DNA from: an uncultured Clostridia bacterium
GTDB taxonomy: Bacteria > Bacillota > Clostridia > Oscillospirales > Acutalibacteraceae
Length of the DNA stretch: 54,085 nt
Direction of reading: 5' to 3'
NCBI GenBank assembly: GCA_946627725.1
Contig: CAMOVW010000001.1
Span: 1 to 54,085, forward strand
Made by a program: the position numbers and the translations under genes. Positions 1 to 54,085 of this stretch are shown piece after piece (position 1 is the first letter of the stretch; the number at the start of each line of letters is the position of its first letter). The notes under the pieces are model-generated. The model was not told the origin of the DNA, searched no databases, and saw only the letters and a list, made by a program, of their open reading frames with translations.

Positions 1-55
1 CCCGCCGGTTACGGGCCGAAACGATCCCGCCGGGATCGTCGCGGAAAACCGCAAC
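1..55. repeat. 55-nt terminal direct repeat, identical to 54031..54085 (circular-contig style overlap)
   Basis: Read directly: nt 1-55 (cccgccggttacgggcc...gcggaaaaccgcaac) recur exactly at 54031-54085. Joining the ends recreates the gene-element-gene layout seen at 2231-2347 and 53294-53413. Confidence 0.85.
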
Positions 56-87
56 ACCACGAAATCATTTTGAAGGAGGCCAACACC

Positions 88-987
88 ATGAAATACACCG
101 AGAAAACCGCCGCCGCCGTGCTCAATTCCCTGCTCCGCGCCGCGCGGAAAACGCCCCGCGAAAGCCTGCACGACGCCTGGACGGATGAACAAGGCCGGAC
201 TTGCGCAATGGATGGATACCGCGCCTATTGTCTGAACGCCGCCCCCGCCGGGATGAAAGCAACTTGGACGAGCCGCCCCGATCCGGCCCGCGCTGCCGCC
301 CGCGCCGCTGATAATAATAAAATCCTGGCCCACGTTTTCAACGCCCTGGACGCCGGAAAAACGGTTGAAATGCCAGCCCCGGACGCGGACGCCGTGAAAT
401 CATTCATGGCCGCCGACAAGGAGCAGGGCGGGCGCGGGGTATATGACCTTGGAAAAGACTTTCCCGCCGTGAACGTCAAGTATTTGTGGGATATAATCAG
501 GCTTTTCCCGGTTGCGAAATGGTATGTTCTGGCCGATCCTTACGCCCGCATGGTTAGCCCCGTTTTCATCGTCGCCGACGAGGGCCGCGCCTGCCTGCTG
601 CCGATCCGGCAGGATAACAAGCCCTGGAAAGCCCCGGAAGCGCCCGCCCCGGCCCCTGCCGAAAAGCCCGCCGCCGATGAACGCCCCGAAAACATTCCCG
701 CCGATGAAAACCCCTGGAAGTGTGACTATTTTGTGTACTCCCGCCCCACCGGCGAAAAGCGTTTCCTGTTGACAAATCTCCGCGAGGGCACCGTGGGCAT
801 GAAAAAGTTTTACGCCCCGATGTACAAGGAAAAGCACCTGGAGCAAATCAAGGAAATGCTTGACCTTGCCGCCGCTGAAAACCCCGGCGCGGTTTTCCAG
901 CTCCGCAAGCTGGACGGGAAAAAGGTTGTATATACCGCCGTCCCGACGGTTACGCCGGAAATGTTCGCCGCAATGATCGCCGCTTGA
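88..987 (+). CDS. early protein with sliding-clamp (DnaN)-like N-terminal region; function unknown
   Basis: ORF 70..987 trimmed to ATG 88 behind GGAGGCCAACACC. Clamp-like strings AMDGYRAY, FPAVNVKYLWDII and ACLLPIR, then a Pro/Ala linker (ERPENIP) and a C-terminal domain. Confidence 0.65.
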   Translation: MKYTEKTAAAVLNSLLRAARKTPRESLHDAWTDEQGRTCAMDGYRAYCLNAAPAGMKATWTSRPDPARAAARAADNNKILAHVFNALDAGKTVEMPAPDADAVKSFMAADKEQGGRGVYDLGKDFPAVNVKYLWDIIRLFPVAKWYVLADPYARMVSPVFIVADEGRACLLPIRQDNKPWKAPEAPAPAPAEKPAADERPENIPADENPWKCDYFVYSRPTGEKRFLLTNLREGTVGMKKFYAPMYKEKHLEQIKEMLDLAAAENPGAVFQLRKLDGKKVVYTAVPTVTPEMFAAMIAA

Positions 988-1040
988 TTATTCCATCCGC
1001 CCGCCCGTGGGCATTGTACGCGGGCAAGGAGGCCGCCCCG

Positions 1041-1457
1041 ATGAAGTATTATTATTTATATATCCCCGCTTTGGTTTTCTTCCTGCTGCCCCTGCTCAAC
1101 GGCCTGCGTGCTTCCGTCGCGGCCCGCGCCGCTGCCCGCGAGAAGGAAGCGAAGCGCGCCGCCGCTGCCGCTGCGAAGGAGGCCGCCGAGCAGGAGAAGA
1201 AAGCCCGCCAGGAGGCCCGCGCCGCCGCTGCCACCGATCCGGCCCAGGAGCCGAAGCGCAAGCGCGGACGCCCGCGCAAGAATCCCCCGCCGGAGCAACG
1301 CCCCGAAATCATTTTGCCAGAGGAAGCGCCCGCCCCCGTCCAGGAGGAGCCGCCCGCCGTCCAGATTATGACGATCCAGCGCGCAAGCATTTTCCCGAAT
1401 GTTGACAAGATGGAGCCGCCCTGCACCCCGGAAGAATTTGCGAAAAAATTTTGCTGA
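1041..1457 (+). CDS. membrane-anchored Ala/Lys-rich protein with AT-hook-like KRKRGRPRKNP
   Basis: ORF 984..1457 trimmed to ATG 1041 behind GGAGG. N-terminal hydrophobic helix YLYIPALVFFLLPLL, a charged coiled region and the linker QRPEIILPEE. Confidence 0.6.
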   Translation: MKYYYLYIPALVFFLLPLLNGLRASVAARAAAREKEAKRAAAAAAKEAAEQEKKARQEARAAAATDPAQEPKRKRGRPRKNPPPEQRPEIILPEEAPAPVQEEPPAVQIMTIQRASIFPNVDKMEPPCTPEEFAKKFC

Positions 1458-1477
1458 AAAAAATTTGCGAAAAGGGG

Positions 1478-1530
1478 TTGACAAACGGGGTACACCGTGT
1501 TACAATCCCAAACGTGGACGGGGTACACCG
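1478..1530 (+). promoter_or_regulatory. early promoter P1 with two direct ACGGGGTACACCG repeats
   Basis: TTGACA 1478-1483, 17-nt spacer, TACAAT 1501-1506. The 13-mer occurs at 1485-1497 and 1518-1530. Phased A-tracts lie upstream (1440-1475). Confidence 0.75.
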
Positions 1531-1570
1531 AACACAACGCCGCAAAAACATTTTGAAGGAGGCCAACACC

Positions 1571-2233
1571 ATGAAAACCACCATCAACGCCATGTGCCCC
1601 GATTGCACCCGGTTCGGGAAGGATTGCCAGGGGACGAGCTGCCAGACCTGGACGGGCTGCATTTACAAGCAGCGCGCCGACGCCGACAAGACGATCTGCA
1701 AGCCGAAGCTGATTTATCAGCCGGACGCGCCCGAAGATGCCCGCTACAATGTCCAGCTGTGGCACAGCTACGACGGCGGCAAGACCTTCTATTATGCCGG
1801 TTATGGTCGCTTCTTCAAGGACTTCTACGAGGCGGAAGCGTGGCGGAAGCAGCAGCGTAAAAACCTGTCCTACGATCTCATGTTTGGCTGCCTGGGCAAC
1901 GGGACAACGGTTTGCAACATGGCCCGCGAGGAGCACGGCGACTATCCCACCATTGCCCACATTGACGATTGCGGCGCGGTTCGCTGGTACGTCGATGCAA
2001 AGAAGCTCCCGCCCTACGTCCTGGAGGACGTAAACGCCGCCGCGCTGCGGGATATGGCGGAGTTCAAGGAAAAGTTTTTGAAGCTCACCCCGCTGGAAGC
2101 CCTGCGCGCCGTGTATGATACTTTCCCCATGAACACGATCCGGAACGACATAAGCAAAGAGACTGTCCCGGCGCTGTATGAAATCTATACCGAGTTCATG
2201 GCCCAGCATGGCTACATGATGCCGGAACAGTAA
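1571..2233 (+). CDS. hypothetical early protein (Cys-rich N-terminus)
   Basis: ORF 1451..2233 trimmed to ATG 1571 behind GGAGGCCAACACC. Balanced amino-acid composition. Confidence 0.7.
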   Translation: MKTTINAMCPDCTRFGKDCQGTSCQTWTGCIYKQRADADKTICKPKLIYQPDAPEDARYNVQLWHSYDGGKTFYYAGYGRFFKDFYEAEAWRKQQRKNLSYDLMFGCLGNGTTVCNMAREEHGDYPTIAHIDDCGAVRWYVDAKKLPPYVLEDVNAAALRDMAEFKEKFLKLTPLEALRAVYDTFPMNTIRNDISKETVPALYEIYTEFMAQHGYMMPEQ

Positions 2234-2347
2234 CGCCGCAAAATCATTCCGCCCGATGATGGCCCGCCGGTTACGGGCCGAAACGATCCTGCCGGGGTCG
2301 TCGCGGAAAACCAACGCCGCAAGATTATTTTCAAGGAGGCCAACACC
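2231..2347 (+). repeat. long-form intergenic element, copy B (two hairpins 2261-2279 and 2283-2301)
   Basis: Shares AACGCCGCAAAATCATTCCGCCCGATGATGGCCCGCCGGTTACGGGCCGAAACGATCC...GCGGAAAACC...AAGGAGGCCAACACCATG with the copies at 53294 and 54003/1. Confidence 0.8.
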
Positions 2348-2827
2348 ATGACCGTCAACAAAACCCGCTATTCCAGCTATAACTACAAGCGCCTTGCGCC
2401 CTTCCTGGATGCCGTGCGCGAGCTGCCGGAACAGTCCTTCACCTTCACCCGCGAGGGCTACGAGCCGCTTTCCATCGAGAACCTGGAATACACCTTCAAG
2501 GGCTACCCCGTTTGGGGCATGATGCACACCTACGACATGAACGGCGATACCATGCGCGACCCGGACATGACCTTCCTTGTGGACTTCTCAACCGGCAATA
2601 TCATCCCGCACACCTTCCAGCAGGATAATTGCCCCTTCACGAAGTATGGCACCCTGTATCAGGAGGTTTGGGAGGACGAAGGACATTGGCGGCCCAGCCT
2701 GCGCGCCCAGCTCGACCGCTTCTTGAAAGACTGGATCACCAACATTCTGGATCAAGGCTTCAAGCCGGAGCAGGCCGCGGAAAACGAAGTCACCCCGGAA
2801 CAGTTTGCCGAAGCTGTCACCGAATAA
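2348..2827 (+). CDS. hypothetical early protein
   Basis: ATG behind the conserved GGAGGCCAACACC. 159 aa with ordinary composition (YDMNGDTMRDPDMTF motif). Confidence 0.7.
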   Translation: MTVNKTRYSSYNYKRLAPFLDAVRELPEQSFTFTREGYEPLSIENLEYTFKGYPVWGMMHTYDMNGDTMRDPDMTFLVDFSTGNIIPHTFQQDNCPFTKYGTLYQEVWEDEGHWRPSLRAQLDRFLKDWITNILDQGFKPEQAAENEVTPEQFAEAVTE

Positions 2828-2860
2828 CGCCGCGAAATCATTTTGAAAGGAGCTTTGACA

Positions 2861-3238
2861 ATGGCTTATGATAATATCCGCCGCCTGCTGAAAGACGGCT
2901 ACCCCTGGAAGATTAAGGGCAACGGAGGATATACCGCCTATCTGGTAGACATTCAGCCCCTTGTCGATCATGACTACGAAGCGATTTACCGTTATCCCGG
3001 CGGGGATTGCTGCCATGACCTGGAATCCATCAAGTCGTATTTTACCATTCTTGAGCAGTTCCCGCCGGAAGATGAAGAACAGCCGCGCCCTGTCAAATAT
3101 GGCCCGTATCTCATTGTCTGGCTTGACAGATATGATTGCTGGTGTATTTATGACGACGGCGGAAACAAAGTCCGCGAGCCGCATTGGGCGACCATCGAGG
3201 AGGCCAGGGCTGCCATCATTTCCCGCGAAGCGCTGTAA
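2861..3238 (+). CDS. hypothetical early protein
   Basis: ORF 2843..3238 trimmed to ATG 2861. The conserved leader AACGCCGCGAAATCATTTTGAAAGGAG lies upstream. Confidence 0.65.
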   Translation: MAYDNIRRLLKDGYPWKIKGNGGYTAYLVDIQPLVDHDYEAIYRYPGGDCCHDLESIKSYFTILEQFPPEDEEQPRPVKYGPYLIVWLDRYDCWCIYDDGGNKVREPHWATIEEARAAIISREAL

Positions 3239-3289
3239 TCAATAATTAGCCCGCCCGTGGGCATATACGCGGGCAGAAGGAGGTACACC

Positions 3290-3553
3290 ATGATTTTTCA
3301 CATTACGCCGAACATCTGCGAAACTGCCCTTGTCGTCGATGAATTGCCGGAAATCGGCAAACCGTTCTGCTGCGGCCCGTATATCGCCGCCCGCGTCCTG
3401 TCCTTGGAGCCGTGCCCGTACACTTGCCCGCAAGACGAGCACCAGGAAGCCCTGCAATATGCTGTGTGGCGTGTCAACTATGAACCCGTTTCCGACCCGC
3501 ACGATGATTATTTCTACGTCGCCATTCATGAGCCAGAATCCGAAACCATATAA
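3290..3553 (+). CDS. hypothetical early protein
   Basis: ORF 3257..3553 trimmed to ATG 3290 behind GAAGGAGGTACACC. Confidence 0.6.
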   Translation: MIFHITPNICETALVVDELPEIGKPFCCGPYIAARVLSLEPCPYTCPQDEHQEALQYAVWRVNYEPVSDPHDDYFYVAIHEPESETI

Positions 3554-3586
3554 CGCCGCGAAATCATTTTGAAAGGAGCCAACACC

Positions 3587-3790
3587 ATGAAAGCCAACAC
3601 CACCATTGCGAAGATTGCCCATTCCATCCGCCGCTTCTTTGTCGGCGAAGCGTACACCGTCGCCGCGTGCCTGCCCGGTTACGGCACGTTCACCTGCACC
3701 ATCAAGGCCCCGAACCGGCAGCGCGCCATGCAGGAAGCGGAAGCGATGGCCGATCCCGGTTTTGTCCTGTCCTGCGAGCTGGCCGCATGA
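3587..3790 (+). CDS. hypothetical small early protein
   Basis: ORF 3569..3790 trimmed to ATG 3587 behind the conserved leader and GGAGCCAACACC. Confidence 0.55.
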   Translation: MKANTTIAKIAHSIRRFFVGEAYTVAACLPGYGTFTCTIKAPNRQRAMQEAEAMADPGFVLSCELAA

Positions 3791-3807
3791 TCCCGTCGGG
3801 CCGCGCG

Positions 3808-3836
3808 TTGACAAACGGGGTACACTAATTTATAAT
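3808..3836 (+). promoter_or_regulatory. early promoter P2 (one ACGGGGTACAC copy in the spacer)
   Basis: TTGACA 3808-3813, 17-nt spacer AACGGGGTACACTAATT, TATAAT 3831-3836. Confidence 0.75.
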
Positions 3837-3862
3837 ATAGGCATCGAAAGGAGGCCGACACC

Positions 3863-4069
3863 ATGCCGAGAGGAAACACACCCGAACAGCGACGCGCAAA
3901 GAATATTCTTGGCGAGAAGTGGGACAAGGAAAACACCCGTCAAGTCAAGTTCAAGTTCAACATCCGCACCGATGCGGACATTATCGCCCATCTGGAAGCC
4001 CAGCAGAACATCCAGGGCTATGTGAAGCGCCTGATCCGGGACGACATCGCCCGCAGCAGCAAAGGATAA
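3863..4069 (+). CDS. small basic protein, possible ribbon-helix-helix type DNA binder
   Basis: First gene after P2. 68 aa, basic N-terminus followed by helices (VKFKFNIRTDADIIAHLEAQQNIQGYVKRLIRDDI). The fold call is inference only. Confidence 0.5.
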   Translation: MPRGNTPEQRRAKNILGEKWDKENTRQVKFKFNIRTDADIIAHLEAQQNIQGYVKRLIRDDIARSSKG

Positions 4070-4088
4070 CAAGCAGGAGGCCAACACC

Positions 4089-4325
4089 ATGAGAGAGTAT
4101 TTTGTAAACGTGATCGCCGATGTCATTCCTGGGGATAGCCCCTATCAGCAGACAGTCGTTGCAGCGTACCACGTTCAAGCAGACGCCGAGAAGCACGCCG
4201 CCGATGTGGCAGTTGCAGAAATGATAAAGAGCAATCGCCCGATAGACACCATGACGATCAAGCAAAGCGCCGTTTATCCCGTTGATGAAATGCCGCTCCT
4301 GACGTACCATCCGGCGGAGCCGTAA
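4089..4325 (+). CDS. hypothetical small protein
   Basis: ATG behind GGAGGCCAACACC, 78 aa. Confidence 0.55.
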   Translation: MREYFVNVIADVIPGDSPYQQTVVAAYHVQADAEKHAADVAVAEMIKSNRPIDTMTIKQSAVYPVDEMPLLTYHPAEP

Positions 4326-4354
4326 GAAATCAGCTTGAAAGGGGCGACGTTACC

Positions 4355-4561
4355 GTGCTGAAAGGATTTTATATCATCCAGCGTTTCGATGGAGAAAAGT
4401 GGGTGGATTATTCTTGCCATTACTTCTTTTCACCGATAAGCAAGGTGTTAAGGCAATACAAGTATTTCAAGGAGAAACACCCAGCGGAACGGTTTCGGAT
4501 TGCGAAAGGTAAAGAGGACATAGGGGCTTTCTTCAACCACGCGACGCAAGGCCGCGACTAA
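4355..4561 (+). CDS. hypothetical small protein (lower-GC segment)
   Basis: GTG start behind GAAAGGGG. 68 aa. The local drop in GC suggests an acquired gene. Confidence 0.5.
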   Translation: MLKGFYIIQRFDGEKWVDYSCHYFFSPISKVLRQYKYFKEKHPAERFRIAKGKEDIGAFFNHATQGRD

Positions 4562-4578
4562 TCCGACCAAACCATTCT

Positions 4579-4617
4579 AACGTGCATCTTTCCCGAAAAG
4601 GTGCGCGTTATTTTTAT
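4579..4617 (+). terminator. intrinsic terminator closing the plus-strand early operon
   Basis: 13-bp stem AACGTGCATCTTT / AAAGGTGCGCGTT (two G-U pairs), 5-nt loop, then ATTTTTAT. Confidence 0.7.
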
Positions 4618-4792
4618 GCCCCCCAGGAGGCCCGCGCGCTCACTCCCGGCTTTGTCATAATAGGAGGTTGTGTTAAACGCATACGGAGGAAATCGCTTCC
4701 TATTTTATGCGCTAAAAAATAGGCCGGTTTTGGGTGTTGTGTTTTACCATGCCCCGATATGACAAACACAAGCCCCCACGGCCTGCAAATAG

Positions 4793-4827
4793 GCATAAAA
4801 AGAGCGCCCCCGGATCGCTCCGAGGGC
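4793..4827 (-). terminator. intrinsic terminator after the recombinase cassette
   Basis: Minus strand GCCCTCGG-AGCGAT-CCGGGGGC followed by GCTCTTTTTAT. Confidence 0.6.
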
Positions 4828-4833
4828 TGTTCT

Positions 4834-5055
4834 TTACTTCCTGCCTTGCTTCTGACTGTACTGTTTGATCGCCATAGCGCGCTTCATGCCGTGTGTGGCG
4901 GCCTCTTTCAGTGCCCTTTCCTCCGCTCGCTCCTTTCTCCGCCTCTCGCACCAGGCGGCAAACCGGGCGTATTTCTCGCAATCTGCGTGACACGTTGCCG
5001 ATCTTTCCGGGCAATCCTTTACGCATGGATTGTCTACCACGTCGCCCCTGTTCAT
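4834..5055 (-). CDS. small Cys-rich protein translationally coupled to the tyrosine recombinase
   Basis: ATG 5055 overlaps the recombinase stop as ATGA. 73 aa starting MNRGDVVDNPCVKDCPERSATCHADCEKY. The long ORF 4834..5241 is an upstream extension. Confidence 0.55.
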   Translation of the reverse strand: MNRGDVVDNPCVKDCPERSATCHADCEKYARFAAWCERRRKERAEERALKEAATHGMKRAMAIKQYSQKQGRK

Positions 5056-5660
5056 GCCCGCGCCCGCTTTCCCGTCAGCATGTTCAGCTTCATAAGGCTT
5101 TCGTCGATATTCTCCTGGATTACGCCGATGTAAACGAGCGTTTCCCGCTGGTAGCTGTGGCACAATATCCTTTGCAAGCTCACCACGTCGCCGGTCATTT
5201 TGTAATAGTGATAGCCGAAGGTCTTTCGCAGCGTATGGCACCCGATCCGTTCCTCCACGCCTGCCTCACGGGCTATGTGATTGATGATCTGATAGCACCG
5301 CTGCCGCGATATGGGCCGGTATTTGTGGGTAGCACTGTCCTTCTGGCGGCTCTGGAAGATATACTCGTCCGCCTTTCTTCCGGCCAGCAGGCGGTTGATC
5401 TCCCGCCGAGCCTGGGGGTTTATCAGTATGCGGGCTTCCTTCCCGGTTTTCTTGGCCTGTATCTGCGCGTAGTCCTTGCCCCTCAAATCCTGCACCTTGA
5501 ACCGCCGGAAGTCACTCACGCGCAGGCTGGTATTAAAGCCAATCAGCAAGATCAATTCCCAGCACACTTCCCCCATTTTCCTGTGCTTGTCGTGCTCCCG
5601 CGCAATGTCGTAACACTTTTGCAATACATCCAGGTCGCGGATGGGCTGTACAACCTTCAT
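5052..5660 (-). CDS. small tyrosine recombinase (phage-integrase family catalytic domain only, 202 aa)
   Basis: Strings LRVSDFRRF, CHTLRKTFG and LCHSYQRETLVYIG fit the R..HxxR..H..Y catalytic pattern. RBS GGAGTG. Confidence 0.85.
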   Translation of the reverse strand: MKVVQPIRDLDVLQKCYDIAREHDKHRKMGEVCWELILLIGFNTSLRVSDFRRFKVQDLRGKDYAQIQAKKTGKEARILINPQARREINRLLAGRKADEYIFQSRQKDSATHKYRPISRQRCYQIINHIAREAGVEERIGCHTLRKTFGYHYYKMTGDVVSLQRILCHSYQRETLVYIGVIQENIDESLMKLNMLTGKRARA

Positions 5661-5698
5661 GTGTTTTCACTCCATTCAATTATGACAAATATAAACGG

Positions 5699-5739
5699 TC
5701 AAAAAGAGAAAGCCCCGGCAAGGGCCGTTCCTGCCGGGG
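5699..5739 (-). terminator. intrinsic terminator ending the late/lysis operon
   Basis: Minus strand CCCCGGCA...TGCCGGGG stem followed by CTTTCTCTTTTT, directly after the stop at 5748. Confidence 0.6.
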
Positions 5740-5747
5740 CGCGTCTG

Positions 5748-6260
5748 TCATTCCTTGATAGGCTCCTCCGCCGTGTCGGGCGGTTCGTTCGTGCCTCCCT
5801 GGGTAATGACGCGGATGTAATCTTCTTTCGTCTTGCAGCCCTCCGCGTCGATCCCGTTGTCCTCGCAGAAAAGCGCGATGGTTTCCAGCGGCCAATCCTC
5901 CAGCGGGGCTATCACGTCGCCCTCAACCGGCGTAATGCCGCCGTCCGTGGCCTGCGAAATGGTGATCTCCCTCGTCTTATCGTGATTGAAGTATTCAGAT
6001 ACGGCGGCTTCGATCTCGTCCACGTCAACGTCGAATCCATTTTCCAGCAGCTTTTTGCGCACATATTCCAGCTTCTTGTGGCCCTCTCCGGCCCCGTAGA
6101 GCTGTTCCGCCGCAAAAACGAGCACCTTCACCATGGCGCGAAGGTTATTCTGCTGGCTTTCCGTGGTCTTGCTCCTGATCCACGGAATGAGCTTGTAGGT
6201 CACAAGCGCCGCAAGCAGCGCGATAATGGCCTGGAATACAGGTGTAAGGTCAATGTTCAT
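5748..6260 (-). CDS. holin-like membrane protein (LL-H holin type N-terminus)
   Basis: N-terminal TM helix FQAIIALLAALVTYKLIPW, then AEQLYGAGEGHKKLEYVRKKL as in LL-H-type holins. Acidic C-terminal tail. Confidence 0.6.
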   Translation of the reverse strand: MNIDLTPVFQAIIALLAALVTYKLIPWIRSKTTESQQNNLRAMVKVLVFAAEQLYGAGEGHKKLEYVRKKLLENGFDVDVDEIEAAVSEYFNHDKTREITISQATDGGITPVEGDVIAPLEDWPLETIALFCEDNGIDAEGCKTKEDYIRVITQGGTNEPPDTAEEPIKE

Positions 6261-6328
6261 GAACTGTCCTCCTCATCTTGATTTCCTGCGGCGCGGTTGC
6301 CTCCGTAGCCGGACGTGCCGCCGGTTGT

Positions 6329-6352
6329 AAAACCGCGAGCGCTCGCGGTTTT
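6329..6352. terminator. perfect palindrome AAAACCGCGAGC/GCTCGCGGTTTT (bidirectional hairpin)
   Basis: Read directly. Overlaps the stop of 6351..6680. The same GCGAGCGCTCGC core recurs at 22202 and 34542. Confidence 0.5.
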
Positions 6353-6680
6353 ACTGTCTGCCGATGTTCCCCTGCAAATAGTGCATGATGTCGTCACGCG
6401 CTTTTTGCATCTGCTCCCCGTTCCCGTTGTGCAGCTCATGATCCAGCAAGGCCATTATGCCAGAGCAGAGCACTTGATTGCTTTCCTGCAAGTTCTGAAT
6501 GGCCTTGTCGTGGGCGTCGAGCCGTGACTTATCGGCGGCGAGCTTCTTTGCTGTGTCGGTGCTGGGCGTCCGCCACTTCTTGAAGATGTCGATCACCTTA
6601 TCCACCGTGACGATTGCCGCGAATACGGCCAGCAGCACAACCACGGTGTTCATAAGCTGATCCGGCGTTACCTTGTCCAT
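6351..6680 (-). CDS. membrane-anchored lysis-cassette protein
   Basis: ATG 6680 behind GGGGGTG. TM helix TVVVLLAVFAAIVTV. Sits directly downstream of the endolysin. Confidence 0.6.
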   Translation of the reverse strand: MDKVTPDQLMNTVVVLLAVFAAIVTVDKVIDIFKKWRTPSTDTAKKLAADKSRLDAHDKAIQNLQESNQVLCSGIMALLDHELHNGNGEQMQKARDDIMHYLQGNIGRQ

Positions 6681-6685
6681 AGATT

Positions 6686-8161
6686 TCACCCCCTAACTTC
6701 CGCATACTTGCCGCTGATCCAGGCGACTTGCTTCTTGTACACCACCGCGTGCCAGCCGTTTTCTGCGGTCGCCACCCATTCCAGCATCGTACCCTTGGAA
6801 ACGGCGGTGATCCGGCTAAAGTTCGTGCCATTTCCTACGCGCACATTTACGCTGCTCGCAGTCACGACAACCGTCTTTCCCTTCGGTTCCTCGCCGGTTT
6901 CCGGCTTGTCGGGTTCGGGCTGGGTGGGTGTCGGCTGGATGGTGGTGCCTGCGGAATAGTTGGGGCGTCCGTACCCTGCGATACGGTTATAGTTGAGCTT
7001 GTATTTCTTCTTGGCGACGCCTCCGCCATTGGCGACAACGCCGCTCGCGGTGCTGGTGTTGCCCTCTACGGTGTACACATAGGAGTTATCCACCTTGTAC
7101 ACAAGGCCGGTGTGAGAAATGGCGCTGCCACCGATCCCGTCCGCCGGATAGAAGAAAATCTGGTCGCCGGGTTCCGGGCTTTCAAACAGTCTGCCCTTGG
7201 CCTTGTAATACTGGCGGCTGTATTTGCATCCGGCCCCGCAGCTTTTCGTCGGCTGGCACAGCAGCGCGCGCCCGTCGTCCACGCCGTAAGCCTGCACGAA
7301 GCACCAGTCCACAAACACGTCGCACCAGGCGACGCCCTGCTTCCTGCCGTTGTAGAATCCGGGAATGGCGTCCATGTCGCGGGCGTACTTGGTGTAGTTC
7401 TTCTTGCCCGCGTTCCCCGTCTTGCTGTCCAGGTCTTTGTTGCTGGCCTTTTCCAGATAGCCCTCCTCGGCTAAAGCGATGTCGATTACCTTCTGCCGGT
7501 CAAATCCCATGTTTCCCGCCTCCTCGTTTTCGTCGGTGTTGTCCTCGGTTTCCTCGGTGTCCTCCGCCTCCTGGGTGAACCATTCCAGAGGCTTGTCGCC
7601 GTAGAGCATATCCAAATCCACGTTGCCGCTGATCCCGTTTACGCGGCCCTTGCTGGTGTATTGCCAAAGGTCGCAGTAGTATTTCGGCGCGTAGGATTTC
7701 GCGGGCACGCTGCCGTCGTTCTTCCCCCAATGCGGAATCCACATGATGTCACAAATGGAGATTGCCTTTCCTGCCCATTTGTAGCGGGTGTTGATGTACA
7801 GGCCGATCTTTTCACAGCCCAGCTTTCGCAGCTCCTCCAGGAAAGCGACGCATACGGCCTCGGTAGTCGTCGCCGTCTGCGCGCTGTATTCGATGTCCGC
7901 GATGTAGAAAAGCGGCCTGCGCTTCGCCTTGTTCGCGCACTCCACGAAGAACCAGGCTTCTGTTCTGGCCGCCTCGGCGGTTCCGGCCTTGACGTAGTGA
8001 TACGCGCCGTATGGAATCCCGCAGGCTTCCGTGTATTCAAGATAGCGCTTGTCCGCGTTGCCGCCGACGCTGGCGCGGAAAATCGCCATCTCCAGATCGT
8101 CCCTTGCCTTGCTCCAGTCGATAGCCCCCTGATAATGGCTGATGTCTGCAATCTTTTTCAC
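6686..8161 (-). CDS. endolysin: GH25 muramidase + CHAP + SH3-like wall-binding domains
   Basis: N-terminus ADISHYQGAIDW (GH25). Middle AWCDVFVDWCF...ISHTGLVY (CHAP Cys/His). C-terminus VNVRVGNGTNFSRI...GWHAVVY (SH3-like). GTG start behind GGAGGA. Confidence 0.9.
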   Translation of the reverse strand: MKKIADISHYQGAIDWSKARDDLEMAIFRASVGGNADKRYLEYTEACGIPYGAYHYVKAGTAEAARTEAWFFVECANKAKRRPLFYIADIEYSAQTATTTEAVCVAFLEELRKLGCEKIGLYINTRYKWAGKAISICDIMWIPHWGKNDGSVPAKSYAPKYYCDLWQYTSKGRVNGISGNVDLDMLYGDKPLEWFTQEAEDTEETEDNTDENEEAGNMGFDRQKVIDIALAEEGYLEKASNKDLDSKTGNAGKKNYTKYARDMDAIPGFYNGRKQGVAWCDVFVDWCFVQAYGVDDGRALLCQPTKSCGAGCKYSRQYYKAKGRLFESPEPGDQIFFYPADGIGGSAISHTGLVYKVDNSYVYTVEGNTSTASGVVANGGGVAKKKYKLNYNRIAGYGRPNYSAGTTIQPTPTQPEPDKPETGEEPKGKTVVVTASSVNVRVGNGTNFSRITAVSKGTMLEWVATAENGWHAVVYKKQVAWISGKYAEVRG

Positions 8162-8164
8162 GCC

Positions 8165-8314
8165 TTATCCTCCTTTTTTGCGCTTTCGTCGTATTCCGTG
8201 CGGATAGTGCGTCCATGCGATGCCGACAATGCAAACCACGCTGAAAAGAATAAATAAAAGGGCCAGCGCCCCTATAAAGATCGCTGCTTCCAGCAGTTCA
8301 CGCGGCAATTTCAT
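8165..8314 (-). CDS. 49-aa single-TM protein (holin-like), absent from the ORF track
   Basis: Hand translation MKLPRELLEAAIFIGALALLFILFSVVCIVGIAWTHYPHGIRRKRKKGG. ATG 8314 overlaps the RT stop as ATGA. Ends 3 nt before the endolysin GTG. Confidence 0.55.
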   Translation of the reverse strand: MKLPRELLEAAIFIGALALLFILFSVVCIVGIAWTHYPHGIRRKRKKGG

Positions 8315-9654
8315 AAATAGACCACCTCCGCGCTGGCGCACCAGTCGTCATAGCGCGCCCTGATGTCCTCCTCCATCCCGTCGAACGGCTCCACGCCTCG
8401 CACAACGAGCATTTCCACGTCGTAGTCTGTCGCGCCATCCTCCGTCGACAGTGGCAGCACATGGGGCCGCAGATACACGTCCACCGTGCCGTCCTCCTGC
8501 TCCTGGATGGTATAAAAATGCCGCCTCCCCGGCGGCTGATCGCTCTCAATATTCATATTGTCGCACCTTTGAAGTACAAAGTGTTCCTCGATCCAGCGGA
8601 TCATGTTGTGACCGTTACAATGCTTGCACATCCCGATATAGCAGATCACGCTTTCCATCGCCGCGTCATAGCTGATTTGCCATGCGGCAAAGGCCTCCAT
8701 GATGAAGCGCAGGCTCCGCTTGATGTGCGTCGTGGTCTTTCGCCTCATGCGGATGCCGTGCGGCGTCAGCAGATAGCCCACGAACTCAACCGGGGCCGTC
8801 GCCTTTTGGATTCGGCTTTTCGGGCTGATGTCAAGCAGCAGCTCGTCCCGTAGGAAGGTTTCGATGGCGGCGAATATTCGCTTTGCGTTTTCTTTGCCTT
8901 TGACAAGGATGCAGAAATCGTCCATGTAGCGCACATAGTAGTGTACTTTCAGCGTGCGCTTGATGAATTGATCCAGCTTATCCAGAAACAGGTTGGCCGT
9001 TTCCTGGCTCGTCAGGTTGCCGATGGGCATACCCACATCATAGAGCCGCCGCCATCGTGGGCAATCATCCGGCTTCATCCCCGGAGGCAGGCCGAAAGGC
9101 ACGTCCGGGTTATTGATGATCGTCCGCATAAGCCAGCGAAACCAGGCGTCGTCTGATACCTCGTCGTAGGTATTCAGCACCTTCCCGTGTTCAACCCGGT
9201 AAAAGTATTTGCTGATGTCGCCCTTGATAAGATACCATTCGTCCGCGTCCGGCTTCCGGCTGATCTTCTGCTGCCAGTTTTGCAGGCACTCCGCCGCTGG
9301 CAGCGTTCCTTTGCCCTTCCGGCACCCGTAGCTGTGCGTGATATATCGCTTGTCCAGATATGGGTTGATTTGCCGGTAGATGGCCCATTGCACAACGCGA
9401 TCCCGAAAGCCCAGCGCCATGACGAGCCTCGGCTTCGGGTAGCGTACATAAAATTCCCGATATGGCCCCACCTTGTAGGTCATATCCAGTAGCTCTTTCT
9501 GTATCTGGTGCAGATTCGCGCCCAGGTTGAAAGAGAAGTCCAAAACCTCATTGCGATACCGTTTCCCCTTTGCGGCGTCCCGGTAAGCGCCCATCAGGTT
9601 TTCAAAATCACAGATGCGGTCTTTCAGATTGTGCAGCCCTTCCAAAACATTCAC
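8311..9654 (-). CDS. diversity-generating retroelement reverse transcriptase
   Basis: RT motifs PIGNLTSQ and YVRYMDDF. Sits downstream of TR. Start uncertain: GTG 9654 is favoured, although the ORF stays open to 9870. About 85-95 extra C-terminal residues. Confidence 0.9.
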   Translation of the reverse strand: MNVLEGLHNLKDRICDFENLMGAYRDAAKGKRYRNEVLDFSFNLGANLHQIQKELLDMTYKVGPYREFYVRYPKPRLVMALGFRDRVVQWAIYRQINPYLDKRYITHSYGCRKGKGTLPAAECLQNWQQKISRKPDADEWYLIKGDISKYFYRVEHGKVLNTYDEVSDDAWFRWLMRTIINNPDVPFGLPPGMKPDDCPRWRRLYDVGMPIGNLTSQETANLFLDKLDQFIKRTLKVHYYVRYMDDFCILVKGKENAKRIFAAIETFLRDELLLDISPKSRIQKATAPVEFVGYLLTPHGIRMRRKTTTHIKRSLRFIMEAFAAWQISYDAAMESVICYIGMCKHCNGHNMIRWIEEHFVLQRCDNMNIESDQPPGRRHFYTIQEQEDGTVDVYLRPHVLPLSTEDGATDYDVEMLVVRGVEPFDGMEEDIRARYDDWCASAEVVYL

Positions 9655-9917
9655 CCCGCCCTGTGAACTGCCGCGCGTGACGTGTTCCGTCAGGCATAGA
9701 CTGTAATGCCCCAAAATCGCTTTAGGGTATGCTGCGGACAGCCATAGCCCGTTGCCCTTCCGGGCGCTTCGCGGTGATTCCTGCCGCGTGTTTCCTGCGG
9801 AGCGTTCTTGCCGCCGCGCGTCAGGATTTTTGTTTAGCCCCTTCGGGCCGAGGAAACGCACCCCTCCCATCAGCGGATGGCCGCTGATTCGTAATCTCGC
9901 GGCGCGTAATATATGCT
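9655..9917 (-). ncRNA. DGR spacer region between TR and RT (probable part of the TR-containing RNA)
   Basis: No RBS-supported coding. Hairpin ATCAGCGG-CCAT-CCGCTGAT on the minus strand near 9870-9890. The position matches the Sp region of known DGR RNAs. Confidence 0.5.
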
Positions 9918-10037
9918 GGGAGCGGGGGCGGCACCCATAGTTGTTGTTGGCGTTGCCGCGCTCGTTGTTGGCATTGACATAGCCAAGCCCCGCGTTGCTG
10001 CCGTTGTTGTAGTTGCCGCCGCGACGGGGGAAGCGCT
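9918..10037 (-). repeat. DGR template repeat (TR)
   Basis: 120 nt collinear with VR (offset 728 nt). The sense strand is rich in AAC codons (…GGC AAC TAC AAC AAC GGC AGC AAC…AAC GCC AAC AAC AAC TAT…). Confidence 0.9.
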
Positions 10038-10066
10038 AAAGAACGCATGGATTCAGACCGTCCAAA

Positions 10067-10489
10067 TCACGGCGCGTTCCCTCTGCTATCGCCACTCTTG
10101 CGGCCAGATACGCTATTCATCCAGCCGCCGATCAAAGCCCCGATCTCGTCAATCTTCTTTGACCATTCGCCGTAGCTCTGATCCGTGAGCAATCGCCTTG
10201 TTTTTCCGCTCTTGTCCGTGAAAATGATCTTGTTCGCCTGCTGGATGAAGATGTCCAGCACGGCCTTGCTGGTGTCCAGGTCGGCCAGCGTGCTTTTGTT
10301 CATGTACCGCAGGCGGGCCTTTGTCGCCAGCCGCAGCATCGTGTACATTTCCTGCATGATGTCCACGCCCAGGCTCCGCTTATGGAAGCTCGGCCAGCGC
10401 TCCACGATGGGGCGCGCGTATTGGATCATGTCGTCGATCTTCTGGCAGCATGGCCCCGGATTGCTCCTGTCGTACTTAAATTCCGGCAT
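10067..10489 (-). CDS. avd: accessory variability determinant (Avd-like helical bundle protein)
   Basis: 140 aa helical protein sitting between the target gene and TR, as in canonical DGRs. Confidence 0.75.
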   Translation of the reverse strand: MPEFKYDRSNPGPCCQKIDDMIQYARPIVERWPSFHKRSLGVDIMQEMYTMLRLATKARLRYMNKSTLADLDTSKAVLDIFIQQANKIIFTDKSGKTRRLLTDQSYGEWSKKIDEIGALIGGWMNSVSGRKSGDSRGNAP

Positions 10490-10583
10490 ATCATTCTCTC
10501 CGTCCGGCGGATATTATTTTCCCCATCACGCGCGCGTCATGGAAACTATTAACGCGCGCGTGATAACGGGGAAAGGGGTTGAT

Positions 10584-10608
10584 GGGGCACGCCCTATCGG
10601 GCGGCCCC
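10584..10608 (-). promoter_or_regulatory. GC-rich hairpin with 4-nt loop downstream of VR (DGR target-site structure candidate)
   Basis: Minus strand GGGGCCGCCC-GATA-GGGCG(T)GCCCC: 10 bp with one bulge, 37 nt 3' of the VR end. Confidence 0.55.
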
Positions 10609-10640
10609 GGTCAGGGGTTCAGTATTCAGTTTCCAGGGGT

Positions 10641-11855
10641 TCAGAGGGAGCGGGGGCGGCACCCATAGTAGTTGAAGACGTGGCCGCGCTCGTCGAAGGC
10701 ACTGACATAGCCAAGCCCCGCGCCGCTGCCGTTGAGGAAGGAGCCGCCGCGACGGGGGAAGCGCTCGCCTGCCACGAAGTTGACGTAGTAATAGCCGGGG
10801 GTATCGTCGCCCGCTCCGGTCTTGATAAGGCCCAGCTCGTAAACGATGCTCGGCACATAAGGCAGGCGCGTGGTGTTCACCGCGACCGTGCTGAAACTCT
10901 CGCCCTTGCTGCCCACGGTCAGGTCGTCGCATTGCGTGTCCAGGGTGATATGCCCGTTCAGCCAGTTCCAATGAAGCGTGCCAGCCGTGCCGGGGGCGAC
11001 GAGGGTATAGCCGTTGTCGCTGGTGTTCGGCAGGATCGCGCGCCACGCGGCGGAAGAAGCGGACAGGTCGGCGTCCGGGTCGGCGGCGTTGTTGTTCTCC
11101 AGGATTTGCAGCTCACAGTCCACGATGCGGTAGCCGTACTGCTGTTCCAGGCTGGAGCCGATGATGTCCGCCAGCAGGGCCGGGTCGCTGCCCAGATACC
11201 AGTCCAGCGGGCCGGTGCCGTTCAGCGTCCGATAGCCGGTCTGATGGGCCGCGTCGGGCGTGCCGTCGTTGCTGGTGCCGCCCACAAACTTGCCCTTCTC
11301 CCAATAGGTCGGGGCCAGGTCGGGCCGCAGCTCCGCCGCCGTGGTGTGGGCAATCAGGCACTTGTAAATGTACCCGTTGTAGGCTCTTTCCGTGTTCACG
11401 GACAGCGCCTTGCCGGTTTCCCAGGCGCTCGCGTCCTGGTGTGCCTGCCCCCAGGCGGTATTTCCGTGCGGCTTCCAGCCGTTTTTCTGCGCCAGCAGCT
11501 TGATAAAGCCGTAGTCCGCACAGGTCATGCCGGTAATGCCGGGGCCAGCCAGCTTCATGCGGGAAAGGCACTGATCCGCGCCCAGGGTCCGGGCCGGGTT
11601 GATGTTCGGCAGGCTCACCAGCGCGCCGCCGGAAACGCCGTTCTCGCCGCCCTTGTACTTGCCCAGCAGAATGTAATCCTGCTCCACGCCATTGATGATA
11701 AAGGCCGGGTGCGTGTGCTCCGGCAGCCCCGCCACCAGATCGGAGCTTTTCATTTTGGGGAATTTGACGAAGATACCGGCCACGTTGCCGTCCGCGTCGT
11801 ACTTCACGACGTTACCGTACTTCTTCGCCAGAAATTCAAGAGGGCTGTTATTCAT
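10641..11855 (-). CDS. DGR target protein: distal tail-fibre / receptor-binding protein with C-terminal variable region
   Basis: 404 aa. The last 40 codons are VR (…RRGGSFLNGSGAGLGYVSAFDERGHVFNYYGCRPRSL). Follows the fibre genes. Internal YNGYIYKCLIAH…YWEK carbohydrate-binding-like motif. Confidence 0.85.
   Translation of the reverse strand: MNNSPLEFLAKKYGNVVKYDADGNVAGIFVKFPKMKSSDLVAGLPEHTHPAFIINGVEQDYILLGKYKGGENGVSGGALVSLPNINPARTLGADQCLSRMKLAGPGITGMTCADYGFIKLLAQKNGWKPHGNTAWGQAHQDASAWETGKALSVNTERAYNGYIYKCLIAHTTAAELRPDLAPTYWEKGKFVGGTSNDGTPDAAHQTGYRTLNGTGPLDWYLGSDPALLADIIGSSLEQQYGYRIVDCELQILENNNAADPDADLSASSAAWRAILPNTSDNGYTLVAPGTAGTLHWNWLNGHITLDTQCDDLTVGSKGESFSTVAVNTTRLPYVPSIVYELGLIKTGAGDDTPGYYYVNFVAGERFPRRGGSFLNGSGAGLGYVSAFDERGHVFNYYGCRPRSL
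10646..10765 (-). repeat. DGR variable repeat (VR)
   Basis: 120 nt versus TR gives 16 mismatches. 15 are at TR sense-strand adenines. The 3' end TGCCGCCCCCGCTCCC is identical in both. Confidence 0.9.
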
Positions 11856-12018
11856 CCGTGCCGCCCTCCTCCATCATTTCGACGAGTTCCTGGTACTCCT
11901 CCACGGTGATGCGGTCAGCCATCAGGAAAACGTCGAGCTTCTGCAAGGTGGATTCGCGGTCAAGATTGCCCTTCTTGATGCCGTTCTCGATGATCCGCTT
12001 CATCAGCTTGTAAGTCAT
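11848..12018 (-). CDS. small XkdX-like tail-fibre-associated protein (paralogue 2)
   Basis: ATG 12018 behind GGAGGTAAACACC. MTYKLMKRIIENGIKKGNL…ITVEEYQELV. The ORF-track entry 11848..12099 is an upstream extension. Confidence 0.5.
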   Translation of the reverse strand: MTYKLMKRIIENGIKKGNLDRESTLQKLDVFLMADRITVEEYQELVEMMEEGGTDE

Positions 12019-12095
12019 GGTGTTTACCTCCATTCCTTTCAGAATTTTGTTATACTGCCGGTCAATGATCTTCCCGGCGATCCAGGCCGTCAGGC

Positions 12096-12257
12096 TCATT
12101 CGTCCATCAGCCCCACAAGCTCCCTGTACTGGTCGGCGGTCAGCCGGTCAGCGGCCAGAAAGGCGTCCAGCTTGTCCATGATCCCGGCCCGCTTTTCCTC
12201 CAGCGTGCCGTCCTTCTTCGCGTTCAGAATGATCCGCTTCATCAGGTTATAGGCCAT
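12096..12257 (-). CDS. small XkdX-like protein (paralogue 1), absent from the ORF track
   Basis: Hand translation MAYNLMKRIILNAKKDGTLEEKRAGIMDKLDAFLAADRLTADQYRELVGLMDE. RBS GGAGGG. Clearly similar to the next gene. Confidence 0.5.
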   Translation of the reverse strand: MAYNLMKRIILNAKKDGTLEEKRAGIMDKLDAFLAADRLTADQYRELVGLMDE

Positions 12258-12260
12258 CTT

Positions 12261-12491
12261 TTATCCCTCCTTTTCTCCGAGTTCCAGCATCGTAACCTCA
12301 TACAAGGTTTCGGCCATCAGCTCGTCGTGTTCGTTGATCTGGGCGCGCAGGGCCTTGAAAGGGGCCAGCTCCGCTTCCCATGCTTCCTTGCGCTTGCGAT
12401 CCCATTCCTCCGGGTCGTCCTCCGGCACGTCGGGCATAACTTCCTCCGCCGTGATTTCCTCCTCCGGGGTCAGGATTTCGTTTTCATCCAT
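12261..12491 (-). CDS. acidic small protein in the fibre module
   Basis: 76 aa, tightly packed within the operon. Confidence 0.5.
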   Translation of the reverse strand: MDENEILTPEEEITAEEVMPDVPEDDPEEWDRKRKEAWEAELAPFKALRAQINEHDELMAETLYEVTMLELGEKEG

Positions 12492-12510
12492 CGGGGTGTC
12501 CTCCTCTCAA

Positions 12511-12798
12511 TCAGCTTGTCAGGGTCGCAACCTGGGCTTCCAGGGTTTCGATCCGTTTCTGTGCGTCCCGAACCTCCGCCTGGTGAATCGTCATGAGCAT
12601 ATCGTAGGCGATGCTGATATGCTGCAAGGCTTCATCCATGGTATTGAAGTTGGTCGCGCTCTGTGCCGTGCCCTGCTGGATCACCGTTCCGGGCGCGGGC
12701 GTAAAGGTCTTGCTCCCGTCGCTGTTGGTCGCTTCGGTGTACGTCCTGGGGCGCTGCACCACATGGTCTTTCCATCCGATCCGCTTGTTGTAGCTCAT
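12511..12798 (-). CDS. short tail-fibre-like protein
   Basis: WKDHVVQRPRTY…GTVIQQGTAQSATNFNTMDEAL resembles the N-termini of Firmicutes prophage fibres. C-terminal coiled coil. Confidence 0.45.
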   Translation of the reverse strand: MSYNKRIGWKDHVVQRPRTYTEATNSDGSKTFTPAPGTVIQQGTAQSATNFNTMDEALQHISIAYDMLMTIHQAEVRDAQKRIETLEAQVATLTS

Positions 12799-12818
12799 AC
12801 TGTTTTCACCTTCTCTCT

Positions 12819-13178
12819 TTACAGCGCGTCATACGCGCCCGTCCTGCTGGTGTTCTCCGTGACCTGGAACAGTTGGAACCGGCAAACATACAAAATGCCC
12901 TCGGTGGCGTCCGCCCTCGCAATGCTCACCGCCTTGCTGCCGATCCTCACGCCGTTGTGGTCGTACAGCTCGACGCCCGTCACCGTAATGTTGCCGCTTA
13001 CGGTGTGGTCAATCAGGAATGTCACTTCCACAACGCCGCTGTTCAGCACTTCGGCCTTTTCGATCTTTGCCTGATACCAAGTGCTCCCCACCTTGTACCG
13101 CGCGTAGGAAGGATCGTTCTTGATCTCCTTCCGCTTCGCCGCAAGGTAGGTGCTGTCCAGCGTGAATACATCCGCCAT
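12819..13178 (-). CDS. baseplate/fibre-associated protein
   Basis: 119 aa lying between the gpI-like gene and the fibre genes. Confidence 0.5.
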   Translation of the reverse strand: MADVFTLDSTYLAAKRKEIKNDPSYARYKVGSTWYQAKIEKAEVLNSGVVEVTFLIDHTVSGNITVTGVELYDHNGVRIGSKAVSIARADATEGILYVCRFQLFQVTENTSRTGAYDAL

Positions 13179-13198
13179 TGTCTTAATCCTCCTTTTCG

Positions 13199-14095
13199 TC
13201 AGATTTCATCCGCGCCGCACATCTTGTAAAGGATTCGGGCGTATGTGTCCTCCGCGTGTGCGGCCTGGATGTCGTTTTCTCCGACGATGCCCAGGGTGTT
13301 TTCCTGCGGGATGGTGCCCGCCTGCACGCCCTCGCTCGTCATGGGGTAGCCGAAAGGATAGGCCGCCGCGTCGCCGCGCATACCGGCCTTTGCTTCGCCC
13401 ACAGCGCCCAGGGTGTTGATCTCCGGGCGCGTGCCGGTCATGGGGTACGGGAAGCGGTGGCTCTCGGCCTCCGCCCCGATGCCCGCTTTCATGCTCTCGT
13501 CGATGATGCCGATGGTGTTCTCCTGCGGCCAGCGTCCGGCCCAGTTCTCCGTGCCGGTCAGCGGGTAGCCGAAGTGCGCCAGAACCTCGCCCGTGGCGAT
13601 GATCCCGATCTTGCACTTGCTTCCGATGCGCAGGCTGTCAAGCACGCTGCGCACGTTCTTTGCCGTGCCGATGGCCTTTCTTGCCCACGCCTCGTTTTCC
13701 GGCGTCCATTCTCCTTCCACAGTCACGCGGAAGTGATACGGGTCGCCGCCGTACTGCCAGTTTTCTTCCAGGTCAACGGCCCCGAAGTAGCTGCCGATGT
13801 ACTGATAAACCGCCTGCGGCGTGCCGAACAGGCGGTACAGCGGGATCGCGTTCTTGATCCATTGGCGCTTTGTTTCCAGGTCGGCGTTGTAGTCGTACAG
13901 GCAGTTTGTTTCCCAGGCCAGTTCATCAAGCCGCCATTCTGGCATCGTGTCGTAGTTCAGCACGCAATCGACGCCCTGCTGGATCGTGTCGTTCATGATC
14001 TGCACAGCAGCCTCGATGGCCTTTGCCACGGCGTACCCGTTCTTGTCTTGCAGAATAAAGCGCGGGACGTGCCTTGTTACGTCAAACGTGAACAT
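13199..14095 (-). CDS. baseplate protein, P2 gpI-like, with C-terminal triple repeat
   Basis: MPEWRLDELAWETNCLYDYN…KRQWIKNAIPLYRLFGT matches the gpI pattern. Follows gpJ. Confidence 0.7.
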   Translation of the reverse strand: MFTFDVTRHVPRFILQDKNGYAVAKAIEAAVQIMNDTIQQGVDCVLNYDTMPEWRLDELAWETNCLYDYNADLETKRQWIKNAIPLYRLFGTPQAVYQYIGSYFGAVDLEENWQYGGDPYHFRVTVEGEWTPENEAWARKAIGTAKNVRSVLDSLRIGSKCKIGIIATGEVLAHFGYPLTGTENWAGRWPQENTIGIIDESMKAGIGAEAESHRFPYPMTGTRPEINTLGAVGEAKAGMRGDAAAYPFGYPMTSEGVQAGTIPQENTLGIVGENDIQAAHAEDTYARILYKMCGADEI

Positions 14096-14110
14096 TCTTC
14101 GTCACCGCCT

Positions 14111-15208
14111 TTATGAAAGGGCCGTCAAGGTGATAGTGCCCTTGCATCGCTGGCTGGCCCCGATCTCGGTATAGGTGACGGCCCCGCCGTTGAAGTTGCT
14201 GCCGTCGCCCCAGGTAACGCGCGTCGCGCCCGCCTGGTAGATGGCCGCCATCAGCCGGTCAGGATTGAAAGCCCGCCCGATTACCTGATCCTGCCACGTC
14301 TGGTAGTCGCTCACCGCTGCCGCAATCGCCGCGCTTGTGGCGCTGCTGTTGTCGCTCGCATAGCGCACGTTCAGCGTATAGGCCACGTCCGCCGCGCGGT
14401 AAACGCTCACGTTGTCGGTCAGAGGCCGCACGTCCTCCGCCGAAAGCGCGTCCAGAACGCTTTGCATGATGGCCGCCGCGCCCGTGTCGCTTGCCAGAAG
14501 CAGATATACGCCCACGTTGCCCGCGCCCATGTTCAGCGCCTTGGCGTCCAGAATTTCGGAGCTTACGGCCTTTGCTACGGCTTCGTACTGCTGTTCGGGG
14601 CCGGTGGAAACGCTCGCAAGGCCGTATTCCCGGATGCGGGCGCGGTAGGTTTCGTCGTCCTCCTCCTCGTTTCCGCCGCTGGCGTCTGTCGCCACGATGA
14701 TGCTGTTTACGCCGCTGTTGGTAATTGCAAGGCCCATCTCCGATCCGGCCAGCAGGCCGTTTCCAACGCTGCCCGTGCGGTCTGCGACAACCTCCACCGT
14801 CACCGTCTGCGCGTAGCCCGTCAGGGTCAAATCCTCCACCAGCAGATAGAAGATTTCGCCGTCCGCCGTCATGGCCGTGCCCGCCTCCAGCACGTCGGAT
14901 TTGCCCGTCGCGTTGGTGGTGATGGTCACGGTGGCCGTCGCCGCCGTCGCCTGGATGCGTGGACAGCTCCTTTGCTCGCCCAGCACGTCCAGATAGTCGC
15001 CCACGGCGTAGCGCAGGGTCGCCATGCGCAGGGCGTTATCCACGCCCGCGAAAACCTGTACGATGTCCTCCTGCACGCTCCGCAGCAGCATGTACTTTTC
15101 GTCGCCCGGATAGAGGATGTCGCCGCCCGCCTCGACGTAGTTAATCATCATCTGCTCCCATATCGCGTCAGGGTCATAGGTCAGATAATGAAGCTCGGTA
15201 TTGTCCAT
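14111..15208 (-). CDS. baseplate J-like protein (gpJ/gp47)
   Basis: ORF trimmed to ATG 15208. Size, order after the gp25-like gene, and N-terminal YPGDEKYMLLRSVQEDI…LRYAVGDYLDVLG. Confidence 0.8.
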   Translation of the reverse strand: MDNTELHYLTYDPDAIWEQMMINYVEAGGDILYPGDEKYMLLRSVQEDIVQVFAGVDNALRMATLRYAVGDYLDVLGEQRSCPRIQATAATATVTITTNATGKSDVLEAGTAMTADGEIFYLLVEDLTLTGYAQTVTVEVVADRTGSVGNGLLAGSEMGLAITNSGVNSIIVATDASGGNEEEDDETYRARIREYGLASVSTGPEQQYEAVAKAVSSEILDAKALNMGAGNVGVYLLLASDTGAAAIMQSVLDALSAEDVRPLTDNVSVYRAADVAYTLNVRYASDNSSATSAAIAAAVSDYQTWQDQVIGRAFNPDRLMAAIYQAGATRVTWGDGSNFNGGAVTYTEIGASQRCKGTITLTALS

Positions 15209-15224
15209 GTTTTCACCGTCCTTT

Positions 15225-15545
15225 CTATGCCCCTTCTTCAAAGGTCACTTCGATAATCACTTTGATGTAAACGCTTCCGTCGTCAAGGATGGTCGCCTCC
15301 GCGTCCACCACTTCCACGTCCGGCTCCCACATCATCACGCGGTCAAGTTCCGGCAGCAGCTCCGCCCGCAATTCTTCAATGGGCAGATCATACAGCGCCG
15401 GATCAAACCCAATGTATCGGTCATAGGGCACTTCGCCCATCCTGCACATGAGAAGGTTTTTCGCGTTTTGAAGCGTCCGCTGTACGATGTCGTCCTCCTG
15501 CCAGTCGATGGGAGAGGCGATATTGTCAATCTGATATTGTGCCAT
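15225..15545 (-). CDS. baseplate wedge protein, gpW/gp25-like
   Basis: 106 aa. IVQRTLQNAKNLLMCRMGEVPYDRYIGFD fits the gp25/GPW family pattern. Confidence 0.8.
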   Translation of the reverse strand: MAQYQIDNIASPIDWQEDDIVQRTLQNAKNLLMCRMGEVPYDRYIGFDPALYDLPIEELRAELLPELDRVMMWEPDVEVVDAEATILDDGSVYIKVIIEVTFEEGA

Positions 15546-15557
15546 GCCCGCCCCTCC

Positions 15558-16352
15558 TTACTTTTTCTTAAACAGGCTTGTAACCTTGCTCACAACGCTC
15601 TTGATCTTGCTCACCGCCGAGCTGGTGGTGGTTGCTTTCTTGACGGTGCTCACCGCTTTGGCCGCTGTCGCCACCTTCTTCACGGCGGAAACGCCCGCCT
15701 TGACGGCGCTCGTCACGGCGCTGGCAAGGCTGGTCTTGCCGGTCAGCACGTTCTTGACGGTGGTCACGGCCTTTTTTACGCCATTGACAACCTTCGTCGC
15801 CACGTTCTTGATGCCGTCGGCGATCTTCTGAACGACGTTCGTGTTCTTCGTGGTCGTCGTAGAGGTTTTTTTCACGGAAACCTTTTTGCTCCCGCCGGAG
15901 CTGGAACCTCCTCCGCCACCCCCGCCGGAACTGGAGCCGCCGCCGGACGCGCCGTCGTTCTTGCTGCATTGCTTCATCGTCACCTGTACGTCAGCCTGCG
16001 TCCAGGTGCCCTTGTTTATCAGGCCGATTTCCTTCACCGTCGCGTCCGTCAGCATAAGCTGGCACGTCACCAGCTTTTTGTTGCCGACGTAGAAGTAATC
16101 CTTGCTCCCGGCTCGCGCCTCGGACACGAATTTGAGCGCTTCGCTTCGCACGTCGCACCCCAGGCGGGCGTTAAGGTGGATGGTAAAGCTCACTTCAACC
16201 GGCTTTCCCTTCTTCCGGGAAACGTATTTCTGGCTCCCGTCCTCCTTGTCCTCGGTTTCACTCGATCCCTTGATTTGCAGACCGGTAAAGCTCCGTATCA
16301 GGCTGCTGGACACTTCAAATTTATGCCCGTTCCATCTTCCGATCTCTGCCAT
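15558..16352 (-). CDS. tail protein with gpU/DNA-circulation-like N-domain, Gly/Ser linker and Lys/Val/Thr-rich tail
   Basis: The 130-aa N-domain resembles gpU-type tail proteins by position and pattern. A GGGSSSGGGGGGGSSSGG linker follows, then about 110 aa of low-complexity KVTSA repeats. Confidence 0.5.
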   Translation of the reverse strand: MAEIGRWNGHKFEVSSSLIRSFTGLQIKGSSETEDKEDGSQKYVSRKKGKPVEVSFTIHLNARLGCDVRSEALKFVSEARAGSKDYFYVGNKKLVTCQLMLTDATVKEIGLINKGTWTQADVQVTMKQCSKNDGASGGGSSSGGGGGGGSSSGGSKKVSVKKTSTTTTKNTNVVQKIADGIKNVATKVVNGVKKAVTTVKNVLTGKTSLASAVTSAVKAGVSAVKKVATAAKAVSTVKKATTTSSAVSKIKSVVSKVTSLFKKK

Positions 16353-16355
16353 GTG

Positions 16356-16592
16356 CTACGCCTCCTTCCACGGGGGCACGTCCGGCATTTTGGCCTCCTC
16401 GTCCTCGTCCTCCGGCATTTCGATCACCGGGAGCAGGAGCATTTCGCCGCCCGTGAATACCGGGATCGTGCAAAGGTGAGGGTTGGCGTTCAGAAGCTCG
16501 GCGGCGTATTTTTCATCGCCGTAAAGCAGCAGCGCCACGCTGTCGAAGGTTTCCCCGGCGCTGCAAGGGTAGCCCTTTCCGCTAAGCGTCAT
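16356..16592 (-). CDS. tail protein X-like (LysM-like, P2 gpX type)
   Basis: ATG 16592 overlaps the tape-measure stop as ATGA. GETFDSVALLLYGDEKYAAELLNANPHL fits the gpX pattern. Confidence 0.65.
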   Translation of the reverse strand: MTLSGKGYPCSAGETFDSVALLLYGDEKYAAELLNANPHLCTIPVFTGGEMLLLPVIEMPEDEDEEAKMPDVPPWKEA

Positions 16593-19500
16593 GAATACAC
16601 CTCCACTTGATCCCGCATCTTCTTTTCCTCGTACCATTTATCCAGCCGCTTCTTGTCCTCCTGGAGCACCTGATCGACGCCCGTTGCGTCCGCCGCGTGG
16701 ATGGTCGGGCTGTAAATGATCGTCGTCGGCTGGTTGTCCGGGTTGCTGTTCAGTCCGCCGAACCGGGCCAGGATGTCCGGCCAGGTGAAGCCGCTGGCCT
16801 CCCTCGCCGCGTTCAGCAGGGCCGCCGTCCGTTCGCTGTGTTCCTCCGGGATGGCCCATTCCGGCCCAGCCTCGCCGAATATGGAAGCGCTGGTCGCGCG
16901 TCCGCCCTCGGCAAACAACTTTCGTCCCGTGATGTTGACCGTGATCGTCCGCCCGTTATAGCTGCTGATGATGGCCGCCAGGGAGGAAGCGTTGCCCGTC
17001 ACATTCTCGGTCAGCACGCGCCCGTCCTGATCCGTGATGGTCATTGTGAGGTCGGTCGCGTCGCCGCTGACGTACTCCATCAGGGTTTGCCCGTCCGCGC
17101 CGTCGATGGTGGCCGTCAGCTCCGTTGCGTCTGCGCCAACGTCCACCGTTACACCCTGATCTTGCAGGCTGGTCATGGCGTCCTCGCCCTCAACCCTCGG
17201 CTGAATAGGCACCGCGATAGGCTCCATGTCTGGCATTTCGCCCTCCTGGAAATCCGGCTCAACAGGAACGGTGATCTTGTAGTCCTCTGCGTGTTGGCTG
17301 GCTTCTCCAAAGAGCAAATCCCAGGCCGCAAAATCATAATTATATGCGTTTCCTTTTTGCGCGAGGAAAGAACTGCTGTCCGCAAGAATCCGATCAAAGT
17401 CGTAATTCTGCATGAGCCGTTCAATAATGTTGTCGTATTCTCTTGCGGCGTTGCCTTTGAGGCTTGCCCCGCTAATCGCCCTTACGGTTCCTTCGTTGAC
17501 GCTTTGCCCGATAGCGTCAAAGTAACCTTGCAGGCTGCTTCCTTTGCCAAAGGCTGCGACAGTCGCCCTTGCAATGCTTACGTCGTAATCTTGGTTGCGC
17601 ATCCCCTCCATCATGGCAAGGTTTCTTTGATACTCACCATATTTCATGATGCCAGCGCCGGTGTTCTCATTGATCTGGCCGGTTGTTGTAAAATCGCTGC
17701 CGTTAAGGAACGATGTCAGCCAATCGTCTTTTATCTGTACTGTCGAAAAGCCATTGACAAGCTGCTCCATGGCCAGCGCGTTTCTCATGCGCTGCGCCAT
17801 TTCGCTATTGCCGATGCTTTCGTAGTAGTCGATCCTGTCCGCTACACCCTGCTCACCGCCCATGCTGGCAATCATATAGCCCATCATTCGGCCAAGATGT
17901 CCACGGTCTGTGTCGTTGCTTCCGCCCGTATCTGAATAGCGGGAGCCGCCCATGATGCCATAGATGGTATCAAGCGCCGTTTGCGCGTCAACCGTTCCGT
18001 TTAGGTACTGTTGCGCCCAGGTAGCAAGTTTGGCATAGTTTTCGCTCTGCCCGCTCTGCTGGATTTGACTGTCCCAAAGAGTAAACAGGAAATCGTCATA
18101 CGCGCTGTTTACGCGCATCTGCTCCTGCCGATGCAGGGCCTCGGCCCGCGCCAGGGTTTCGGCGTCCGCGCCTCGATACTGCGCCCGGAAATACTCGGTT
18201 TGGAATCGTTCTTCCTGATCTGCAAGAATCTGGTCGCGTTCGCTGGTCGCCGTTGTGGCAAGCGTCTGAATGTCCTCCAGGCTCGCGCCCTGGGCCTGTT
18301 TCAGCCACTTGCCCATTTTGATATAATCTTCTTCGCTCTGGGCCTCGGCTGCCGCGCGGGCAATGGCGTCATTGTAGGATCGCATATAGGACAGAATGTT
18401 TTGATATTCGTCGTTGCTGATCTGTCCGTCTGCAAAGGCGCTCGTCATGGCCGCTCGCAGGCCCTCGCTGATGCTGGATGCCTCGGCCAATGCGTCCTCG
18501 TATGCCTGGTTTGTCAGCTCGATAATCTGTGCGTAGGCCGGATCGTATTCCGCCGTGCCGTCGCCGCCGAAAAGCGTCTGCCAGTAGCTCATGCTGGCCG
18601 CCGTGCTTTGGGTGATGGCCTCCTGTACGGCGGTGTACATGTCGATACCGAGCTGTTGAAGCTGCTGTTTGTCCGCTTCCGTCAGCTTCGTGTTGGTAAG
18701 CATGTCCTGGAACAGGGTCGCGCTGAACGTGCTGCTGGCCGTCTGGTAGCTCGTAACCGCGTTATCAAGGGCGGTTTTGAAGCCGTCAACCTCTGTATAG
18801 GCGGCCTTGAAATCTTCGCCCAAGCTCTTGACGTAGCTCTGGATGCCCTGCGTGTCCAGCTCCATGTTGCCGAAGTTCTTTGCGAAATCCGCTTCTTCCA
18901 ACTGCTGGATGGCCGCCGCCGCCGCTGTTAGGGCGATAAGGCCCATTCCGATGCCGCCCGCAGGCGTCAGCAGATAGCCGATCATGCGGAAAGCGCCGCC
19001 CGCCAGCATCAGGCCGGGGCCAGCCGCCGCGATCACTTCAAGGCCCGTCACCAGCGCGGAAAGCTGTTCTTCGGGCAGTTCGGCAATCTTGTCCACCATA
19101 CTGCCGATAAATCCCGTTGCGGTTTCTACCTGGCCGGAAAGCTCCTCGCCGACGAGCTGCTTTAGGCGCTCCACCTTGCTTTCAAAGGTTTCAATCTTGC
19201 CGTCCAGCGTGTCCATCATGGTTTCTGCGGCATACTGGCCGTAGCCCTCGGCGTCGCCGCCGCGCATGGCTTCGTACAGGCCGTCGTAGCCCTCCGCCGC
19301 GCCTCGCAGCAGGGTCAATGCCTCGGTGATGGTTCTGGTCGGGAAGATGGCGGAAAGCACGCCCAGCGCATCGCCGTTGCGGTCTATGTTCTCATAGCCG
19401 CCCGCAATGTCGCCCAGGGCGACGTACAGCTCCCGGTAGATGTCCAGCACGTTCTTCATCTGGCCCTTTTGCGGCCCGTCCTGATAAAACGCGCTGAATC

Positions 19501-20302
19501 CGTGGGCTGCCAGCTCTGCGTTGGCTGCCGCCAGCGCCTCGTCGCCCAGGATGGACGCCGTTTCCGTGCTGGTCGCGCCGAGCTGCGCCATGGCCTTTCC
19601 GGCCTTGTCCGTCGGGGCAATCAGGCGCATCATGGAGTTGCGGATCATGGTGCCCGCTTCGCTGCCGACGGAACCGGCGTTCGCCGTCACGGCGATAAGC
19701 GTCATAAGCTCCTCGGTGTTGCCCGCAAAGCGCATCGTGCTGCCCATGCGCAGCATGGCGTCGCCAAATTCGCCGATGGTGCTTGCGCTGCTGTTCGCCG
19801 CGAAAGCCCACAGGTCGATAAAGTGGCCCATGTCCTCAAATCCGATGCCCGCCGCGTTGGTGCTCTTGACGATGTAGTTTACCGCCTCGGACAGGTCAAG
19901 CCCGCCCGCCTGGGCAAGCTGCATCGCCGCCGGGATGCCGCTCATGATCTGGTCGAAATCCCAGCCTGCATGTGCCGCCTCGGATATGGCGTTTGCTACG
20001 TCGTTTGTGTGGAAGATCGTCGTCGCGGCCCACTCCGTCGCCGCAACGTCAAGCTGGCTCATGACGGTGTTAAGCTGCTGTGTGCCCCGTCCGTAGGTGG
20101 TGGAAAGGGCCACCTGGGCGTCCGCCATGCTCTTTTCGTATTCACGATAGACGTTTACGCTGTCCTTGCCGAAGTTGATAAGCTGCTGGCTGACGCCGTT
20201 TACCATGCTTCCGAGTTCGGTCAACGTCGCGCCTACCTGGGAAAAACCGTTACCTACTCGCGCGTTTATCGCAATAACGGTTTCAAGCGTTTGGCTCGCC
20301 AC
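16589..20302 (-). CDS. tail tape measure protein
   Basis: 1237 aa, Ala/Gly-rich and helical. Sits in the tail module. Confidence 0.9.
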   Translation of the reverse strand: MASQTLETVIAINARVGNGFSQVGATLTELGSMVNGVSQQLINFGKDSVNVYREYEKSMADAQVALSTTYGRGTQQLNTVMSQLDVAATEWAATTIFHTNDVANAISEAAHAGWDFDQIMSGIPAAMQLAQAGGLDLSEAVNYIVKSTNAAGIGFEDMGHFIDLWAFAANSSASTIGEFGDAMLRMGSTMRFAGNTEELMTLIAVTANAGSVGSEAGTMIRNSMMRLIAPTDKAGKAMAQLGATSTETASILGDEALAAANAELAAHGFSAFYQDGPQKGQMKNVLDIYRELYVALGDIAGGYENIDRNGDALGVLSAIFPTRTITEALTLLRGAAEGYDGLYEAMRGGDAEGYGQYAAETMMDTLDGKIETFESKVERLKQLVGEELSGQVETATGFIGSMVDKIAELPEEQLSALVTGLEVIAAAGPGLMLAGGAFRMIGYLLTPAGGIGMGLIALTAAAAAIQQLEEADFAKNFGNMELDTQGIQSYVKSLGEDFKAAYTEVDGFKTALDNAVTSYQTASSTFSATLFQDMLTNTKLTEADKQQLQQLGIDMYTAVQEAITQSTAASMSYWQTLFGGDGTAEYDPAYAQIIELTNQAYEDALAEASSISEGLRAAMTSAFADGQISNDEYQNILSYMRSYNDAIARAAAEAQSEEDYIKMGKWLKQAQGASLEDIQTLATTATSERDQILADQEERFQTEYFRAQYRGADAETLARAEALHRQEQMRVNSAYDDFLFTLWDSQIQQSGQSENYAKLATWAQQYLNGTVDAQTALDTIYGIMGGSRYSDTGGSNDTDRGHLGRMMGYMIASMGGEQGVADRIDYYESIGNSEMAQRMRNALAMEQLVNGFSTVQIKDDWLTSFLNGSDFTTTGQINENTGAGIMKYGEYQRNLAMMEGMRNQDYDVSIARATVAAFGKGSSLQGYFDAIGQSVNEGTVRAISGASLKGNAAREYDNIIERLMQNYDFDRILADSSSFLAQKGNAYNYDFAAWDLLFGEASQHAEDYKITVPVEPDFQEGEMPDMEPIAVPIQPRVEGEDAMTSLQDQGVTVDVGADATELTATIDGADGQTLMEYVSGDATDLTMTITDQDGRVLTENVTGNASSLAAIISSYNGRTITVNITGRKLFAEGGRATSASIFGEAGPEWAIPEEHSERTAALLNAAREASGFTWPDILARFGGLNSNPDNQPTTIIYSPTIHAADATGVDQVLQEDKKRLDKWYEEKKMRDQVEVYS

Positions 20303-20328
20303 AATCTCACCGCCCTTTTATCCTGCGG

Positions 20329-20529
20329 TCATTCCCCGCAGAGTATTTTTCCCGTGCCATCCGGGAACAGAAAGAAATACACCATGTCGCCCTTGGCGTA
20401 GGTGCTGCTGTCTATGGGTTTGATCGGGGGCGTTTCGATGCCGTCCCGGTCATAGGAGGCCACATAATAGGCCCCGTCCGCCGCCACATCCAGAATGTAG
20501 CCGCGCTCTATGCTCACGCCTTTGTCCAT
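20329..20529 (-). CDS. small OB-fold-like spike/gpV-like protein
   Basis: ATG 20529 behind GGAGGCGGAG. 66 aa: ERGYILDVAADGAYYVASYDRDG…GDMVYFFLFPDGTGKIL. Confidence 0.45.
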   Translation of the reverse strand: MDKGVSIERGYILDVAADGAYYVASYDRDGIETPPIKPIDSSTYAKGDMVYFFLFPDGTGKILCGE

Positions 20530-20542
20530 GCTCCGCCTCCTG

Positions 20543-21457
20543 CTATTGGATGGTGTAGATACACCTGTACAGCTTCGCCCTGGATTTTCGGTTGTAAAAG
20601 TCGTGCTCTGCTTCCTCAATGATCCAGTCCCCGGTTGCGTCCGTGCCGCCCACGATGTCGATGCGCGTCATGGAGGAAAAGCCGGGGTTAAATTCGCTCT
20701 CGATGGTCAGCGTTTCCGCCTGCCGGTTGTGGTGCATCAGCACACCCCGCGCCCATCGTCCAGCCTGGATGTCGTTTCTGGCCGGTAGATTGATCGTGAT
20801 TTGCTGGTGCGTGCTCGCCACAAGCAAGTCCTCCGCCGTCGCCTTGGCAAACGGCGTCTTGACGGTCACGCTCTTGTAGGTCGCTCCGCCTCGCCGGTAT
20901 TCCGTCCCTGCCTGCTTCGCGCCTATTTCAATGGTCTGGTATGCGGGCCGCGTCTGCGCGTAGGAAATTCCGATGGCGGTATAGCGCCCGTTTACGCATT
21001 TCAGCGCCGCGCCCTCAAATTTCAGCAGCCTGTAAAGGAGCGCCGCCGCGCTCTCGTTCTCCTGCTGGATGTATGGGATCACCGCCTGCCCGTCGATGCC
21101 GAAGATGGCAAAATCCATCCCCGACGCCATGCCGCAGGCCCGCATGATCTCCTCGATGGTCTTTCCCGTGAAGCTCCTGTATTGCTTCTTTCGGGCCGCG
21201 CAGGGAAGCGCCGTCGCCAGGATGCGGAAATGCCCGTCCTCCGGCAGCACCGTATTCAGATACATAATTCCCGTATCATACCCGTTGTGGGAAACAATGA
21301 TCTGGTCGTCCTCCTCCGGCCCCCAGTTGTACCATCCGGCGGCGTTGTCAAATTCGATTTCCAGGCTGTCGCAGCGCCCGCCGCTGGTGTCCCGCGCGAT
21401 GCACTTCCGAACCTGTACCATGCCCGTGATGTCCGCGCCCTGGTAGTAAATCTCCAC
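20543..21457 (-). CDS. baseplate hub protein, late-control gpD-like
   Basis: GADITGMV…DSLEIEFDNAAGW, KTIEEIMRACG and IQQENESAAALLYRLLKFEG parallel P2 gpD. GTG 21457 behind GGGAGG. Confidence 0.7.
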   Translation of the reverse strand: MEIYYQGADITGMVQVRKCIARDTSGGRCDSLEIEFDNAAGWYNWGPEEDDQIIVSHNGYDTGIMYLNTVLPEDGHFRILATALPCAARKKQYRSFTGKTIEEIMRACGMASGMDFAIFGIDGQAVIPYIQQENESAAALLYRLLKFEGAALKCVNGRYTAIGISYAQTRPAYQTIEIGAKQAGTEYRRGGATYKSVTVKTPFAKATAEDLLVASTHQQITINLPARNDIQAGRWARGVLMHHNRQAETLTIESEFNPGFSSMTRIDIVGGTDATGDWIIEEAEHDFYNRKSRAKLYRCIYTIQ

Positions 21458-21509
21458 GCTGCCGCCTCCCTTCTGCAAAGAAAGGGCGGCGAGGATGCCC
21501 CGCCGCCGC

Positions 21510-21685
21510 TTAATGATTGTTCTTGCGCTTGTCCAGCACGTCGCACACCGCGACGAGCACCCGGTAAAAGCGCCGTATTTCCATCTGCATCAGATCTACA
21601 ATCGACGTGTGCGTTACCATCCCGGCAAGGATCACCTTTTCGAGATACGCAGACGGCCCGCCCGCGTCGATGCGTTGAAAAAAAG
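21510..21685 (-). CDS. -1 frameshift extension of the tail assembly chaperone (gpE'/GT-like)
   Basis: Zero-frame CTT TTT TTC (T7 run at 21678-21684) gives the slippery heptamer T TTT TTC. The -1 frame stays open for 55 codons (QRIDAGGPSAYLEKVILAGMVTHTSIVDLMQMEIRRFYRVLVAVCDVLDKRKNNH) to TAA 21510-21512. Confidence 0.6.
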
Positions 21686-22180
21686 GGTTGCAAGCTGCAC
21701 GCCCTCCACCGCGTCGGTCACGCCGATTTGCGATACGATGTCCTGCATATCCAGCCGGTCAGTCTGCTTCGCCGCCGCCTTGGCGAACAGGGAAAGCGCC
21801 TGTCGGTAGGTAATGCGGTAATTGCCCGTCGCGTTTGGATCGCTGTCCATCGCGTCGGTATATTCCATGCCGTTGAGGGCCGTAAAGTCGTAGATCAATT
21901 CGGTGATTTCCTCGTCACCGCTCTTGATGGGGGTTTCCAGCGTCAGCCTGCCCTTGCCCTGGCTCATGGCAACCTGGGCTTCTTCCGTCCTGCGCCGTAC
22001 CTCCTCCATCTTTTCCTTCATGATTTTTTGCAGCTCCTCCCGCGTGGGCTGGGGCTGTTCCGTCGCCTGCTCCGTGGGGTTCTTCGCCGTCTGCTCCGCC
22101 GGGGCCTCCTGGGGCTTCTCCGCCGGGGTGGCTGCCGCCTGCATCGGCGTCAAATGCTTCTCGTTTTCCATATTGGACAA
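21632..22180 (-). CDS. tail assembly chaperone (gpE / XkdN-like)
   Basis: Lies between the tube gene and the rest of the tail module. 182 aa, ends just after a slippery run. Confidence 0.7.
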   Translation of the reverse strand: MSNMENEKHLTPMQAAATPAEKPQEAPAEQTAKNPTEQATEQPQPTREELQKIMKEKMEEVRRRTEEAQVAMSQGKGRLTLETPIKSGDEEITELIYDFTALNGMEYTDAMDSDPNATGNYRITYRQALSLFAKAAAKQTDRLDMQDIVSQIGVTDAVEGVQLATLFFNASTRAGRLRISKR

Positions 22181-22201
22181 TTCCTTTCTGAAAAATCAGG
22201 C

Positions 22202-22240
22202 GGGGAAAAGCGAAAAGCGCGAGCGCTCGCGCTTTTCCCC
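22202..22240 (-). terminator. strong hairpin between tube and chaperone genes (attenuator/terminator candidate)
   Basis: GGGGAAAAGCG(AAAAG)CGCGAGC/GCTCGCGCTTTTCCCC. On the minus strand it is followed by GCCTGATTTTT. Confidence 0.5.
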
Positions 22241-22262
22241 GTCTGTCGTGTTGGCTTCCTGC

Positions 22263-22778
22263 TTATTTCAGCAGATTGTCAACGGTGCTGGTGCAATCCT
22301 TACCGTTGAACTTGATAAGGCCCGCCATCGCGTCGGCGATGATCGTCACCTTGCCGTTGACTTCCTCCTCATAGCGGAGCACGGAGTATTTCTCGGTGCT
22401 TCCGTAGGGGTTGCCGGTTTCCACGTCGCCCTTCTGGGTTTCGACGTGTACACAGGTGATGCGGAACTTCACGCTCTCATGGGCGATTTCGCCCTTGGGC
22501 ACGTCATAGCGCTGGCGCGCCGTGCGGGCCTCGATGAAGTGCTTGCCGGGTTCCGCGAGGTACTGGCAGTTGACGCCGTTGTTGTGGTAGATGGTGAAGT
22601 CCATCGCGTTCAGATGGGTCACATCCGGCATATCCACGTCCATAGCCATTCCGGCGCTCTTGACGGTGGTCGTGGGGTGCTGGATCGTGGGCAGGCCGAA
22701 CTTGGTCACGTCCTCGATCTCGCGCTTATTGTCCAGGATGCGGTGCTTCTCGATGTTGCAATAAACCTTCTGCGGCAT
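22263..22778 (-). CDS. major tail tube protein (P2 FII-like)
   Basis: 171 aa directly after the sheath gene. The pattern resembles FII. Confidence 0.8.
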   Translation of the reverse strand: MPQKVYCNIEKHRILDNKREIEDVTKFGLPTIQHPTTTVKSAGMAMDVDMPDVTHLNAMDFTIYHNNGVNCQYLAEPGKHFIEARTARQRYDVPKGEIAHESVKFRITCVHVETQKGDVETGNPYGSTEKYSVLRYEEEVNGKVTIIADAMAGLIKFNGKDCTSTVDNLLK

Positions 22779-22797
22779 TGTTCAGTCCCTCCTTTCC

Positions 22798-24282
22798 TTA
22801 GTCGCCCATGCTCTCAAAGTAGGTGACAAAGCCCTCGTCAGTCCAGTTGACGATAGCCGTCAGGCTCTTTGCGAGCGGGGTCGTGGTGATGTCGAACAGG
22901 AAGGAGTAGTCGCCGTTCATGATGTCGCTGCGAGCCTGCGCGTCCGCGTTCAGCGTCACGACGCCACGGGTCAGCGCGCCGATGTTCAGCAGCGCGTCAA
23001 CGCGGGTCTGCTCCTCGGCGATGATGGTCTGAAGATCATTCGCCGTCATGGGCTTGTCAACGTCGGGCGTCCGGCGATGCTGGAAATCATTGCTGATGTA
23101 GTACAGCATCATGCGGTTAGTTTCCGCGACGTTGATCTGGTCGCCGTTGTCCTGGTCGTAGTCGGCGCTGTGGCAGCCCCAGATGGCCCAGCGTCCGCCC
23201 ACATACGCGGCGGAAGCGATGCCGTTCTTGTTCAGCTTCTCGTTGATAATGCTGTCGTCATAGACGCGCCCGGTGTTGGAAGCGCCCAGATACAGGTTTT
23301 CGATGAGGGAACAATCGGTATTGCTCGCGGTCTTGTAGGGGATGCCGTCCTGGGCAAGCAGCAGCTCCTGGAAGTTGGCGGCGGCCAGCACGGACAGATG
23401 GTAAATCTTGCCGTCGGTGCCCTGCGCCAGCGGGAAGAATACCGTTTCGTTCTCCTTGGTGTAGCCGTTGCCGTTCTTGTAGGTCTTGGCCGTGTCCAGG
23501 GTCAGCGGGGTTTCGCCGTTCACGATGGGCAGATCGACGAACATGTACACGTCCCAATGCCCGTTGACCTTCACGCTGTTCTGATACATCGCCGCATGGA
23601 CAGCGGGAACAGAGGAGAAGCCGGGGGCCGCCAGATAGGCGGGGATGTAGCCGGTGAGCTGGTACACGTTCTTGATGGCGAAGATGCCCGTGTTGAGGCC
23701 CAGCCCGTCGGACGCACCGATCACGTCCGCCATGGTGACGGCGCTCGCGTCGATGGTGTTGTAGGTGATGGTCAGGGCAGAAGTCCCCAGCGCCCCGGCG
23801 GTCAGCTCGGAAATGGTGATGGTTTTCTTCTCGACGTTGTACGCAATCGCGTAATCGGTGCCCTTGATCTTGGCGGTGTTGCCGCTCTTGACAACCACGC
23901 TGTCCAGAATGATGTCCTGGGCGGCGGGGATGGTGACGCGGCCATTTTCCGGGGTCTTGCTCACGTTGCCCGCCTCGCTGGCCTTGTGGGTCGCGGGATT
24001 CAGCACGTTGATGAAAACCAGGGGGCCGACGCCCTTGTTTTCCAGATGGACGTGCATCGCCTCGCAGAGCGTGTACTTGTCCCACTCGTCAGAGTAGCCG
24101 AAATACTTCCGCGCCTCGGCGATGTTGTTCACGACGATAGGCTTGTTGACGTTGTTCGCGCCACCCTCCACGTTATGCACGGGGGCCGTGCCAACGTAAA
24201 CGATAGCGCCCTGGCTTTCGTCCGCCACGCGGGAACCGACAGCCTGGATAACGCCATACGCGCCATGCTTGTAATCAGCCAT
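22798..24282 (-). CDS. contractile tail sheath protein
   Basis: 494 aa. N-terminus MADYKHGAYGV…VYVGTAP is typical of sheath proteins. Confidence 0.9.
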   Translation of the reverse strand: MADYKHGAYGVIQAVGSRVADESQGAIVYVGTAPVHNVEGGANNVNKPIVVNNIAEARKYFGYSDEWDKYTLCEAMHVHLENKGVGPLVFINVLNPATHKASEAGNVSKTPENGRVTIPAAQDIILDSVVVKSGNTAKIKGTDYAIAYNVEKKTITISELTAGALGTSALTITYNTIDASAVTMADVIGASDGLGLNTGIFAIKNVYQLTGYIPAYLAAPGFSSVPAVHAAMYQNSVKVNGHWDVYMFVDLPIVNGETPLTLDTAKTYKNGNGYTKENETVFFPLAQGTDGKIYHLSVLAAANFQELLLAQDGIPYKTASNTDCSLIENLYLGASNTGRVYDDSIINEKLNKNGIASAAYVGGRWAIWGCHSADYDQDNGDQINVAETNRMMLYYISNDFQHRRTPDVDKPMTANDLQTIIAEEQTRVDALLNIGALTRGVVTLNADAQARSDIMNGDYSFLFDITTTPLAKSLTAIVNWTDEGFVTYFESMGD

Positions 24283-24301
24283 GGGTTAATTCCTCCTTCA
24301 C

Positions 24302-24958
24302 TTACAAAAGTTTTTCAATGTCCGGGTTGTAGCCCTCGTTGACATGGCAGCCAAAGACGACGTTCACAAACCCGTAATAGATGGGCCGCCTGTCCACGAC
24401 GTAGCTTTGATCCGTGTACAGGCTGTACGTTACGGTGTCCTCCTGCACGAAAAGGTCTGTTTTCGGGATCATCTTCTGTCCCAGCAGCTTTTCCATACAG
24501 TCGTCCATCCAGTTCATCAGCGTAAAAAGGCCCTGCTCCGTACCCTCCAGAATGAGGGACGTATCAAGGCCAGCGCCCTTTTCGCCCACGCTGTCCACGA
24601 AACCAGGAAGCCGGACGCCGGGTTCATATACGCTGAAAAGGATGCTGACGGCAAGGTGCTGGCCCATTTCCTGCGGTCTGTGCACGTTGTTGTAGCGGTC
24701 AAACCGCTTTTCCTCCATGTACTTCGCGTAGGTCTGGTTGGGCATAATCAGGATGCCGGGAACGGTGGAAAGCGGAATCTCTTTCAGATTGCCCGCCTTG
24801 TCCACCCGCGCCGGTGCCCATGCAAGGTACACGGGCGGCTCCTGCCGGTTGATGGTGCCAATGTCCATGTTCTCGGCGGGGGCTTTCATCATGCGGCCCT
24901 TGCACAGCTCCTTGTACGTCCATTTTTTAAGGCCGGTAAGCCTTTCAGAAAACCGCAT
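24302..24958 (-). CDS. neck/tail-completion protein (unassigned)
   Basis: 218 aa between the head and tail modules. Confidence 0.55.
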   Translation of the reverse strand: MRFSERLTGLKKWTYKELCKGRMMKAPAENMDIGTINRQEPPVYLAWAPARVDKAGNLKEIPLSTVPGILIMPNQTYAKYMEEKRFDRYNNVHRPQEMGQHLAVSILFSVYEPGVRLPGFVDSVGEKGAGLDTSLILEGTEQGLFTLMNWMDDCMEKLLGQKMIPKTDLFVQEDTVTYSLYTDQSYVVDRRPIYYGFVNVVFGCHVNEGYNPDIEKLL

Positions 24959-24960
24959 TG

Positions 24961-25305
24961 CTACATGACCTCCCTCGGATCGCGCGCCTCCAGCAGAATA
25001 TCCAGCATCCCCATGTTGATATTGACATCCAGCACGCGCATGGGCTTTCTGTCAAAGAAAACATGGGTGTTCGGCTCCGGCGCTTCTCCGCCGGGGAACT
25101 CGCTTTCGTTGACGTGAATAAGGATTTTCCGGGTGTTTGAATCCCAGGAAATATCATTCACGTTGTTGTTCTTGCGTTTCAGCGCTTCTTCTTCATCGGG
25201 TACACAGGTGATTTCCTCGCCGTTCCAGTAGTGCGTTTCCGCAAAGTGATCCATTTGCAGGAACACGCGGTTGATGTCCTCGGCGATTCGATCTTTCAGC
25301 GCCAC
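24961..25305 (-). CDS. head-tail connector-region protein (unassigned)
   Basis: 114 aa, assigned by operon position. Confidence 0.55.
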   Translation of the reverse strand: MALKDRIAEDINRVFLQMDHFAETHYWNGEEITCVPDEEEALKRKNNNVNDISWDSNTRKILIHVNESEFPGGEAPEPNTHVFFDRKPMRVLDVNINMGMLDILLEARDPREVM

Positions 25306-25308
25306 GGT

Positions 25309-25503
25309 TTACTTCTTCTTCGCGCCCTTGGTTTCCCTGGCAGGCGCTTCCGCCTCCTCGGCGGCTTCCTCGGCGGGCATTTCCTGGGCTTCCTGCGGCT
25401 CGTCCTTGGACGGGATCACGGCCTTGCCCTGTTCGATCATGCGCGCGCCGTAGCTGTCATTGACTTCAATGACTTTTTTGCTGCGGAGTTCCAAAACCTT
25501 CAC
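25309..25503 (-). CDS. small acidic structural-module protein
   Basis: 64 aa, ATGA-type coupling with the upstream gene. Confidence 0.5.
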   Translation of the reverse strand: MKVLELRSKKVIEVNDSYGARMIEQGKAVIPSKDEPQEAQEMPAEEAAEEAEAPARETKGAKKK

Positions 25504-25904
25504 TTGGTTTTACCTCCTTTCGCCGCCTTTCCGGCGCTCTTGCGGGCCGCCGTCCGGGCAGGCTTTTTCTCCTCGGCGGGGGCAGTTACCAGGCCGTCCA
25601 TCACGTCGATTTCGGGGGCCTCCGCCTCCTCGTCGATCTCGTCCTCCGGCTCCTCGTCCTGCGGTTCCTCCTCGGCGGCTTCCGGCTCCTGCTCGTCGTC
25701 AAGCGCGGCGGGGGTTTCCGGCTCGTCGGTGCCCTCCGGCTCCTCCTCGGTTTCCTCCGGCGCGGCGGGCCGTCCGGGAGCAGGCGCGGCCTTGCGGATC
25801 GCGCCTGCCTCCAGCAGCCATTTCACCTCATCGGCGGGCAGATTATCAGGCAGGATTTCGCCGGGTGTATATTTCTTGCCGATATACTTGATGGCGATAT
25901 ACAT
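25500..25904 (-). CDS. acidic low-complexity protein after the capsid gene
   Basis: 134 aa with Glu/Pro-rich centre and a basic C-terminus. Confidence 0.5.
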   Translation of the reverse strand: MYIAIKYIGKKYTPGEILPDNLPADEVKWLLEAGAIRKAAPAPGRPAAPEETEEEPEGTDEPETPAALDDEQEPEAAEEEPQDEEPEDEIDEEAEAPEIDVMDGLVTAPAEEKKPARTAARKSAGKAAKGGKTK

Positions 25905-25925
25905 TCTGGCTTTCTCCTTTCTGCC

Positions 25926-26963
25926 TTACAGCACCGTCGCCACGCACCAGCCGTCCACATTCTCCGGGACGACAGTCGGGCAGGAAGTCAGACGGTTCTT
26001 GATGGAATTGCCGTCGATGCTGCCGTAGCGCAGGGGCACCTGCTTCTTGATGTAGGTCTTGTGCTGGGCGTTCACGCCCGGTTCCTCGACCTGGGTCACG
26101 GGGCCAAAATACATTTTCAGCATGTCGGCGCTGCCCGCAATCAGGGTGCCGGACGGGATCACGGCCTTGGCGGTGCCGTCGTCGTCGATGAAGGTGCCGC
26201 TCATGCTGTACATCTCCACGCCGTCGCTGTTCCAGCCGATGAAGCGGATGCCGCTTCCGCGATACTGGGTGTTGATCTTGCCCATGTCGATGTTGCGCCC
26301 GTCGAACTGCTTGATATACTTGCTGTTGTCGATCATGGCGTCCGCCACGTCGGGAGCCATGAAGATGCGATCCACATAGCCCAGGCCGTCGTACACCAGA
26401 TCGAAGATGCTGCGCATATCGGCGTCGATCTTCGCACCGGCCTGATCCCATTTGGTCTGGGGCACATAGTTGTTGGTGAAGCCATAGTCGGCAATCATGC
26501 TCGCCTCGATGCCCCGGCCCTCGTTGGTGTAGTTGAACACGGACAGCTTGCCGGTGAGGATCACCTGGCGCACCATCCACTCATACCGGCGCTGAATGGC
26601 CTTGCGCATGTCCACAAGGTCTTTCGCCATCATCTTGCGCTCGCGCTCCTGGGGCGTCATAGCGCCCAGCACGCGCTCACCGAACATCCGGCCTTTGAGG
26701 TTGCTGTCCTCGATAATGCGCTCCGGGGCCACGCAGCAGAAGCCGATTTCGCGGGTTTCGTAGCCGTCGCGATCCATCAGGACGCCGCCAGCGCCGGGGC
26801 GCACGGTAGGAGCCATGCGGCGGCTGCCCTTGCGGAAGTCCCAGATGGCCTTTTCGTCCTCGACGGTGCCAGCGTCACGGCAGAAGAAGTCAAACAGCGC
26901 GGAATACTCGCGGGGCAGAAGCTCGATAGCCGCGAGCTGCGCACGGGTGGAATAAATATCCAT
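25926..26963 (-). CDS. major capsid protein (lambda gpE family)
   Basis: 345 aa. N-terminus MDIYSTRAQLAAIE parallels lambda E (MSMYTTAQLLAANE). Follows the decoration gene. Confidence 0.9.
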   Translation of the reverse strand: MDIYSTRAQLAAIELLPREYSALFDFFCRDAGTVEDEKAIWDFRKGSRRMAPTVRPGAGGVLMDRDGYETREIGFCCVAPERIIEDSNLKGRMFGERVLGAMTPQERERKMMAKDLVDMRKAIQRRYEWMVRQVILTGKLSVFNYTNEGRGIEASMIADYGFTNNYVPQTKWDQAGAKIDADMRSIFDLVYDGLGYVDRIFMAPDVADAMIDNSKYIKQFDGRNIDMGKINTQYRGSGIRFIGWNSDGVEMYSMSGTFIDDDGTAKAVIPSGTLIAGSADMLKMYFGPVTQVEEPGVNAQHKTYIKKQVPLRYGSIDGNSIKNRLTSCPTVVPENVDGWCVATVL

Positions 26964-27000
26964 AGTCGGTTAATCTCCTTTCGCTTTGTTTCGGCCCTTA

Positions 27001-27426
27001 TCAGGAGCCGGTCACGGTGTTGGTGAAGGTGGTCGTGCTCTCCTTCTTGTCGAACACGATGCCCTGCTGCCGCAGGATCACCTTGTGGGCGTCGGTCAGG
27101 GCCGCACCGGCAGCCAGCTTCACAACGCCGTCGATGAAGCAGCCCGCGCGATAGGCAAGGCCGTCCTCGGCAACGGCAGTTACGCCGGAAGCCGGGGCGT
27201 TGCCGGAGGCGACGGCCTCTTTCAGCACCGCGAGCTGGTTGGTGTTCACAACCTGGGCGGCGGCGGCGGGTGCCCACAGGCCGGAAGCCTTGCGGTACAT
27301 CAGCGTACCGGCGGGAATGTCGCCGTTGCCGGGTTCGCAGGGAATGGCGATCTTGTCCGCGCCCTGCGGGTCGGCCAGCAGATTGACGGGGGTGCTGGTG
27401 CCGATCACTCCATAGATTTCAGCCAT
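27001..27426 (-). CDS. head decoration protein (lambda gpD-like)
   Basis: 141 aa between protease/scaffold and capsid genes, with a gpD-like pattern. Confidence 0.7.
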   Translation of the reverse strand: MAEIYGVIGTSTPVNLLADPQGADKIAIPCEPGNGDIPAGTLMYRKASGLWAPAAAAQVVNTNQLAVLKEAVASGNAPASGVTAVAEDGLAYRAGCFIDGVVKLAAGAALTDAHKVILRQQGIVFDKKESTTTFTNTVTGS

Positions 27427-27462
27427 TGTTAATGTCCTCCTTTACGTTCTTCTGGCCGGAAA

Positions 27463-28647
27463 TCAGAACATGGTTTCGTTGCCGCTGCCCGCGTACTGCT
27501 TGGCATACTCGGCAACGGCCTTCGCGTTGTCCTGGATTTCCTGTTCCTCGGTCTTATGGTTGCTGGCGGGTTCTCCGCCGGGGACGTTCTGCGCGGGGGC
27601 GGTTTCCTGCTGCCGCGCGGCCATGAAGCCAGCGCCCTTGGCTTTCTTGGCCTGGACGAGCTGCTTCACGAAGTCGGCGGGGCTGGTGCCGTTGGCCTTG
27701 GCCTGGGCGGCCAGCTCCTCATAGCCCGGATCGGTCAGGGCGTCGATCTCGTCCTGGCGCGCGCGCTCGGCGGCAACCGCGCTCTGCTGAATCTGCTCAA
27801 GCAGCGCCGGGTTTTCCGCACGAAGCTGATCCACGTTGATGTCCTTGATGTCCATGGTGTCATGTTCCTCCTCGTGTTGATTTATTTCAGTCGAGGCCCC
27901 GGCAACTGGAGCTTCGTGACTGACGGTAGGGGTGGGGGCCGCCGGTTCGGTGTCCTTCTCGGCAATCTGTTCCGGCACGGCCTTGTACAGGTTGCGCATG
28001 GTCGCCATGACGCGGCTCGTCACGCACGCGGCGGCGGGCGTTTCGCCCTTGACCTCGGCTTCCAGAACCTCGTCCGCGAAGCCGTATTCCACGGCCTGAT
28101 CCGCCGTGAACCACGTTTCCGCGTCCATCCAGTCCTTGATCTGCTCCTCGGCCTGCCCCGTGCGTTTCATGTAAAAGCCCCGCGACATCTTTTCGATGTT
28201 GCGGAGCCGGTCAATGGTGTGTTCAAGCTCGTTGGCGTTGCCCAGCGCGTAGCACCAGGGGTTGTGAATCATGTATTCGCTTCCCTCGGCAATGGCGACG
28301 TGTGCCCCCGGCAGGGTGGCAATATCCGTCGCCGCGCTGGCGCACATCCCTTCAATGCGGATGTTGATTTCCTCAAATCCGGCATTGGCAAGGATGCTCC
28401 GCATGGCGACGCTCTCCGTGCAAACGCCGCCGGGGCTGTTGATCCGAAGCAGCAGCTTCTTGGCTCCGGCTTTCAGCACGTCCTTGATGGCTTTGTCGAA
28501 GTCGGCGGCGCTCTTGTCCTCCTCGCTCCACTTCCACCATTTCGGCCCGTCCTCCACAATTTCGCCGTACAGCATCACTTCCGCCGTGTCGCTGTTCTCG
28601 GCCTCCATGTGGACGTTGTATGCCAGTCTGAAAATATCTCTCGGCAT
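27463..28647 (-). CDS. ClpP-family head maturation protease fused to a scaffold-like C-terminus
   Basis: RINSPGGVCTES, GMCASAAT and MIHNPW match the ClpP Ser/His motifs. Coiled C-terminal half. Confidence 0.85.
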   Translation of the reverse strand: MPRDIFRLAYNVHMEAENSDTAEVMLYGEIVEDGPKWWKWSEEDKSAADFDKAIKDVLKAGAKKLLLRINSPGGVCTESVAMRSILANAGFEEINIRIEGMCASAATDIATLPGAHVAIAEGSEYMIHNPWCYALGNANELEHTIDRLRNIEKMSRGFYMKRTGQAEEQIKDWMDAETWFTADQAVEYGFADEVLEAEVKGETPAAACVTSRVMATMRNLYKAVPEQIAEKDTEPAAPTPTVSHEAPVAGASTEINQHEEEHDTMDIKDINVDQLRAENPALLEQIQQSAVAAERARQDEIDALTDPGYEELAAQAKANGTSPADFVKQLVQAKKAKGAGFMAARQQETAPAQNVPGGEPASNHKTEEQEIQDNAKAVAEYAKQYAGSGNETMF

Positions 28648-30302
28648 TACTCCTCGTCCTCCTCTTTCTCCTCGTCGTCGGCCTGCTGGCCGTTGTCGCT
28701 CTCCTGCGCGGCTCCGCCCATTTCGGCCCTTTCGGCGATTTCCTTCTTGCGCTGCCGCACGATGGCCGATCTGTCGTTGCCGTTGTATTCCATGGCTTCC
28801 TGTTCCTCGGTGGTGATGTTGTTGCGGATGCGAACCTCCGCCGCGTTGACCTCTTTCAGCGGGTCAACATGGCCCATGCTCGCGCCCATCCAACTGCACC
28901 CGCACCAGGCGAGCCGCACGGCTGGATCGTCGAAAAAACCGGGCGCGTCAATGCGTCCGGTTGCCACGGCCTCGGAAAGCCATTGCTCGTAGATCGGTTG
29001 GTTGAAAGCGGTATTGAACCGCGTCCTGTACACCCTCACCGTCCGCCAGAAATCCAGCAGCGCGGCGCGGGCTGCCGTGTAGTTGCTCTCATACTTCTTG
29101 ATAAGCACTTCCTTGGGGATGCCCATAGAGGAGGCAATCACGGTAATACAGGTGTTGACGAAGCTCTCAAACTGCGTGTCGCTGCGCTTCGGGTCAACGG
29201 TGGTTACGTCCTTTCCGGGCGGCAGATCATAGATCGCGCCGGGGGCAAGCTCCAATTTCAGCTCGTCGTCCGTAACCTTCTCGTCCTCGTTTACCGCGTC
29301 CTCCATGCCCGCCTTGCCGTCGTCCTCCTTGGACGTGATAAACAGCGTCAGCATGGCGGAAACAACCTTTCCTGCAAGCTCCGCGTTCATGTACCGCGTG
29401 AATTGCTTGATAAGCTCGATCTCCGCCGAAACGAAGGGGATGCCGCGCCTCTGCTCCGGCCTCTCGTAGGTCATGACTTGCAGGATGTTCGGGTAGCCCG
29501 TGTCCTTGCCGTAGGCGTCAATGGGCGTCCACTTCAATTCGCTGCTGTCGTTGCCCGCGTTCGGGCTGCGGCTGGCGATGTGATACTTGATTACGGCCCC
29601 TTCCTTGTCGATCTCCACGCCGTCGATGATCCGGCCCCCGCTCTCGGTTTCCGTGCTCTCGCTGCTGCCGGAGCTGTCCGGGTTGCAGATGCGGTCTGCC
29701 TCCAAAAGGCGGATGGTGGTCTGGTAGGGTGTCCGCTTGTTTGGCTTCATCCCGAACAGGGCGAACACGTCCCCGGACATGAGCACGGACAGAAAAGCGA
29801 GCTGCTGCAATCCGTAAAAGTTTTGCTGCCGCTGCGCGTCGCACATGGTATTGTCGGCCCACAGCTTCCACTCCCGAAGGATGGCCTGCTCTGCTTCCTC
29901 CCGCGCCTTGTCCGTCATGCCCAGGAAAGCGCCGTCAATCTTGGGCTTGGGCTGGATGCCCCATCCCACAACGGAGGTTGTCAGGGTTTCCGGCCCGCTT
30001 CTGGCAAGGCCGCCGCCCTCGTAAAGATCGCGCGCCCGTTGCCGTAGGGTGGAGCTTTGGAGGTCAATATCGTCCTCCGCGTTGCCCGCGTCCACAATCC
30101 AGCCGACCAGGCTGTTGAGCGTCTGGCTGGCCCCGTGGCTCGCGTAGCTCATACGCGGGCCGCTGCGGCCCCTCTCGCGGCTTTCCGCCGTGCCCTGCTC
30201 CTTGGCCCTTTCCTCGCGCAGGCGCTTGTTATAGGCGTCATTCCCGCGCTTTGGGCTGAACAGGTAAAGGGCGCGCTCTCTGAATTTCGGTCTTTCGTTC
30301 AT
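28647..30302 (-). CDS. portal protein (lambda gpB family)
   Basis: 551 aa between gpW and the protease, with a portal-type N-terminal pattern. Confidence 0.9.
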   Translation of the reverse strand: MNERPKFRERALYLFSPKRGNDAYNKRLREERAKEQGTAESRERGRSGPRMSYASHGASQTLNSLVGWIVDAGNAEDDIDLQSSTLRQRARDLYEGGGLARSGPETLTTSVVGWGIQPKPKIDGAFLGMTDKAREEAEQAILREWKLWADNTMCDAQRQQNFYGLQQLAFLSVLMSGDVFALFGMKPNKRTPYQTTIRLLEADRICNPDSSGSSESTETESGGRIIDGVEIDKEGAVIKYHIASRSPNAGNDSSELKWTPIDAYGKDTGYPNILQVMTYERPEQRRGIPFVSAEIELIKQFTRYMNAELAGKVVSAMLTLFITSKEDDGKAGMEDAVNEDEKVTDDELKLELAPGAIYDLPPGKDVTTVDPKRSDTQFESFVNTCITVIASSMGIPKEVLIKKYESNYTAARAALLDFWRTVRVYRTRFNTAFNQPIYEQWLSEAVATGRIDAPGFFDDPAVRLAWCGCSWMGASMGHVDPLKEVNAAEVRIRNNITTEEQEAMEYNGNDRSAIVRQRKKEIAERAEMGGAAQESDNGQQADDEEKEEDEE

Positions 30303-30316
30303 CCGTCACGCCCTCC

Positions 30317-30559
30317 TCACAGATCGCGCGGCACCACGCGGGTCACGCGCTTGGTTCTCACTTCGCCGGACAGGGCTTCCACCAGATTGCCGAAATAGTT
30401 GATCGCGGCCCTGATGTCCTCCATGTCAACAAGCGTACATTCCCGCGTGCCCACACGGTAGCTTGTCACCTGTCCGCTCGCCAAAGCCTTTTCGGCGCTT
30501 TTCCACAGTTCCAGCATTTCCCTGGCTTCCGCCAGCGTGTATGCGGAGATTGCCGCCAT
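30317..30559 (-). CDS. head-tail joining protein gpW-like
   Basis: 80 aa between terminase and portal. Similar in pattern to lambda W. Confidence 0.7.
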   Translation of the reverse strand: MAAISAYTLAEAREMLELWKSAEKALASGQVTSYRVGTRECTLVDMEDIRAAINYFGNLVEALSGEVRTKRVTRVVPRDL

Positions 30560-30574
30560 GCTTTCACGCTCCTT

Positions 30575-32437
30575 TTATACTTGGATTCCCCGGCTCACCA
30601 CGCGGCGCTGTCTCCGCTTGGTTTCCTCGGTCTTGGTGATGATCTTCTTCGGCTCCTCGATGCCGTTCACGATGCGCTCCAGCTCGTCAAACCGCCAATG
30701 GAAGTAGCGGTAGGCCATGCGCGCGTAATTGCGGCAGTCCAGCGGTTCGTTGCGCTCGTAGAATTGTTCCCATACGATCACGCCCTGGCCGCCGCGCCGG
30801 TGTATCTCCATCCGCTCCGAAATCAGGCCCTTGAAATACTCCATGTCATAGCCTGCTCGGTAGTCGATGGGGAAGTGCATGTAGTTGGGGCCGGGTTCCT
30901 CCACGGCGGCCTCGTACATGATGCCCTCCTTGCCAGCGTCAACGCCCAGCATGAATTTAGCACCTTCGCCCTGGCCGCGCTTCATGGGGCGGCACTCCGG
31001 CTTTCCTTCGCCCTTCTCGCCCTTGATAGGCCAGATGCGCTTGCTCGCCCGCTTCGCACAGGCTTTGTATATGGCCGTCGTGAAGTGGCCGCCGGAGTCA
31101 ATGAACGTCGCAAGGATTTTCATTTTCATGCCGTTGGCAAGCCGCCATTCACGATCCAGCAGTGCGTCCACTTCCTCCCAAACGCCGGGAGCGTCGGCCC
31201 GTCCAGGGATCACGCCCCGGCTGATGCCCCAGCTTTGCCCGTTCCGATCCCAGCCCACAACCTCGTATTCCAGGCGGTTATCCTGCGTGTCCATGCCCAT
31301 TGTCAGCAGCAGAACGCCCGTCGGCACCTCCGCGTCGTAGTGCTCGCGGCGCTTGTACAGCGTTTCGTCAAGTCCGCTGTTGGTGTGTACCTCCCAGCTT
31401 TCGCCCAAAATCGTGTTGTAGAAGGTCTTTAGCTTCTCCGGGTCTTTATGGGCTTTGAGGAATTTCCAGACAATATCCTTCCAGTCGCTCCAGGGCGACA
31501 TAAAGGCGTTGAGGCGGAAGGAGCGGATGCCGTTCTGAATGGCTTTCGGGTTCTTCTGCACCCATTTGGCAGGCAGGCGCTTGCACTCGTATTCGCCGAT
31601 GTCGCGCTTGCACGTCGGGCACCGCCACGTTACAACCTTGACGTGATAATCCTCGTCGCCGCCCTCGTTCACATAGTCCTCTTTCTCGAAGTGGATGTCA
31701 GCGAAGCGGATGTAGTTGTAGGTGTGACAATGCGGGCACTCGGTATGCCATTCCTCCTGTGTGCCGTTCATGTAATCCGTTTCAATCTTGGATTTCCCCT
31801 TTATCGTCGGCGTGCTGGTCTTAACTATCTTGCGGTTATGCCGGAAAGTTTCGGTTCGGCGCTCGGCCAATTCCTGCGGGTCGCCCTCTGTTCCGGCGCT
31901 GGCCGGGAAGCGGTCTGTTTCGTCCATGAAGATGTACCTCACCGGCTTACTGGATAGGTCGGCGGGGCTGTTGGCCCCGATGATGGCAAGGCTGCCGCCG
32001 GGAAAGGTTTTCATGCTGATGGTGTTTGCCGCGTCGCGGCTCCGCGCCTTGAACACTTTTTCCCGCAGCGTCGGGCACGCCTGGATCATGGGGGCGATAC
32101 GCCGCTTGGAATAGTCCTCCGCCACCTTGTCCGTCGGCTGAATGTAGAGCATCGGGCCGGGGTCGTTGTCGATGGCGCACCCCATCATGTTCAGCTCGAT
32201 TTCGGATTTGCCCACCTGGGCGCTCGCCATAATCACGATCTGCCATATTCCCGGCTGGGTGAAGGCGTCCATAATCTCCCGCTGATAGGGGGCGCGGTCA
32301 GTTCGCCATGCGCCGGGTTCCGCGCTGCTCTCCGAAACGAGCACGCGGTTTGCGTCCGCCCATTCCGACACCGTTTGCTGTGCCGGGGGCCGGAACATCG
32401 AATAGGTGTATCGGGCGAGTTCGGCTATGGCGCTCAT
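30575..32437 (-). CDS. terL: terminase large subunit (lambda GpA family)
   Basis: 620 aa. Walker A-like ASAQVGKSE. The N-terminal region is typical of GpA. Confidence 0.95.
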   Translation of the reverse strand: MSAIAELARYTYSMFRPPAQQTVSEWADANRVLVSESSAEPGAWRTDRAPYQREIMDAFTQPGIWQIVIMASAQVGKSEIELNMMGCAIDNDPGPMLYIQPTDKVAEDYSKRRIAPMIQACPTLREKVFKARSRDAANTISMKTFPGGSLAIIGANSPADLSSKPVRYIFMDETDRFPASAGTEGDPQELAERRTETFRHNRKIVKTSTPTIKGKSKIETDYMNGTQEEWHTECPHCHTYNYIRFADIHFEKEDYVNEGGDEDYHVKVVTWRCPTCKRDIGEYECKRLPAKWVQKNPKAIQNGIRSFRLNAFMSPWSDWKDIVWKFLKAHKDPEKLKTFYNTILGESWEVHTNSGLDETLYKRREHYDAEVPTGVLLLTMGMDTQDNRLEYEVVGWDRNGQSWGISRGVIPGRADAPGVWEEVDALLDREWRLANGMKMKILATFIDSGGHFTTAIYKACAKRASKRIWPIKGEKGEGKPECRPMKRGQGEGAKFMLGVDAGKEGIMYEAAVEEPGPNYMHFPIDYRAGYDMEYFKGLISERMEIHRRGGQGVIVWEQFYERNEPLDCRNYARMAYRYFHWRFDELERIVNGIEEPKKIITKTEETKRRQRRVVSRGIQV

Positions 32438-32440
32438 GCG

Positions 32441-32968
32441 TTATACCTCCTCGTCGCCCTCCTCCTCGCTTTCTTCGCTGCTCTCCTCCGCCGCGTAGGT
32501 TGGCAGGGGAGTATCGGCGATTTCCTCCAGCGCTGCGCGGATTTCCTTGCCGATCATGTCCGCGATCACTTCCGCGTTATCCTGCATCAGCAGCATGGGG
32601 GCAAGTTTACTCGGAAGGTGGATCATGTTTTGCATGACGGTGTTTGCGATGTCGCCCCAAAGCCGCTTCACGTCCTGCACGTCGATCAACTGGCCGCGCA
32701 TCCGGGCTACTTCCAGCTCGGTTTTCTGCGTCTTGACCACTTCATGCCGCGCCTTTACCGTGTCCAGGTCGTCCACTTCGGAGGCTTCATTGTTGACGTT
32801 GTAATCAACCCACCGCTGCACAAAAATAGCGAGGTCGTACTTGCCGCCCTCGCTCTCTACAAACAGTTTCTTTTCCTGCGGTTGATCCCGGTCTATGTCG
32901 TACAACCGCCGGTATGTATAGCCTGCGATCTGCGCAAGCTCTTTTTTTGTCATGCCAGGAATCGCCAT
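32441..32968 (-). CDS. terS: terminase small subunit
   Basis: 175 aa directly upstream of terL. N-terminal HTH-like MTKKELAQIAGYTYRRLYDI and an acidic tail. Confidence 0.7.
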   Translation of the reverse strand: MAIPGMTKKELAQIAGYTYRRLYDIDRDQPQEKKLFVESEGGKYDLAIFVQRWVDYNVNNEASEVDDLDTVKARHEVVKTQKTELEVARMRGQLIDVQDVKRLWGDIANTVMQNMIHLPSKLAPMLLMQDNAEVIADMIGKEIRAALEEIADTPLPTYAAEESSEESEEEGDEEV

Positions 32969-32970
32969 GC

Positions 32971-33588
32971 TTACACCCTCATAGCCCGCATAAACTCATG
33001 TTCGATGCGCTGCTTCATGTACTCCAGGATGTCCTTCTGCACTTCCGCCTCGCTTCGGTTCATGGGCATCTGCGGAATGGCGATACCGACAACCTTCTTG
33101 ATGGGGAAGCGCCGTTTCCCGGCGCGGGTGAAGGTCAGGCCGCCCAGCTTGCTTCCCAGGTTACGGAAAGGAGGCTGGCCGCCGTAGCTGCCCATGGTGG
33201 CCGGAAGCGTGCTCACGCCCGCCTTGACGACGCGGCCCTTGACGCGGTATTTTCTCCGCAGGCTGTTCCAGCCGTGCGCGCCGCCGCTGGCGCTGTACCG
33301 TCCGCCGATGCTGCCCCGGCTGTCCCGGATGGGGATAGTGCATCCCAGGCCGCCCGCGCTGGATGTCATTTTCGCGTTTCCCACGGCGCTGCTGATCTGC
33401 CCCGCCTTAACGTGGTATTCATGGGGAAGGTCTTGCCGCAGGATCATCTTCACATGGCCGCCCGTCCGCTGGAAGATGGAATACATGATCTGGTTAAACC
33501 GCTCCGGCGTAACCACCGCTTTCAGCGCGTTCACCTTATCCTGCAATTCGCTGGCGTCGATTTCCAGGTATATGCTCGGATTTGCCAC
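32971..33588 (-). CDS. first late-operon protein, minor-tail-protein-Z-like (uncertain)
   Basis: GTG 33588 behind GGGGGTGGAA. Gly/Ser/Arg-rich middle and FPIKKVVGIAIPQM as in gpZ-type proteins. Confidence 0.45.
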   Translation of the reverse strand: MANPSIYLEIDASELQDKVNALKAVVTPERFNQIMYSIFQRTGGHVKMILRQDLPHEYHVKAGQISSAVGNAKMTSSAGGLGCTIPIRDSRGSIGGRYSASGGAHGWNSLRRKYRVKGRVVKAGVSTLPATMGSYGGQPPFRNLGSKLGGLTFTRAGKRRFPIKKVVGIAIPQMPMNRSEAEVQKDILEYMKQRIEHEFMRAMRV

Positions 33589-33607
33589 GTTTCCACCCCC
33601 CTCACGG

Positions 33608-33642
33608 GCATAAAAATAAGCGGGCAACGATGTGTTGTCCGC
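33608..33642 (-). terminator. terminator-like hairpin in the late-operon leader
   Basis: Minus strand GCGGACAAC-ACATC-GTTGCCCGC (one mismatch) followed by TTATTTTTAT. Lies between the promoter and the first late gene. Confidence 0.55.
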
Positions 33643-33665
33643 TTTCCACTTCTGGCGACGTTATC

Positions 33666-33694
33666 ATAATAGCACATTCGGCTTTTTATTTCAA
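33666..33694 (-). promoter_or_regulatory. late-operon promoter candidate
   Basis: Minus strand TTGAAA (33694-33689), 17-nt spacer, TATTAT (33671-33666). A/T-rich upstream tract. Confidence 0.55.
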
Positions 33695-33726
33695 CCCGCT
33701 TTTTGGAAAAATTTTTGGGCCTGTTT

Positions 33727-34239
33727 TTATCCCTTCTGCACAACGATATAGCGCTCCTGCCACTTCACCGCCGCCATGCTCGGCGCGTCCTCCACGGCCC
33801 GCCGCGCCCGGTCAAACCCGCGCCACGTCATGTTAAGCTCCTGCCTGATTTTCACATCCGGCACGTCCATGACATACTTCATCATGACAAAGGTTCGCAT
33901 GGTCTGGCTCTCGATGCTGTTCAGTATCTTTTGAGCCTTGCGGAGCTGCCGCGCGTACTCCTTGCATTGCGTTTCCTGCTCCTCGTCCAGCTCGGACAGC
34001 ATGGCAAAGGCGCTGTCAAGTCCCTTTGGCAGGCCGCCGCCTCCAGGCATCCCCGTCAAGTGCTGGGTGATGTTCGTCATTCTGTCGCGCTGCCAGTCCC
34101 GCCGCTCCTCGATCTGGCGTACCATCTGCATGATGTACAGGATTTCGGACAGCAAAGGGATGTCCCTGTTGCGTACCTCAACCGGCCTTTGCTCCTTCTC
34201 CACGGCCCCGCCCTGGGCAGGCGCTTTCTCGTTGCTCAT
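33727..34239 (-). CDS. sigma-70 region-4-like / DUF1492-type putative late-gene regulator
   Basis: LTGMPGGGGLPKGLD followed by a C-terminal HTH-like MMKYVMDVPDVKIRQELNMTWRGFDRARRAV. Last gene before the late promoter. Confidence 0.5.
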   Translation of the reverse strand: MSNEKAPAQGGAVEKEQRPVEVRNRDIPLLSEILYIMQMVRQIEERRDWQRDRMTNITQHLTGMPGGGGLPKGLDSAFAMLSELDEEQETQCKEYARQLRKAQKILNSIESQTMRTFVMMKYVMDVPDVKIRQELNMTWRGFDRARRAVEDAPSMAAVKWQERYIVVQKG

Positions 34240-34242
34240 GGT

Positions 34243-34524
34243 TCATCCCTCCAACTGGCGCTTTTTCATGCTCTTTTTGTAGGCAAGCCGTTCTCTGAAA
34301 TGATCCGCCCTGCCGATGTGGATTTTCCCAGCTTCTATTTCATCGTCAATGAAAATCCGAATACCTGACAGCGCGTACATCGCGGAGTACGGTTGCGGTT
34401 CCCCGATCTCTTTCTTCAAGGCTTCGTATGTTTCGCCGTTCATAGCTACGGCGTCCGCATGAAGCCCTACCTCCGCCATATCGCGCCCGATCATCTCTTG
34501 AATCTCTGCCAGAATACGCCTCAT
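34243..34524 (-). CDS. hypothetical protein
   Basis: ATG 34524 behind GGAGGAC. Confidence 0.5.
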   Translation of the reverse strand: MRRILAEIQEMIGRDMAEVGLHADAVAMNGETYEALKKEIGEPQPYSAMYALSGIRIFIDDEIEAGKIHIGRADHFRERLAYKKSMKKRQLEG

Positions 34525-34541
34525 AATTCCGTCCTCCAAAT

Positions 34542-34557
34542 CCGCGAGCGCTCGCGG
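34542..34557. promoter_or_regulatory. palindrome CCGCGAGCGCTCGCGG (shared hairpin core)
   Basis: Read directly. Intergenic between 34568..35065 and 34243..34524. Confidence 0.45.
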
Positions 34558-34567
34558 TTTTCTATGT

Positions 34568-35065
34568 TCAAAACTTCCTCGGCGGGTCTGCGTATCTCGG
34601 CGTCCCGCAATCTCTGTCAGGCAGATTTACGAAACACGATTCCCCATCCGGCAGTTCCGCATAGTCCATATCGGGTAGCGGGATATACCCGGAAATATCG
34701 TAGCCGTGGAAACCACCGCAGAAAGGGCATCGAATACCGAAGGGCACCGGCTTTCTATCTGGGCAGTTCTTTTCTTCCAGTCCCTTTTCAAGGTACATAA
34801 CCCATCGTGCGCCGCAATCCTGGCAGCCGTAGATCATCGCCCCGTGAATGATGATCTTTCTCTCAAAATGTACAGGCTCTTTTCTCATGGATTCCATGAT
34901 TGCCAGCATCATGTCCTCGCGGCGTGTTTTTGCCAGGGCGGCCCGCGCCGCCTGCTCCGCTTTCTCTTTGGCCTTACGCTTGTTGGCTGTGCATGGCTTC
35001 CGGCAATACTTCGCCCGTCTGCAATCCTTGCAGTTTCCGCTATCCTTCCACGCTTCTTCGCTCAT
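34568..35065 (-). CDS. Cys-rich (zinc-binding-like) protein
   Basis: 165 aa carrying several CxxC pairs. Confidence 0.55.
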   Translation of the reverse strand: MSEEAWKDSGNCKDCRRAKYCRKPCTANKRKAKEKAEQAARAALAKTRREDMMLAIMESMRKEPVHFERKIIIHGAMIYGCQDCGARWVMYLEKGLEEKNCPDRKPVPFGIRCPFCGGFHGYDISGYIPLPDMDYAELPDGESCFVNLPDRDCGTPRYADPPRKF

Positions 35066-35367
35066 ACATACCCCGCTTTCTTCGCCCGTTTCTCCCAGCG
35101 ATTTTGTGCTCTATCATCCCAGCCCTTAATCACGTCTTCCACACAGTCAAGGCAATCATGGATATAGTACGGCGCACCGTCGATAAAGCACTTTTCGCCG
35201 AGCGCCTGATCTCCCGCGTGGATTGTAGCCCCGCAATAATGGCACGTCGTATCTTTCCGAACCTTAACGAGCTTGCTATGATAACACTCCAAATAGTCGT
35301 CCATATCGTCAGTTGGCATCATAAGGTCTTTATATTCGTCCGGCTTATACTTTGCCTGTCTGCTCAT
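35062..35367 (-). CDS. Cys-rich small protein
   Basis: ATG 35367 behind GGAGG. Contains CHYCG…CLDC. Confidence 0.5.
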   Translation of the reverse strand: MSRQAKYKPDEYKDLMMPTDDMDDYLECYHSKLVKVRKDTTCHYCGATIHAGDQALGEKCFIDGAPYYIHDCLDCVEDVIKGWDDRAQNRWEKRAKKAGYV

Positions 35368-35563
35368 TGATAAGCGCCTCCATCCGCTTTTCAAGCTCCC
35401 GGTGTTCCTTACTGGTTTCCCGCGTCTTGCACCTTTGATATTCCTGCCGCCCCTCCCATACTGTCATAACGCTATGCCAAGATAGGGCAACCTTCTTCGC
35501 CGTGCATACGCCCTTGTCGTTGTTGAACGCGCATCCAACATCAGCGCAGTATATCTTTGCCAT
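35345..35563 (-). CDS. DUF1540-like Cys-rich protein
   Basis: The start MAKIYCADVGCAFNNDKGVCTAKKVAL fits the DUF1540 pattern. Confidence 0.5.
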   Translation of the reverse strand: MAKIYCADVGCAFNNDKGVCTAKKVALSWHSVMTVWEGRQEYQRCKTRETSKEHRELEKRMEALINEQTGKV

Positions 35564-35714
35564 CGTCGCCCTCCTTCGCTTTCGCCTCAAAGAATCTTTT
35601 GCACTCTCCGCAGCACATGGCAAAGTACATCCCGTTTTCGCCGTTCTTTTTCAGCGGCGTACCAAACAGAAGTTTGACTTCCCCACAAGACCAGCACTTG
35701 CCTTTTGTCGGCAT
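35541..35714 (-). CDS. 57-aa zinc-ribbon-like protein, absent from the ORF track
   Basis: Hand translation MPTKGKCWSCGEVKLLFGTPLKKNGENGMYFAMCCGECKRFFEAKAKEGDDGKDILR. ATG 35714 abuts the methyltransferase stop. Confidence 0.4.
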   Translation of the reverse strand: MPTKGKCWSCGEVKLLFGTPLKKNGENGMYFAMCCGECKRFFEAKAKEGDDGKDILR

Positions 35715-37292
35715 TTATCCCGCCTCCTTGCAAAGCTCCGGCAGATTGGCCCGGACAAGCGCCGTCGGGATCGGCGGGCACCCCGCGTTTCCGCAGCGCG
35801 CCACCTGTTCGGATTTCGGATAGGGTTTCCCGTCCGCATCCACGTCGATGATGTAATCCTTCGGGAAGCCCTGGGCATTGAAAAGCTCCCTCGGTGTCAG
35901 CATCCGCAGGCCAATATCGACGATCTGGTAATCCTGCCCGCGCACGGTCACAAGGCCCATTCTGTCCTTTGCTGTCACCGTCGGGGCCGGTTTGTCGCAT
36001 GGCACAGCGTTATCGCCGTTTCCGTAATACTTTACCAGGAAAGCGCATACCTCGCCGAAGTGGTTTGTCTGCGCCGTCATGGTGTTCAGCGGCTTCGTCA
36101 CTTCCTGCCCGACGCTGTAATGGTTGAATTGCGTCACGGCCACGGCGCACACCGCGTTATGGTCGATGGCCGTCACCGTCGGCAGGGGCTTGTTCACACC
36201 AGCGGCCACGTTATCCCCGCCGTAATATTTGCTTATGAAGGTTGATACCAGCCCGTAGCGGTTGCTGGCGTCCACCGTCATAAGCGGATCGTCTACTTCC
36301 TGGCCGCGCACATCGCCGCCCTGCTCGTCGTGGTATTGGATCAGGTTCGGCGCTATTCTATCTTCTCCGTCCACGCTCACGATGAACGGGTGCGGGTTCT
36401 CAATGACAAACTTCTGGATGCCGCGCGCAATCCTGCGCATGGTCGCGTCTGCAAGCGGCCTCACGGCCCGGATGCCGTACTGCTCGTAGATTTCCTCGCT
36501 CGTCGCAAAGATGGACGGGCAGGGCAGAGAAAAGTCCAACACGTCCGCAACCGGCTTCCAGGGTTTCTTCATCCCTGCCGCCACTTCCAGGCTGTCCGGG
36601 TCGCCATGTGTCGCTTTCGGCCAGATAATCGGCTTTCCGTCGCACCTGGCAATCAGAAAAAAGCGCTTTCGGATCGTCGGCGCGCCGTAATCACAGGCCC
36701 GCAGCTCCCGATGTTCGACGTGATAGCCCAGCCCCATAGCCAGCTTCATAGCCTGCTGTGCGTCCGGCTTCAAGAAATCGCACGCCTCATGAAAGGCCGG
36801 GTGATCCAATGCGATGCCGGTTGTCAGCATGGAGACAAAGCCCTTGAAGGTTTCCCCGGCACGCGCCGGGTCTGGCACGGTCTTTCCGTCCTTTCGTTTC
36901 ATCAGCGGCCCCCAGGTCTGTATTTCCTCCACGTTCTCCATCATAATCACGCGGGGCCGCACCGTCATAGCCCAGCGCAGGATCACCCAGGAAAGGCCCC
37001 GGATATGCTTGCTGACGGGTTTTCCTCCCTTCGCCTTGGAAAAGTGCTTGCAATCCGGCGAAAACCATGCCAGCCCAACGGGATGCCCTTCGCAGGCTTC
37101 CACGGGATCGACCATCCAAATATCTTCCGTGTAGTGCTTGCTCGTCGGATGATTGGCCCGGTGCATGGCGATGGCGGCAGGATCGTGATTGATCGCCACG
37201 TCCACGCTCCGGCCTATGGCTATCTCAATTCCGGTGCTCGCGCCTCCGCCTCCAGCAAAATTGTCCACAACGATTTCTCCCGTGCTGTTCAT
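35715..37292 (-). CDS. DNA (cytosine-5) methyltransferase
   Basis: VDNFAGGGG (motif I), SPDCKHFS (IV), MENVEEI (VI), RKRFFLIA (VIII) and CGNAGCPPI (X). A long variable region lies between VIII and IX. Confidence 0.9.
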   Translation of the reverse strand: MNSTGEIVVDNFAGGGGASTGIEIAIGRSVDVAINHDPAAIAMHRANHPTSKHYTEDIWMVDPVEACEGHPVGLAWFSPDCKHFSKAKGGKPVSKHIRGLSWVILRWAMTVRPRVIMMENVEEIQTWGPLMKRKDGKTVPDPARAGETFKGFVSMLTTGIALDHPAFHEACDFLKPDAQQAMKLAMGLGYHVEHRELRACDYGAPTIRKRFFLIARCDGKPIIWPKATHGDPDSLEVAAGMKKPWKPVADVLDFSLPCPSIFATSEEIYEQYGIRAVRPLADATMRRIARGIQKFVIENPHPFIVSVDGEDRIAPNLIQYHDEQGGDVRGQEVDDPLMTVDASNRYGLVSTFISKYYGGDNVAAGVNKPLPTVTAIDHNAVCAVAVTQFNHYSVGQEVTKPLNTMTAQTNHFGEVCAFLVKYYGNGDNAVPCDKPAPTVTAKDRMGLVTVRGQDYQIVDIGLRMLTPRELFNAQGFPKDYIIDVDADGKPYPKSEQVARCGNAGCPPIPTALVRANLPELCKEAG

Positions 37293-37729
37293 GCTTCCAT
37301 CCTTCCTGTCGCTTTCAGCAGCTTCTTTCCGATGCTGTGTGCCACGCCTCCGATATTGTTAAGGCTCGTCCGCCCGTCCTGCCATTTTTCCTTGAAAGCC
37401 TCGGCCTTTGCCGGATCGTCGATGGCCTCCAGGGCGGCGTTGTATCTCGCCCTGTCCTCAAAGTGCCCCAGCATGAAGGACGCCAGCGCGTCGCCGACCT
37501 CTTTCTTTCTGGCCGCCATGCCCTCCGTCGGCGTCCTGCCGAACTCCTCTTGATACCACTCGTCGAAGCCGCCAAACATGAAGATCGGCACCCTGTCCGC
37601 CTCGGCCTCGTCCTTCGTTTCCGCTCCGAAAGAAAGGCTCAAATTCCCAATGACCAGTGCGGCAACCTCTTTGTCTGCCGCAACAAATGTATATGGATCG
37701 CTCGGATTGATAAGCTCATACTCCGTCAT
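37289..37729 (-). CDS. hypothetical protein
   Basis: ATG 37729 overlaps the upstream stop as ATGA. The ORF-track entry 37289..37987 is an upstream extension. Confidence 0.55.
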   Translation of the reverse strand: MTEYELINPSDPYTFVAADKEVAALVIGNLSLSFGAETKDEAEADRVPIFMFGGFDEWYQEEFGRTPTEGMAARKKEVGDALASFMLGHFEDRARYNAALEAIDDPAKAEAFKEKWQDGRTSLNNIGGVAHSIGKKLLKATGRMEA

Positions 37730-37938
37730 AACGCCTTTTTCTCCTTCATCAAATCGAATAGTGTCAACTGGCCTTTTGCGGGCTTTTCCCGCTGCCGCGT
37801 CGGCTCCTGCCGGAATGGGTACAGGTTGCATCCCTTGATCCTGCAATTCTGTACCTCCTTCCGGCTGCCTCCGCTGCACTCCAGGCAATGCCGGTGTATG
37901 GCAACCAGCAATTCGTCGGGTGTTGGCTTTGTGCTCAT
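37726..37938 (-). CDS. small zinc-finger-like protein
   Basis: HRHCLECSGG…CRIKGC. Confidence 0.55.
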   Translation of the reverse strand: MSTKPTPDELLVAIHRHCLECSGGSRKEVQNCRIKGCNLYPFRQEPTRQREKPAKGQLTLFDLMKEKKAL

Positions 37939-38219
37939 AGGTCATATTCACCCTTTTGCAGATACTCGATTTCCCGCAAAAGGTCATTGACCATTACCTG
38001 ATAGACGCGCTCCCTGGTGTGCTGTTTGCCCCATAGGGGCCGGTTTTTCCCGTTGCGCTTCTCCCATGTCTTGACGCATTTCGGACAGTAGAAAGCATCC
38101 CCGAAGCTGTCCCATCCCGCATTGACAATCTCCTCCGCCGGTTCCGTCCGACTGAACCTGTCATACTTGAATTTCCTGCTTCTGTGTCCGCAGCAGGAGC
38201 ACATGATCTGCAAATACAT
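37935..38219 (-). CDS. small zinc-finger-like protein
   Basis: CSCCGH…YCPKC. Confidence 0.55.
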   Translation of the reverse strand: MYLQIMCSCCGHRSRKFKYDRFSRTEPAEEIVNAGWDSFGDAFYCPKCVKTWEKRNGKNRPLWGKQHTRERVYQVMVNDLLREIEYLQKGEYDL

Positions 38220-38235
38220 AGTGGTGTCGGCCTCC

Positions 38236-38760
38236 TTATTTCTCTATCTTCTGCACTCGTTCAAACGGTTCATCAAGCAGCAGTTCAAGCCCGGTCTTTG
38301 CCAGCACTTCGTCGCACAGCTCCGAATGATTGAGCGCCCAAATGATCTTCTCGTCCACGGCCTTGATGGCCCGGAAAGCCCGGTTTTCTCCGAAGCCAAA
38401 TTCATCATGCAGCGCAAGGATGATCCCCGCGTAACAGCACTTGATGATCGGCTCCGCTGCCTGCCGGAAGCCCTCTTGGCGGCCTTCCTCGCGGGCGTTG
38501 TCCAAATCCTGTGCGGTGATCCCGTTGTGCTCAATGATCTTGCGCACCTGTTCGCGCACTTCCATCTTCCGGCGAAATTTCTCCTGGTTCGCCGCCATCA
38601 TGCCCGAAAAGCCCGCGCGGCCCTCTTGAATATCCTTCAATTCCCGCTCGATGCGTTTTAGCTCGTCCTTGCTCATTTCCACCTGGGGCTGCAAGGTTTT
38701 CAGTTGCTCGCTCGCGGCGTGTGCACGCATCTGTCTGCGGCGTTCTGCTCTGTTTGCCAT
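38236..38760 (-). CDS. hypothetical protein
   Basis: ATG 38760 behind GGAGGCCAACACCACAC. Confidence 0.55.
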   Translation of the reverse strand: MANRAERRRQMRAHAASEQLKTLQPQVEMSKDELKRIERELKDIQEGRAGFSGMMAANQEKFRRKMEVREQVRKIIEHNGITAQDLDNAREEGRQEGFRQAAEPIIKCCYAGIILALHDEFGFGENRAFRAIKAVDEKIIWALNHSELCDEVLAKTGLELLLDEPFERVQKIEK

Positions 38761-38779
38761 GTGTGGTGTTGGCCTCCTT

Positions 38780-39547
38780 TCACTTCCACGGAAATTCCTG
38801 CCGGAAATCTTCACCCATCAACGCCCGCAGGCTCTCTTTCATGAAAATGGGCTTCTTGCGCTTGTCGCACTCCTCGGCCAGCTCCATGATCCAGCCTTTT
38901 TCCGGGATAACCTTGTCTTTCCTGTTGCCCGTTTCCGCGCCCACGATTACCCAATCCGTCAGGGCTACGCTCCCGTGTGCGCTGCTTTTGCCAAACCGTT
39001 CAAGGATCGGCTCAATGGACAAGAAGGTGTGATAATACCGTCCCTCCTGTGACGGCCTGCTCCAAAATGCCGGATCGTCGGCCCTCGGTGTCGATGTGCC
39101 GTACCAGAAATTATCCTCGGCAACCAGGATGTTTTTCAGCGCGGCGCGCGGGTATCTCTTTGGGTTCTTGGTCAGGAACATGTAGCGGTGCTGCGGAGCC
39201 GCAAGGCAGGCCGTGAAAATCTGGTCGATCCATTCATCCGGCACCCACTCGCCGAACATATCCGCCATGCTGCACACGAAAATGGTCTGCGGCTTCTTCC
39301 AGTCCTGCGGGATTTTCAGCCTGTACTTGTGATACGTCGGGTCGAACCTGTACGGATAGGGGTTGATCGTCCCATCCTCCCGCCGAATCGGCGCGTCCAG
39401 AATATACAGGTGGTCGTGCCCGGTGATGATCTTCCCGCCGAACCTCCGCGCCATGCCCGCCGCGTAGCAGTAGGGACATCCATGCAGGCAGCCCGTAATC
39501 GGATTCCAGGAGCTATCACACCAGTCAATCTTTGTTTTCCTGCCCAT
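38780..39547 (-). CDS. phage Gp37/Gp68 family protein (DUF5131)
   Basis: KIDWCDSSWNPITGCLHGCPYCYA is the family signature. Confidence 0.85.
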   Translation of the reverse strand: MGRKTKIDWCDSSWNPITGCLHGCPYCYAAGMARRFGGKIITGHDHLYILDAPIRREDGTINPYPYRFDPTYHKYRLKIPQDWKKPQTIFVCSMADMFGEWVPDEWIDQIFTACLAAPQHRYMFLTKNPKRYPRAALKNILVAEDNFWYGTSTPRADDPAFWSRPSQEGRYYHTFLSIEPILERFGKSSAHGSVALTDWVIVGAETGNRKDKVIPEKGWIMELAEECDKRKKPIFMKESLRALMGEDFRQEFPWK

Positions 39548-39549
39548 AC

Positions 39550-40047
39550 TCAATCCCTCACATTATGGATCGTCACTTTGATGTGCCGACCTAAAAAGTC
39601 AAGTCCACGTCGTGTCAGGTAATAATACGGCATTTTCCCGGACGCTTCCGGTTCCAGCTTTTCCGCAAGCCCTAACACCCCGCTAAAATAGTCCAGATAC
39701 TTGTTGAAGCCCGCCCAATAGTTGCGATACGGCTTGTAAAACAATTTTCCGTGACGCCTGTATGGCTTATGCTTGAACATGTCCAAACCGATCATGTGGC
39801 GCATGTCGTCCAAGGCTTTTTCCAGCTTCCAGCCTTTGTTATCAAAATCCATCTGGATTCCCATATCGTCGCCCATGTCGCCGAGATAATCCGAGTATTC
39901 TTCGTCCATTTTTTCAAGCTGCCGACGGGTGAGAGTGCATCCATCTTCTCCGTCTTTCCACGTCGTTTCTTTCCCTGTCCCTGGACAATCCGGGTAATCT
40001 CCTGCTTCGCTCTGTGGAGGATTCCACGGACACTTGCTGCATTTCAT
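39550..40047 (-). CDS. hypothetical protein
   Basis: ATG 40047 behind GGAGGCCAACACC. Confidence 0.55.
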   Translation of the reverse strand: MKCSKCPWNPPQSEAGDYPDCPGTGKETTWKDGEDGCTLTRRQLEKMDEEYSDYLGDMGDDMGIQMDFDNKGWKLEKALDDMRHMIGLDMFKHKPYRRHGKLFYKPYRNYWAGFNKYLDYFSGVLGLAEKLEPEASGKMPYYYLTRRGLDFLGRHIKVTIHNVRD

Positions 40048-40063
40048 GGTGTTGGCCTCCTTG

Positions 40064-40474
40064 TCAGTTTTCTTGTCTGGTGTTGTCCCGAACGTCATGC
40101 TCTGCCGCCCGTCTGATCTCCGGCTTTAATACCTTTTCAAAGATCAACGGGCACTCAAAGCACCGTTCCTTGTCGCAATTCTCCTCGTAGTCCTCCTCCG
40201 AGCACTTTCCTTCGTGGTACAGGTCGTTGCACAGGTCGGAAAGCCACTCCCAAACTTCATCAAGGCTGTACTCGTCGCCGTCGTACCAATCGGAGGCCAG
40301 ATAGGCTTCCAGCAGCGCGTCGCAATGGATGTGCTGATGAAAGGTGTTTATCTCCCCGTCGTACTTCTGGCTTACAAAGACATATTCGCGGCCTTTGAGG
40401 ATCGGCTTTCCGCACACGTCGCACTTGTGGTCTTTCCGTGCCTTTCGCTGCTCCGTTCTGGAAAATTCAAGCAT
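40064..40474 (-). CDS. Cys/His-rich hypothetical protein
   Basis: ATG 40474 behind GGAGGCCAGCACC. Confidence 0.55.
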   Translation of the reverse strand: MLEFSRTEQRKARKDHKCDVCGKPILKGREYVFVSQKYDGEINTFHQHIHCDALLEAYLASDWYDGDEYSLDEVWEWLSDLCNDLYHEGKCSEEDYEENCDKERCFECPLIFEKVLKPEIRRAAEHDVRDNTRQEN

Positions 40475-40754
40475 GGTGCTGGCCTCCATCTTCGGTTTTC
40501 AGCGGGCGAAGGAACAGATAGCGGACGCGGTTCCGCAACCTCATGGTTGATATTCTGTTTTCCAGTTCTGCCCTATTACGCATGAAGTATGTCAAGCGCT
40601 GCGCGCACGTCCGGCAAAGGGTGAGGCTTTGAATGTCGTTCATGTCGTCGCACGTTCGGCGCTCAACAATTCTGTATTCTCGTCCTCCGAAAAAGTCCTT
40701 AAGGTCAAATCCCTTAACGTCTACTCCGCAGATGTCGCAGTATTCCTTCGTCAT
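40467..40754 (-). CDS. small Cys-rich protein
   Basis: ATG 40754 behind GGAGGCCAGCACC. Contains CDICG…CRTC. Confidence 0.5.
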   Translation of the reverse strand: MTKEYCDICGVDVKGFDLKDFFGGREYRIVERRTCDDMNDIQSLTLCRTCAQRLTYFMRNRAELENRISTMRLRNRVRYLFLRPLKTEDGGQHHA

Positions 40755-40772
40755 GGTGCTGGCCTCCTCTCG

Positions 40773-41171
40773 TCAGAACGGCAGTTCTTCGTCGTCCACG
40801 GGTACAAATCCATCGTCCGGCGGCGGCGCTTCCTGGTCGCCCTCGTCCTCGGCCCTGCTGCTCAAATACTCGATCTCCTTCACCTGGCGAATCTCCATGC
40901 TCGCCCTCGGCTGGCCGTCGTTTCCCATGTAGGGGCGGCCCTCCACAGGGCCGGTCACGGCCACCTTGCGGCCCTTCGTCAGGTATTTCATGGCGTTGTC
41001 TGCCGCCCGTTCCCAAAGCGTCACCCGGAAATACTCGGCCACCTTCTTGCCTTTCACATAGCGGTTTGTCGCCACGGTGAAGTCGCAGACGGTGGATGTG
41101 CCGTTGGCCGTGTTCACCACCCGGCTTTTCGGGTTTGCCGTCAGGTTTCCGATGATGTGTAATGTGTTCAT
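40773..41171 (-). CDS. ssb: single-stranded DNA-binding protein
   Basis: OB-fold start MNTLHIIGNLTANP and an acidic tip DDEELPF. Confidence 0.9.
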   Translation of the reverse strand: MNTLHIIGNLTANPKSRVVNTANGTSTVCDFTVATNRYVKGKKVAEYFRVTLWERAADNAMKYLTKGRKVAVTGPVEGRPYMGNDGQPRASMEIRQVKEIEYLSSRAEDEGDQEAPPPDDGFVPVDDEELPF

Positions 41172-41635
41172 AGCTCGTCCTCCGTGTCCGGCAGATACAT
41201 CGTCTGCCCGTCCTCAATGGCTGAAAAGCCCATTTTACCGCTGCCCAGGTTTGCCATATACGGCCCTTGCAGGATCGTATCAAGGCTCAATTCGTGCGAA
41301 TCGCCGTCCCCGCGCAGCCTGTAAGCGTTTGCCGCAATGTATTCCTTGGCCTTTTGAACCTCCGGCGGGTCTGGAAACAGGCTTGTGCCGCTGAACGTAG
41401 ATTGATAGTACATAGCCTTGACCTTCTCCCTGATCTCCGCAACCGTGGGAAGCCACTTGCTTGTCGTCAGCAGTTGCATAAAGGCCAGCATGACAATATC
41501 CGCCGGGATGTCTTGCAGGGCGAAGGCCCAGCTTTGCACCAGCATGATCTTCTCCTGCTTCGTCATGGTCTTAAAGGCGTAGCTGTAATTGGCCTTTGCC
41601 AATGCCAGCAGCTTGTTCGCGTCGTCTGCCGTCAT
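41168..41635 (-). CDS. helicase-loader-like protein (G39P type)
   Basis: The N-terminal pattern LLALAKANYSYAFKTMTKQEKIMLVQSWAFALQDIP…PTVAEI resembles G39P-family loaders. Lies next to the initiator. Confidence 0.5.
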   Translation of the reverse strand: MTADDANKLLALAKANYSYAFKTMTKQEKIMLVQSWAFALQDIPADIVMLAFMQLLTTSKWLPTVAEIREKVKAMYYQSTFSGTSLFPDPPEVQKAKEYIAANAYRLRGDGDSHELSLDTILQGPYMANLGSGKMGFSAIEDGQTMYLPDTEDEL

Positions 41636-41641
41636 GCCGCG

Positions 41642-42373
41642 TCACCCCCTGTCGTCCCAGGGGAGCGGTACAAGCCCCTCCGCGCCAGTGAAGTCGCTGT
41701 CCAGATCGACAAGCCCGAAGCCTCCGCGCTGTCGTTGCCGCATTTGATCGACGATGGCCGCCGCCCGCGCGCGCCCGCGCAGCGGTTCCCCTGCATTTTC
41801 CCTTGTTTCTGCTCCTGCTTTTACCGTCCCCTGGTTTATATTTATATTAAATACATCAGGGTTAGAGGAAGAAGATAAGGGATCGCCTACACAATCAGGT
41901 GCATTTTTGCCCCTGGTCGGCGGTAGATCGGGAACAGTACCGGGTGCGGTATCGCCTACACAATCGGGTACACAATCACCTACACTATCGCCTACACAAT
42001 CGGGTGCAATTCTGTCCCCGTTTCCCTGCGTATCAGGTACAATTTTGTACCCGATGTAACGTAGATAAAAAATGCGGTACTCTGGATCGCTCTTGCGGCC
42101 ATCACCTTTCTTAAAGTCCACCAGGCCGATTTGCTTAAACCGGTTTCTGATTGTCCGTATATTTCTTTCTTCCAAACCAGACCATGCCGCTATTTCCGAA
42201 TTTGACACCGGGAAAAAGTCGTCGGGCCACTCATGGTTCGGGCTTCTCTGTGCCCATGTGTTCGCAACATGGAACAACCCCAGCCAGAACATCCTTTCGT
42301 AGCTTGTCAGACCGTTTCTTCTGCCAAATTCCATGAACAGGTTGATTTGTTGAACGAAATTAACTTGGCTCAT
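41642..42373 (-). CDS. replication initiator / replisome organiser-like protein
   Basis: Winged-helix-like N-terminus. The central region is encoded by the iterons (APDCVGD repeats). Confidence 0.6.
   Translation of the reverse strand: MSQVNFVQQINLFMEFGRRNGLTSYERMFWLGLFHVANTWAQRSPNHEWPDDFFPVSNSEIAAWSGLEERNIRTIRNRFKQIGLVDFKKGDGRKSDPEYRIFYLRYIGYKIVPDTQGNGDRIAPDCVGDSVGDCVPDCVGDTAPGTVPDLPPTRGKNAPDCVGDPLSSSSNPDVFNININQGTVKAGAETRENAGEPLRGRARAAAIVDQMRQRQRGGFGLVDLDSDFTGAEGLVPLPWDDRG
41835..42008. other. candidate origin: AT-rich tract plus three 21-nt iterons inside the initiator gene
   Basis: tttatatttatattaaatacatc at about 41836-41858. TCGCCTACACAATC(A/G)GGT(G/A)CA at 41883-41903, 41952-41972 and 41988-42008, with a partial copy at 41973-41987. 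Confidence 0.55.
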
Positions 42374-42397
42374 GGTGTTGGCTCCTTCACGCGCGGG

Positions 42398-42811
42398 TTA
42401 TGTTCTCCCGGTACTTCCGAAACCGGCGTCCCCGCGTTCTCCGCCGTCGATCTCGTCCACGATTTCCACCGGCTCGTACAGCACGGGCAGGATTACAAGC
42501 TGGCTGATCTTATCGCCCTTCCTGATCGTGTAGTCGCGCCCGCCGTGGTTGTACAGTTTCACGGTGATTTCGCCGCTGTACCCCTCGTCAATCAGGCCGG
42601 TGCTGGTGATCCCGTGCTTGACGTTCAGCCCGCTTTTGCTCACCAGGAGGCCCGCGCAGCCGTGCGGAAGCTGGACGTGGACGCCCGTCTTGAAGGTGGC
42701 GTCGCCCTTCGCTTCGATGATCCGATCCTCCAGCGCGTACAGGTCAAGCCCCGCGTCGATGTCGTGGGCGCGCGTCGGCTGGATCGCGCCTGGGTCAAGT
42801 TTGATTTTCAT
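42398..42811 (-). CDS. dut: dUTP diphosphatase
   Basis: GLIDEGYSGEI and RGDAGFGSTG motifs. Confidence 0.9.
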   Translation of the reverse strand: MKIKLDPGAIQPTRAHDIDAGLDLYALEDRIIEAKGDATFKTGVHVQLPHGCAGLLVSKSGLNVKHGITSTGLIDEGYSGEITVKLYNHGGRDYTIRKGDKISQLVILPVLYEPVEIVDEIDGGERGDAGFGSTGRT

Positions 42812-42858
42812 ACTTTCTTGCTCCTTTCAGCAGATGGAGATATACTGCACTCACGCGG

Positions 42859-43422
42859 TTAATCCAACGGGCGGGCAGGCGCTTCTTCACCATCCACACC
42901 CGAAGATTGTTCAGCCAGTTCAGCACGTTTTCTCGCCTCCTTCACCACGTCGCGGACGGTCAGCGCATCGCTCCACATCCCGATCTGCTGCAAGGCGACG
43001 TTGTACTCATGCTTCGGGACTTCCCGCAGGCCGGAAACGCCATACCGGGACAGTACAGCCTTGCGGATCGCGTTTCCCAGCTTCACCGTCGCCTTGCTGT
43101 CGTCCACGTCCCGCTTGTCCAGCAGATCGCGGGCGCGGGCGCGGATGGCGTCGTTGAGGTAGGAAACCTGTTTCCCGGAAACCGGCGTTTGAAGCCGGAT
43201 TTGCTTTTCCAGCGCTTCCAGCCGGTCATTCTGGACGGATTGCGCGGCGGAAAGCTGTTCCAGGGCCGCCGTGTTGTTTTCCAGCATCTTGCCGATGGTC
43301 TGCATGACGGGGCGCAACAGTTCTGTAATGACTTCACCGAGGGTTTCCACGGGCACCAGCGCCGTGCTGTGTTCAAGACCGCCGACCTTATCCGATTCGA
43401 CGTGAATCATTTCTTTACTCAC
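42859..43422 (-). CDS. ORF6C-domain-like phage protein
   Basis: 187 aa, helical. The family call is tentative. Confidence 0.45.
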   Translation of the reverse strand: MSKEMIHVESDKVGGLEHSTALVPVETLGEVITELLRPVMQTIGKMLENNTAALEQLSAAQSVQNDRLEALEKQIRLQTPVSGKQVSYLNDAIRARARDLLDKRDVDDSKATVKLGNAIRKAVLSRYGVSGLREVPKHEYNVALQQIGMWSDALTVRDVVKEARKRAELAEQSSGVDGEEAPARPLD

Positions 43423-44368
43423 TGTAAATCACCGTCCCGTCAATCATCGTCGCTTCCAGCACCTTGCGGCTGTCCTCCGCCCACTTTTCCACCGTTTCCA
43501 GCAATACGCTGTATTCCTGCTTCTGGTCGTAGGGCATGGAGGCAAATACCATCCTCATGTGCGGCAGGCGGGCAACCGTCCCGATAAACGCCCGCACGGC
43601 GGACGCGAAAGCATCCGGCGTCAGTTGATCCGCAGGCACGCGCTCTGCGTCGCCCTTGGCAATGGCGCTCTGAACGTTCAAAAGCTCCTGCTGGGCGCGG
43701 TTGATGTCCTCCTGCTGTTCGGCCAGAAGGTCGTCCCGTTCCTGGATTTCCCGATGCAAATCTGCGTTTTCCCTGGAAAGCCGCCGCTGTTCCGCCAGGG
43801 CCTCGGTGCCCACGGCGGCCAGCCGCTCAACCTCCGTCCGTTGCTGGGCGATGGTTTCCCGGCTCTTTGCCAGCTCGTCCGTCAGTTCCGGGGGGATTTC
43901 CGGCGGCCTGCTCTCCGCTTCCTCGGCGCGGCGCTCGGCATCCATGCGGGCCTTACGCTCCCGGTCAATCTCCGCCTGCGCTTCCTCCCGCGCCTTTTTC
44001 ACGGCCTCCTGCACTTCCCGCGTCGTCATGGCGGAAACGTCGTGCTCCTCCATGAACTTTTCTTCCGTCCCGGCGGGAAGGGGCAGGAGTTTGAAAGTTT
44101 TGGCCTGTCCCAGCCCTTCAAACTGCGGTTTCCCGCCGAAGCGCTTATAGGCCGCCATCATGTCCTGCGCGGTGCGCTCGCTCACGTCGGCGTTTTCCTC
44201 CACCCACTTGCCAAACTGGCCGTGTGGTATGATCTCCTTCGCCTCGGTGAACACACGGGCGAGCTGCCACATATTCATGTTGATGTTCATGCGCAGCGTT
44301 CGCGCCTGCATCGCAAGGCCGTCAAGCACGCTGATTTCCTGGGTTTCGGTGTTGGCTAATTCCGTCAT
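43415..44368 (-). CDS. DUF3102-like protein with long coiled coil
   Basis: ATG 44368 behind AGGAGGAA. WQLARVFTEAKEIIPHGQFGKWVEENADVSERTAQDMM fits DUF3102. Confidence 0.6.
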   Translation of the reverse strand: MTELANTETQEISVLDGLAMQARTLRMNINMNMWQLARVFTEAKEIIPHGQFGKWVEENADVSERTAQDMMAAYKRFGGKPQFEGLGQAKTFKLLPLPAGTEEKFMEEHDVSAMTTREVQEAVKKAREEAQAEIDRERKARMDAERRAEEAESRPPEIPPELTDELAKSRETIAQQRTEVERLAAVGTEALAEQRRLSRENADLHREIQERDDLLAEQQEDINRAQQELLNVQSAIAKGDAERVPADQLTPDAFASAVRAFIGTVARLPHMRMVFASMPYDQKQEYSVLLETVEKWAEDSRKVLEATMIDGTVIYSE

Positions 44369-44376
44369 GTTTCCTC

Positions 44377-44748
44377 CTAATCTGCGTTTGCACGCAATTC
44401 CTGGTAGTTGTCCGGCGGAGCGGGTCGCGGTGCCCACTTCCGCACGTCGCTGGGCTTTTCCACCTGATGCCAGCCACGCACGCGCAGATCGCCGTGACTG
44501 TCAATGACGAGGATGCAGGATTGAGGGTCTGCGTCCTCCTTGGTCGGCAGCCTGTCGTGCGGGTCGATCCACTCCGTCGGCGGCTCCTGCCAGTACACAT
44601 TGAAGCGGTTTTCGCGGGCTTTGAGGGTGCTGTACACCATGGCCCCTTGAAAGACGTGCCACACGATGATGCAGCGCGCGTCCTCCTTGTTCTCTGCAAT
44701 CGGACAGGTGGATATGTCCTTCCATCCGTTATTGCCCATCCTGCCCAC
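44377..44748 (-). CDS. DUF551-like phage protein
   Basis: Start is GTG 44748 or ATG 44739. W…DRLP…VLV pattern. Confidence 0.5.
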   Translation of the reverse strand: MGRMGNNGWKDISTCPIAENKEDARCIIVWHVFQGAMVYSTLKARENRFNVYWQEPPTEWIDPHDRLPTKEDADPQSCILVIDSHGDLRVRGWHQVEKPSDVRKWAPRPAPPDNYQELRANAD

Positions 44749-45004
44749 CCTTTGCCGGGGCTTCCAGAATGATCCCGCGCTTTTTCAGCTTCTCCGCCCA
44801 TACAGCCTTTGTCATGTCCGTACAATGGCTCATGGCGTCCCACCAGCTCGGAAAGCGCTTGTTCGCCTTGAAGAACTGGTTTTGATAGTACAGGCTGTCC
44901 CTGTCGTGTGGGTCGCGCTCGTCGTGCTTCGTCGCGCAGACGGGGCACGTTCCGGGCACCGGCGCTGTGATCCTGATTTCATCCATGCCGTCAGATGGAC
45001 GCAT
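44729..45004 (-). CDS. hypothetical protein
   Basis: ATG 45004 behind AAGGAGG. First gene after the non-coding island. Confidence 0.5.
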   Translation of the reverse strand: MRPSDGMDEIRITAPVPGTCPVCATKHDERDPHDRDSLYYQNQFFKANKRFPSWWDAMSHCTDMTKAVWAEKLKKRGIILEAPAKGGQDGQ

Positions 45005-45259
45005 GGCAACCTCCTTTCTTGTGGTGTTGGCAAATGCCCGTCTTTCCGGGCTGTCATGGCTGCCGGACGGCGGCTCACAGGCCGCCATTATCCGGCAAAA
45101 TGGGCCGGTCTTTCCCGGCTGCCATCCGTCGCTCTCCGAACGTCACGCCTGTACGTCTTCGCTGCTTTGTCGGAAAGTAGCTTCTCCGGCGTCCGAGTCC
45201 CTGCAACGTCCAGGTTAGGCGTTTGCGGGGTTGCGTAACCTGAAAGAAAGTTGTTCCCC

Positions 45260-45341
45260 TGGTGTGAGCGCCCGGATTTGAACCGGGAGCGGCGTCTTTC
45301 AGCCGTTTGCCATTGGCAATCTTTCAGCCAATCACGCCCGC
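45260..45341 (-). ncRNA. tRNA-like module A (T-arm + 3' acceptor strand + CCA, no matching 5' strand found)
   Basis: Minus strand …GGCGT…ACGCC GCT CCCGG-TTCAAAT-CCGGG CGCTCAC A CCA. Shares GCGGGCGTGAT and the trailing CCAGGGG with module B. Confidence 0.35.
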
Positions 45342-45439
45342 ATGTTTGCCGGTCTTTCCCGGCTGCCAGCCGCGCTTAATTCTCGGCTGTCACGGATGTA
45401 CTTTTTAACGATGGCCCCGACACATCGGAGGCGTCCCCC

Positions 45440-45577
45440 TGGAGCTGCGGGGCGGAATCGAACCGCCCAGACGTGCGTTCGGCGTGATTTTCGGTATAGT
45501 TAAGGAGGTCAATCCCAACGAAGAAGATCATCTGCAATGGTTCTTATCATCACGCCCGCCTGCAAACCTGCCGCAGC
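45440..45577 (-). ncRNA. tRNA-like module B, 138 nt (closed acceptor stem, canonical T-arm, encoded CCA, non-canonical interior)
   Basis: 5' GCTGCGG pairs 7/7 with CCGCAGC before T-CCA. T-arm GGCGG-TTCGATT-CCGCC. Internal 8-bp helix GGCGTGAT/ATCACGCC (45549-45556 with 45481-45488). No D or anticodon arm fits. Confidence 0.4.
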
Positions 45578-45580
45578 GCG

Positions 45581-45643
45581 TCAGCTCGTCTTAATGATCC
45601 ATGCGATAAACAGCACGATCAAAACCCACCAATACCACGCCAT
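45581..45643 (-). CDS. 20-aa hydrophobic mini-ORF (MAWYWWVLIVLFIAWIIKTS)
   Basis: GGAGG lies 8 nt upstream of ATG 45643. The stop is 3 nt before module B. Too short to appear in the ORF track. Confidence 0.35.
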   Translation of the reverse strand: MAWYWWVLIVLFIAWIIKTS

Positions 45644-45657
45644 AGCTCGCGCCTCCG

Positions 45658-45948
45658 TCAATCGTACACTTCCCGAAGATTCTTCTCGCACCAGTTGAGC
45701 GCCAGGTTGTACCGCAGCGTCGCGCAGTACACCAATTCGCTGTTGGCGTCGATCCGCACAACCTCGGCGATGCGGTTCCTGTCCCCGGAAAAACCGACAA
45801 AGATTTTATCGTCCCAGCGTGTCGTCCCGTTCCGGCGCTTCGCCGCCGTCCAGACGCTCGCAATCGTGCTCAACTTTCCTTCCTTCACGAAAGCGGCCAA
45901 TTCCCGCAGTTGATCCGGGTTTTCGATGTGAAAGCGCTTCGCGGCCAT
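45658..45948 (-). CDS. hypothetical early protein
   Basis: 96 aa with ordinary composition. Confidence 0.6.
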   Translation of the reverse strand: MAAKRFHIENPDQLRELAAFVKEGKLSTIASVWTAAKRRNGTTRWDDKIFVGFSGDRNRIAEVVRIDANSELVYCATLRYNLALNWCEKNLREVYD

Positions 45949-45949
45949 G

Positions 45950-46498
45950 CTATACCTCCTGTATCTCGATCCCCCAGCAGGCTTTCATCTGCTTTTTCTT
46001 GTTGATGTACACCCGGTTTTGCTTCGTCGCGGGGCTTTTTGCGTCGTACACCCCTTCAATGGAGAAATCCGGCCTGATGGTCACAAAGTCCGCGACGTAC
46101 ACGATCCCGCCGGGAAGGTCAAATTTCACCTGGCGGCAGACGGTTTTCAGCTCTCCGGCCCGCACGCGGAGCATCAATTCCTGGTAAATGTTCGCCTCAT
46201 GTTGGCTGTCAAACTTGATCCCGTCGATCTCCACCCGCTTATTGCCGTACTTCTGGCGTTTCGGCGCGTTCTTCCGCGCCATTGCGGCGGCGATGTCGCC
46301 TACATCCGCGCTCGCCATATCGGCCACCGATACCCCGGACGCCCGTGCGGGCTGGCAGCACGTCGGCGCGGCCTGTGCCCGCCCGGAATAGTCCGGCTTC
46401 TGGACGATGCGCTGCTTGTGTCGCCGCTGAAACTCGGCGTATTCCTCCTCGGTCATGCGGAGCGCCATTTCTTCCACCAGCCTTTCAGCCTCTCCCAT
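45950..46498 (-). CDS. DUF1064-like (putative resolvase/endonuclease) protein
   Basis: KYGNKRVEIDGIKFDSQHEANIY…YVADFV signature. Start uncertain. Confidence 0.7.
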   Translation of the reverse strand: MGEAERLVEEMALRMTEEEYAEFQRRHKQRIVQKPDYSGRAQAAPTCCQPARASGVSVADMASADVGDIAAAMARKNAPKRQKYGNKRVEIDGIKFDSQHEANIYQELMLRVRAGELKTVCRQVKFDLPGGIVYVADFVTIRPDFSIEGVYDAKSPATKQNRVYINKKKQMKACWGIEIQEV

Positions 46499-46962
46499 GT
46501 GGATTGATAGGGAGCCGGTATAACCGCTATCTCACCCGGCTTGCACAGGGAAACGTCGGGAACGTCCACGACCTTGACGCTCGTCCTTTGCCAGCTCTTG
46601 ATGGATAGGCTGCCCGTTTGGTATTCCCTGCGTACAATCGTCGTCGCGTTGTCGGTGTTGGAAACCAGCACGGATTTATCGTCCCAATACTCGGTGGCGT
46701 AGATTTTCCGGCTGTTATTTCCGAAATATGCCTTGTTCTCCTCCAGATTGTCGTTCACGGCGTCGAATTTCAGCCCATGATTGAGGCACCACATCACCGC
46801 CGCCTTTAGCTGCTCGCCCTCCCGGCACGACCAGAGGATCAGCTTCGCGCCCTCGGCCTGCTGTCGGATAAGCTCATTGATAACCTGTTGGCGCGGCGCG
46901 CCGATGTCCGGCCATTTTCCGCCGCACAGGCAGCCGTCAAAATCCACGGCGATGATCTTCAT
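46453..46962 (-). CDS. HAD-superfamily-like phage protein
   Basis: The N-terminus KIIAVDFDGCL…LILWSCREG…WCLNHGLKFDAVNDN is typical of this phage family. Confidence 0.6.
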   Translation of the reverse strand: MKIIAVDFDGCLCGGKWPDIGAPRQQVINELIRQQAEGAKLILWSCREGEQLKAAVMWCLNHGLKFDAVNDNLEENKAYFGNNSRKIYATEYWDDKSVLVSNTDNATTIVRREYQTGSLSIKSWQRTSVKVVDVPDVSLCKPGEIAVIPAPYQSTWERLKGWWKKWRSA

Positions 46963-47177
46963 ACCTCAACCCCCGCTTCCTTGCATCCGTCCATGTAGGC
47001 TTTCATCCGCATGGCAAACAGATTGCCGATGTCCTCAATAACCTTCTGCTCGGCCTCCGCCGCGCCGTCGCTCGCCTTGATGTACAGCGGCACCGCAGGC
47101 AGATAATCCCCGGTAGCGGGATCGCGCAGGGCGGTATATCCAATCTGGATGTATTCATCCTTCTTTTCCGCCGCCAT
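46959..47177 (-). CDS. hypothetical small protein
   Basis: ATG 47177 behind AAGGAGG. Confidence 0.5.
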   Translation of the reverse strand: MAAEKKDEYIQIGYTALRDPATGDYLPAVPLYIKASDGAAEAEQKVIEDIGNLFAMRMKAYMDGCKEAGVEV

Positions 47178-47179
47178 GA

Positions 47180-47392
47180 TTACACAGCCTCCTTGGCTGG
47201 TTTGTAGTGGTACAGCTCCTCCGGGGTTTTCTTCAACACCTGGCACAGTCCGAAAAACTCATCCACGTCAACCTTGCGCTTACCGGCGAGCATGGCGCTG
47301 AAAGTAGGCTCGCTCATGCCGATACGGTCAGCGATGTACTTCTGCTTCAAGCCGCTGTCTGCGACTGCCGCGCTGATGCGTTCATTAACCAC
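47180..47392 (-). CDS. Cro-like XRE-family HTH regulator
   Basis: 70 aa. LKQKYIADRIGMSEPTFSAMLAGKR helix-turn-helix. Divergent from the repressor. Confidence 0.8.
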   Translation of the reverse strand: MVNERISAAVADSGLKQKYIADRIGMSEPTFSAMLAGKRKVDVDEFFGLCQVLKKTPEELYHYKPAKEAV

Positions 47393-47413
47393 GCTGTTAT
47401 CCTCCTCTCTTTT

Positions 47414-47430
47414 CTTCGGAATCTCCGAAG
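47414..47430. promoter_or_regulatory. operator O1 (CTTCGGA-ATC-TCCGAAG)
   Basis: Perfect 7+3+7 palindrome just downstream of the cro-side -10. Confidence 0.6.
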
Positions 47431-47439
47431 TGTAGATAC

Positions 47440-47468
47440 ATTATAATTCGGCGTCGCCGTATTGTCAA
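47440..47468 (-). promoter_or_regulatory. early lytic promoter (cro side)
   Basis: Minus strand TTGACA (47468-47463), 17-nt spacer, TATAAT (47445-47440). Confidence 0.75.
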
Positions 47469-47475
47469 CAGAAAA

Positions 47476-47492
47476 ATTCAGAATTTCCGAAG
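47476..47492. promoter_or_regulatory. operator O2 (ATTCAGA-ATT-TCCGAAG)
   Basis: Imperfect copy of O1, lying between the two -35 boxes. Confidence 0.5.
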
Positions 47493-47499
47493 TTTTTTA

Positions 47500-47528
47500 T
47501 TGCAAAGGGCCTCCCGATACGATATAAT
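47500..47528 (+). promoter_or_regulatory. repressor-side promoter
   Basis: TTGCAA 47500-47505, 17-nt spacer, TATAAT 47523-47528. Confidence 0.7.
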
Positions 47529-47557
47529 CAAAGAGAACAACGCAAGGAGGCGATTTT

Positions 47558-47929
47558 GTGGGAGAAATAAGAAAGACCGTAGGAGAGAATATTAAGAAGG
47601 TCTGCCAACTAAAGGGAATACGACAGGTTGATATATCGGAGCACATGAAGGTGTCACAGGGCACGGTTTCCAATTGGTTCAAAGGCACGAACTCAATAGA
47701 TATTGAAAACCTCGCCGAATTGTGCTCTTTCCTCGGCGTTTCATTGGATCAGATTTTCGGCGTGGCCCCGCTGACGCCAGAAGTTACATTGTCACAGGAA
47801 GAAACCGACCTTTTGAGCATGTTCCGTGCTTTGAACAGCCAGGGGAAGGATATGCTCATGAGCACAGCCCGCGCTTTTGCGGGCAATCCTGATATGCAAA
47901 AAGAAAGTACGAAGTCAAAGATGGCGTGA
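47558..47929 (+). CDS. CI-like XRE-family repressor (no peptidase domain)
   Basis: GTG start behind AAGGAGG. N-terminal HTH QVDISEHMKVSQGTVSNWFKG. Confidence 0.8.
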   Translation: MGEIRKTVGENIKKVCQLKGIRQVDISEHMKVSQGTVSNWFKGTNSIDIENLAELCSFLGVSLDQIFGVAPLTPEVTLSQEETDLLSMFRALNSQGKDMLMSTARAFAGNPDMQKESTKSKMA

Positions 47930-47966
47930 TCTACCCGGAACGATGGTGGAAAGGAAGGGAAATCCC

Positions 47967-48545
47967 ATGAAGAAGATAATCGCCCTGGTGCTCGTGCTGC
48001 TGATGCTGCCCGCCGTCGCCTCCGCAGAAAAAACGGATAGGCGCGGGCTTGTGGAGTTTATCGAGCTGTACGCCTCGCGTTTCGCCGTATTCGCCCATGA
48101 AAACGGGCTGGAATTTGACACAGCCCCGTTGTCGTCGCTTCCGCCGTGGAAAAGCGGCGATCTGCTCATGTTTGAAACGAGCGCCGGGACGGCTGGCGTC
48201 TATCCCGGCGGCTATGATCTGCACGATCTGGTTATGACCTTTTACTCGTTGTCGGACGACGATGCAGACAATGAGCTGTATGCTACAAGCTGCGTAATTG
48301 CCATATCCGCCCTTGAATTTGATGCGCAGTATGAAGTCGGCCCGTCCCTTGCAAGGAAATCCGCCGTCGAAGATGCAGCCGCCATATTTGAAGAAATGGG
48401 AAACGGGCTGGAAGAAGCGCTGACGCAATCAATGGAGGAAGGGGGGCGCGTCCTCATATACTCCGGGAACTATGATTATTATGCCGAATACGCCACCATG
48501 GGCAACCGTGACTTCGTATATCTGATAGCAGAAGAAAGACAATAA
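47967..48545 (+). CDS. secreted protein (lysogeny-module moron)
   Basis: ATG 47967. Signal peptide MKKIIALVLVLLMLPAVASA. Lies between repressor and integrase. Confidence 0.65.
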   Translation: MKKIIALVLVLLMLPAVASAEKTDRRGLVEFIELYASRFAVFAHENGLEFDTAPLSSLPPWKSGDLLMFETSAGTAGVYPGGYDLHDLVMTFYSLSDDDADNELYATSCVIAISALEFDAQYEVGPSLARKSAVEDAAAIFEEMGNGLEEALTQSMEEGGRVLIYSGNYDYYAEYATMGNRDFVYLIAEERQ

Positions 48546-48659
48546 AAAAATGCCCGCCCCGGTTTCCCAGGACGGGCCGCAAAATCAGCCAACACCACTT
48601 GTCCGATTTGCTATTCCATTATAGCGCGGCGAGGGTTATTTGTCAAGGAGCGAAAACGC

Positions 48660-50276
48660 ATGAAAACCGTTAAAACCCAAAGCGGCGCGACGAAAGCGGT
48701 AATCTATGCCCGCTATTCGTCCCACGGCCAGACGGAGCAATCCATAGAGGGCCAGTTGCATGATAACTACGCCTGGGCGAAACAGCAAGGGATCACCGTC
48801 ATAGGCGAATATATAGACCGCGCCCTGACCGGCACAAAGGACGCCCGCCCGGACTTCCAGCGAATGATTGAGGACGCGGCCAAGCGCCAGTTTGAAATGG
48901 TGATCGTCTGGAAGCTGGACAGGTTCGCCCGCAATCGCTACGACAGCGCCATCTACAAGGCCCGTCTGAAAAAGTACGGCGTCAAGGTCGTGTCCGTAAA
49001 AGAGAACATCACCGACAGCCCGGAAGGAATTATCCTGGAAGGGCTGCTGGAGAGCATGGCGGAATACTACTCGGCCAATCTTTCGCAGAACGTCAAGCGC
49101 GGACTGCGCGAGAGCGTGGAAAAGGGGTATTACTGCGGCGGAAGCATCCCATACGGCTACAAGGCGGAAAACCACCGCCTTGTCCCGGACGAGAAAACCG
49201 CGCCCATCATCCGCTATGTGTTTGAGGAGTACGCCAAGGGCACGTCCAAGAAGGAGATCATCGACGAGCTGAACCGGCGCGGCGTGCGCAACGGGAAGGG
49301 AAACCCGCTGACATATACATCCTTCCAGCATGCCCTACGCATGACCACCTATATAGGGGAGTATGTCTATCAGGGAAAGGTCGTGCCCTGCGCCGATCCT
49401 CTGGTGACGCGGGAAGTGTTTGACAAGGTGCAGGCCCGCCTTGACCGGCGCGCTCATGCTCCCGCCGCTGCCAAGGCTCGCGTCCCGTATCTGCTGCAAG
49501 GGAAAGCCTGGTGCGGCCTGTGCGGCGCGCCCATGTTTGGGGAAAGCGGCACGTCGCACACCGGCGCGCTTCACACCTATTACTGCTGCTACAATCGGAA
49601 ACGGAAAAAGGGATGCAAGAAGAAAACCGAGCGCCGCGATAAGCTGGAAACCTTCATCGTCGCCCGGACGATGGATTATATCTTGACGCCATCCCGTATG
49701 AACAGGATAGCAAAGGCCGTCGTGCAGGAGTATTACAAGGAGTTCTCCGGCTCCCGCGTGGAGAATATGGAAAAGGCCATCGCACAGATAGACCGGGAAA
49801 TGGACAAGCTGGTGGACGCCCTGATTGACGCGCCCAAGGCCGCACACAAGAAAATCTATGCCCGTATGGAAGCGCTGGAAGCGCAGAAAGCGGAATTTGA
49901 AACCGACGCGGCCAAGCTGCGCGTCGCAATGGGCCTCCGCCTGACGGAAAAGGAAGTCGTGTCCTGGCTAAAGACCTTCCGCGACGGCGATCCAGACGAT
50001 CCCGATTTCCGCCGCCGCCTGGTGGACATCTTCATCAATGCCGTGTACGTCTACGACGACAGGATCATAGTCTTTTACAACATCCGGGGAGGCAAACAGG
50101 TGTCGAGCAAAGACCTGTACGAAGCCCTGGAAAGCCCGAAAGATAAAGAAAATTCCAAACCCGAAACAGGTTCGGATTTGGAATCATCTGGCGGGGCGGG
50201 TAATTCTAAATCCGAACCCGAATTTGTATTTGTGCATGGCGTCTTTGGGTGCATTTTCCCATGGGGCGAGGGATGA
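48660..50276 (+). CDS. int: large serine recombinase (integrase)
   Basis: AVIYARYSSHGQ catalytic-Ser region, resolvase and recombinase domains, Cys cluster (CGLCG…YYCCYNRKRKKGC) and a coiled coil. Confidence 0.95.
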   Translation: MKTVKTQSGATKAVIYARYSSHGQTEQSIEGQLHDNYAWAKQQGITVIGEYIDRALTGTKDARPDFQRMIEDAAKRQFEMVIVWKLDRFARNRYDSAIYKARLKKYGVKVVSVKENITDSPEGIILEGLLESMAEYYSANLSQNVKRGLRESVEKGYYCGGSIPYGYKAENHRLVPDEKTAPIIRYVFEEYAKGTSKKEIIDELNRRGVRNGKGNPLTYTSFQHALRMTTYIGEYVYQGKVVPCADPLVTREVFDKVQARLDRRAHAPAAAKARVPYLLQGKAWCGLCGAPMFGESGTSHTGALHTYYCCYNRKRKKGCKKKTERRDKLETFIVARTMDYILTPSRMNRIAKAVVQEYYKEFSGSRVENMEKAIAQIDREMDKLVDALIDAPKAAHKKIYARMEALEAQKAEFETDAAKLRVAMGLRLTEKEVVSWLKTFRDGDPDDPDFRRRLVDIFINAVYVYDDRIIVFYNIRGGKQVSSKDLYEALESPKDKENSKPETGSDLESSGGAGNSKSEPEFVFVHGVFGCIFPWGEG

Positions 50277-50306
50277 AATCGCCCAAACCATCAATTTCAT
50301 TTTCAG

Positions 50307-50347
50307 AACCGGCGGCATGGAAAGCCAAACCCAGCCGCCGGTTTTTC
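50307..50347 (+). terminator. intrinsic terminator after int
   Basis: AACCGGCGGC…GCCGCCGGTT 10-bp stem followed by TTTT. Confidence 0.7.
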
Positions 50348-50356
50348 ACGTTTCTA

Positions 50357-51480
50357 ATTATCCGCGCGCGCACGCGCGAGGGGGCCGTTTGTGGCCGTCC
50401 AGGTGAATGAAATTCATAAAAAAAATAAAAAAATTAGTGAAATGGTGGGCTCCCAGCGCCCGCGAGAGAGGAAAATGACGCGCGCAGTACCTACACGCGG
50501 AAGCGGGCGCGCGCGTACACGCGCGGGCGTGCGAGCGCGCGGCGCGACGCGAGCGCAGGGGCGCGGGGGCGCGTGGGGGCACGCGGCGCGTGACGCAGGG
50601 GCGCAGGGGCGCGCGGATGCGTAGCGCGCTGGCGTTGCGCGTTGCGCGGTAAAAGCAACCCCGTAGGGGTTGCATCCTGGGGCGTGTAGCGCCCGCGTGA
50701 TGGCGCGGTGCGTGGCGCGGGGGCCGCGTGTCCAGGGGCGCGGCGCAGCGGGGCGCGGATCGCGGGCGGGGCCATGGGCGGCCATGGGCGCGGCGCGGGC
50801 CGTCGGGGCAATTCGGCAGCAGGCCGCCGGGGATCGCCGCCGGGGGCCGGGGCCGTCGGGGACGTGTCCAGGATCGCCGCCGGATGGATCGCCCGCCGGG
50901 ACGGTTGACAGCTCCGGCGACGTGTCCAGGCAGCAGGCAGCTCCTCGCGCGCGCCCGCATGGGTAGCCGGGGCGACGTGTCCAGGATCGCCGCCGGGGAT
51001 CGCGGCAGGCAGCAGGGGCCGCCCGCGTCCAGGGGGGCAGGCGTCCAGGGGCGCGGCAGGGGCCGCCGGGGATCGCCGCCCGTAAAGGGGCAGCATGTTT
51101 TTATTTCATTCGGCCCTGATTTTTTCCGCCGGGGATCGCGGGCAACGTGTCCAGGGGGCAGCAGGCCGCCGGGGCCGGGGACGTGTCCAGGGGCAGCAGG
51201 CCGCCGGATGGATCGCGGCAGGCAGCAGGGGCCGCCCGCGTCCAGGGGGCCGGATTATTTCAGCAAGGGCAGCAGGCCGCCGGGGCCGGGGACGTGTCCA
51301 GGGGGGCAGCAGGCCGCCGGATGGTTCGCGGCAGGCAGCAGGGGCCGCCCGCGTCCAGGGGGCCGGATTATTTCAGCGGGGCAGCGGGCCGCCGGGGCCG
51401 TGTCCATTTCGACGGGCGGCAGGGGCGCGGCGCGCATGGGCGGCGCGGGCAGGATCGCGCTCACGCATATACGCGGGAAC
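50357..51480 (+). repeat. extremely GC-rich, G-strand-biased degenerate repeat array (non-coding)
   Basis: (CG)n-like runs at 50357-50640. At least 11 same-strand copies of CG(T/C)GTCCAGG, with recurring GCAGCAGGCCGCCGG and GGATCGC units. All six frames are open and Arg/Gly/Pro-rich. Confidence 0.8.
51157..51377 (+). repeat. two near-identical tandem units of about 110 nt inside the array
   Basis: 51157-51264 versus 51268-51377 differ only by a GG insertion and an A/T change. Each splits into two sub-units of about 55 nt. Confidence 0.85.
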
Positions 51481-51544
51481 ATAAAACGCGCGTGCGCCCG
51501 TTGCCCCTCAAAAAAATTTTTTTATTCCCCGTAGGGGAATACCT

Positions 51545-51585
51545 GGCCCGAAAAACAGGGGTGTTTCCGCACGGGCCGTTTTTTT
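51545..51585 (+). terminator. intrinsic terminator just upstream of P3
   Basis: GGCCCG…CGGGCC stem with inner AAACA/TGTTT pairing, followed by a T7 run. Confidence 0.65.
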
Positions 51586-51678
51586 GTGCTATGCTTTTCA
51601 CGTCGCAAGGCAAGCGGCCCGCCGGGGACGGCGGCAAGCCCCCGAAAAAATTTCCCGAAAAAAATTTTTGAAAAGGGC

Positions 51679-51731
51679 TTGACAAACGGGGTACACCGTG
51701 ATAATATGGGCACCGTGGACGGGGTACACCG
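51679..51731 (+). promoter_or_regulatory. early promoter P3 with two direct ACGGGGTACACCG repeats
   Basis: TTGACA 51679-51684, 17-nt spacer, TAATAT 51702-51707. The 13-mer occurs at 51686-51698 and 51719-51731. A-tracts upstream. Near-duplicate of P1. Confidence 0.75.
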
Positions 51732-51764
51732 AACACAAACGACAAACGACAGGAGGCCAACACC

Positions 51765-52019
51765 ATGAAAAGCTACACCGAAATCAAGCAAGCGCTCCGC
51801 CGGGAAACAAGCGATTCACTCCGCTATTTCACGAAATCATTTCTTGCGACGTACACCGCCGCCCTGGAAGAAAACAAGCGCAACGCGGAAAAGGGGATCG
51901 ACGACAGTTATTGCGATAATGGTATCTGGACGCGGCACGCATGGGACGCCGTGCGCAAGACGGATTTTTACCAGAAAAGCGGCTCCGCCTATTGCGTATT
52001 CCTGCAAATTGTAGCTTGA
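51765..52019 (+). CDS. hypothetical early protein
   Basis: ATG behind GGAGGCCAACACC, 84 aa. Confidence 0.6.
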   Translation: MKSYTEIKQALRRETSDSLRYFTKSFLATYTAALEENKRNAEKGIDDSYCDNGIWTRHAWDAVRKTDFYQKSGSAYCVFLQIVA

Positions 52020-52119
52020 CAAGCCGAAACGCGGCGCGGGCCGCGTCCGCCGGGGATCGCCTCCCGGCGCTGATGATGGCAGGCGAACACAACACCGAAT
52101 TTTTAAGGAGGCCAACACC

Positions 52120-53016
52120 ATGAAGGATCTGTATTCTGAAATCACCAACGGTATCATTGAACAGCTGGAGCAGGGCGTTATCCCGTGGAAAAAGCCCTGG
52201 ACGGGCGTCAATTCCGGCGCTATCAGTCACGCGACGGGCCGCGCGTATAGCCTGCTGAATCAGATGTTGCTTGCCCGCCCCGGTGAATATATCACCTTCA
52301 ATCAGTGCAAGCAGGAGGGCGGCAAGGTCAAGAAGGGCGCGAAGTCAAAAATTGTCGTGTTCTGGAAGGTGCTGCCCCGCGAAAAGAAGGACGCCGACGG
52401 AAACATTATCACCAACGCCGACGGCAAGCCGATCATTGAAGGGCTGCCCGTGCTCCGTTACTTCCAGGTGTTTCATATCGACGATTGCGAAGGGATCGCC
52501 CCGAAATGGGAAAACAAGCTGCCCGCCGTCGCAAGCCCCGACGAACGCGCCGAAAATGTTTTGATGGATTATGTACGCCGGGAAAACATTCGGCTTGAAA
52601 ACGTGATAGGCGACAAGGCGTATTATTCCCCCTCCTGTGACCTTATCCGGCTGCCGATCATGGAGCAATTCGACAGCACCGCCGAATATTACGGCACCGC
52701 GTACCATGAAGCAACCCATAGCACCGGCCACGCAACGCGGCTAAACCGTTTCACCGGGGACGCTGCCGCCGCCGCTTTCGGCTCCGAATCGTACAGCAAA
52801 GAGGAGCTTGTCGCGGAAATCGGCTCCGCCTGCTGCCTGCATGAATTGGGCCTTGAAACGCCGTCCAGCTTCAAAAACTCCGCCGCCTATATTCAGTCCT
52901 GGCTCCGCGTTTTGAAGGACGACAAGCGAATGATTATCAGCGCCGCCGCCCGCGCCGAAAAGGCCGTCAAGCTGATTTTCAACATCACCGACAGCAAGCA
53001 GGCGGACGGGGAATAA
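52120..53016 (+). CDS. ardC: ArdC-like antirestriction protein (ssDNA-binding N-domain + zincin-like protease domain)
   Basis: GVIPWKKPW N-terminal motif and HEATHSTGH (HExxH) in the C-terminal half. Confidence 0.85.
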   Translation: MKDLYSEITNGIIEQLEQGVIPWKKPWTGVNSGAISHATGRAYSLLNQMLLARPGEYITFNQCKQEGGKVKKGAKSKIVVFWKVLPREKKDADGNIITNADGKPIIEGLPVLRYFQVFHIDDCEGIAPKWENKLPAVASPDERAENVLMDYVRRENIRLENVIGDKAYYSPSCDLIRLPIMEQFDSTAEYYGTAYHEATHSTGHATRLNRFTGDAAAAAFGSESYSKEELVAEIGSACCLHELGLETPSSFKNSAAYIQSWLRVLKDDKRMIISAAARAEKAVKLIFNITDSKQADGE

Positions 53017-53065
53017 TCCCCGCCCCCTGCAACGCCCCGAAATCATTTTGAAGGAGGCCAACACC

Positions 53066-53296
53066 ATGAAAAAGCTGCTTGCAATCGTCGCCGCCCTGGC
53101 CCTTGTCGCCGCTGCTTCATTCGCCGCCGGACGGGCCGCCGGTATCCGGCACGCGATAGAGGACGCCGAAATATACACGGTTGAATGTTACGATCCCGAC
53201 AACCCCGACGAAAACGCCCGCCCCGACGGCACCGATCAAACAATCTATATCGAGCTGGACGGGGAAATATACGAGCACGGCATGTATCAGGGATGA
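53066..53296 (+). CDS. small membrane-anchored/secreted protein
   Basis: ORF trimmed to ATG 53066. Begins MKKLLAIVAALALVAAASFAAG. Confidence 0.6.
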   Translation: MKKLLAIVAALALVAAASFAAGRAAGIRHAIEDAEIYTVECYDPDNPDENARPDGTDQTIYIELDGEIYEHGMYQG

Positions 53297-53413
53297 ACGC
53301 CCCGAAATCATTCCGCCCGACGATGGCCCGCCGGTTACGGGCCGAAACGATCCCGCCGGGATCGTCGCGGAAAACCGCAACGCATCGAAATCATTTTGAA
53401 GGAGGCCAACACC
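53294..53413 (+). repeat. long-form intergenic element, copy C (hairpins 53325-53343 and 53347-53365)
   Basis: Contains the same 55-mer as the window ends (53327-53381). Confidence 0.8.
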
Positions 53414-54001
53414 ATGAAAACCGTTTTCACCTTTACCGCCGACAGCATCACCGTCAAGGGCAAGACTTTCCCCGCTGAATACTCCGTTACCCCGTCCGGC
53501 TCCGTGTTCGTGTTCGTCCAGGAGGACGGCAAGCAGGAAAAAACCCGTATTCGCTTCAACCCAGATCATGCCGAATACGCCGCCGCCCTGGCCGCCGCCC
53601 GCAACGAGCAGCCCGCCCCCGCTGCCGATGAACGCCCCGAAATCATTCCCGCCGCCGATCCGGCCCCCGCTGCCGTGGAAGAAACGCCCGCCGCCCCCGC
53701 TGCCGATCCCGCCCCCGTCGCCGACGGAAAAGCGACGCGCGGCCCCGTCCCGGAAAAGACTTTCATCGGCGAAAGCATCACCGGCAACGGCTGGAAAATC
53801 CTTTTTGACGGCGAAACGAGCCGCACACGGATTATCTTTGAGAGCAAGCCCACGGACGCCGCCCGCGCTGCCCTGGACAAGGCCGGTTTCTTCTTCTCCG
53901 CCGCTATGAATAGCTGGAATAAGAAATTGACCTTCAAGGCATACCGCGCCGCGCAAGCCCTGGCCGGTGAATTGTCCGCCCTGTACCCCGCCGCCGCTTG
54001 A
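53414..54001 (+). CDS. hypothetical early protein (beta-rich N-domain, Pro/Ala linker, GFxxS…W C-domain)
   Basis: ORF trimmed to ATG 53414. Linker ADERPEIIPAADP. The C-terminus DKAGFFFSAAMNSWNKKL resembles plasmid/phage DUF3560-type domains. Confidence 0.65.
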   Translation: MKTVFTFTADSITVKGKTFPAEYSVTPSGSVFVFVQEDGKQEKTRIRFNPDHAEYAAALAAARNEQPAPAADERPEIIPAADPAPAAVEETPAAPAADPAPVADGKATRGPVPEKTFIGESITGNGWKILFDGETSRTRIIFESKPTDAARAALDKAGFFFSAAMNSWNKKLTFKAYRAAQALAGELSALYPAAA

Positions 54002-54002
54002 C

Positions 54003-54085
54003 GGCGCGGGAACATTCCGCCCGACGATGGCCCGCCGGTTACGGGCCGAAACGATCCCGCCGGGATCGTCGCGGAAAACCGCAAC
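54003..54085 (+). repeat. long-form intergenic element, copy A (continues at nt 1-87 if the ends are joined)
   Basis: Hairpins at 54029-54047 and 54051-54069. Followed at nt 56-87 by the conserved leader of gene 88..987. Confidence 0.75.

What the first reader, a model, noticed from the sequence alone, without database searches (positions are those of the whole stretch)
51735..54085. Strand-specific 17-nt motif AACGCCSCRAAAWCATT repeated about 12 times, in leaders and inside coding sequence
Copies are all on the + strand and all lie in the plus-strand early operon: 680, 1297, 1536, 2232, 2313, 2826, 3552, 53031, 53296, 53379, 53631, plus a weaker copy at 58.
In seven or more intergenic sites the motif continues into an almost invariant leader, …GAAATCATTTTGAAGGAGGCCAACACCATGAA.
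In three proteins (88..987, 1041..1457, 53414..54001) the same nucleotides encode the inter-domain linker (E/Q)RPE(I/N)I(P/L).
A nucleotide motif kept in both coding and non-coding contexts and on one strand only suggests an RNA- or DNA-level function. Examples would be a shared translational operator in the style of T4 RegA, a processing site, or a recombination junction for module shuffling. Chance seems unlikely.
Basis: seen in the sequence. Interest (0 to 1): 0.7.

Follow-up and report, generated by a model that had tools for sequence, protein, structure and literature searches.

The report
Junction motif in ribozyme-studded phage operon
A 17-base sequence found at the stop codon of many genes in one operon of a family of gut phages marks the seams where genes, protein domains and self-cleaving hammerhead ribozymes have been swapped in and out, although what reads the sequence is still unknown.

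Summary
AACGCCSCRAAAWCATT occurs 9 times exactly and 14 times within two mismatches, always on the + strand (0.12 expected). All copies lie in one operon that runs across the ends of a circular assembly.

In relatives chosen without using the motif, about 100 copies lie on the operon strand and none on the other.

In 39 of 61 such copies, the motif's first two bases complete the upstream stop codon. What follows varies: an SD leader, a hairpin, a promoter, a terminator or a ribozyme.

The window has one type II hammerhead (Rfam) and three type I hammerheads, each bracketed by motif copies. A relative has a pistol ribozyme where the window has the type II hammerhead.

Cassette-sized indels between close relatives are bounded exactly by the motif. 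In-ORF copies sit at domain-swap points, with frozen synonymous sites.

So it is a nucleotide-level junction at which modules recombine. Its position-specific conservation implies a sequence-specific reader, acting on DNA or on RNA, that I could not identify. It resembles PeSLs, stoperators and start-associated sequences, but belongs to none of them.

The parts
53031..53047 (+). 17-mer, exact copy, 14 nt after the ArdC-like gene's stop, followed by the SD leader and the start codon at 53066. It is the left boundary of a cassette that is absent from relative L205.
53296..53312 (+). 17-mer, exact copy. It overlaps the TGA of gene 53066..53296 by one base, and its last UU forms part of stem I of the following hammerhead. 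It is the right boundary of the same cassette.
53311..53378 (+). Type I hammerhead ribozyme: stem I UUCCGC/GCGGAA, core CCGACGA, GAAA, predicted cut between C53366 and G53367, with a pseudoknot tail AACCG.
   Evidence: 88.9 bits
53379..53395 (+). 17-mer (2 mismatches) directly after the hammerhead, followed by the SD leader and the start codon at 53414.
53631..53647 (+). 17-mer, exact, inside ORF 53414..54001. It is read as ERPEII and lies in a predicted disordered inter-domain linker.
54000..54016 (+). Degenerate 17-mer (4 mismatches). The gene's TGA stop occupies the same register as TAA does at other copies.
54015..54082 (+). Type I hammerhead. It runs into the 55-nt assembly overlap, so it is the same element as window 1..52. 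Predicted cut between C54070 and G54071.
53..69 (+). 17-mer (2 mismatches) after that hammerhead, followed by the SD leader and the start codon at 88.
680..696 (+). 17-mer, exact, inside ORF 88..987. It is read as ERPENI and lies between an N-domain that is widespread in the family and a C-domain found in only some relatives.
1297..1313 (+). 17-mer, exact, inside ORF 1041..1457. It is read as QRPEII and lies just after an AT-hook-like RGRPRK. The C-terminal tail differs between relatives.
1536..1552 (+). 17-mer, exact, in the 5' UTR about 30 nt downstream of the promoter at 1478-1506, followed by the SD leader. It is the left edge of a 39-nt repeat that bounds an extra 579-nt cassette in L205.
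2232..2248 (+). 17-mer, exact. Its first AA completes the TAA stop (2231-2233) of gene 1571..2233, and its last UU lies in stem I of the next hammerhead.
2247..2314 (+). Type I hammerhead (core CCGAUGA). Predicted cut between C2302 and G2303.
   Evidence: 85.9 bits
2313..2329 (+). 17-mer (2 mismatches) after the hammerhead, followed by the SD leader and the start codon at 2348.
2826..2842 (+). 17-mer, exact. It completes the TAA stop (2825-2827) of gene 2348..2827 and is followed by a variant SD leader.
3552..3568 (+). 17-mer, exact. It completes the TAA stop (3551-3553) of gene 3290..3553 and is followed by the SD leader.
52022..52088 (+). Type II hammerhead ribozyme in the junction before the ArdC-like gene. 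Predicted cut after C52047. It is followed only by a degenerate remnant of the motif.
   Evidence: (56.5 bits; gathering score 37)
999..1025 (+). 'Y' hairpin directly upstream of an SD. It is a second recurrent junction module; in relatives it usually follows a 17-mer.
3249..3274 (+). Second 'Y' hairpin directly upstream of an SD.
51679..51707 (+). First operon promoter (sigma-70-like), with two ACGGGGTACACC boxes. The same promoter type occurs at 1478-1506 and 3808-3836. The 17-mer is not part of these promoters.
4578..4618 (+). Terminator-like hairpin plus T-run that ends the operon. The last gene's TAA (4559-4561) is followed by a much-decayed motif copy (11 of 17 positions).
   Evidence: sequence read
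388..404 (+). Weak copy (2 mismatches) inside ORF 88..987, in a different reading frame. It is conserved in L003 and L206. Significance uncertain.
52574..52590 (+). Weak copy (2 mismatches) inside the ArdC-like gene, conserved in L001 and L206. Significance uncertain.

Best explanation
The 17-mer is the conserved core of a standard junction between cistrons in a modular accessory (anti-restriction / early) operon of a family of temperate gut siphophages.

Shown:
- It belongs to the 3' end of a cistron. Its first two bases usually complete the TAA stop of the upstream gene.
- It is followed by one of a small set of interchangeable modules: an SD leader; a type I hammerhead, then a second copy and an SD; a hairpin plus SD; a promoter; or a terminator.
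- The same oriented sequence ends most cassettes, and recombination between copies has inserted, deleted and replaced whole cassettes.
- Where the stop base is G or C instead of T, the motif is read through in the same frame as a linker, (E/Q)RPEII. C-terminal protein domains differ between phages at exactly that point.

Inferred:
- Exchange works by short-homology recombination between direct repeats, within one genome or between co-infecting relatives, as proposed for T4 PeSLs.
- The position-specific conservation (AACGCC-N-C-N-AAA-N-CATT) implies that the sequence is also read by a sequence-specific factor.
For: Strand and locus specificity:
- Window: 14 to 0.
- 30 loci anchored on a neighbouring recombinase gene rather than on the motif: about 98 to 0, all on the operon side.
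- Six loci anchored on another operon protein at 56% identity: 7 to 0 in L351.
- 17 metagenome loci: 89 to 0 at up to 3 mismatches.

Shape of the conserved block: information drops to background immediately outside positions 1-18.

Link to the stop codon: in 39 of 61 copies at ORF ends, the stop (36 TAA, 3 TGA) occupies the xAA register. The same holds at 7 of 11 gene ends in L351.

Recombination at the motif:
- Ends of homology blocks are enriched 2.5-3.4 fold near the motif. Blocks start at -1/0 and end at +16..22.
- The window has a 265-nt cassette between copies 53031 and 53296 where L205 has a single copy; the overlap is exactly 17 nt.
- L205 has an extra 579-nt cassette bounded by motif plus leader. 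L210 and L212 show a similar event.
- Among prophages 94-98% identical, almost all block boundaries in the variable region fall on motif copies. One is a 230-nt cassette found only in L352 and flanked by two copies.
- In L003 a gene is replaced between two copies, with near-identical junctions on each side.

Domain swaps: the N-domain of the 88..987 protein is found in 10 relatives but its C-domain in only 3 of them. In L212 the same N-domain is joined through an in-frame motif copy to a different tail. In L047 the homologous ORF ends in TAA at a motif copy.

Nucleotide-level rather than peptide constraint: across 21 in-ORF copies the synonymous third positions are essentially invariant, while the second position of codon 5 is T, A, C or G. 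Three of 10 orthologous linkers lack the motif altogether.

Homogenisation within genomes: identity at the variable positions is 0.536 within genomes and 0.479 between them, with 0 of 2000 permutations as high.
Against: - Homology alone does not explain why positions 7, 9 and 13 vary in every genome while the other positions are nearly fixed. It also does not explain why a 17-nt sequence stays the same in phages whose flanking DNA is unalignable (L047). Some direct function is probably selected, and I have not identified it.
- Seventeen bases is short for homologous recombination, and I did not recognise a single-strand annealing recombinase in the genome.
- Some indels use the repeated SD leader instead of the motif. 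One natural deletion (L001) used a 7-9 nt microhomology 40-60 nt downstream of two copies.
- Tandem copies at 26-28 nt spacing with similar spacers look more like multiplied binding sites than like recombination joints.
- No orthologous position was caught switching between stop and sense among 56 aligned pairs. The junction-to-linker conversion is therefore an inference.
Confidence: 0.55

Rival explanations
1. It is a DNA site for an orientation-dependent roadblock, like a stoperator. A phage protein would bind the asymmetric 17-bp site after most cistrons and stop RNA polymerase moving in the operon direction. This would keep the accessory operon silent in the lysogen and stop read-through into the convergent recombinase and lysis genes. 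Recombination at the sites would then be a by-product.
For: - The site is asymmetric and bipartite, with conserved blocks about one helical turn apart and free positions between them.
- Its orientation is strictly tied to the direction of transcription.
- It lies in short intergenic spaces and is tolerated inside ORFs, with frozen synonymous sites.
- The phage is temperate, with a serine integrase, and relatives are integrated prophages with the operon at one prophage end next to host genes.
- Tandem doublets and triplets lie at operon ends, before terminators and upstream of promoters. In L015 the array is upstream of the only strong rightward promoter.
- There is a precedent: Cluster A repressors bind 13-bp asymmetric sites as monomers and block elongation only in one orientation (PMC9283540).
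Against: - No candidate binding protein was found. The most conserved operon protein has no recognisable nucleic-acid-binding fold.
- The operon promoters carry a different repeated box, ACGGGGTACACC, and in the window the 17-mer does not overlap them, unlike L5 operators.
- Sites occur only in this operon and not genome-wide.
- It does not explain why copies bracket the hammerheads.
Confidence: 0.2
2. It is a sense-strand RNA site: a single-stranded element in the 3' trailer or 5' UTR of each cistron. It would be read by a host or phage factor such as an endoribonuclease, a global translational repressor or an mRNA-decay factor. It would work alongside the ribozymes to cut the polycistronic transcript into units or to shut early messages off.
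For: - The operon is clearly built for RNA processing. It has four hammerheads in the window, and pistol and type II hammerhead are interchangeable at the same junction.
- The motif abuts the ribozymes on both sides.
- Strand specificity follows naturally.
- The short leaders are predicted to be unstructured.
- From my own knowledge, the 3' end C|AUU fits the RNase E preference RN|WUU.
- In several relatives, doublets and triplets lie between a stop codon and the next SD.
- The 2019 review notes that protein partners of bacterial ribozymes are unknown (PMC6765202).
Against: - Predicted accessibility of the motif is no higher than with shuffled flanks.
- Cleavage at in-ORF copies would destroy those messages, yet those copies are conserved.
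- Some arrays lie where sense transcription is doubtful: upstream of the promoter in L015 and after the terminator in L218.
- A 17-nt single-strand specificity is unusual for an RNase.
- Only 29% of copies sit next to an SD, which argues against a RegA-type operator.
Confidence: 0.15
3. It is a site-specific recombination site, making the operon an integron-like cassette array. The conserved small tyrosine recombinase encoded convergently at the operon end would cut and rejoin at the 17-mer.
For: - There is one oriented site at the 3' end of each cassette, and indels leave exactly one copy.
- A 197-202 aa Phage_integrase-family gene lies next to the operon in every relative examined, including those not selected through it.
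Against: - The 17-mer has no dyad symmetry or attC-like paired boxes and is too short for two arms plus a 6-8 bp spacer (direct reading of the sequence).
- The recombinase consists of a catalytic domain only and scores far below every Xer, integron-integrase and invertase cut-off.
- It has its own candidate site nearby: a perfect 9-nt inverted repeat flanking 98 nt, also present in L218 and L351.
- Other indels use the SD leader or microhomology.
Confidence: 0.04
4. It is simply part of the hammerhead ribozyme (an extended stem I or a tertiary contact), and the other copies are relics of lost ribozymes.
For: - The motif's last UU pairs in stem I.
- Most type I hammerheads have a full or degenerate copy directly upstream and a copy 4-8 nt after the pseudoknot tail.
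Against: - Only 2 of the 17 bases pair. The tertiary contact is supplied by a covarying pseudoknot between loop II and the 3' tail, which lies outside the motif.
- Several hammerheads lack an upstream copy. In the L351 lineage the downstream copy is degenerate.
- Type II hammerheads and the pistol ribozyme work without it.
- Most copies are nowhere near a ribozyme.
Confidence: 0.03
5. It is a functional peptide motif (ERPEII) in linkers, with the intergenic copies as pseudogenised remnants. Alternatively, it is a product of very recent duplication with no function.
For: - Three proteins per genome carry the peptide in the same frame.
- An MPTase-PolyVal peptidase is encoded in the operon.
Against: - In the in-ORF copies the synonymous sites are frozen while the amino acid at codon 5 varies among I, N, T and S.
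- Three of 10 orthologous linkers lack the motif.
- Most copies are non-coding.
- Conservation across phages with unalignable flanks rules out recent duplication.
Confidence: 0.02

Closest known systems
PeSLs (promoter-early stem-loops) of T4-type phages: mobile regulatory cassettes that mediate modular shuffling (PMC2839356)
   Same: Short conserved intergenic repeats, all in one orientation, flank small accessory genes in a hyperplastic region. Indels and replacements between close relatives are bounded by the repeats. The proposed mechanism is short-homology recombination between repeats.
   Different: PeSLs are 50-100 bp composites of a sigma-70 promoter and a terminator stem-loop, and each cassette is its own transcription unit. 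This element is 17 nt, has no promoter or stem-loop, overlaps the stop codon, lies within one polycistronic operon, also occurs in-frame inside genes at domain boundaries, and brackets ribozymes.
Stoperators of Cluster A mycobacteriophages (PMC9283540)
   Same: Short asymmetric sites, many per genome, in short intergenic spaces. Their orientation is strictly correlated with the direction of transcription. The phages are temperate siphophages.
   Different: Stoperators are 13 bp, occur genome-wide on both arms, also serve as the operator at the early promoter, and have a known repressor. Here the sites are confined to one operon, are absent from its promoters in the window, and have no known binding protein.
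Start-associated sequences (SAS/ESAS) of Cluster K mycobacteriophages (PMC3203893)
   Same: An asymmetric motif of unknown function in 11-19 copies, in one orientation, confined to the non-structural half of the genome. It is conserved across subclusters next to non-homologous genes, sometimes contains the upstream stop codon, and a subset has an extra upstream element.
   Different: SAS contains the SD and sits 3-7 bp from the start codon. This motif lacks an SD and is tied to the upstream stop rather than the downstream start. The 'extended' element here is a hammerhead ribozyme supported by covariation, whereas the ESAS repeats do not support RNA pairing.
Clusters of hammerhead ribozymes flanking genes in prophages (Perreault et al. 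2011, PMC3088659; review PMC6765202)
   Same: Several hammerheads flank single genes or short gene blocks in a phage operon. They use loop-tail pseudoknots. One ribozyme sits upstream of an anti-restriction gene. Unrelated ribozyme classes are interchangeable at the same site.
   Different: In the passages I read, those papers do not describe a conserved non-ribozyme companion sequence. Here a 17-mer brackets the type I hammerheads and also marks ribozyme-free junctions.
Integron attC sites and gene cassettes
   Same: One oriented site lies at the 3' end of each mostly promoterless cassette. Cassettes are gained and lost precisely at the sites. A tyrosine recombinase gene lies next to the array.
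   Different: There is no attC-like imperfect inverted repeat or folded structure. The recombinase lacks IntI hallmarks and sits convergently at the far end of the array. No attI or Pc equivalent was identified.

Membership tests
Hammerhead ribozyme, type I (the insert between paired motif copies) | Catalytic core C3-U4-G5-A6-N7-G8-A9 ... G12-A13-A14, with an A15.1-U16.1 pair and H17 at the cleavage site | tested here: met
   All core positions are invariant in 17 aligned elements except position 4, which is U in 11 and C in 6. The three window copies have C4, and the activity of that variant is unknown.
Hammerhead ribozyme, type I (the insert between paired motif copies) | Three helices around the core, with stems II and III closed by loops and stem I open, supported by covariation | tested here: met
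   91% of cells are paired, against 48% or less when partners are slid. Fourteen pairs show compensatory changes, and 0 of 500 shuffles reach these values. The covariance model gives 30 hits, all on the operon strand, plus hits in six independent loci.
Hammerhead ribozyme, type I (the insert between paired motif copies) | Match to the curated Rfam hammerhead models | tested here: not met
   Rfam reported nothing for these elements at E up to 1 in the window or at gathering score in relatives. The call rests on my own rule-based parse and model.
Hammerhead ribozyme, type I (the insert between paired motif copies) | Self-cleavage activity | not testable with these tools
   Needs in vitro transcription or end mapping.
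Hammerhead ribozyme, type II (52022-52088) | Score above the Rfam gathering threshold, with full-length alignment and a canonical core | tested here: met
   56.5 bits against a gathering score of 37, model positions 1-66 of 66, with CUGAUGA and GAAA present.
Stoperator | Asymmetric site in one orientation relative to transcription, in short intergenic spaces | tested here: met
Stoperator | The same site also serves as the operator overlapping the early lytic promoter | tested here: not met
   The three window promoters carry ACGGGGTACACC boxes, not the 17-mer. In a few relatives the motif abuts a -35 element.
Stoperator | Bound by the immunity repressor, with orientation-dependent block of elongation | not testable with these tools
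   No candidate protein was identified.
Start-associated sequence (SAS) | Lies 3-7 bp upstream of the start codon and contains the SD core | tested here: not met
   The motif has no SD. Where a start follows, it is 18 nt downstream. Only 37 of 128 copies are followed closely by an SD and ATG.
PeSL | [quoted passage not shown] | tested here: not met
   No promoter consensus lies in or around the 17-mer. The short junctions fold no better than shuffles.
PeSL | Flanks accessory ORFs, and indels or replacements between close relatives are bounded by the repeats | tested here: met
Integron attC / IntI | attC made of two pairs of inversely repeated boxes able to fold as a hairpin | tested here: not met
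   The 17-mer has no dyad symmetry (direct reading). No inverted partner lies within the junctions.
Integron attC / IntI | An adjacent integron-type integrase | tested here: not met
   The 202-aa protein scores 37.9 bits against a cut-off of 265 for the integron-integrase model, and it lacks an N-terminal domain.
RegA-type translational operator | The site overlaps or adjoins the SD and start codon of the regulated genes | tested here: not met
   Most copies adjoin the upstream stop. Many are followed by a ribozyme, hairpin, promoter or terminator.

The most novel reading that the evidence does not exclude
The 17-mer is the recognition site of a dedicated, still unidentified factor that works together with the self-cleaving ribozymes. 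Together they would form a cassette system in which standard seams let a phage plug in, remove and separately express anti-defence genes. The seam would be read both at the DNA level, to mobilise cassettes, and at the RNA level, to mark where each cistron ends before the ribozyme or hairpin that starts the next message. If so, this family would be a defined and testable setting for the open question of what bacterial and phage self-cleaving ribozymes are for, and would provide the first sequence-defined companion element for them.
Probability: 0.15. Interest if true: 0.85.

Novelty: new variant of a known kind. Interest (0 to 1): 0.62.

Why it matters
**Phage mosaicism.** The old idea that conserved linker sequences guide modular exchange has few clean examples. 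Here a 17-nt seam is caught bounding very recent gene gains and losses among 94-98% identical prophages. The same seam, read in frame, marks where protein domains have been exchanged.

**Ribozyme biology.** The role of the many hammerhead, twister and pistol ribozymes in bacteria and phages is unresolved (PMC6765202). This operon places them in standard slots, shows two unrelated classes substituting for each other in front of the same anti-restriction gene, and gives them a conserved neighbour that can be mutated, pulled down and mapped.

**Practical use.** The motif is a simple marker for finding this kind of accessory (probably anti-defence) operon and its cassette boundaries in gut viromes.

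Tried and rejected
- **Genome-collection scan with the bare 17-mer.** It returned only single, scattered chance matches in the rows shown, roughly as expected for 596 Gb.
- **Annotated phage collection.** No relatives found.
- **Loose array pattern in viral contigs.** Almost all hits were chance; only L015 and the L218 contig were real arrays.
- **RNA accessibility.** The motif is no more unpaired than with shuffled flanks, so the test says nothing either way.
- **Read-through or polyprotein idea.** In the window, TAA, motif, leader and ATG are in frame (36 nt). In relatives the spacing is 16, 17 or 19 nt, so the frame relation is not conserved. Rejected.
- **Promoter for a phage-specific polymerase or sigma factor.** Rejected.
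- **Immunity operator.** The promoters carry a different box.
- **Antisense partner.** No complementary copy exists in the window at up to 3 mismatches.
- **Orthologous stop-to-sense switch.** None among 56 aligned motif pairs.
- **Recombinase able to use short homology.** None recognised by Pfam or PHROGs.
- **Candidate reader protein.** The most conserved operon protein has no Pfam, NCBIfam or PDB sequence match. Its predicted structure has no significant fold match, with a best E of 0.41.
- **'Y' hairpin.** It has no Rfam match and only weak covariation.
- **Literature.** One search timed out.

Full report
**1. The observation**

The degenerate 17-mer AACGCCSCRAAAWCATT has 14 matches within two mismatches. 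All are on the + strand, against 0.12 expected from dinucleotide-preserving shuffles. Nine of them are exact. At three mismatches the count is 18 to 0, and minus-strand hits appear only at four mismatches.

The last 55 bases of the window are identical to the first 55. The window is therefore a circular assembly of 54,030 bp. The two groups of copies lie in a single + strand operon that starts at a promoter near 51679 and ends at a terminator near 4578.

The rest of the genome is an ordinary temperate siphophage. It has a lambda-type terminase and portal, SSB, a helicase loader, dUTPase, a C5 methylase, a GH25 lysin, a holin and a large serine integrase. The operon encodes an ArdC-like anti-restriction protein and about a dozen small proteins of unknown function.

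**2. It is a family trait**

I fetched relatives by two routes that do not use the motif.

- Thirty viral contigs were anchored on a small tyrosine recombinase gene that lies convergently just beyond the operon. They carry about 98 copies within two mismatches, all on the operon strand and all on the operon side of the anchor. None lie on the other strand or in the 10 kb on the other side. This holds even where the anchor protein is only 68-76% identical. One relative with 3.4 kb of operon-side sequence has none (L213).
- Six gut-metagenome contigs were anchored on a homologue (56% identity) of the 53414..54001 protein. They include integrated prophages. They show the same synteny and 7 copies to 0 in L351.

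A metagenome scan for closely spaced copies added 17 more loci, with 89 sense copies and no antisense copies at up to three mismatches. Contigs such as L047 share no blastn-detectable similarity with the window's operon, yet carry ten copies.

**3. Anatomy**

Across 128 family copies, conservation begins abruptly at motif position 1 and ends at position 17-18. Both flanks are at background. Positions 7, 9 and 13 vary in every genome, and the remaining positions are nearly fixed.

The motif is not primarily a leader element.

- Of 61 copies at the 3' end of a long ORF, 39 have the stop codon (36 TAA, 3 TGA) in exactly the register where the motif's first two bases are the last two bases of the stop.
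- In L351 this holds at 7 of 11 gene ends.
- What follows the motif varies: an SD leader and start codon (37 copies), a conserved hairpin directly upstream of an SD (about 18), a 65-nt structured insert (6), or a terminator-like hairpin with a T-run (9). In some relatives a promoter follows, with the motif abutting its -35 element.
- In the window, stop-overlapping copies lie at 2232, 2826 and 3552, with a degenerate one at 54000. The distal third of the operon has only decayed remnants.

**4. The structured insert is a hammerhead ribozyme**

Rfam finds a type II hammerhead at 52022-52088, scoring 56.5 bits against a gathering score of 37. It lies in the junction before the ArdC-like gene.

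That led me to re-read the insert between paired motif copies at 53311, 54015 and 2247. Its layout is stem I UUCCGC, core C(U/C)GAYGA, a hairpin, GAAA, a second hairpin, UC followed by the cut site, and GCGGAA. A rule-based scan found 24 such elements in the family.

On an alignment of 17 of them:

- All catalytic core positions are invariant except position 4 (U or C).
- 91% of cells are paired, against 48% or less when partners are slid.
- Fourteen pairs show compensatory changes, and none of 500 shuffles reaches these values.
- Loop II pairs with the tail after stem I, with covariation. This explains the conserved GTCGCGGAAAACC.

A covariance model built from the alignment finds 30 matches in 331 kb, all on the operon strand. 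These include elements not used for training and all six independent gut loci. Rfam's own models do not call these elements. The three window copies have C at core position 4, so their activity needs testing.

Relatives carry type II hammerheads at the ArdC junction. One (L209) carries a pistol ribozyme at that same place.

Clusters of hammerheads flanking genes in prophages, loop-tail pseudoknots and a hammerhead upstream of an anti-restriction gene have been described before (PMC3088659). The function of such ribozymes is still regarded as open (PMC6765202).

**5. How the 17-mer relates to the ribozymes**

The upstream copy's last two U residues form the outer pairs of stem I. A second copy starts 4-8 nt after the pseudoknot tail and is followed by the SD. 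Each type I hammerhead therefore looks like a cassette sitting between two copies of the seam.

The ribozyme does not need the motif:

- Only two of the 17 bases pair.
- Several hammerheads lack an upstream copy.
- In the L351 lineage the downstream copy is degenerate.
- The type II and pistol ribozymes have at most a remnant of the motif after them.

**6. Recombination at the motif**

The ends of blastn homology blocks between family members are enriched 2.5-3.4 fold near the motif. Blocks begin at position -1/0. They end at +16 to +22, or at the start codon.

Specific events carry the signature of exchange between direct repeats:

- The window has a 265-nt unit (leader, 76-codon gene, stop) between copies 53031 and 53296. 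L205 has one copy at that site, and the aligned blocks overlap by exactly 17 nt.
- L205 has an extra 579-nt unit bounded by motif plus leader, starting at motif position 0.
- L210 and L212 differ by a 253-nt unit with a 23-nt overlap covering the motif.
- In L003 the gene between copies 1536 and 2232 is replaced by a strongly diverged allele, while the junctions on both sides stay 98% identical.
- Among four gut prophages that are 94-98% identical elsewhere, nearly every block boundary in the variable part of the operon falls on a motif copy. One example is a 230-nt cassette present only in L352, flanked by two copies.

Not every event uses the motif. Two indels use the repeated SD leader. One deletion variant (L001) joined two cassettes at a 7-9 nt microhomology about 40-60 nt downstream of two copies.

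**7. The in-ORF copies**

The in-ORF copies classified here, 21 after the two weak copies inside the ArdC-like gene are set aside, are read in the frame that the stop codon would occupy, with G or C in place of T. A few weaker copies lie in another frame. One base therefore separates a gene junction from a fused linker.

They lie in low-complexity linkers. In the 53414..54001 protein the predicted structure has two confident domains joined by a disordered segment (residues 66-109), and the motif lies within it.

The domains on either side are not always the same. The N-domain of the 88..987 protein is found in ten relatives, but its C-domain in only three of them. In L212 the N-domain is joined through an in-frame copy to a different 44-codon tail. 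In L047 the homologous ORF ends in TAA at a motif copy. The 1041..1457 protein behaves similarly. The C-domain of the 88..987 protein matches a PHROG of stand-alone 62-residue proteins.

Across the 21 in-ORF copies the synonymous third positions are essentially invariant: GAA never GAG, ATT never ATC. The second position of codon 5 is T, A, C or G, giving I, N, T or S. Three of ten orthologous linkers lack the motif entirely. The constraint is therefore on nucleotides and not on the peptide. One caveat is that the copies were selected by similarity to the motif.

I did not find an orthologous position caught switching between stop and sense. Descent of the linkers from junctions is therefore an inference.

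**8. What reads it**

Shared homology explains the exchange. It does not explain the fixed pattern of free and constrained positions, nor the identity of the sequence across otherwise unalignable phages. Some sequence-specific reader is implied.

Points favouring a DNA-level reader, like a stoperator:

- The site is asymmetric and bipartite.
- Its orientation is tied to transcription.
- It is tolerated inside ORFs.
- The phage is temperate, and the operon sits at a prophage end next to host genes.
- Tandem doublets and triplets, spaced 26-28 nt with similar spacers, lie at operon ends, before terminators and upstream of promoters.

Points favouring an RNA-level reader:

- The operon is obviously built for RNA processing.
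- The motif abuts the ribozymes.
- In some relatives, doublets lie between a stop and the next SD.

Tests that failed to decide:

- Predicted accessibility equals the control.
- No candidate binding protein emerged.
- The operon promoters carry a different repeated box.

The neighbouring small tyrosine recombinase is an unlikely reader. The 17-mer has no dyad symmetry. The protein consists of a catalytic domain only and scores far below family cut-offs. A perfect 9-nt inverted repeat flanking 98 nt lies next to its gene.

Variable positions are modestly more alike within genomes than between them (0.536 against 0.479, with 0 of 2000 permutations as high). That fits gene conversion among copies, or co-evolution with a reader.

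**9. Comparison with known systems, and verdict**

In what it does for genome evolution, the motif works like a PeSL of T4-type phages (PMC2839356), but it has neither a promoter nor a stem-loop. In form it resembles the stoperators of Cluster A phages (PMC9283540) and the start-associated sequences of Cluster K phages (PMC3203893). It fails a defining feature of each: it is not at the promoter-operator position, and it is not at the start codon and contains no SD. Its arrangement recalls integron cassettes, but without attC structure or an IntI-type enzyme.

I file it as a new variant of a known kind: a stop-associated, frame-preserving junction motif in a ribozyme-punctuated phage operon.

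- Shown: the observation, its conservation, its association with stop codons, the ribozymes, and exchange at the motif.
- Inferred: the recombination mechanism, and the existence and nature of a reader.

Noticed in passing
window 52022-52088; 53311-53378; 54015-54082 (= wrap to 1-52); 2247-2314: Four hammerhead ribozymes (one type II called by Rfam, three type I called from core conservation and covariation) lie in the gene junctions of the operon.
   Followed up: yes
L209 17950-18017 (-), compared with window 52022-52088 and L206 7815-7880: A pistol ribozyme occupies the junction in front of the ArdC-like gene in one relative, exactly where the window and L206 have a type II hammerhead. Unrelated self-cleaving classes are interchangeable at one site.
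   Followed up: partly
window 8311-9870 (-), 9918-10037, 10646-10765: A diversity-generating retroelement. It comprises a reverse transcriptase gene, a 120-nt template repeat next to it, and a variable repeat at the 3' end of ORF 10641..11855. Fifteen of 16 mismatches fall at template adenines.
   Followed up: yes
window 1-55 and 54031-54085: An exact 55-nt terminal overlap, typical of a circular contig from a k=55 assembly. The true length is 54,030 bp.
   Followed up: yes
window 5052-5660 (-) and 4651-4659 / 4758-4766: A 202-aa tyrosine recombinase consisting of a catalytic domain only lies convergently at the operon end in every relative examined. Next to it, a perfect 9-nt inverted repeat (TTTGTCATA / TATGACAAA) flanks 98 nt, and the same repeat is seen in L218 and L351. 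This may be a small invertible switch.
   Followed up: partly
window 1485, 1518, 3815, 51686, 51719: The box ACGGGGTACACC, a near-palindrome, occurs once or twice in each of the three operon promoters and nowhere else. It is a likely operator for an operon-specific regulator. L351 has an analogous but different box (CACAACACCGTGT).
   Followed up: partly
window 41927-41998: Six tandem 12-nt units (ATCGGGTACACA-like) lie inside the DnaD-like/HTH gene 41642..42373 (-). They resemble the promoter boxes (GGGTACAC). They may be origin iterons.
   Followed up: no
window 50830-51420: A very GC-rich, apparently non-coding region with repeats of about 113 nt lies between the serine integrase and the operon promoter. 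It may be the attP region.
   Followed up: no
window 999-1025 and 3249-3274; about 33 copies in relatives: A conserved hairpin (GCCCGCCCGTGGGC...ACGCGGGC, with variants) lies directly upstream of the SD, in the same slot as the hammerheads and usually after a 17-mer. It has no Rfam match and only weak covariation. Its function is unknown.
   Followed up: partly
L015 2739-2869; L218 6147-6215; L358, L360, L362, L368, L370, L374: Tandem doublets to quadruplets of the 17-mer at 26-28 nt spacing have similar spacers (TCAYCCGRC-like). In L015 a minus-strand promoter-like site within the array would produce an RNA carrying the antisense of the motif.
   Followed up: partly
L001 11560-11790 compared with window 53095 and 2880: A natural variant deletes about 3.8 kb (nine genes) by joining two cassettes at a 7-9 nt microhomology. 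It leaves an 11-codon hybrid ORF.
   Followed up: yes
window 1041-1457 (residues 72-85): An AT-hook-like KRKRGRPRK lies directly before the in-ORF motif copy in a small protein with a predicted N-terminal membrane segment.
   Followed up: no
L208 7026-7236 (+); L214 6428-6692 (+): Rfam calls a group I intron and an RT-2 RNA in the late regions of two relatives.
   Followed up: no

What the first reader, a model, noticed from the sequence alone, without database searches (positions are those of the whole stretch)
53294..53413. Two-hairpin intergenic element in three copies with wobble-compatible substitutions
At 2231-2347, 53294-53413 and 54003-54085/1-87, the short leader is expanded by about 65-80 nt. 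The insert contains GGCCCG-CCGGTTA-CGGGCC, then GAAAC, then ACGATCCC-GCC-GGGATCGT. It is flanked on both sides by the 17-nt motif, so it looks like a duplication.
Copy B differs in the second stem at two positions (C to T in the 5' arm, A to G in the 3' arm). Both changes turn Watson-Crick pairs into G-U pairs on the + strand transcript only, which argues for an RNA structure.
A related CCGAAAC-plus-hairpin (ACGCGGC-GCGG-GCCGCGT, 52029-52046) precedes ardC.
No U-tract follows, so these are not simple terminators. Candidates are antitermination or processing signals, protein-binding RNA, or a mimic of some host RNA repeat.
Basis: partly seen in the sequence, partly recalled or inferred. Interest (0 to 1): 0.65.

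Follow-up and report, generated by a model that had tools for sequence, protein, structure and literature searches.

The report
Hammerhead ribozymes between phage early genes
The three-copy "two-hairpin" element is a self-cleaving hammerhead ribozyme with one unusual letter in its catalytic core, placed between early anti-restriction-type genes of a rumen phage; this arrangement is already described for prophages, so it is a well-explained member of a known kind.

Summary
Three near-identical elements lie on the + strand, and one of them spans the artificial junction of a circular 54,030-bp assembly.

The two hairpins are stems II and III of a type I hammerhead ribozyme. "GAAAC" is the conserved G12-A13-A14 plus the first two letters of stem III.

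The "related hairpin" before ardC is a canonical type II hammerhead (Rfam, 56.5 bits).

About 270 distinct relatives were recovered from phage, genome and metagenome contigs. They keep all three stems and the pseudoknot through many compensatory changes. They sit about 45 nt upstream of start codons and form same-strand arrays about one gene apart.

All three window copies carry C instead of U at core position 4. This minority variant (about 4-8% of distinct copies) recurs in at least nine stem contexts and probably slows cleavage. No Rfam hammerhead model reported these type I copies.

Most likely role: cutting the early anti-defence transcript into gene-sized mRNAs, as Perreault et al. proposed in 2011. 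Cleavage itself could not be tested here.

The parts
53311..53372 (+). Type I hammerhead, copy B (the finding). Stem I 53311-53316 / 53367-53372. Core C3-A9 53317-53323 (CCGACGA, with C at position 4 = 53318). Extra U 53324. Stem II 53325-53330 / 53338-53343, loop II 53331-53337. G12-A13-A14 53344-53346. Stem III 53347-53354 / 53358-53365. C17 = 53366. Predicted cleavage between 53366 and 53367.
   Evidence: Sequence. Own covariance model gives 84.9 bits, E 2e-19. The helices are supported by covariation in homologues. The hammerhead fold is within 0.8 kcal/mol of the MFE.
53373..53377 (+). 3' strand of the pseudoknot (AACCG). It pairs with loop II CGGUU (53332-53336).
   Evidence: Helix 3. 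The central pairs covary: UA 26, CG 20, GC 9 at columns 26/66. This helix was not used to select the sequences.
54015..54076 (+). Type I hammerhead, copy C, identical to B across the ribozyme. C4 = 54022. Cleavage between 54070 and 54071 (equal to 40|41 in the duplicated start of the window). Pseudoknot tail 54077-54081 (equal to 47-51).
   Evidence: Model score 78.2 bits.
2247..2308 (+). Type I hammerhead, copy A. Core CCGAUGA (C4 = 2254, N7 = U2257). Stem III carries two G-U wobbles (U2287-G2297 and U2290-G2294). C17 = 2302, cleavage between 2302 and 2303. The pseudoknot is 4 bp (2269-2272 with 2309-2312).
   Evidence: Model score 81.0 bits. The hammerhead fold is the MFE.
52022..52088 (+). 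Canonical type II hammerhead (CUGAUGA, GAAAC, GUC) upstream of ardC. Predicted cleavage between 52047 and 52048.
   Evidence: Rfam RF02276, 56.5 bits against a gathering score of 37, E 4.5e-9.
53296..53312 (+). Upstream copy of the 17-nt leader motif. It overlaps the stop codon of gene 53066-53296, and its last two letters begin stem I. Other copies beside the ribozymes: 53379-53395, 2232-2248, 2313-2329, 53-69.
   Evidence: 14 matches, all + strand, 0.12 expected.
53396..53416 (+). Conserved Shine-Dalgarno leader TTGAAGGAGGCCAACACC followed by the ATG at 53414-53416. The start codon lies 47 nt after the cleavage site. The same layout occurs at 88 (47 nt) and 2348 (45 nt).
   Evidence: In the wider family, the median distance from cleavage to start is 45 nt.
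52120..53016 (+). ardC-like gene (ArdC N-terminal domain plus a zincin-like metallopeptidase domain). It lies between the type II hammerhead and type I copy B.
   Evidence: Pfam PF08401 at 8.7e-25 and PF18818 at 1.3e-36. PHROG 'anti-restriction protein' at 1.7e-70.
51679..51707 (+). Promoter-like site (TTGACA-17-TAATAT, with TG) that could start the ribozyme-punctuated transcript. Further promoter-like sites lie at 1478-1506 and 3808-3836. The next + strand terminator-like site is at 4578-4610.
   Evidence: These are consensus matches only.

Best explanation
Each copy is a type I hammerhead self-cleaving ribozyme inside the + strand early transcript of a temperate tailed phage of rumen Clostridia.

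Fold (shown by comparison with homologues):
- As the intergenic leader is transcribed, UUCCGC pairs with GCGGAA to form stem I.
- Loop II (CGGUU) pairs with AACCG just 3' of stem I, which docks stems I and II.

Chemistry (established for hammerheads, not tested here):
- The core CCGAYGA ... GAAA then catalyses attack of the 2'-OH of C17 on the next phosphate.
- The RNA is cut after GUC. This leaves a 2',3'-cyclic phosphate upstream and a 5'-OH on GCGGAAAACC....

Consequences (inferred):
- The cut falls 45-47 nt ahead of the next start codon. With the type II hammerhead before ardC, four cuts would divide about 4.4 kb of early transcript into pieces of one or two genes.
- Each upstream piece ends in the stable stem II/III hairpins.
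- Each downstream piece begins with GCGG, which can fold back on a nearby CCGC.
- This would uncouple the stability and translation of neighbouring anti-defence-type genes.
- The C at core position 4 in all three copies probably makes them slower than canonical relatives, not dead.
For: Identity:
- Every conserved hammerhead letter except U4 is present, in type I order, with GUC before the cut.
- The same intergenic slot in related phages holds canonical CUGAUGA or CUGACGA versions. Some have identical stems (L003:6483). Others have wholly different but still paired stems (L005:1778).

Structure:
- On 60 distinct homologues, 90.7% of cells are paired against 73.9% in shuffles.
- The covariation score is 0.431 against 0.125, and 0 of 500 shuffles reach it.
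- Sliding the partners drops pairing to 28-42%.
- Stems I, II, III and the pseudoknot all show changes on both sides.

Check free of selection bias:
- The search pattern fixed only core and stem I letters. Of 241 distinct hits, 225 have a stem II and 212 a stem III of at least 4 bp. After shuffling, the numbers are 21 and 36.

Energetics:
- The hammerhead fold is the MFE for copy A and within 0.8 kcal/mol of it for B and C.

Context:
- 77% of 273 distinct copies have an SD plus start codon within 80 nt after the cut, against 12% of random positions.
- 31 loci have three or more copies on one strand, with a median spacing of 780 nt.
- No locus has copies on both strands.

Evidence that the C4 variant is maintained:
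- It appears in 18 of 221 ascertained copies and 2 of 52 bystander copies, in at least 9 different stem contexts.
- Against an ~84% identical relative, the two C4 ribozymes are 97-98% identical while flanking genes are 81-83% identical.
- The only differences among the window copies are N7 and two wobble-compatible stem changes.

Literature:
- Clustered prophage hammerheads flanking single genes, including ardA, cleave in vitro and in E. coli. Pseudoknots are common in them. A U4C viroid variant keeps enough activity in vivo (PMC3088659).
- An extra U between A9 and G10.1 raised the cleavage rate in a viroid hammerhead (PMC3705267).
Against: - No direct evidence of cleavage. The RNA-type runs are held only as contigs. 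Several contigs span 53366|53367 and 54070|54071. This shows uncut RNA or contaminating DNA, and the repeats break the assemblies anyway.
- U4 is part of the CUGA turn. Mutants in that turn had low activity in a deep mutational scan (PMC9901934), and U4C 'considerably decreases activity in vitro' (PMC3088659).
- No Rfam hammerhead family is listed as a type I match for these copies. The one hammerhead row over copy B is a partial Hammerhead_II alignment of 15.2 bits, well below the gathering score of 37. Rfam also misses the canonical relative in L005, so this is a limit of the models.
- For copies B and C the MFE is an alternative fold that uses a GCGG-AAAA-CCGC hairpin.
- The high conservation of the copies could reflect gene conversion between repeats, not selection for catalysis.
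- The downstream consequence (stabilising or destabilising the mRNA) is unknown.
Confidence: 0.75

Rival explanations
1. Dead relics. The three copies descend from hammerheads, but U4C has abolished cleavage. They persist as recently duplicated or gene-converted intergenic repeats with no catalytic role.
For: - All three copies carry the non-consensus C4.
- Mutations in the CUGA turn give low activity (PMC9901934), and U4C lowers activity in vitro (PMC3088659).
- Contigs from RNA-type libraries span the cleavage sites.
- Copies B and C are identical, which fits recent duplication or conversion.
Against: - C4 recurs in at least 9 unrelated stem contexts whose helices are otherwise intact.
Among the 52 copies not selected by a search pattern the counts are small: U4-to-C 2, G12-to-A 2, U4-to-G 1.
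- The C4 ribozymes are more conserved than the neighbouring genes.
- The differences among the window copies fall only at N7 and at wobble-compatible stem positions.
- A U4C viroid hammerhead still works in vivo (PMC3088659).
Confidence: 0.17
2. The primary role is at the DNA level. The ~115-nt unit (17-nt motif, ribozyme, leader) is a repeated junction where homologous recombination swaps, deletes or fuses early-gene cassettes. The RNA activity is incidental.
For: - The motif flanks the ribozyme as a direct repeat and occurs 14 times, only in the early region.
- The gene upstream of copy B is replaced by an unrelated one in the ~84% relative, while the ribozyme stays 98% identical.
- The motif also occurs in frame inside three ORFs. 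In L004 and L006 the homologue of gene 53414 is fused to the upstream ORF through it.
Against: - The covariation and G-U-only substitutions show selection on the RNA fold, not on DNA identity.
- Many homologues lack the upstream motif copy.
- Recombination at repeats is a by-product expected of any dispersed repeat.
- This role does not exclude the ribozyme function.
Confidence: 0.05
3. A non-catalytic structured RNA: a binding site for a phage or host protein, an antitermination signal, or a substrate for a host RNase.
For: - Stable hairpins lie in a leader.
- There is no terminator tail.
Against: - The conserved single-stranded letters are exactly the hammerhead core (CYGANGA, GAAA, UC).
- The variable letters are exactly the helices and N7.
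- A structurally different hammerhead (type II) fills the equivalent slot before ardC.
Confidence: 0.02
4. A mimic of a CRISPR repeat (an RNA anti-CRISPR) or of another host RNA repeat.
For:
- RNA anti-CRISPRs that mimic repeats do exist (PMC10651486, abstract seen).
Against: - GAAAC is accounted for as G12-A13-A14-A15.1-C15.2.
- The family spans Clostridia, Paenibacillus, cyanobacteria and rhizobia. The core is constant while the hairpin sequences vary freely, the opposite of what repeat mimicry needs.
- Not tested: comparison with CRISPR repeats of the host, because no host array was in hand.
Confidence: 0.01

Closest known systems
Clustered bacterial/prophage hammerhead ribozymes (Perreault et al. 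2011, PMC3088659), including the Agrobacterium tumefaciens triple arrangement flanking ardA
   Same: - Several hammerheads of mixed type (I and II) lie on one strand.
- They flank single genes or short gene blocks of a (pro)phage.
- They sit next to an anti-restriction gene.
- A Watson-Crick pseudoknot supplies the tertiary contact.
- The proposed role is processing long phage transcripts into gene-length mRNAs.
   Different: - The anti-restriction gene here is ardC, not ardA.
- All three type I copies carry U4C.
- Activity was not measured here, whereas the cited arrays were shown to cleave in vitro and in E. coli.
Rfam hammerhead families (clan CL00010: Hammerhead_1, _3, _II, HH9, HH10)
   Same: - The element at 52022-52088 is a full-length match to Hammerhead_II above the gathering score.
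- The type I copies share the core and the three-way junction.
   Different: - None of the models reports the type I copies. The canonical relative in L005 is also missed in a 131-nt search at E up to 10.
- This bacterial type I family has a short open stem I, an extra U after A9, and a loop II/3'-tail pseudoknot. It lies outside what the models capture.
Natural hammerheads with core deviations: the viroid U4C variant (Ambros & Flores 1998, as cited in PMC3088659) and the CChMVd (+) hammerhead with an extra residue between A9 and G10.1 (PMC3705267)
   Same: - The same two deviations occur here: C at position 4 and an extra nucleotide (U) before stem II.
- The precedents show that both are compatible with function. 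U at the extra position even increased the rate.
   Different: - Those are type III viroid ribozymes that process RNA genomes.
- Here the setting is a DNA phage mRNA.
- The C4 form recurs in many lineages (about 4-8% of distinct copies).
glmS ribozyme (mRNA fate set by the 5'-OH product; PMC6765202 and general knowledge of RNase J1)
   Same: - It is a self-cleaving RNA in a 5' leader.
- Its cut creates a 5'-OH end that decides the stability of the downstream mRNA.
   Different: - glmS needs a metabolite cofactor and destabilises its mRNA.
- Here no ligand pocket is evident.
- The 5' end of the product can be sequestered in a hairpin in 150 of 273 copies, against 18 expected. This would argue for protection, but those letters overlap the pseudoknot.

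Membership tests
Hammerhead ribozyme, type I | Three helices around a junction, in the order stem I 5' strand, core, stem II hairpin, GAAA, stem III hairpin, cleavage site, stem I 3' strand | tested here: met
   Read directly from the sequence. Covariation is seen in all three helices. Pattern hits chosen without regard to stems II and III are 88-93% paired. The fold is the MFE or near it.
Hammerhead ribozyme, type I | Core letters C3, G5, A6, G8, A9 (N7 free), G12-A13-A14, the A15.1-U16.1 pair, and H17 | tested here: met
   All are present in the three copies: C-GA-N-GA, GAA, A-U closing stem III, and C17 in GUC. N7 is C in copies B and C and U in copy A.
Hammerhead ribozyme, type I | U at core position 4 (the CUGA turn) | tested here: not met
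   C is found at 2254, 53318 and 54022. This is a recurrent minority variant of the same family (20 of 273 distinct copies). A functional U4C viroid precedent exists (PMC3088659). I therefore file the copies as hammerheads by descent with a variant core, catalytic rate unknown.
Hammerhead ribozyme, type I | Tertiary contact that docks stems I and II (a loop-loop contact or a pseudoknot) | tested here: met
   Loop II CGGUU pairs with AACCG 3' of stem I. The central three pairs are 92-97% paired and covary (UA/CG/GC) in sequences not selected for this helix.
Hammerhead ribozyme, type I | Descent from, or positional equivalence with, canonical members | tested here: met
   The counterpart of copy A in the ~84% relative has CUGAUGA with the same stems (L003:6483). 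The slot before the homologue of gene 53414 in L005 holds a canonical copy with different stems.
Hammerhead ribozyme, type I | Score at or above the gathering threshold of an Rfam hammerhead model | tested here: not met
   No type I hit appears. Over copy B there is only a partial Hammerhead_II alignment of 15.2 bits, against a threshold of 37. Canonical relatives also fail, so this is uninformative for membership.
Hammerhead ribozyme, type I | Site-specific self-cleavage giving a 2',3'-cyclic phosphate and a 5'-OH | not testable with these tools
   RNA runs were available only as assembled contigs.
Hammerhead ribozyme, type II (element at 52022-52088) | Full-length match to the curated covariance model above its gathering score | tested here: met
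   RF02276, 56.5 bits against 37, model positions 1-66 of 66, E 4.5e-9.
Clustered prophage hammerhead arrays (Perreault 2011) | Several ribozymes on one strand, flanking single genes or short blocks, within a phage or prophage | tested here: met
   Four ribozymes lie across about 4.4 kb on the + strand. The genome encodes terminase, portal, tail sheath, tape measure, endolysin and a serine integrase. In relatives, arrays reach 6 ribozymes per 3 kb, always on one strand.
RNA anti-CRISPR / CRISPR-repeat mimic | Sequence and structure match to a CRISPR repeat of the host | not tested
   No host array was available. The reading was rejected on other grounds: the conserved letters are those of the hammerhead core, and the hairpin sequences vary freely.

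The most novel reading that the evidence does not exclude
The U4C copies are deliberately slow or conditional ribozymes that set how much of the early anti-defence transcript stays polycistronic, acting as a timing or dosage device. Together with the 17-nt leader they also form a portable junction at which early-gene cassettes are exchanged. Occasionally the ribozyme is lost and the leader is read through as a linker, fusing cassettes into multi-domain proteins.
Probability: 0.15. Interest if true: 0.55.

Novelty: new member of a known kind. Interest (0 to 1): 0.3.

Why it matters
What self-cleaving ribozymes do in bacteria and phages is still called an open question (PMC6155905, PMC6765202). 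This locus adds no new principle, but it is a clean example: four ribozymes punctuate an operon of ArdC-, DUF6908- and related early genes.

Three practical points follow:
- The bacterial type I family with a short stem I, an extra U and a pseudoknot is invisible to the Rfam models. Standard phage annotation will miss it. In Flavonifractor phage Castelnaud it lies under a CDS called on the opposite strand.
- The U4C core is a recurrent natural variant in phage hammerheads and deserves a rate measurement.
- The family occurs in cultured phages (Flavonifractor phage Castelnaud, Salisaeta phage SSIP-1), where the function could be tested genetically.

Tried and rejected
- Rfam at gathering and E-value thresholds, on the whole window and on 151-nt and 131-nt stretches. 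It found the type II ribozyme. It never reported the type I copies as type I hammerheads, and it missed the canonical relative in L005.
- BLAST of the early region against GenBank phages gave only an irrelevant primase hit.
- BLAST of the element alone found two cultured phages. It also gave 46 weak hits on Sinorhizobium megaplasmids covering query positions 59-99 only. I did not follow those up.
- Protein-based locus retrieval gave few loci. DNA patterns built on the core were far more productive.
- RNA evidence: two run searches and two contig lay-downs. Only assembled contigs were available. They break at the repeats and may contain DNA, so they say nothing for or against cleavage.
- A naive pseudoknot test that permuted tails was not discriminating, because GGNN/NNCC is shared by most copies. 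I replaced it with column-wise pair counts.
- Whole-leader folding z-scores are unremarkable on both strands (-0.54 and -1.17). Thermodynamics alone would not have flagged the element.
- Considered and rejected: intrinsic terminator (no U-tract), CRISPR-repeat mimic, and tRNA-like or other Rfam families (only chance-level hits).
- The apparent excess of U at N7 among C4 copies (15 of 20, against 106 of 252) was left as an observation, because the copies are not independent.

Full report
**1. The observation**

The window is a circular assembly. Its last 55 nt equal its first 55 nt, which gives a 54,030-bp circle of 58% G+C.

The 29-nt core of the element occurs exactly three times, at 2261, 53325 and 54029. 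All three are on the + strand, and none is expected by chance. The third copy spans the junction.

The divergent copy is the one at 2231-2347:
- It has U2290 instead of C and G2297 instead of A. Both changes create G-U pairs that exist only in the + strand RNA.
- Its third difference, U2257 instead of C, falls on the one core position that is free to vary.

The 17-nt motif AACGCCSCRAAAWCATT has 14 matches at 2 or fewer mismatches. All are on the + strand and in the early region, against 0.12 expected. It flanks copies A and B on both sides. Upstream of copy C it is degenerate.

**2. What the element is**

Rfam places a full-length type II hammerhead at 52022-52088 (56.5 bits against a gathering score of 37). 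This is the "related CCGAAAC-plus-hairpin" before ardC.

Read with that in mind, the three copies are type I hammerheads. Copy B reads as follows:

| Part | Sequence |
|---|---|
| Stem I, 5' strand | UUCCGC |
| Core | CCGACGA |
| Extra nucleotide | U |
| Stem II and loop II | GGCCCG-CCGGUUA-CGGGCC |
| G12-A13-A14 | GAA |
| Stem III | ACGAUCCC-GCC-GGGAUCGU |
| Cleavage-site nucleotide | C17, then the cut |
| Stem I, 3' strand | GCGGAA |

The predicted cuts are:
- type I copies: 53366|53367, 54070|54071 (= 40|41) and 2302|2303
- type II ribozyme: 52047|52048

The only departure from the consensus core CUGANGA is C at position 4.

No Rfam hammerhead model reports these copies as type I hammerheads. 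The only hammerhead-family row over copy B is a partial Hammerhead_II alignment at 53340-53391 (15.2 bits, E 0.86, well below the gathering score of 37). The models also miss a fully canonical relative, so this is a gap in the models, not evidence against identity.

**3. Homologues**

In a related IMG/VR phage, the slot before the homologue of gene 53414-54001 holds UUCCGC-CUGAUGA-U-GGGCCGGG...CCCGGCCC-GAAAC-GGGCU...AGCCCG-UC|GCGGA. This is a canonical hammerhead with entirely different but still paired stems.

I then ran pattern scans built on the core:
- They returned 13 viral loci.
- Hosts include many Clostridia and Oscillospiraceae MAGs, Paenibacillus, Desulfosporosinus, cyanobacteria and rhizobia.

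A structure-aware scan of the 1.76 Mb fetched found 273 distinct type I copies, against 1 in reversed-sequence controls.

Pair counts on a 60-sequence alignment:

| Measure | Observed | Control |
|---|---|---|
| Cells paired | 90.7% | 73.9% in shuffles; 28-42% when partners are slid |
| Covariation score | 0.431 | 0.125 in shuffles (0 of 500 reach the observed value) |

Helices I, II and III all show changes on both sides. So does a fourth helix, a pseudoknot between loop II (CGGUU) and AACCG just 3' of stem I. Its central pair occurs as UA (26), CG (20) and GC (9).

Stems II and III were part of my selection filter, so I also made a check free of that bias. The search pattern fixed only core and stem I letters. 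Of its 241 distinct hits, 225 have a stem II and 212 a stem III of at least 4 bp. After shuffling, the numbers are 21 and 36.

The hammerhead fold is the MFE for copy A and within 0.8 kcal/mol of it for B and C, not counting the pseudoknot. A covariance model built from the alignment finds only these three copies in the window, at 78-85 bits.

**4. The C at position 4**

- Among copies ascertained with a pattern that allowed C or U, 18 of 221 have C. Among "bystander" copies not selected by any pattern, 2 of 52 have C.
- No other single core change is seen more than twice.
- C4 occurs in at least nine unrelated stem contexts, with intact helices.
- Against an ~84% identical relative, the two C4 ribozymes are 97-98% identical while the flanking genes are 81-83% identical. 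The counterpart of copy A in that relative has U4.
- A 97.6% identical contig from a sheep-rumen Clostridia MAG also has C4 in both copies it holds.

The literature points both ways. U4C "considerably decreases activity in vitro" yet supports viroid infectivity (PMC3088659). Mutants of the CUGA turn were of low activity in a deep mutational scan (PMC9901934).

The extra U after A9 has a precedent. U at that position raised the cleavage rate of a viroid hammerhead (PMC3705267).

My reading is that these are attenuated but maintained ribozymes. Gene conversion among the repeats is an alternative explanation for their conservation.

**5. Context and likely function**

The genome is a temperate tailed phage. 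It encodes:
- terminase, portal, protease, tail sheath and tape measure;
- endolysin, a DNA methyltransferase and a large serine integrase.

Sequencing runs that hold it come mostly from sheep and cattle gut, with single pig-gut and unspecified gut metagenomes.

The ribozymes lie in a + strand early unit:
- It begins at a promoter-like site at 51679-51707.
- It has no + strand terminator-like site until 4578-4610.
- It encodes ArdC (ArdC N-terminal domain plus a metallopeptidase domain), a DUF6908 protein and several unknowns.

Across the family:
- 77% of copies have an SD plus start codon within 80 nt after the cut, against 12% of random positions. The median distance is 45 nt; in the window it is 45-47 nt.
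- 31 loci carry three or more copies on one strand, with a median spacing of 780 nt.
- No locus has copies on both strands.

Most genes that follow a ribozyme have no Pfam match. The few matches include DUF6908, DUF932, DUF3560, LPD18, Amidoligase_2, YodL and ArdC. From my own knowledge, not tested here, these are domains typical of phage and conjugative-element conflict genes.

This is the arrangement Perreault et al. (2011) described. They found clustered hammerheads flanking single genes in prophages, including a triple array around ardA that cleaves in vitro and in E. coli. They proposed that long phage transcripts are processed into gene-length mRNAs (PMC3088659). Later reviews still call the function open (PMC6155905, PMC6765202).

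One added inference concerns the 5' end of the downstream product. Its first four letters (GCGG) can pair with a CCGC 3-15 nt further on in 150 of 273 copies, against 18 expected. This could shield the 5'-OH end. Those letters overlap the pseudoknot, so the signal is not independent.

**6. What could not be shown**

Cleavage itself could not be tested. RNA-type runs that contain the sequence are held only as contigs. The contigs break at the repeats, some span the predicted sites, and they may include DNA.

Cultured phages with the same family offer a route to experiments:
- Flavonifractor phage Castelnaud: 77.5 bits, on the strand opposite the annotated CDSs.
- Salisaeta phage SSIP-1: two intergenic copies.

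**7. Verdict**

- The element is a hammerhead ribozyme array of a kind already described. Its particular features are a recurrent U4C core variant and a family architecture that current Rfam models do not detect.
- It is a new member of a known kind, of modest interest.

Noticed in passing
window 680-696, 1297-1313, 53631-53647 (also 388-404, 2 mismatches): The 17-nt leader motif also occurs inside ORFs (genes 88-987, 1041-1457, 53414-54001). There it is read in frame as ...ERPEI/NIP... within Pro/Ala-rich linkers. In L004 and L006 the homologue of gene 53414 is fused to the upstream ORF through the same motif. This looks like former intergenic leaders turned into inter-domain linkers, that is, cassette fusion.
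   Followed up: partly
window 999-1026 and about 3249-3275 (+): A second repeated hairpin, GCCCGCCCGTGGGCAT(T/A)(G/T)TACGCGGGCA, lies immediately before the Shine-Dalgarno sequence of genes 1041-1457 and 3290-3553. It is not a hammerhead: the model gives only 7.5 and 11.2 bits.
   Followed up: no
window 1478-1506 and 3808-3836 (+): Two near-consensus sigma-70-like promoters share the extended sequence TTGACAAACGGGGTACAC. This suggests a common regulator-binding or promoter module inside the early region.
   Followed up: no
window 8311-9870 (-): A reverse transcriptase gene (PHROG 1423, E 1.7e-110) sits among the late genes, next to the endolysin gene (6686-8161). It may belong to a diversity-generating retroelement. 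No template or variable repeats were looked for.
   Followed up: no
window, leaders listed (e.g. 73, 1556, 2333, 52105, 53051, 53399 on +; 40062, 38779 on -): An unusually invariant translation-start context, AAGGAGGCCAACACCATG, is shared by at least ten genes on both strands. It is conserved beyond what a Shine-Dalgarno sequence needs.
   Followed up: no
L259 (Flavonifractor phage Castelnaud, ON453903.1) 1214-1287 (+): A canonical type I hammerhead (77.5 bits; stem I covaries to CCCGU/ACGGG) lies on the strand opposite to all annotated CDSs of the region, under a 'hypothetical protein' CDS at 901-1374 (-). Either the gene calls or the strand assignment there need revisiting.
   Followed up: partly
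all type I copies in fetched loci: None of the Rfam 15 hammerhead models reports this bacterial type I family, canonical members included. Rfam-based annotation will systematically miss it.
   Followed up: yes
family-wide: Copies with C at core position 4 have U at N7 more often (15 of 20) than copies with U4 (106 of 252). This could be coupling within the U-turn or shared ancestry. The copies are not independent.
   Followed up: no
window 53066-53296 against L003: The small gene upstream of ribozyme copy B, which encodes a protein with a signal-peptide-like N-terminus, is replaced by unrelated sequence in the ~84% identical relative. The adjacent ribozyme stays 98% identical, so a mosaic junction sits at the ribozyme.
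   Followed up: partly
plasmid collection, Sinorhizobium meliloti megaplasmids (e.g. NC_003078.1 777581-777622): 46 records give a weak 42-nt match (85.7%) to the stem III, cleavage-site and tail part of the element, in unannotated sequence. This may be a rhizobial hammerhead or chance.
   Followed up: no
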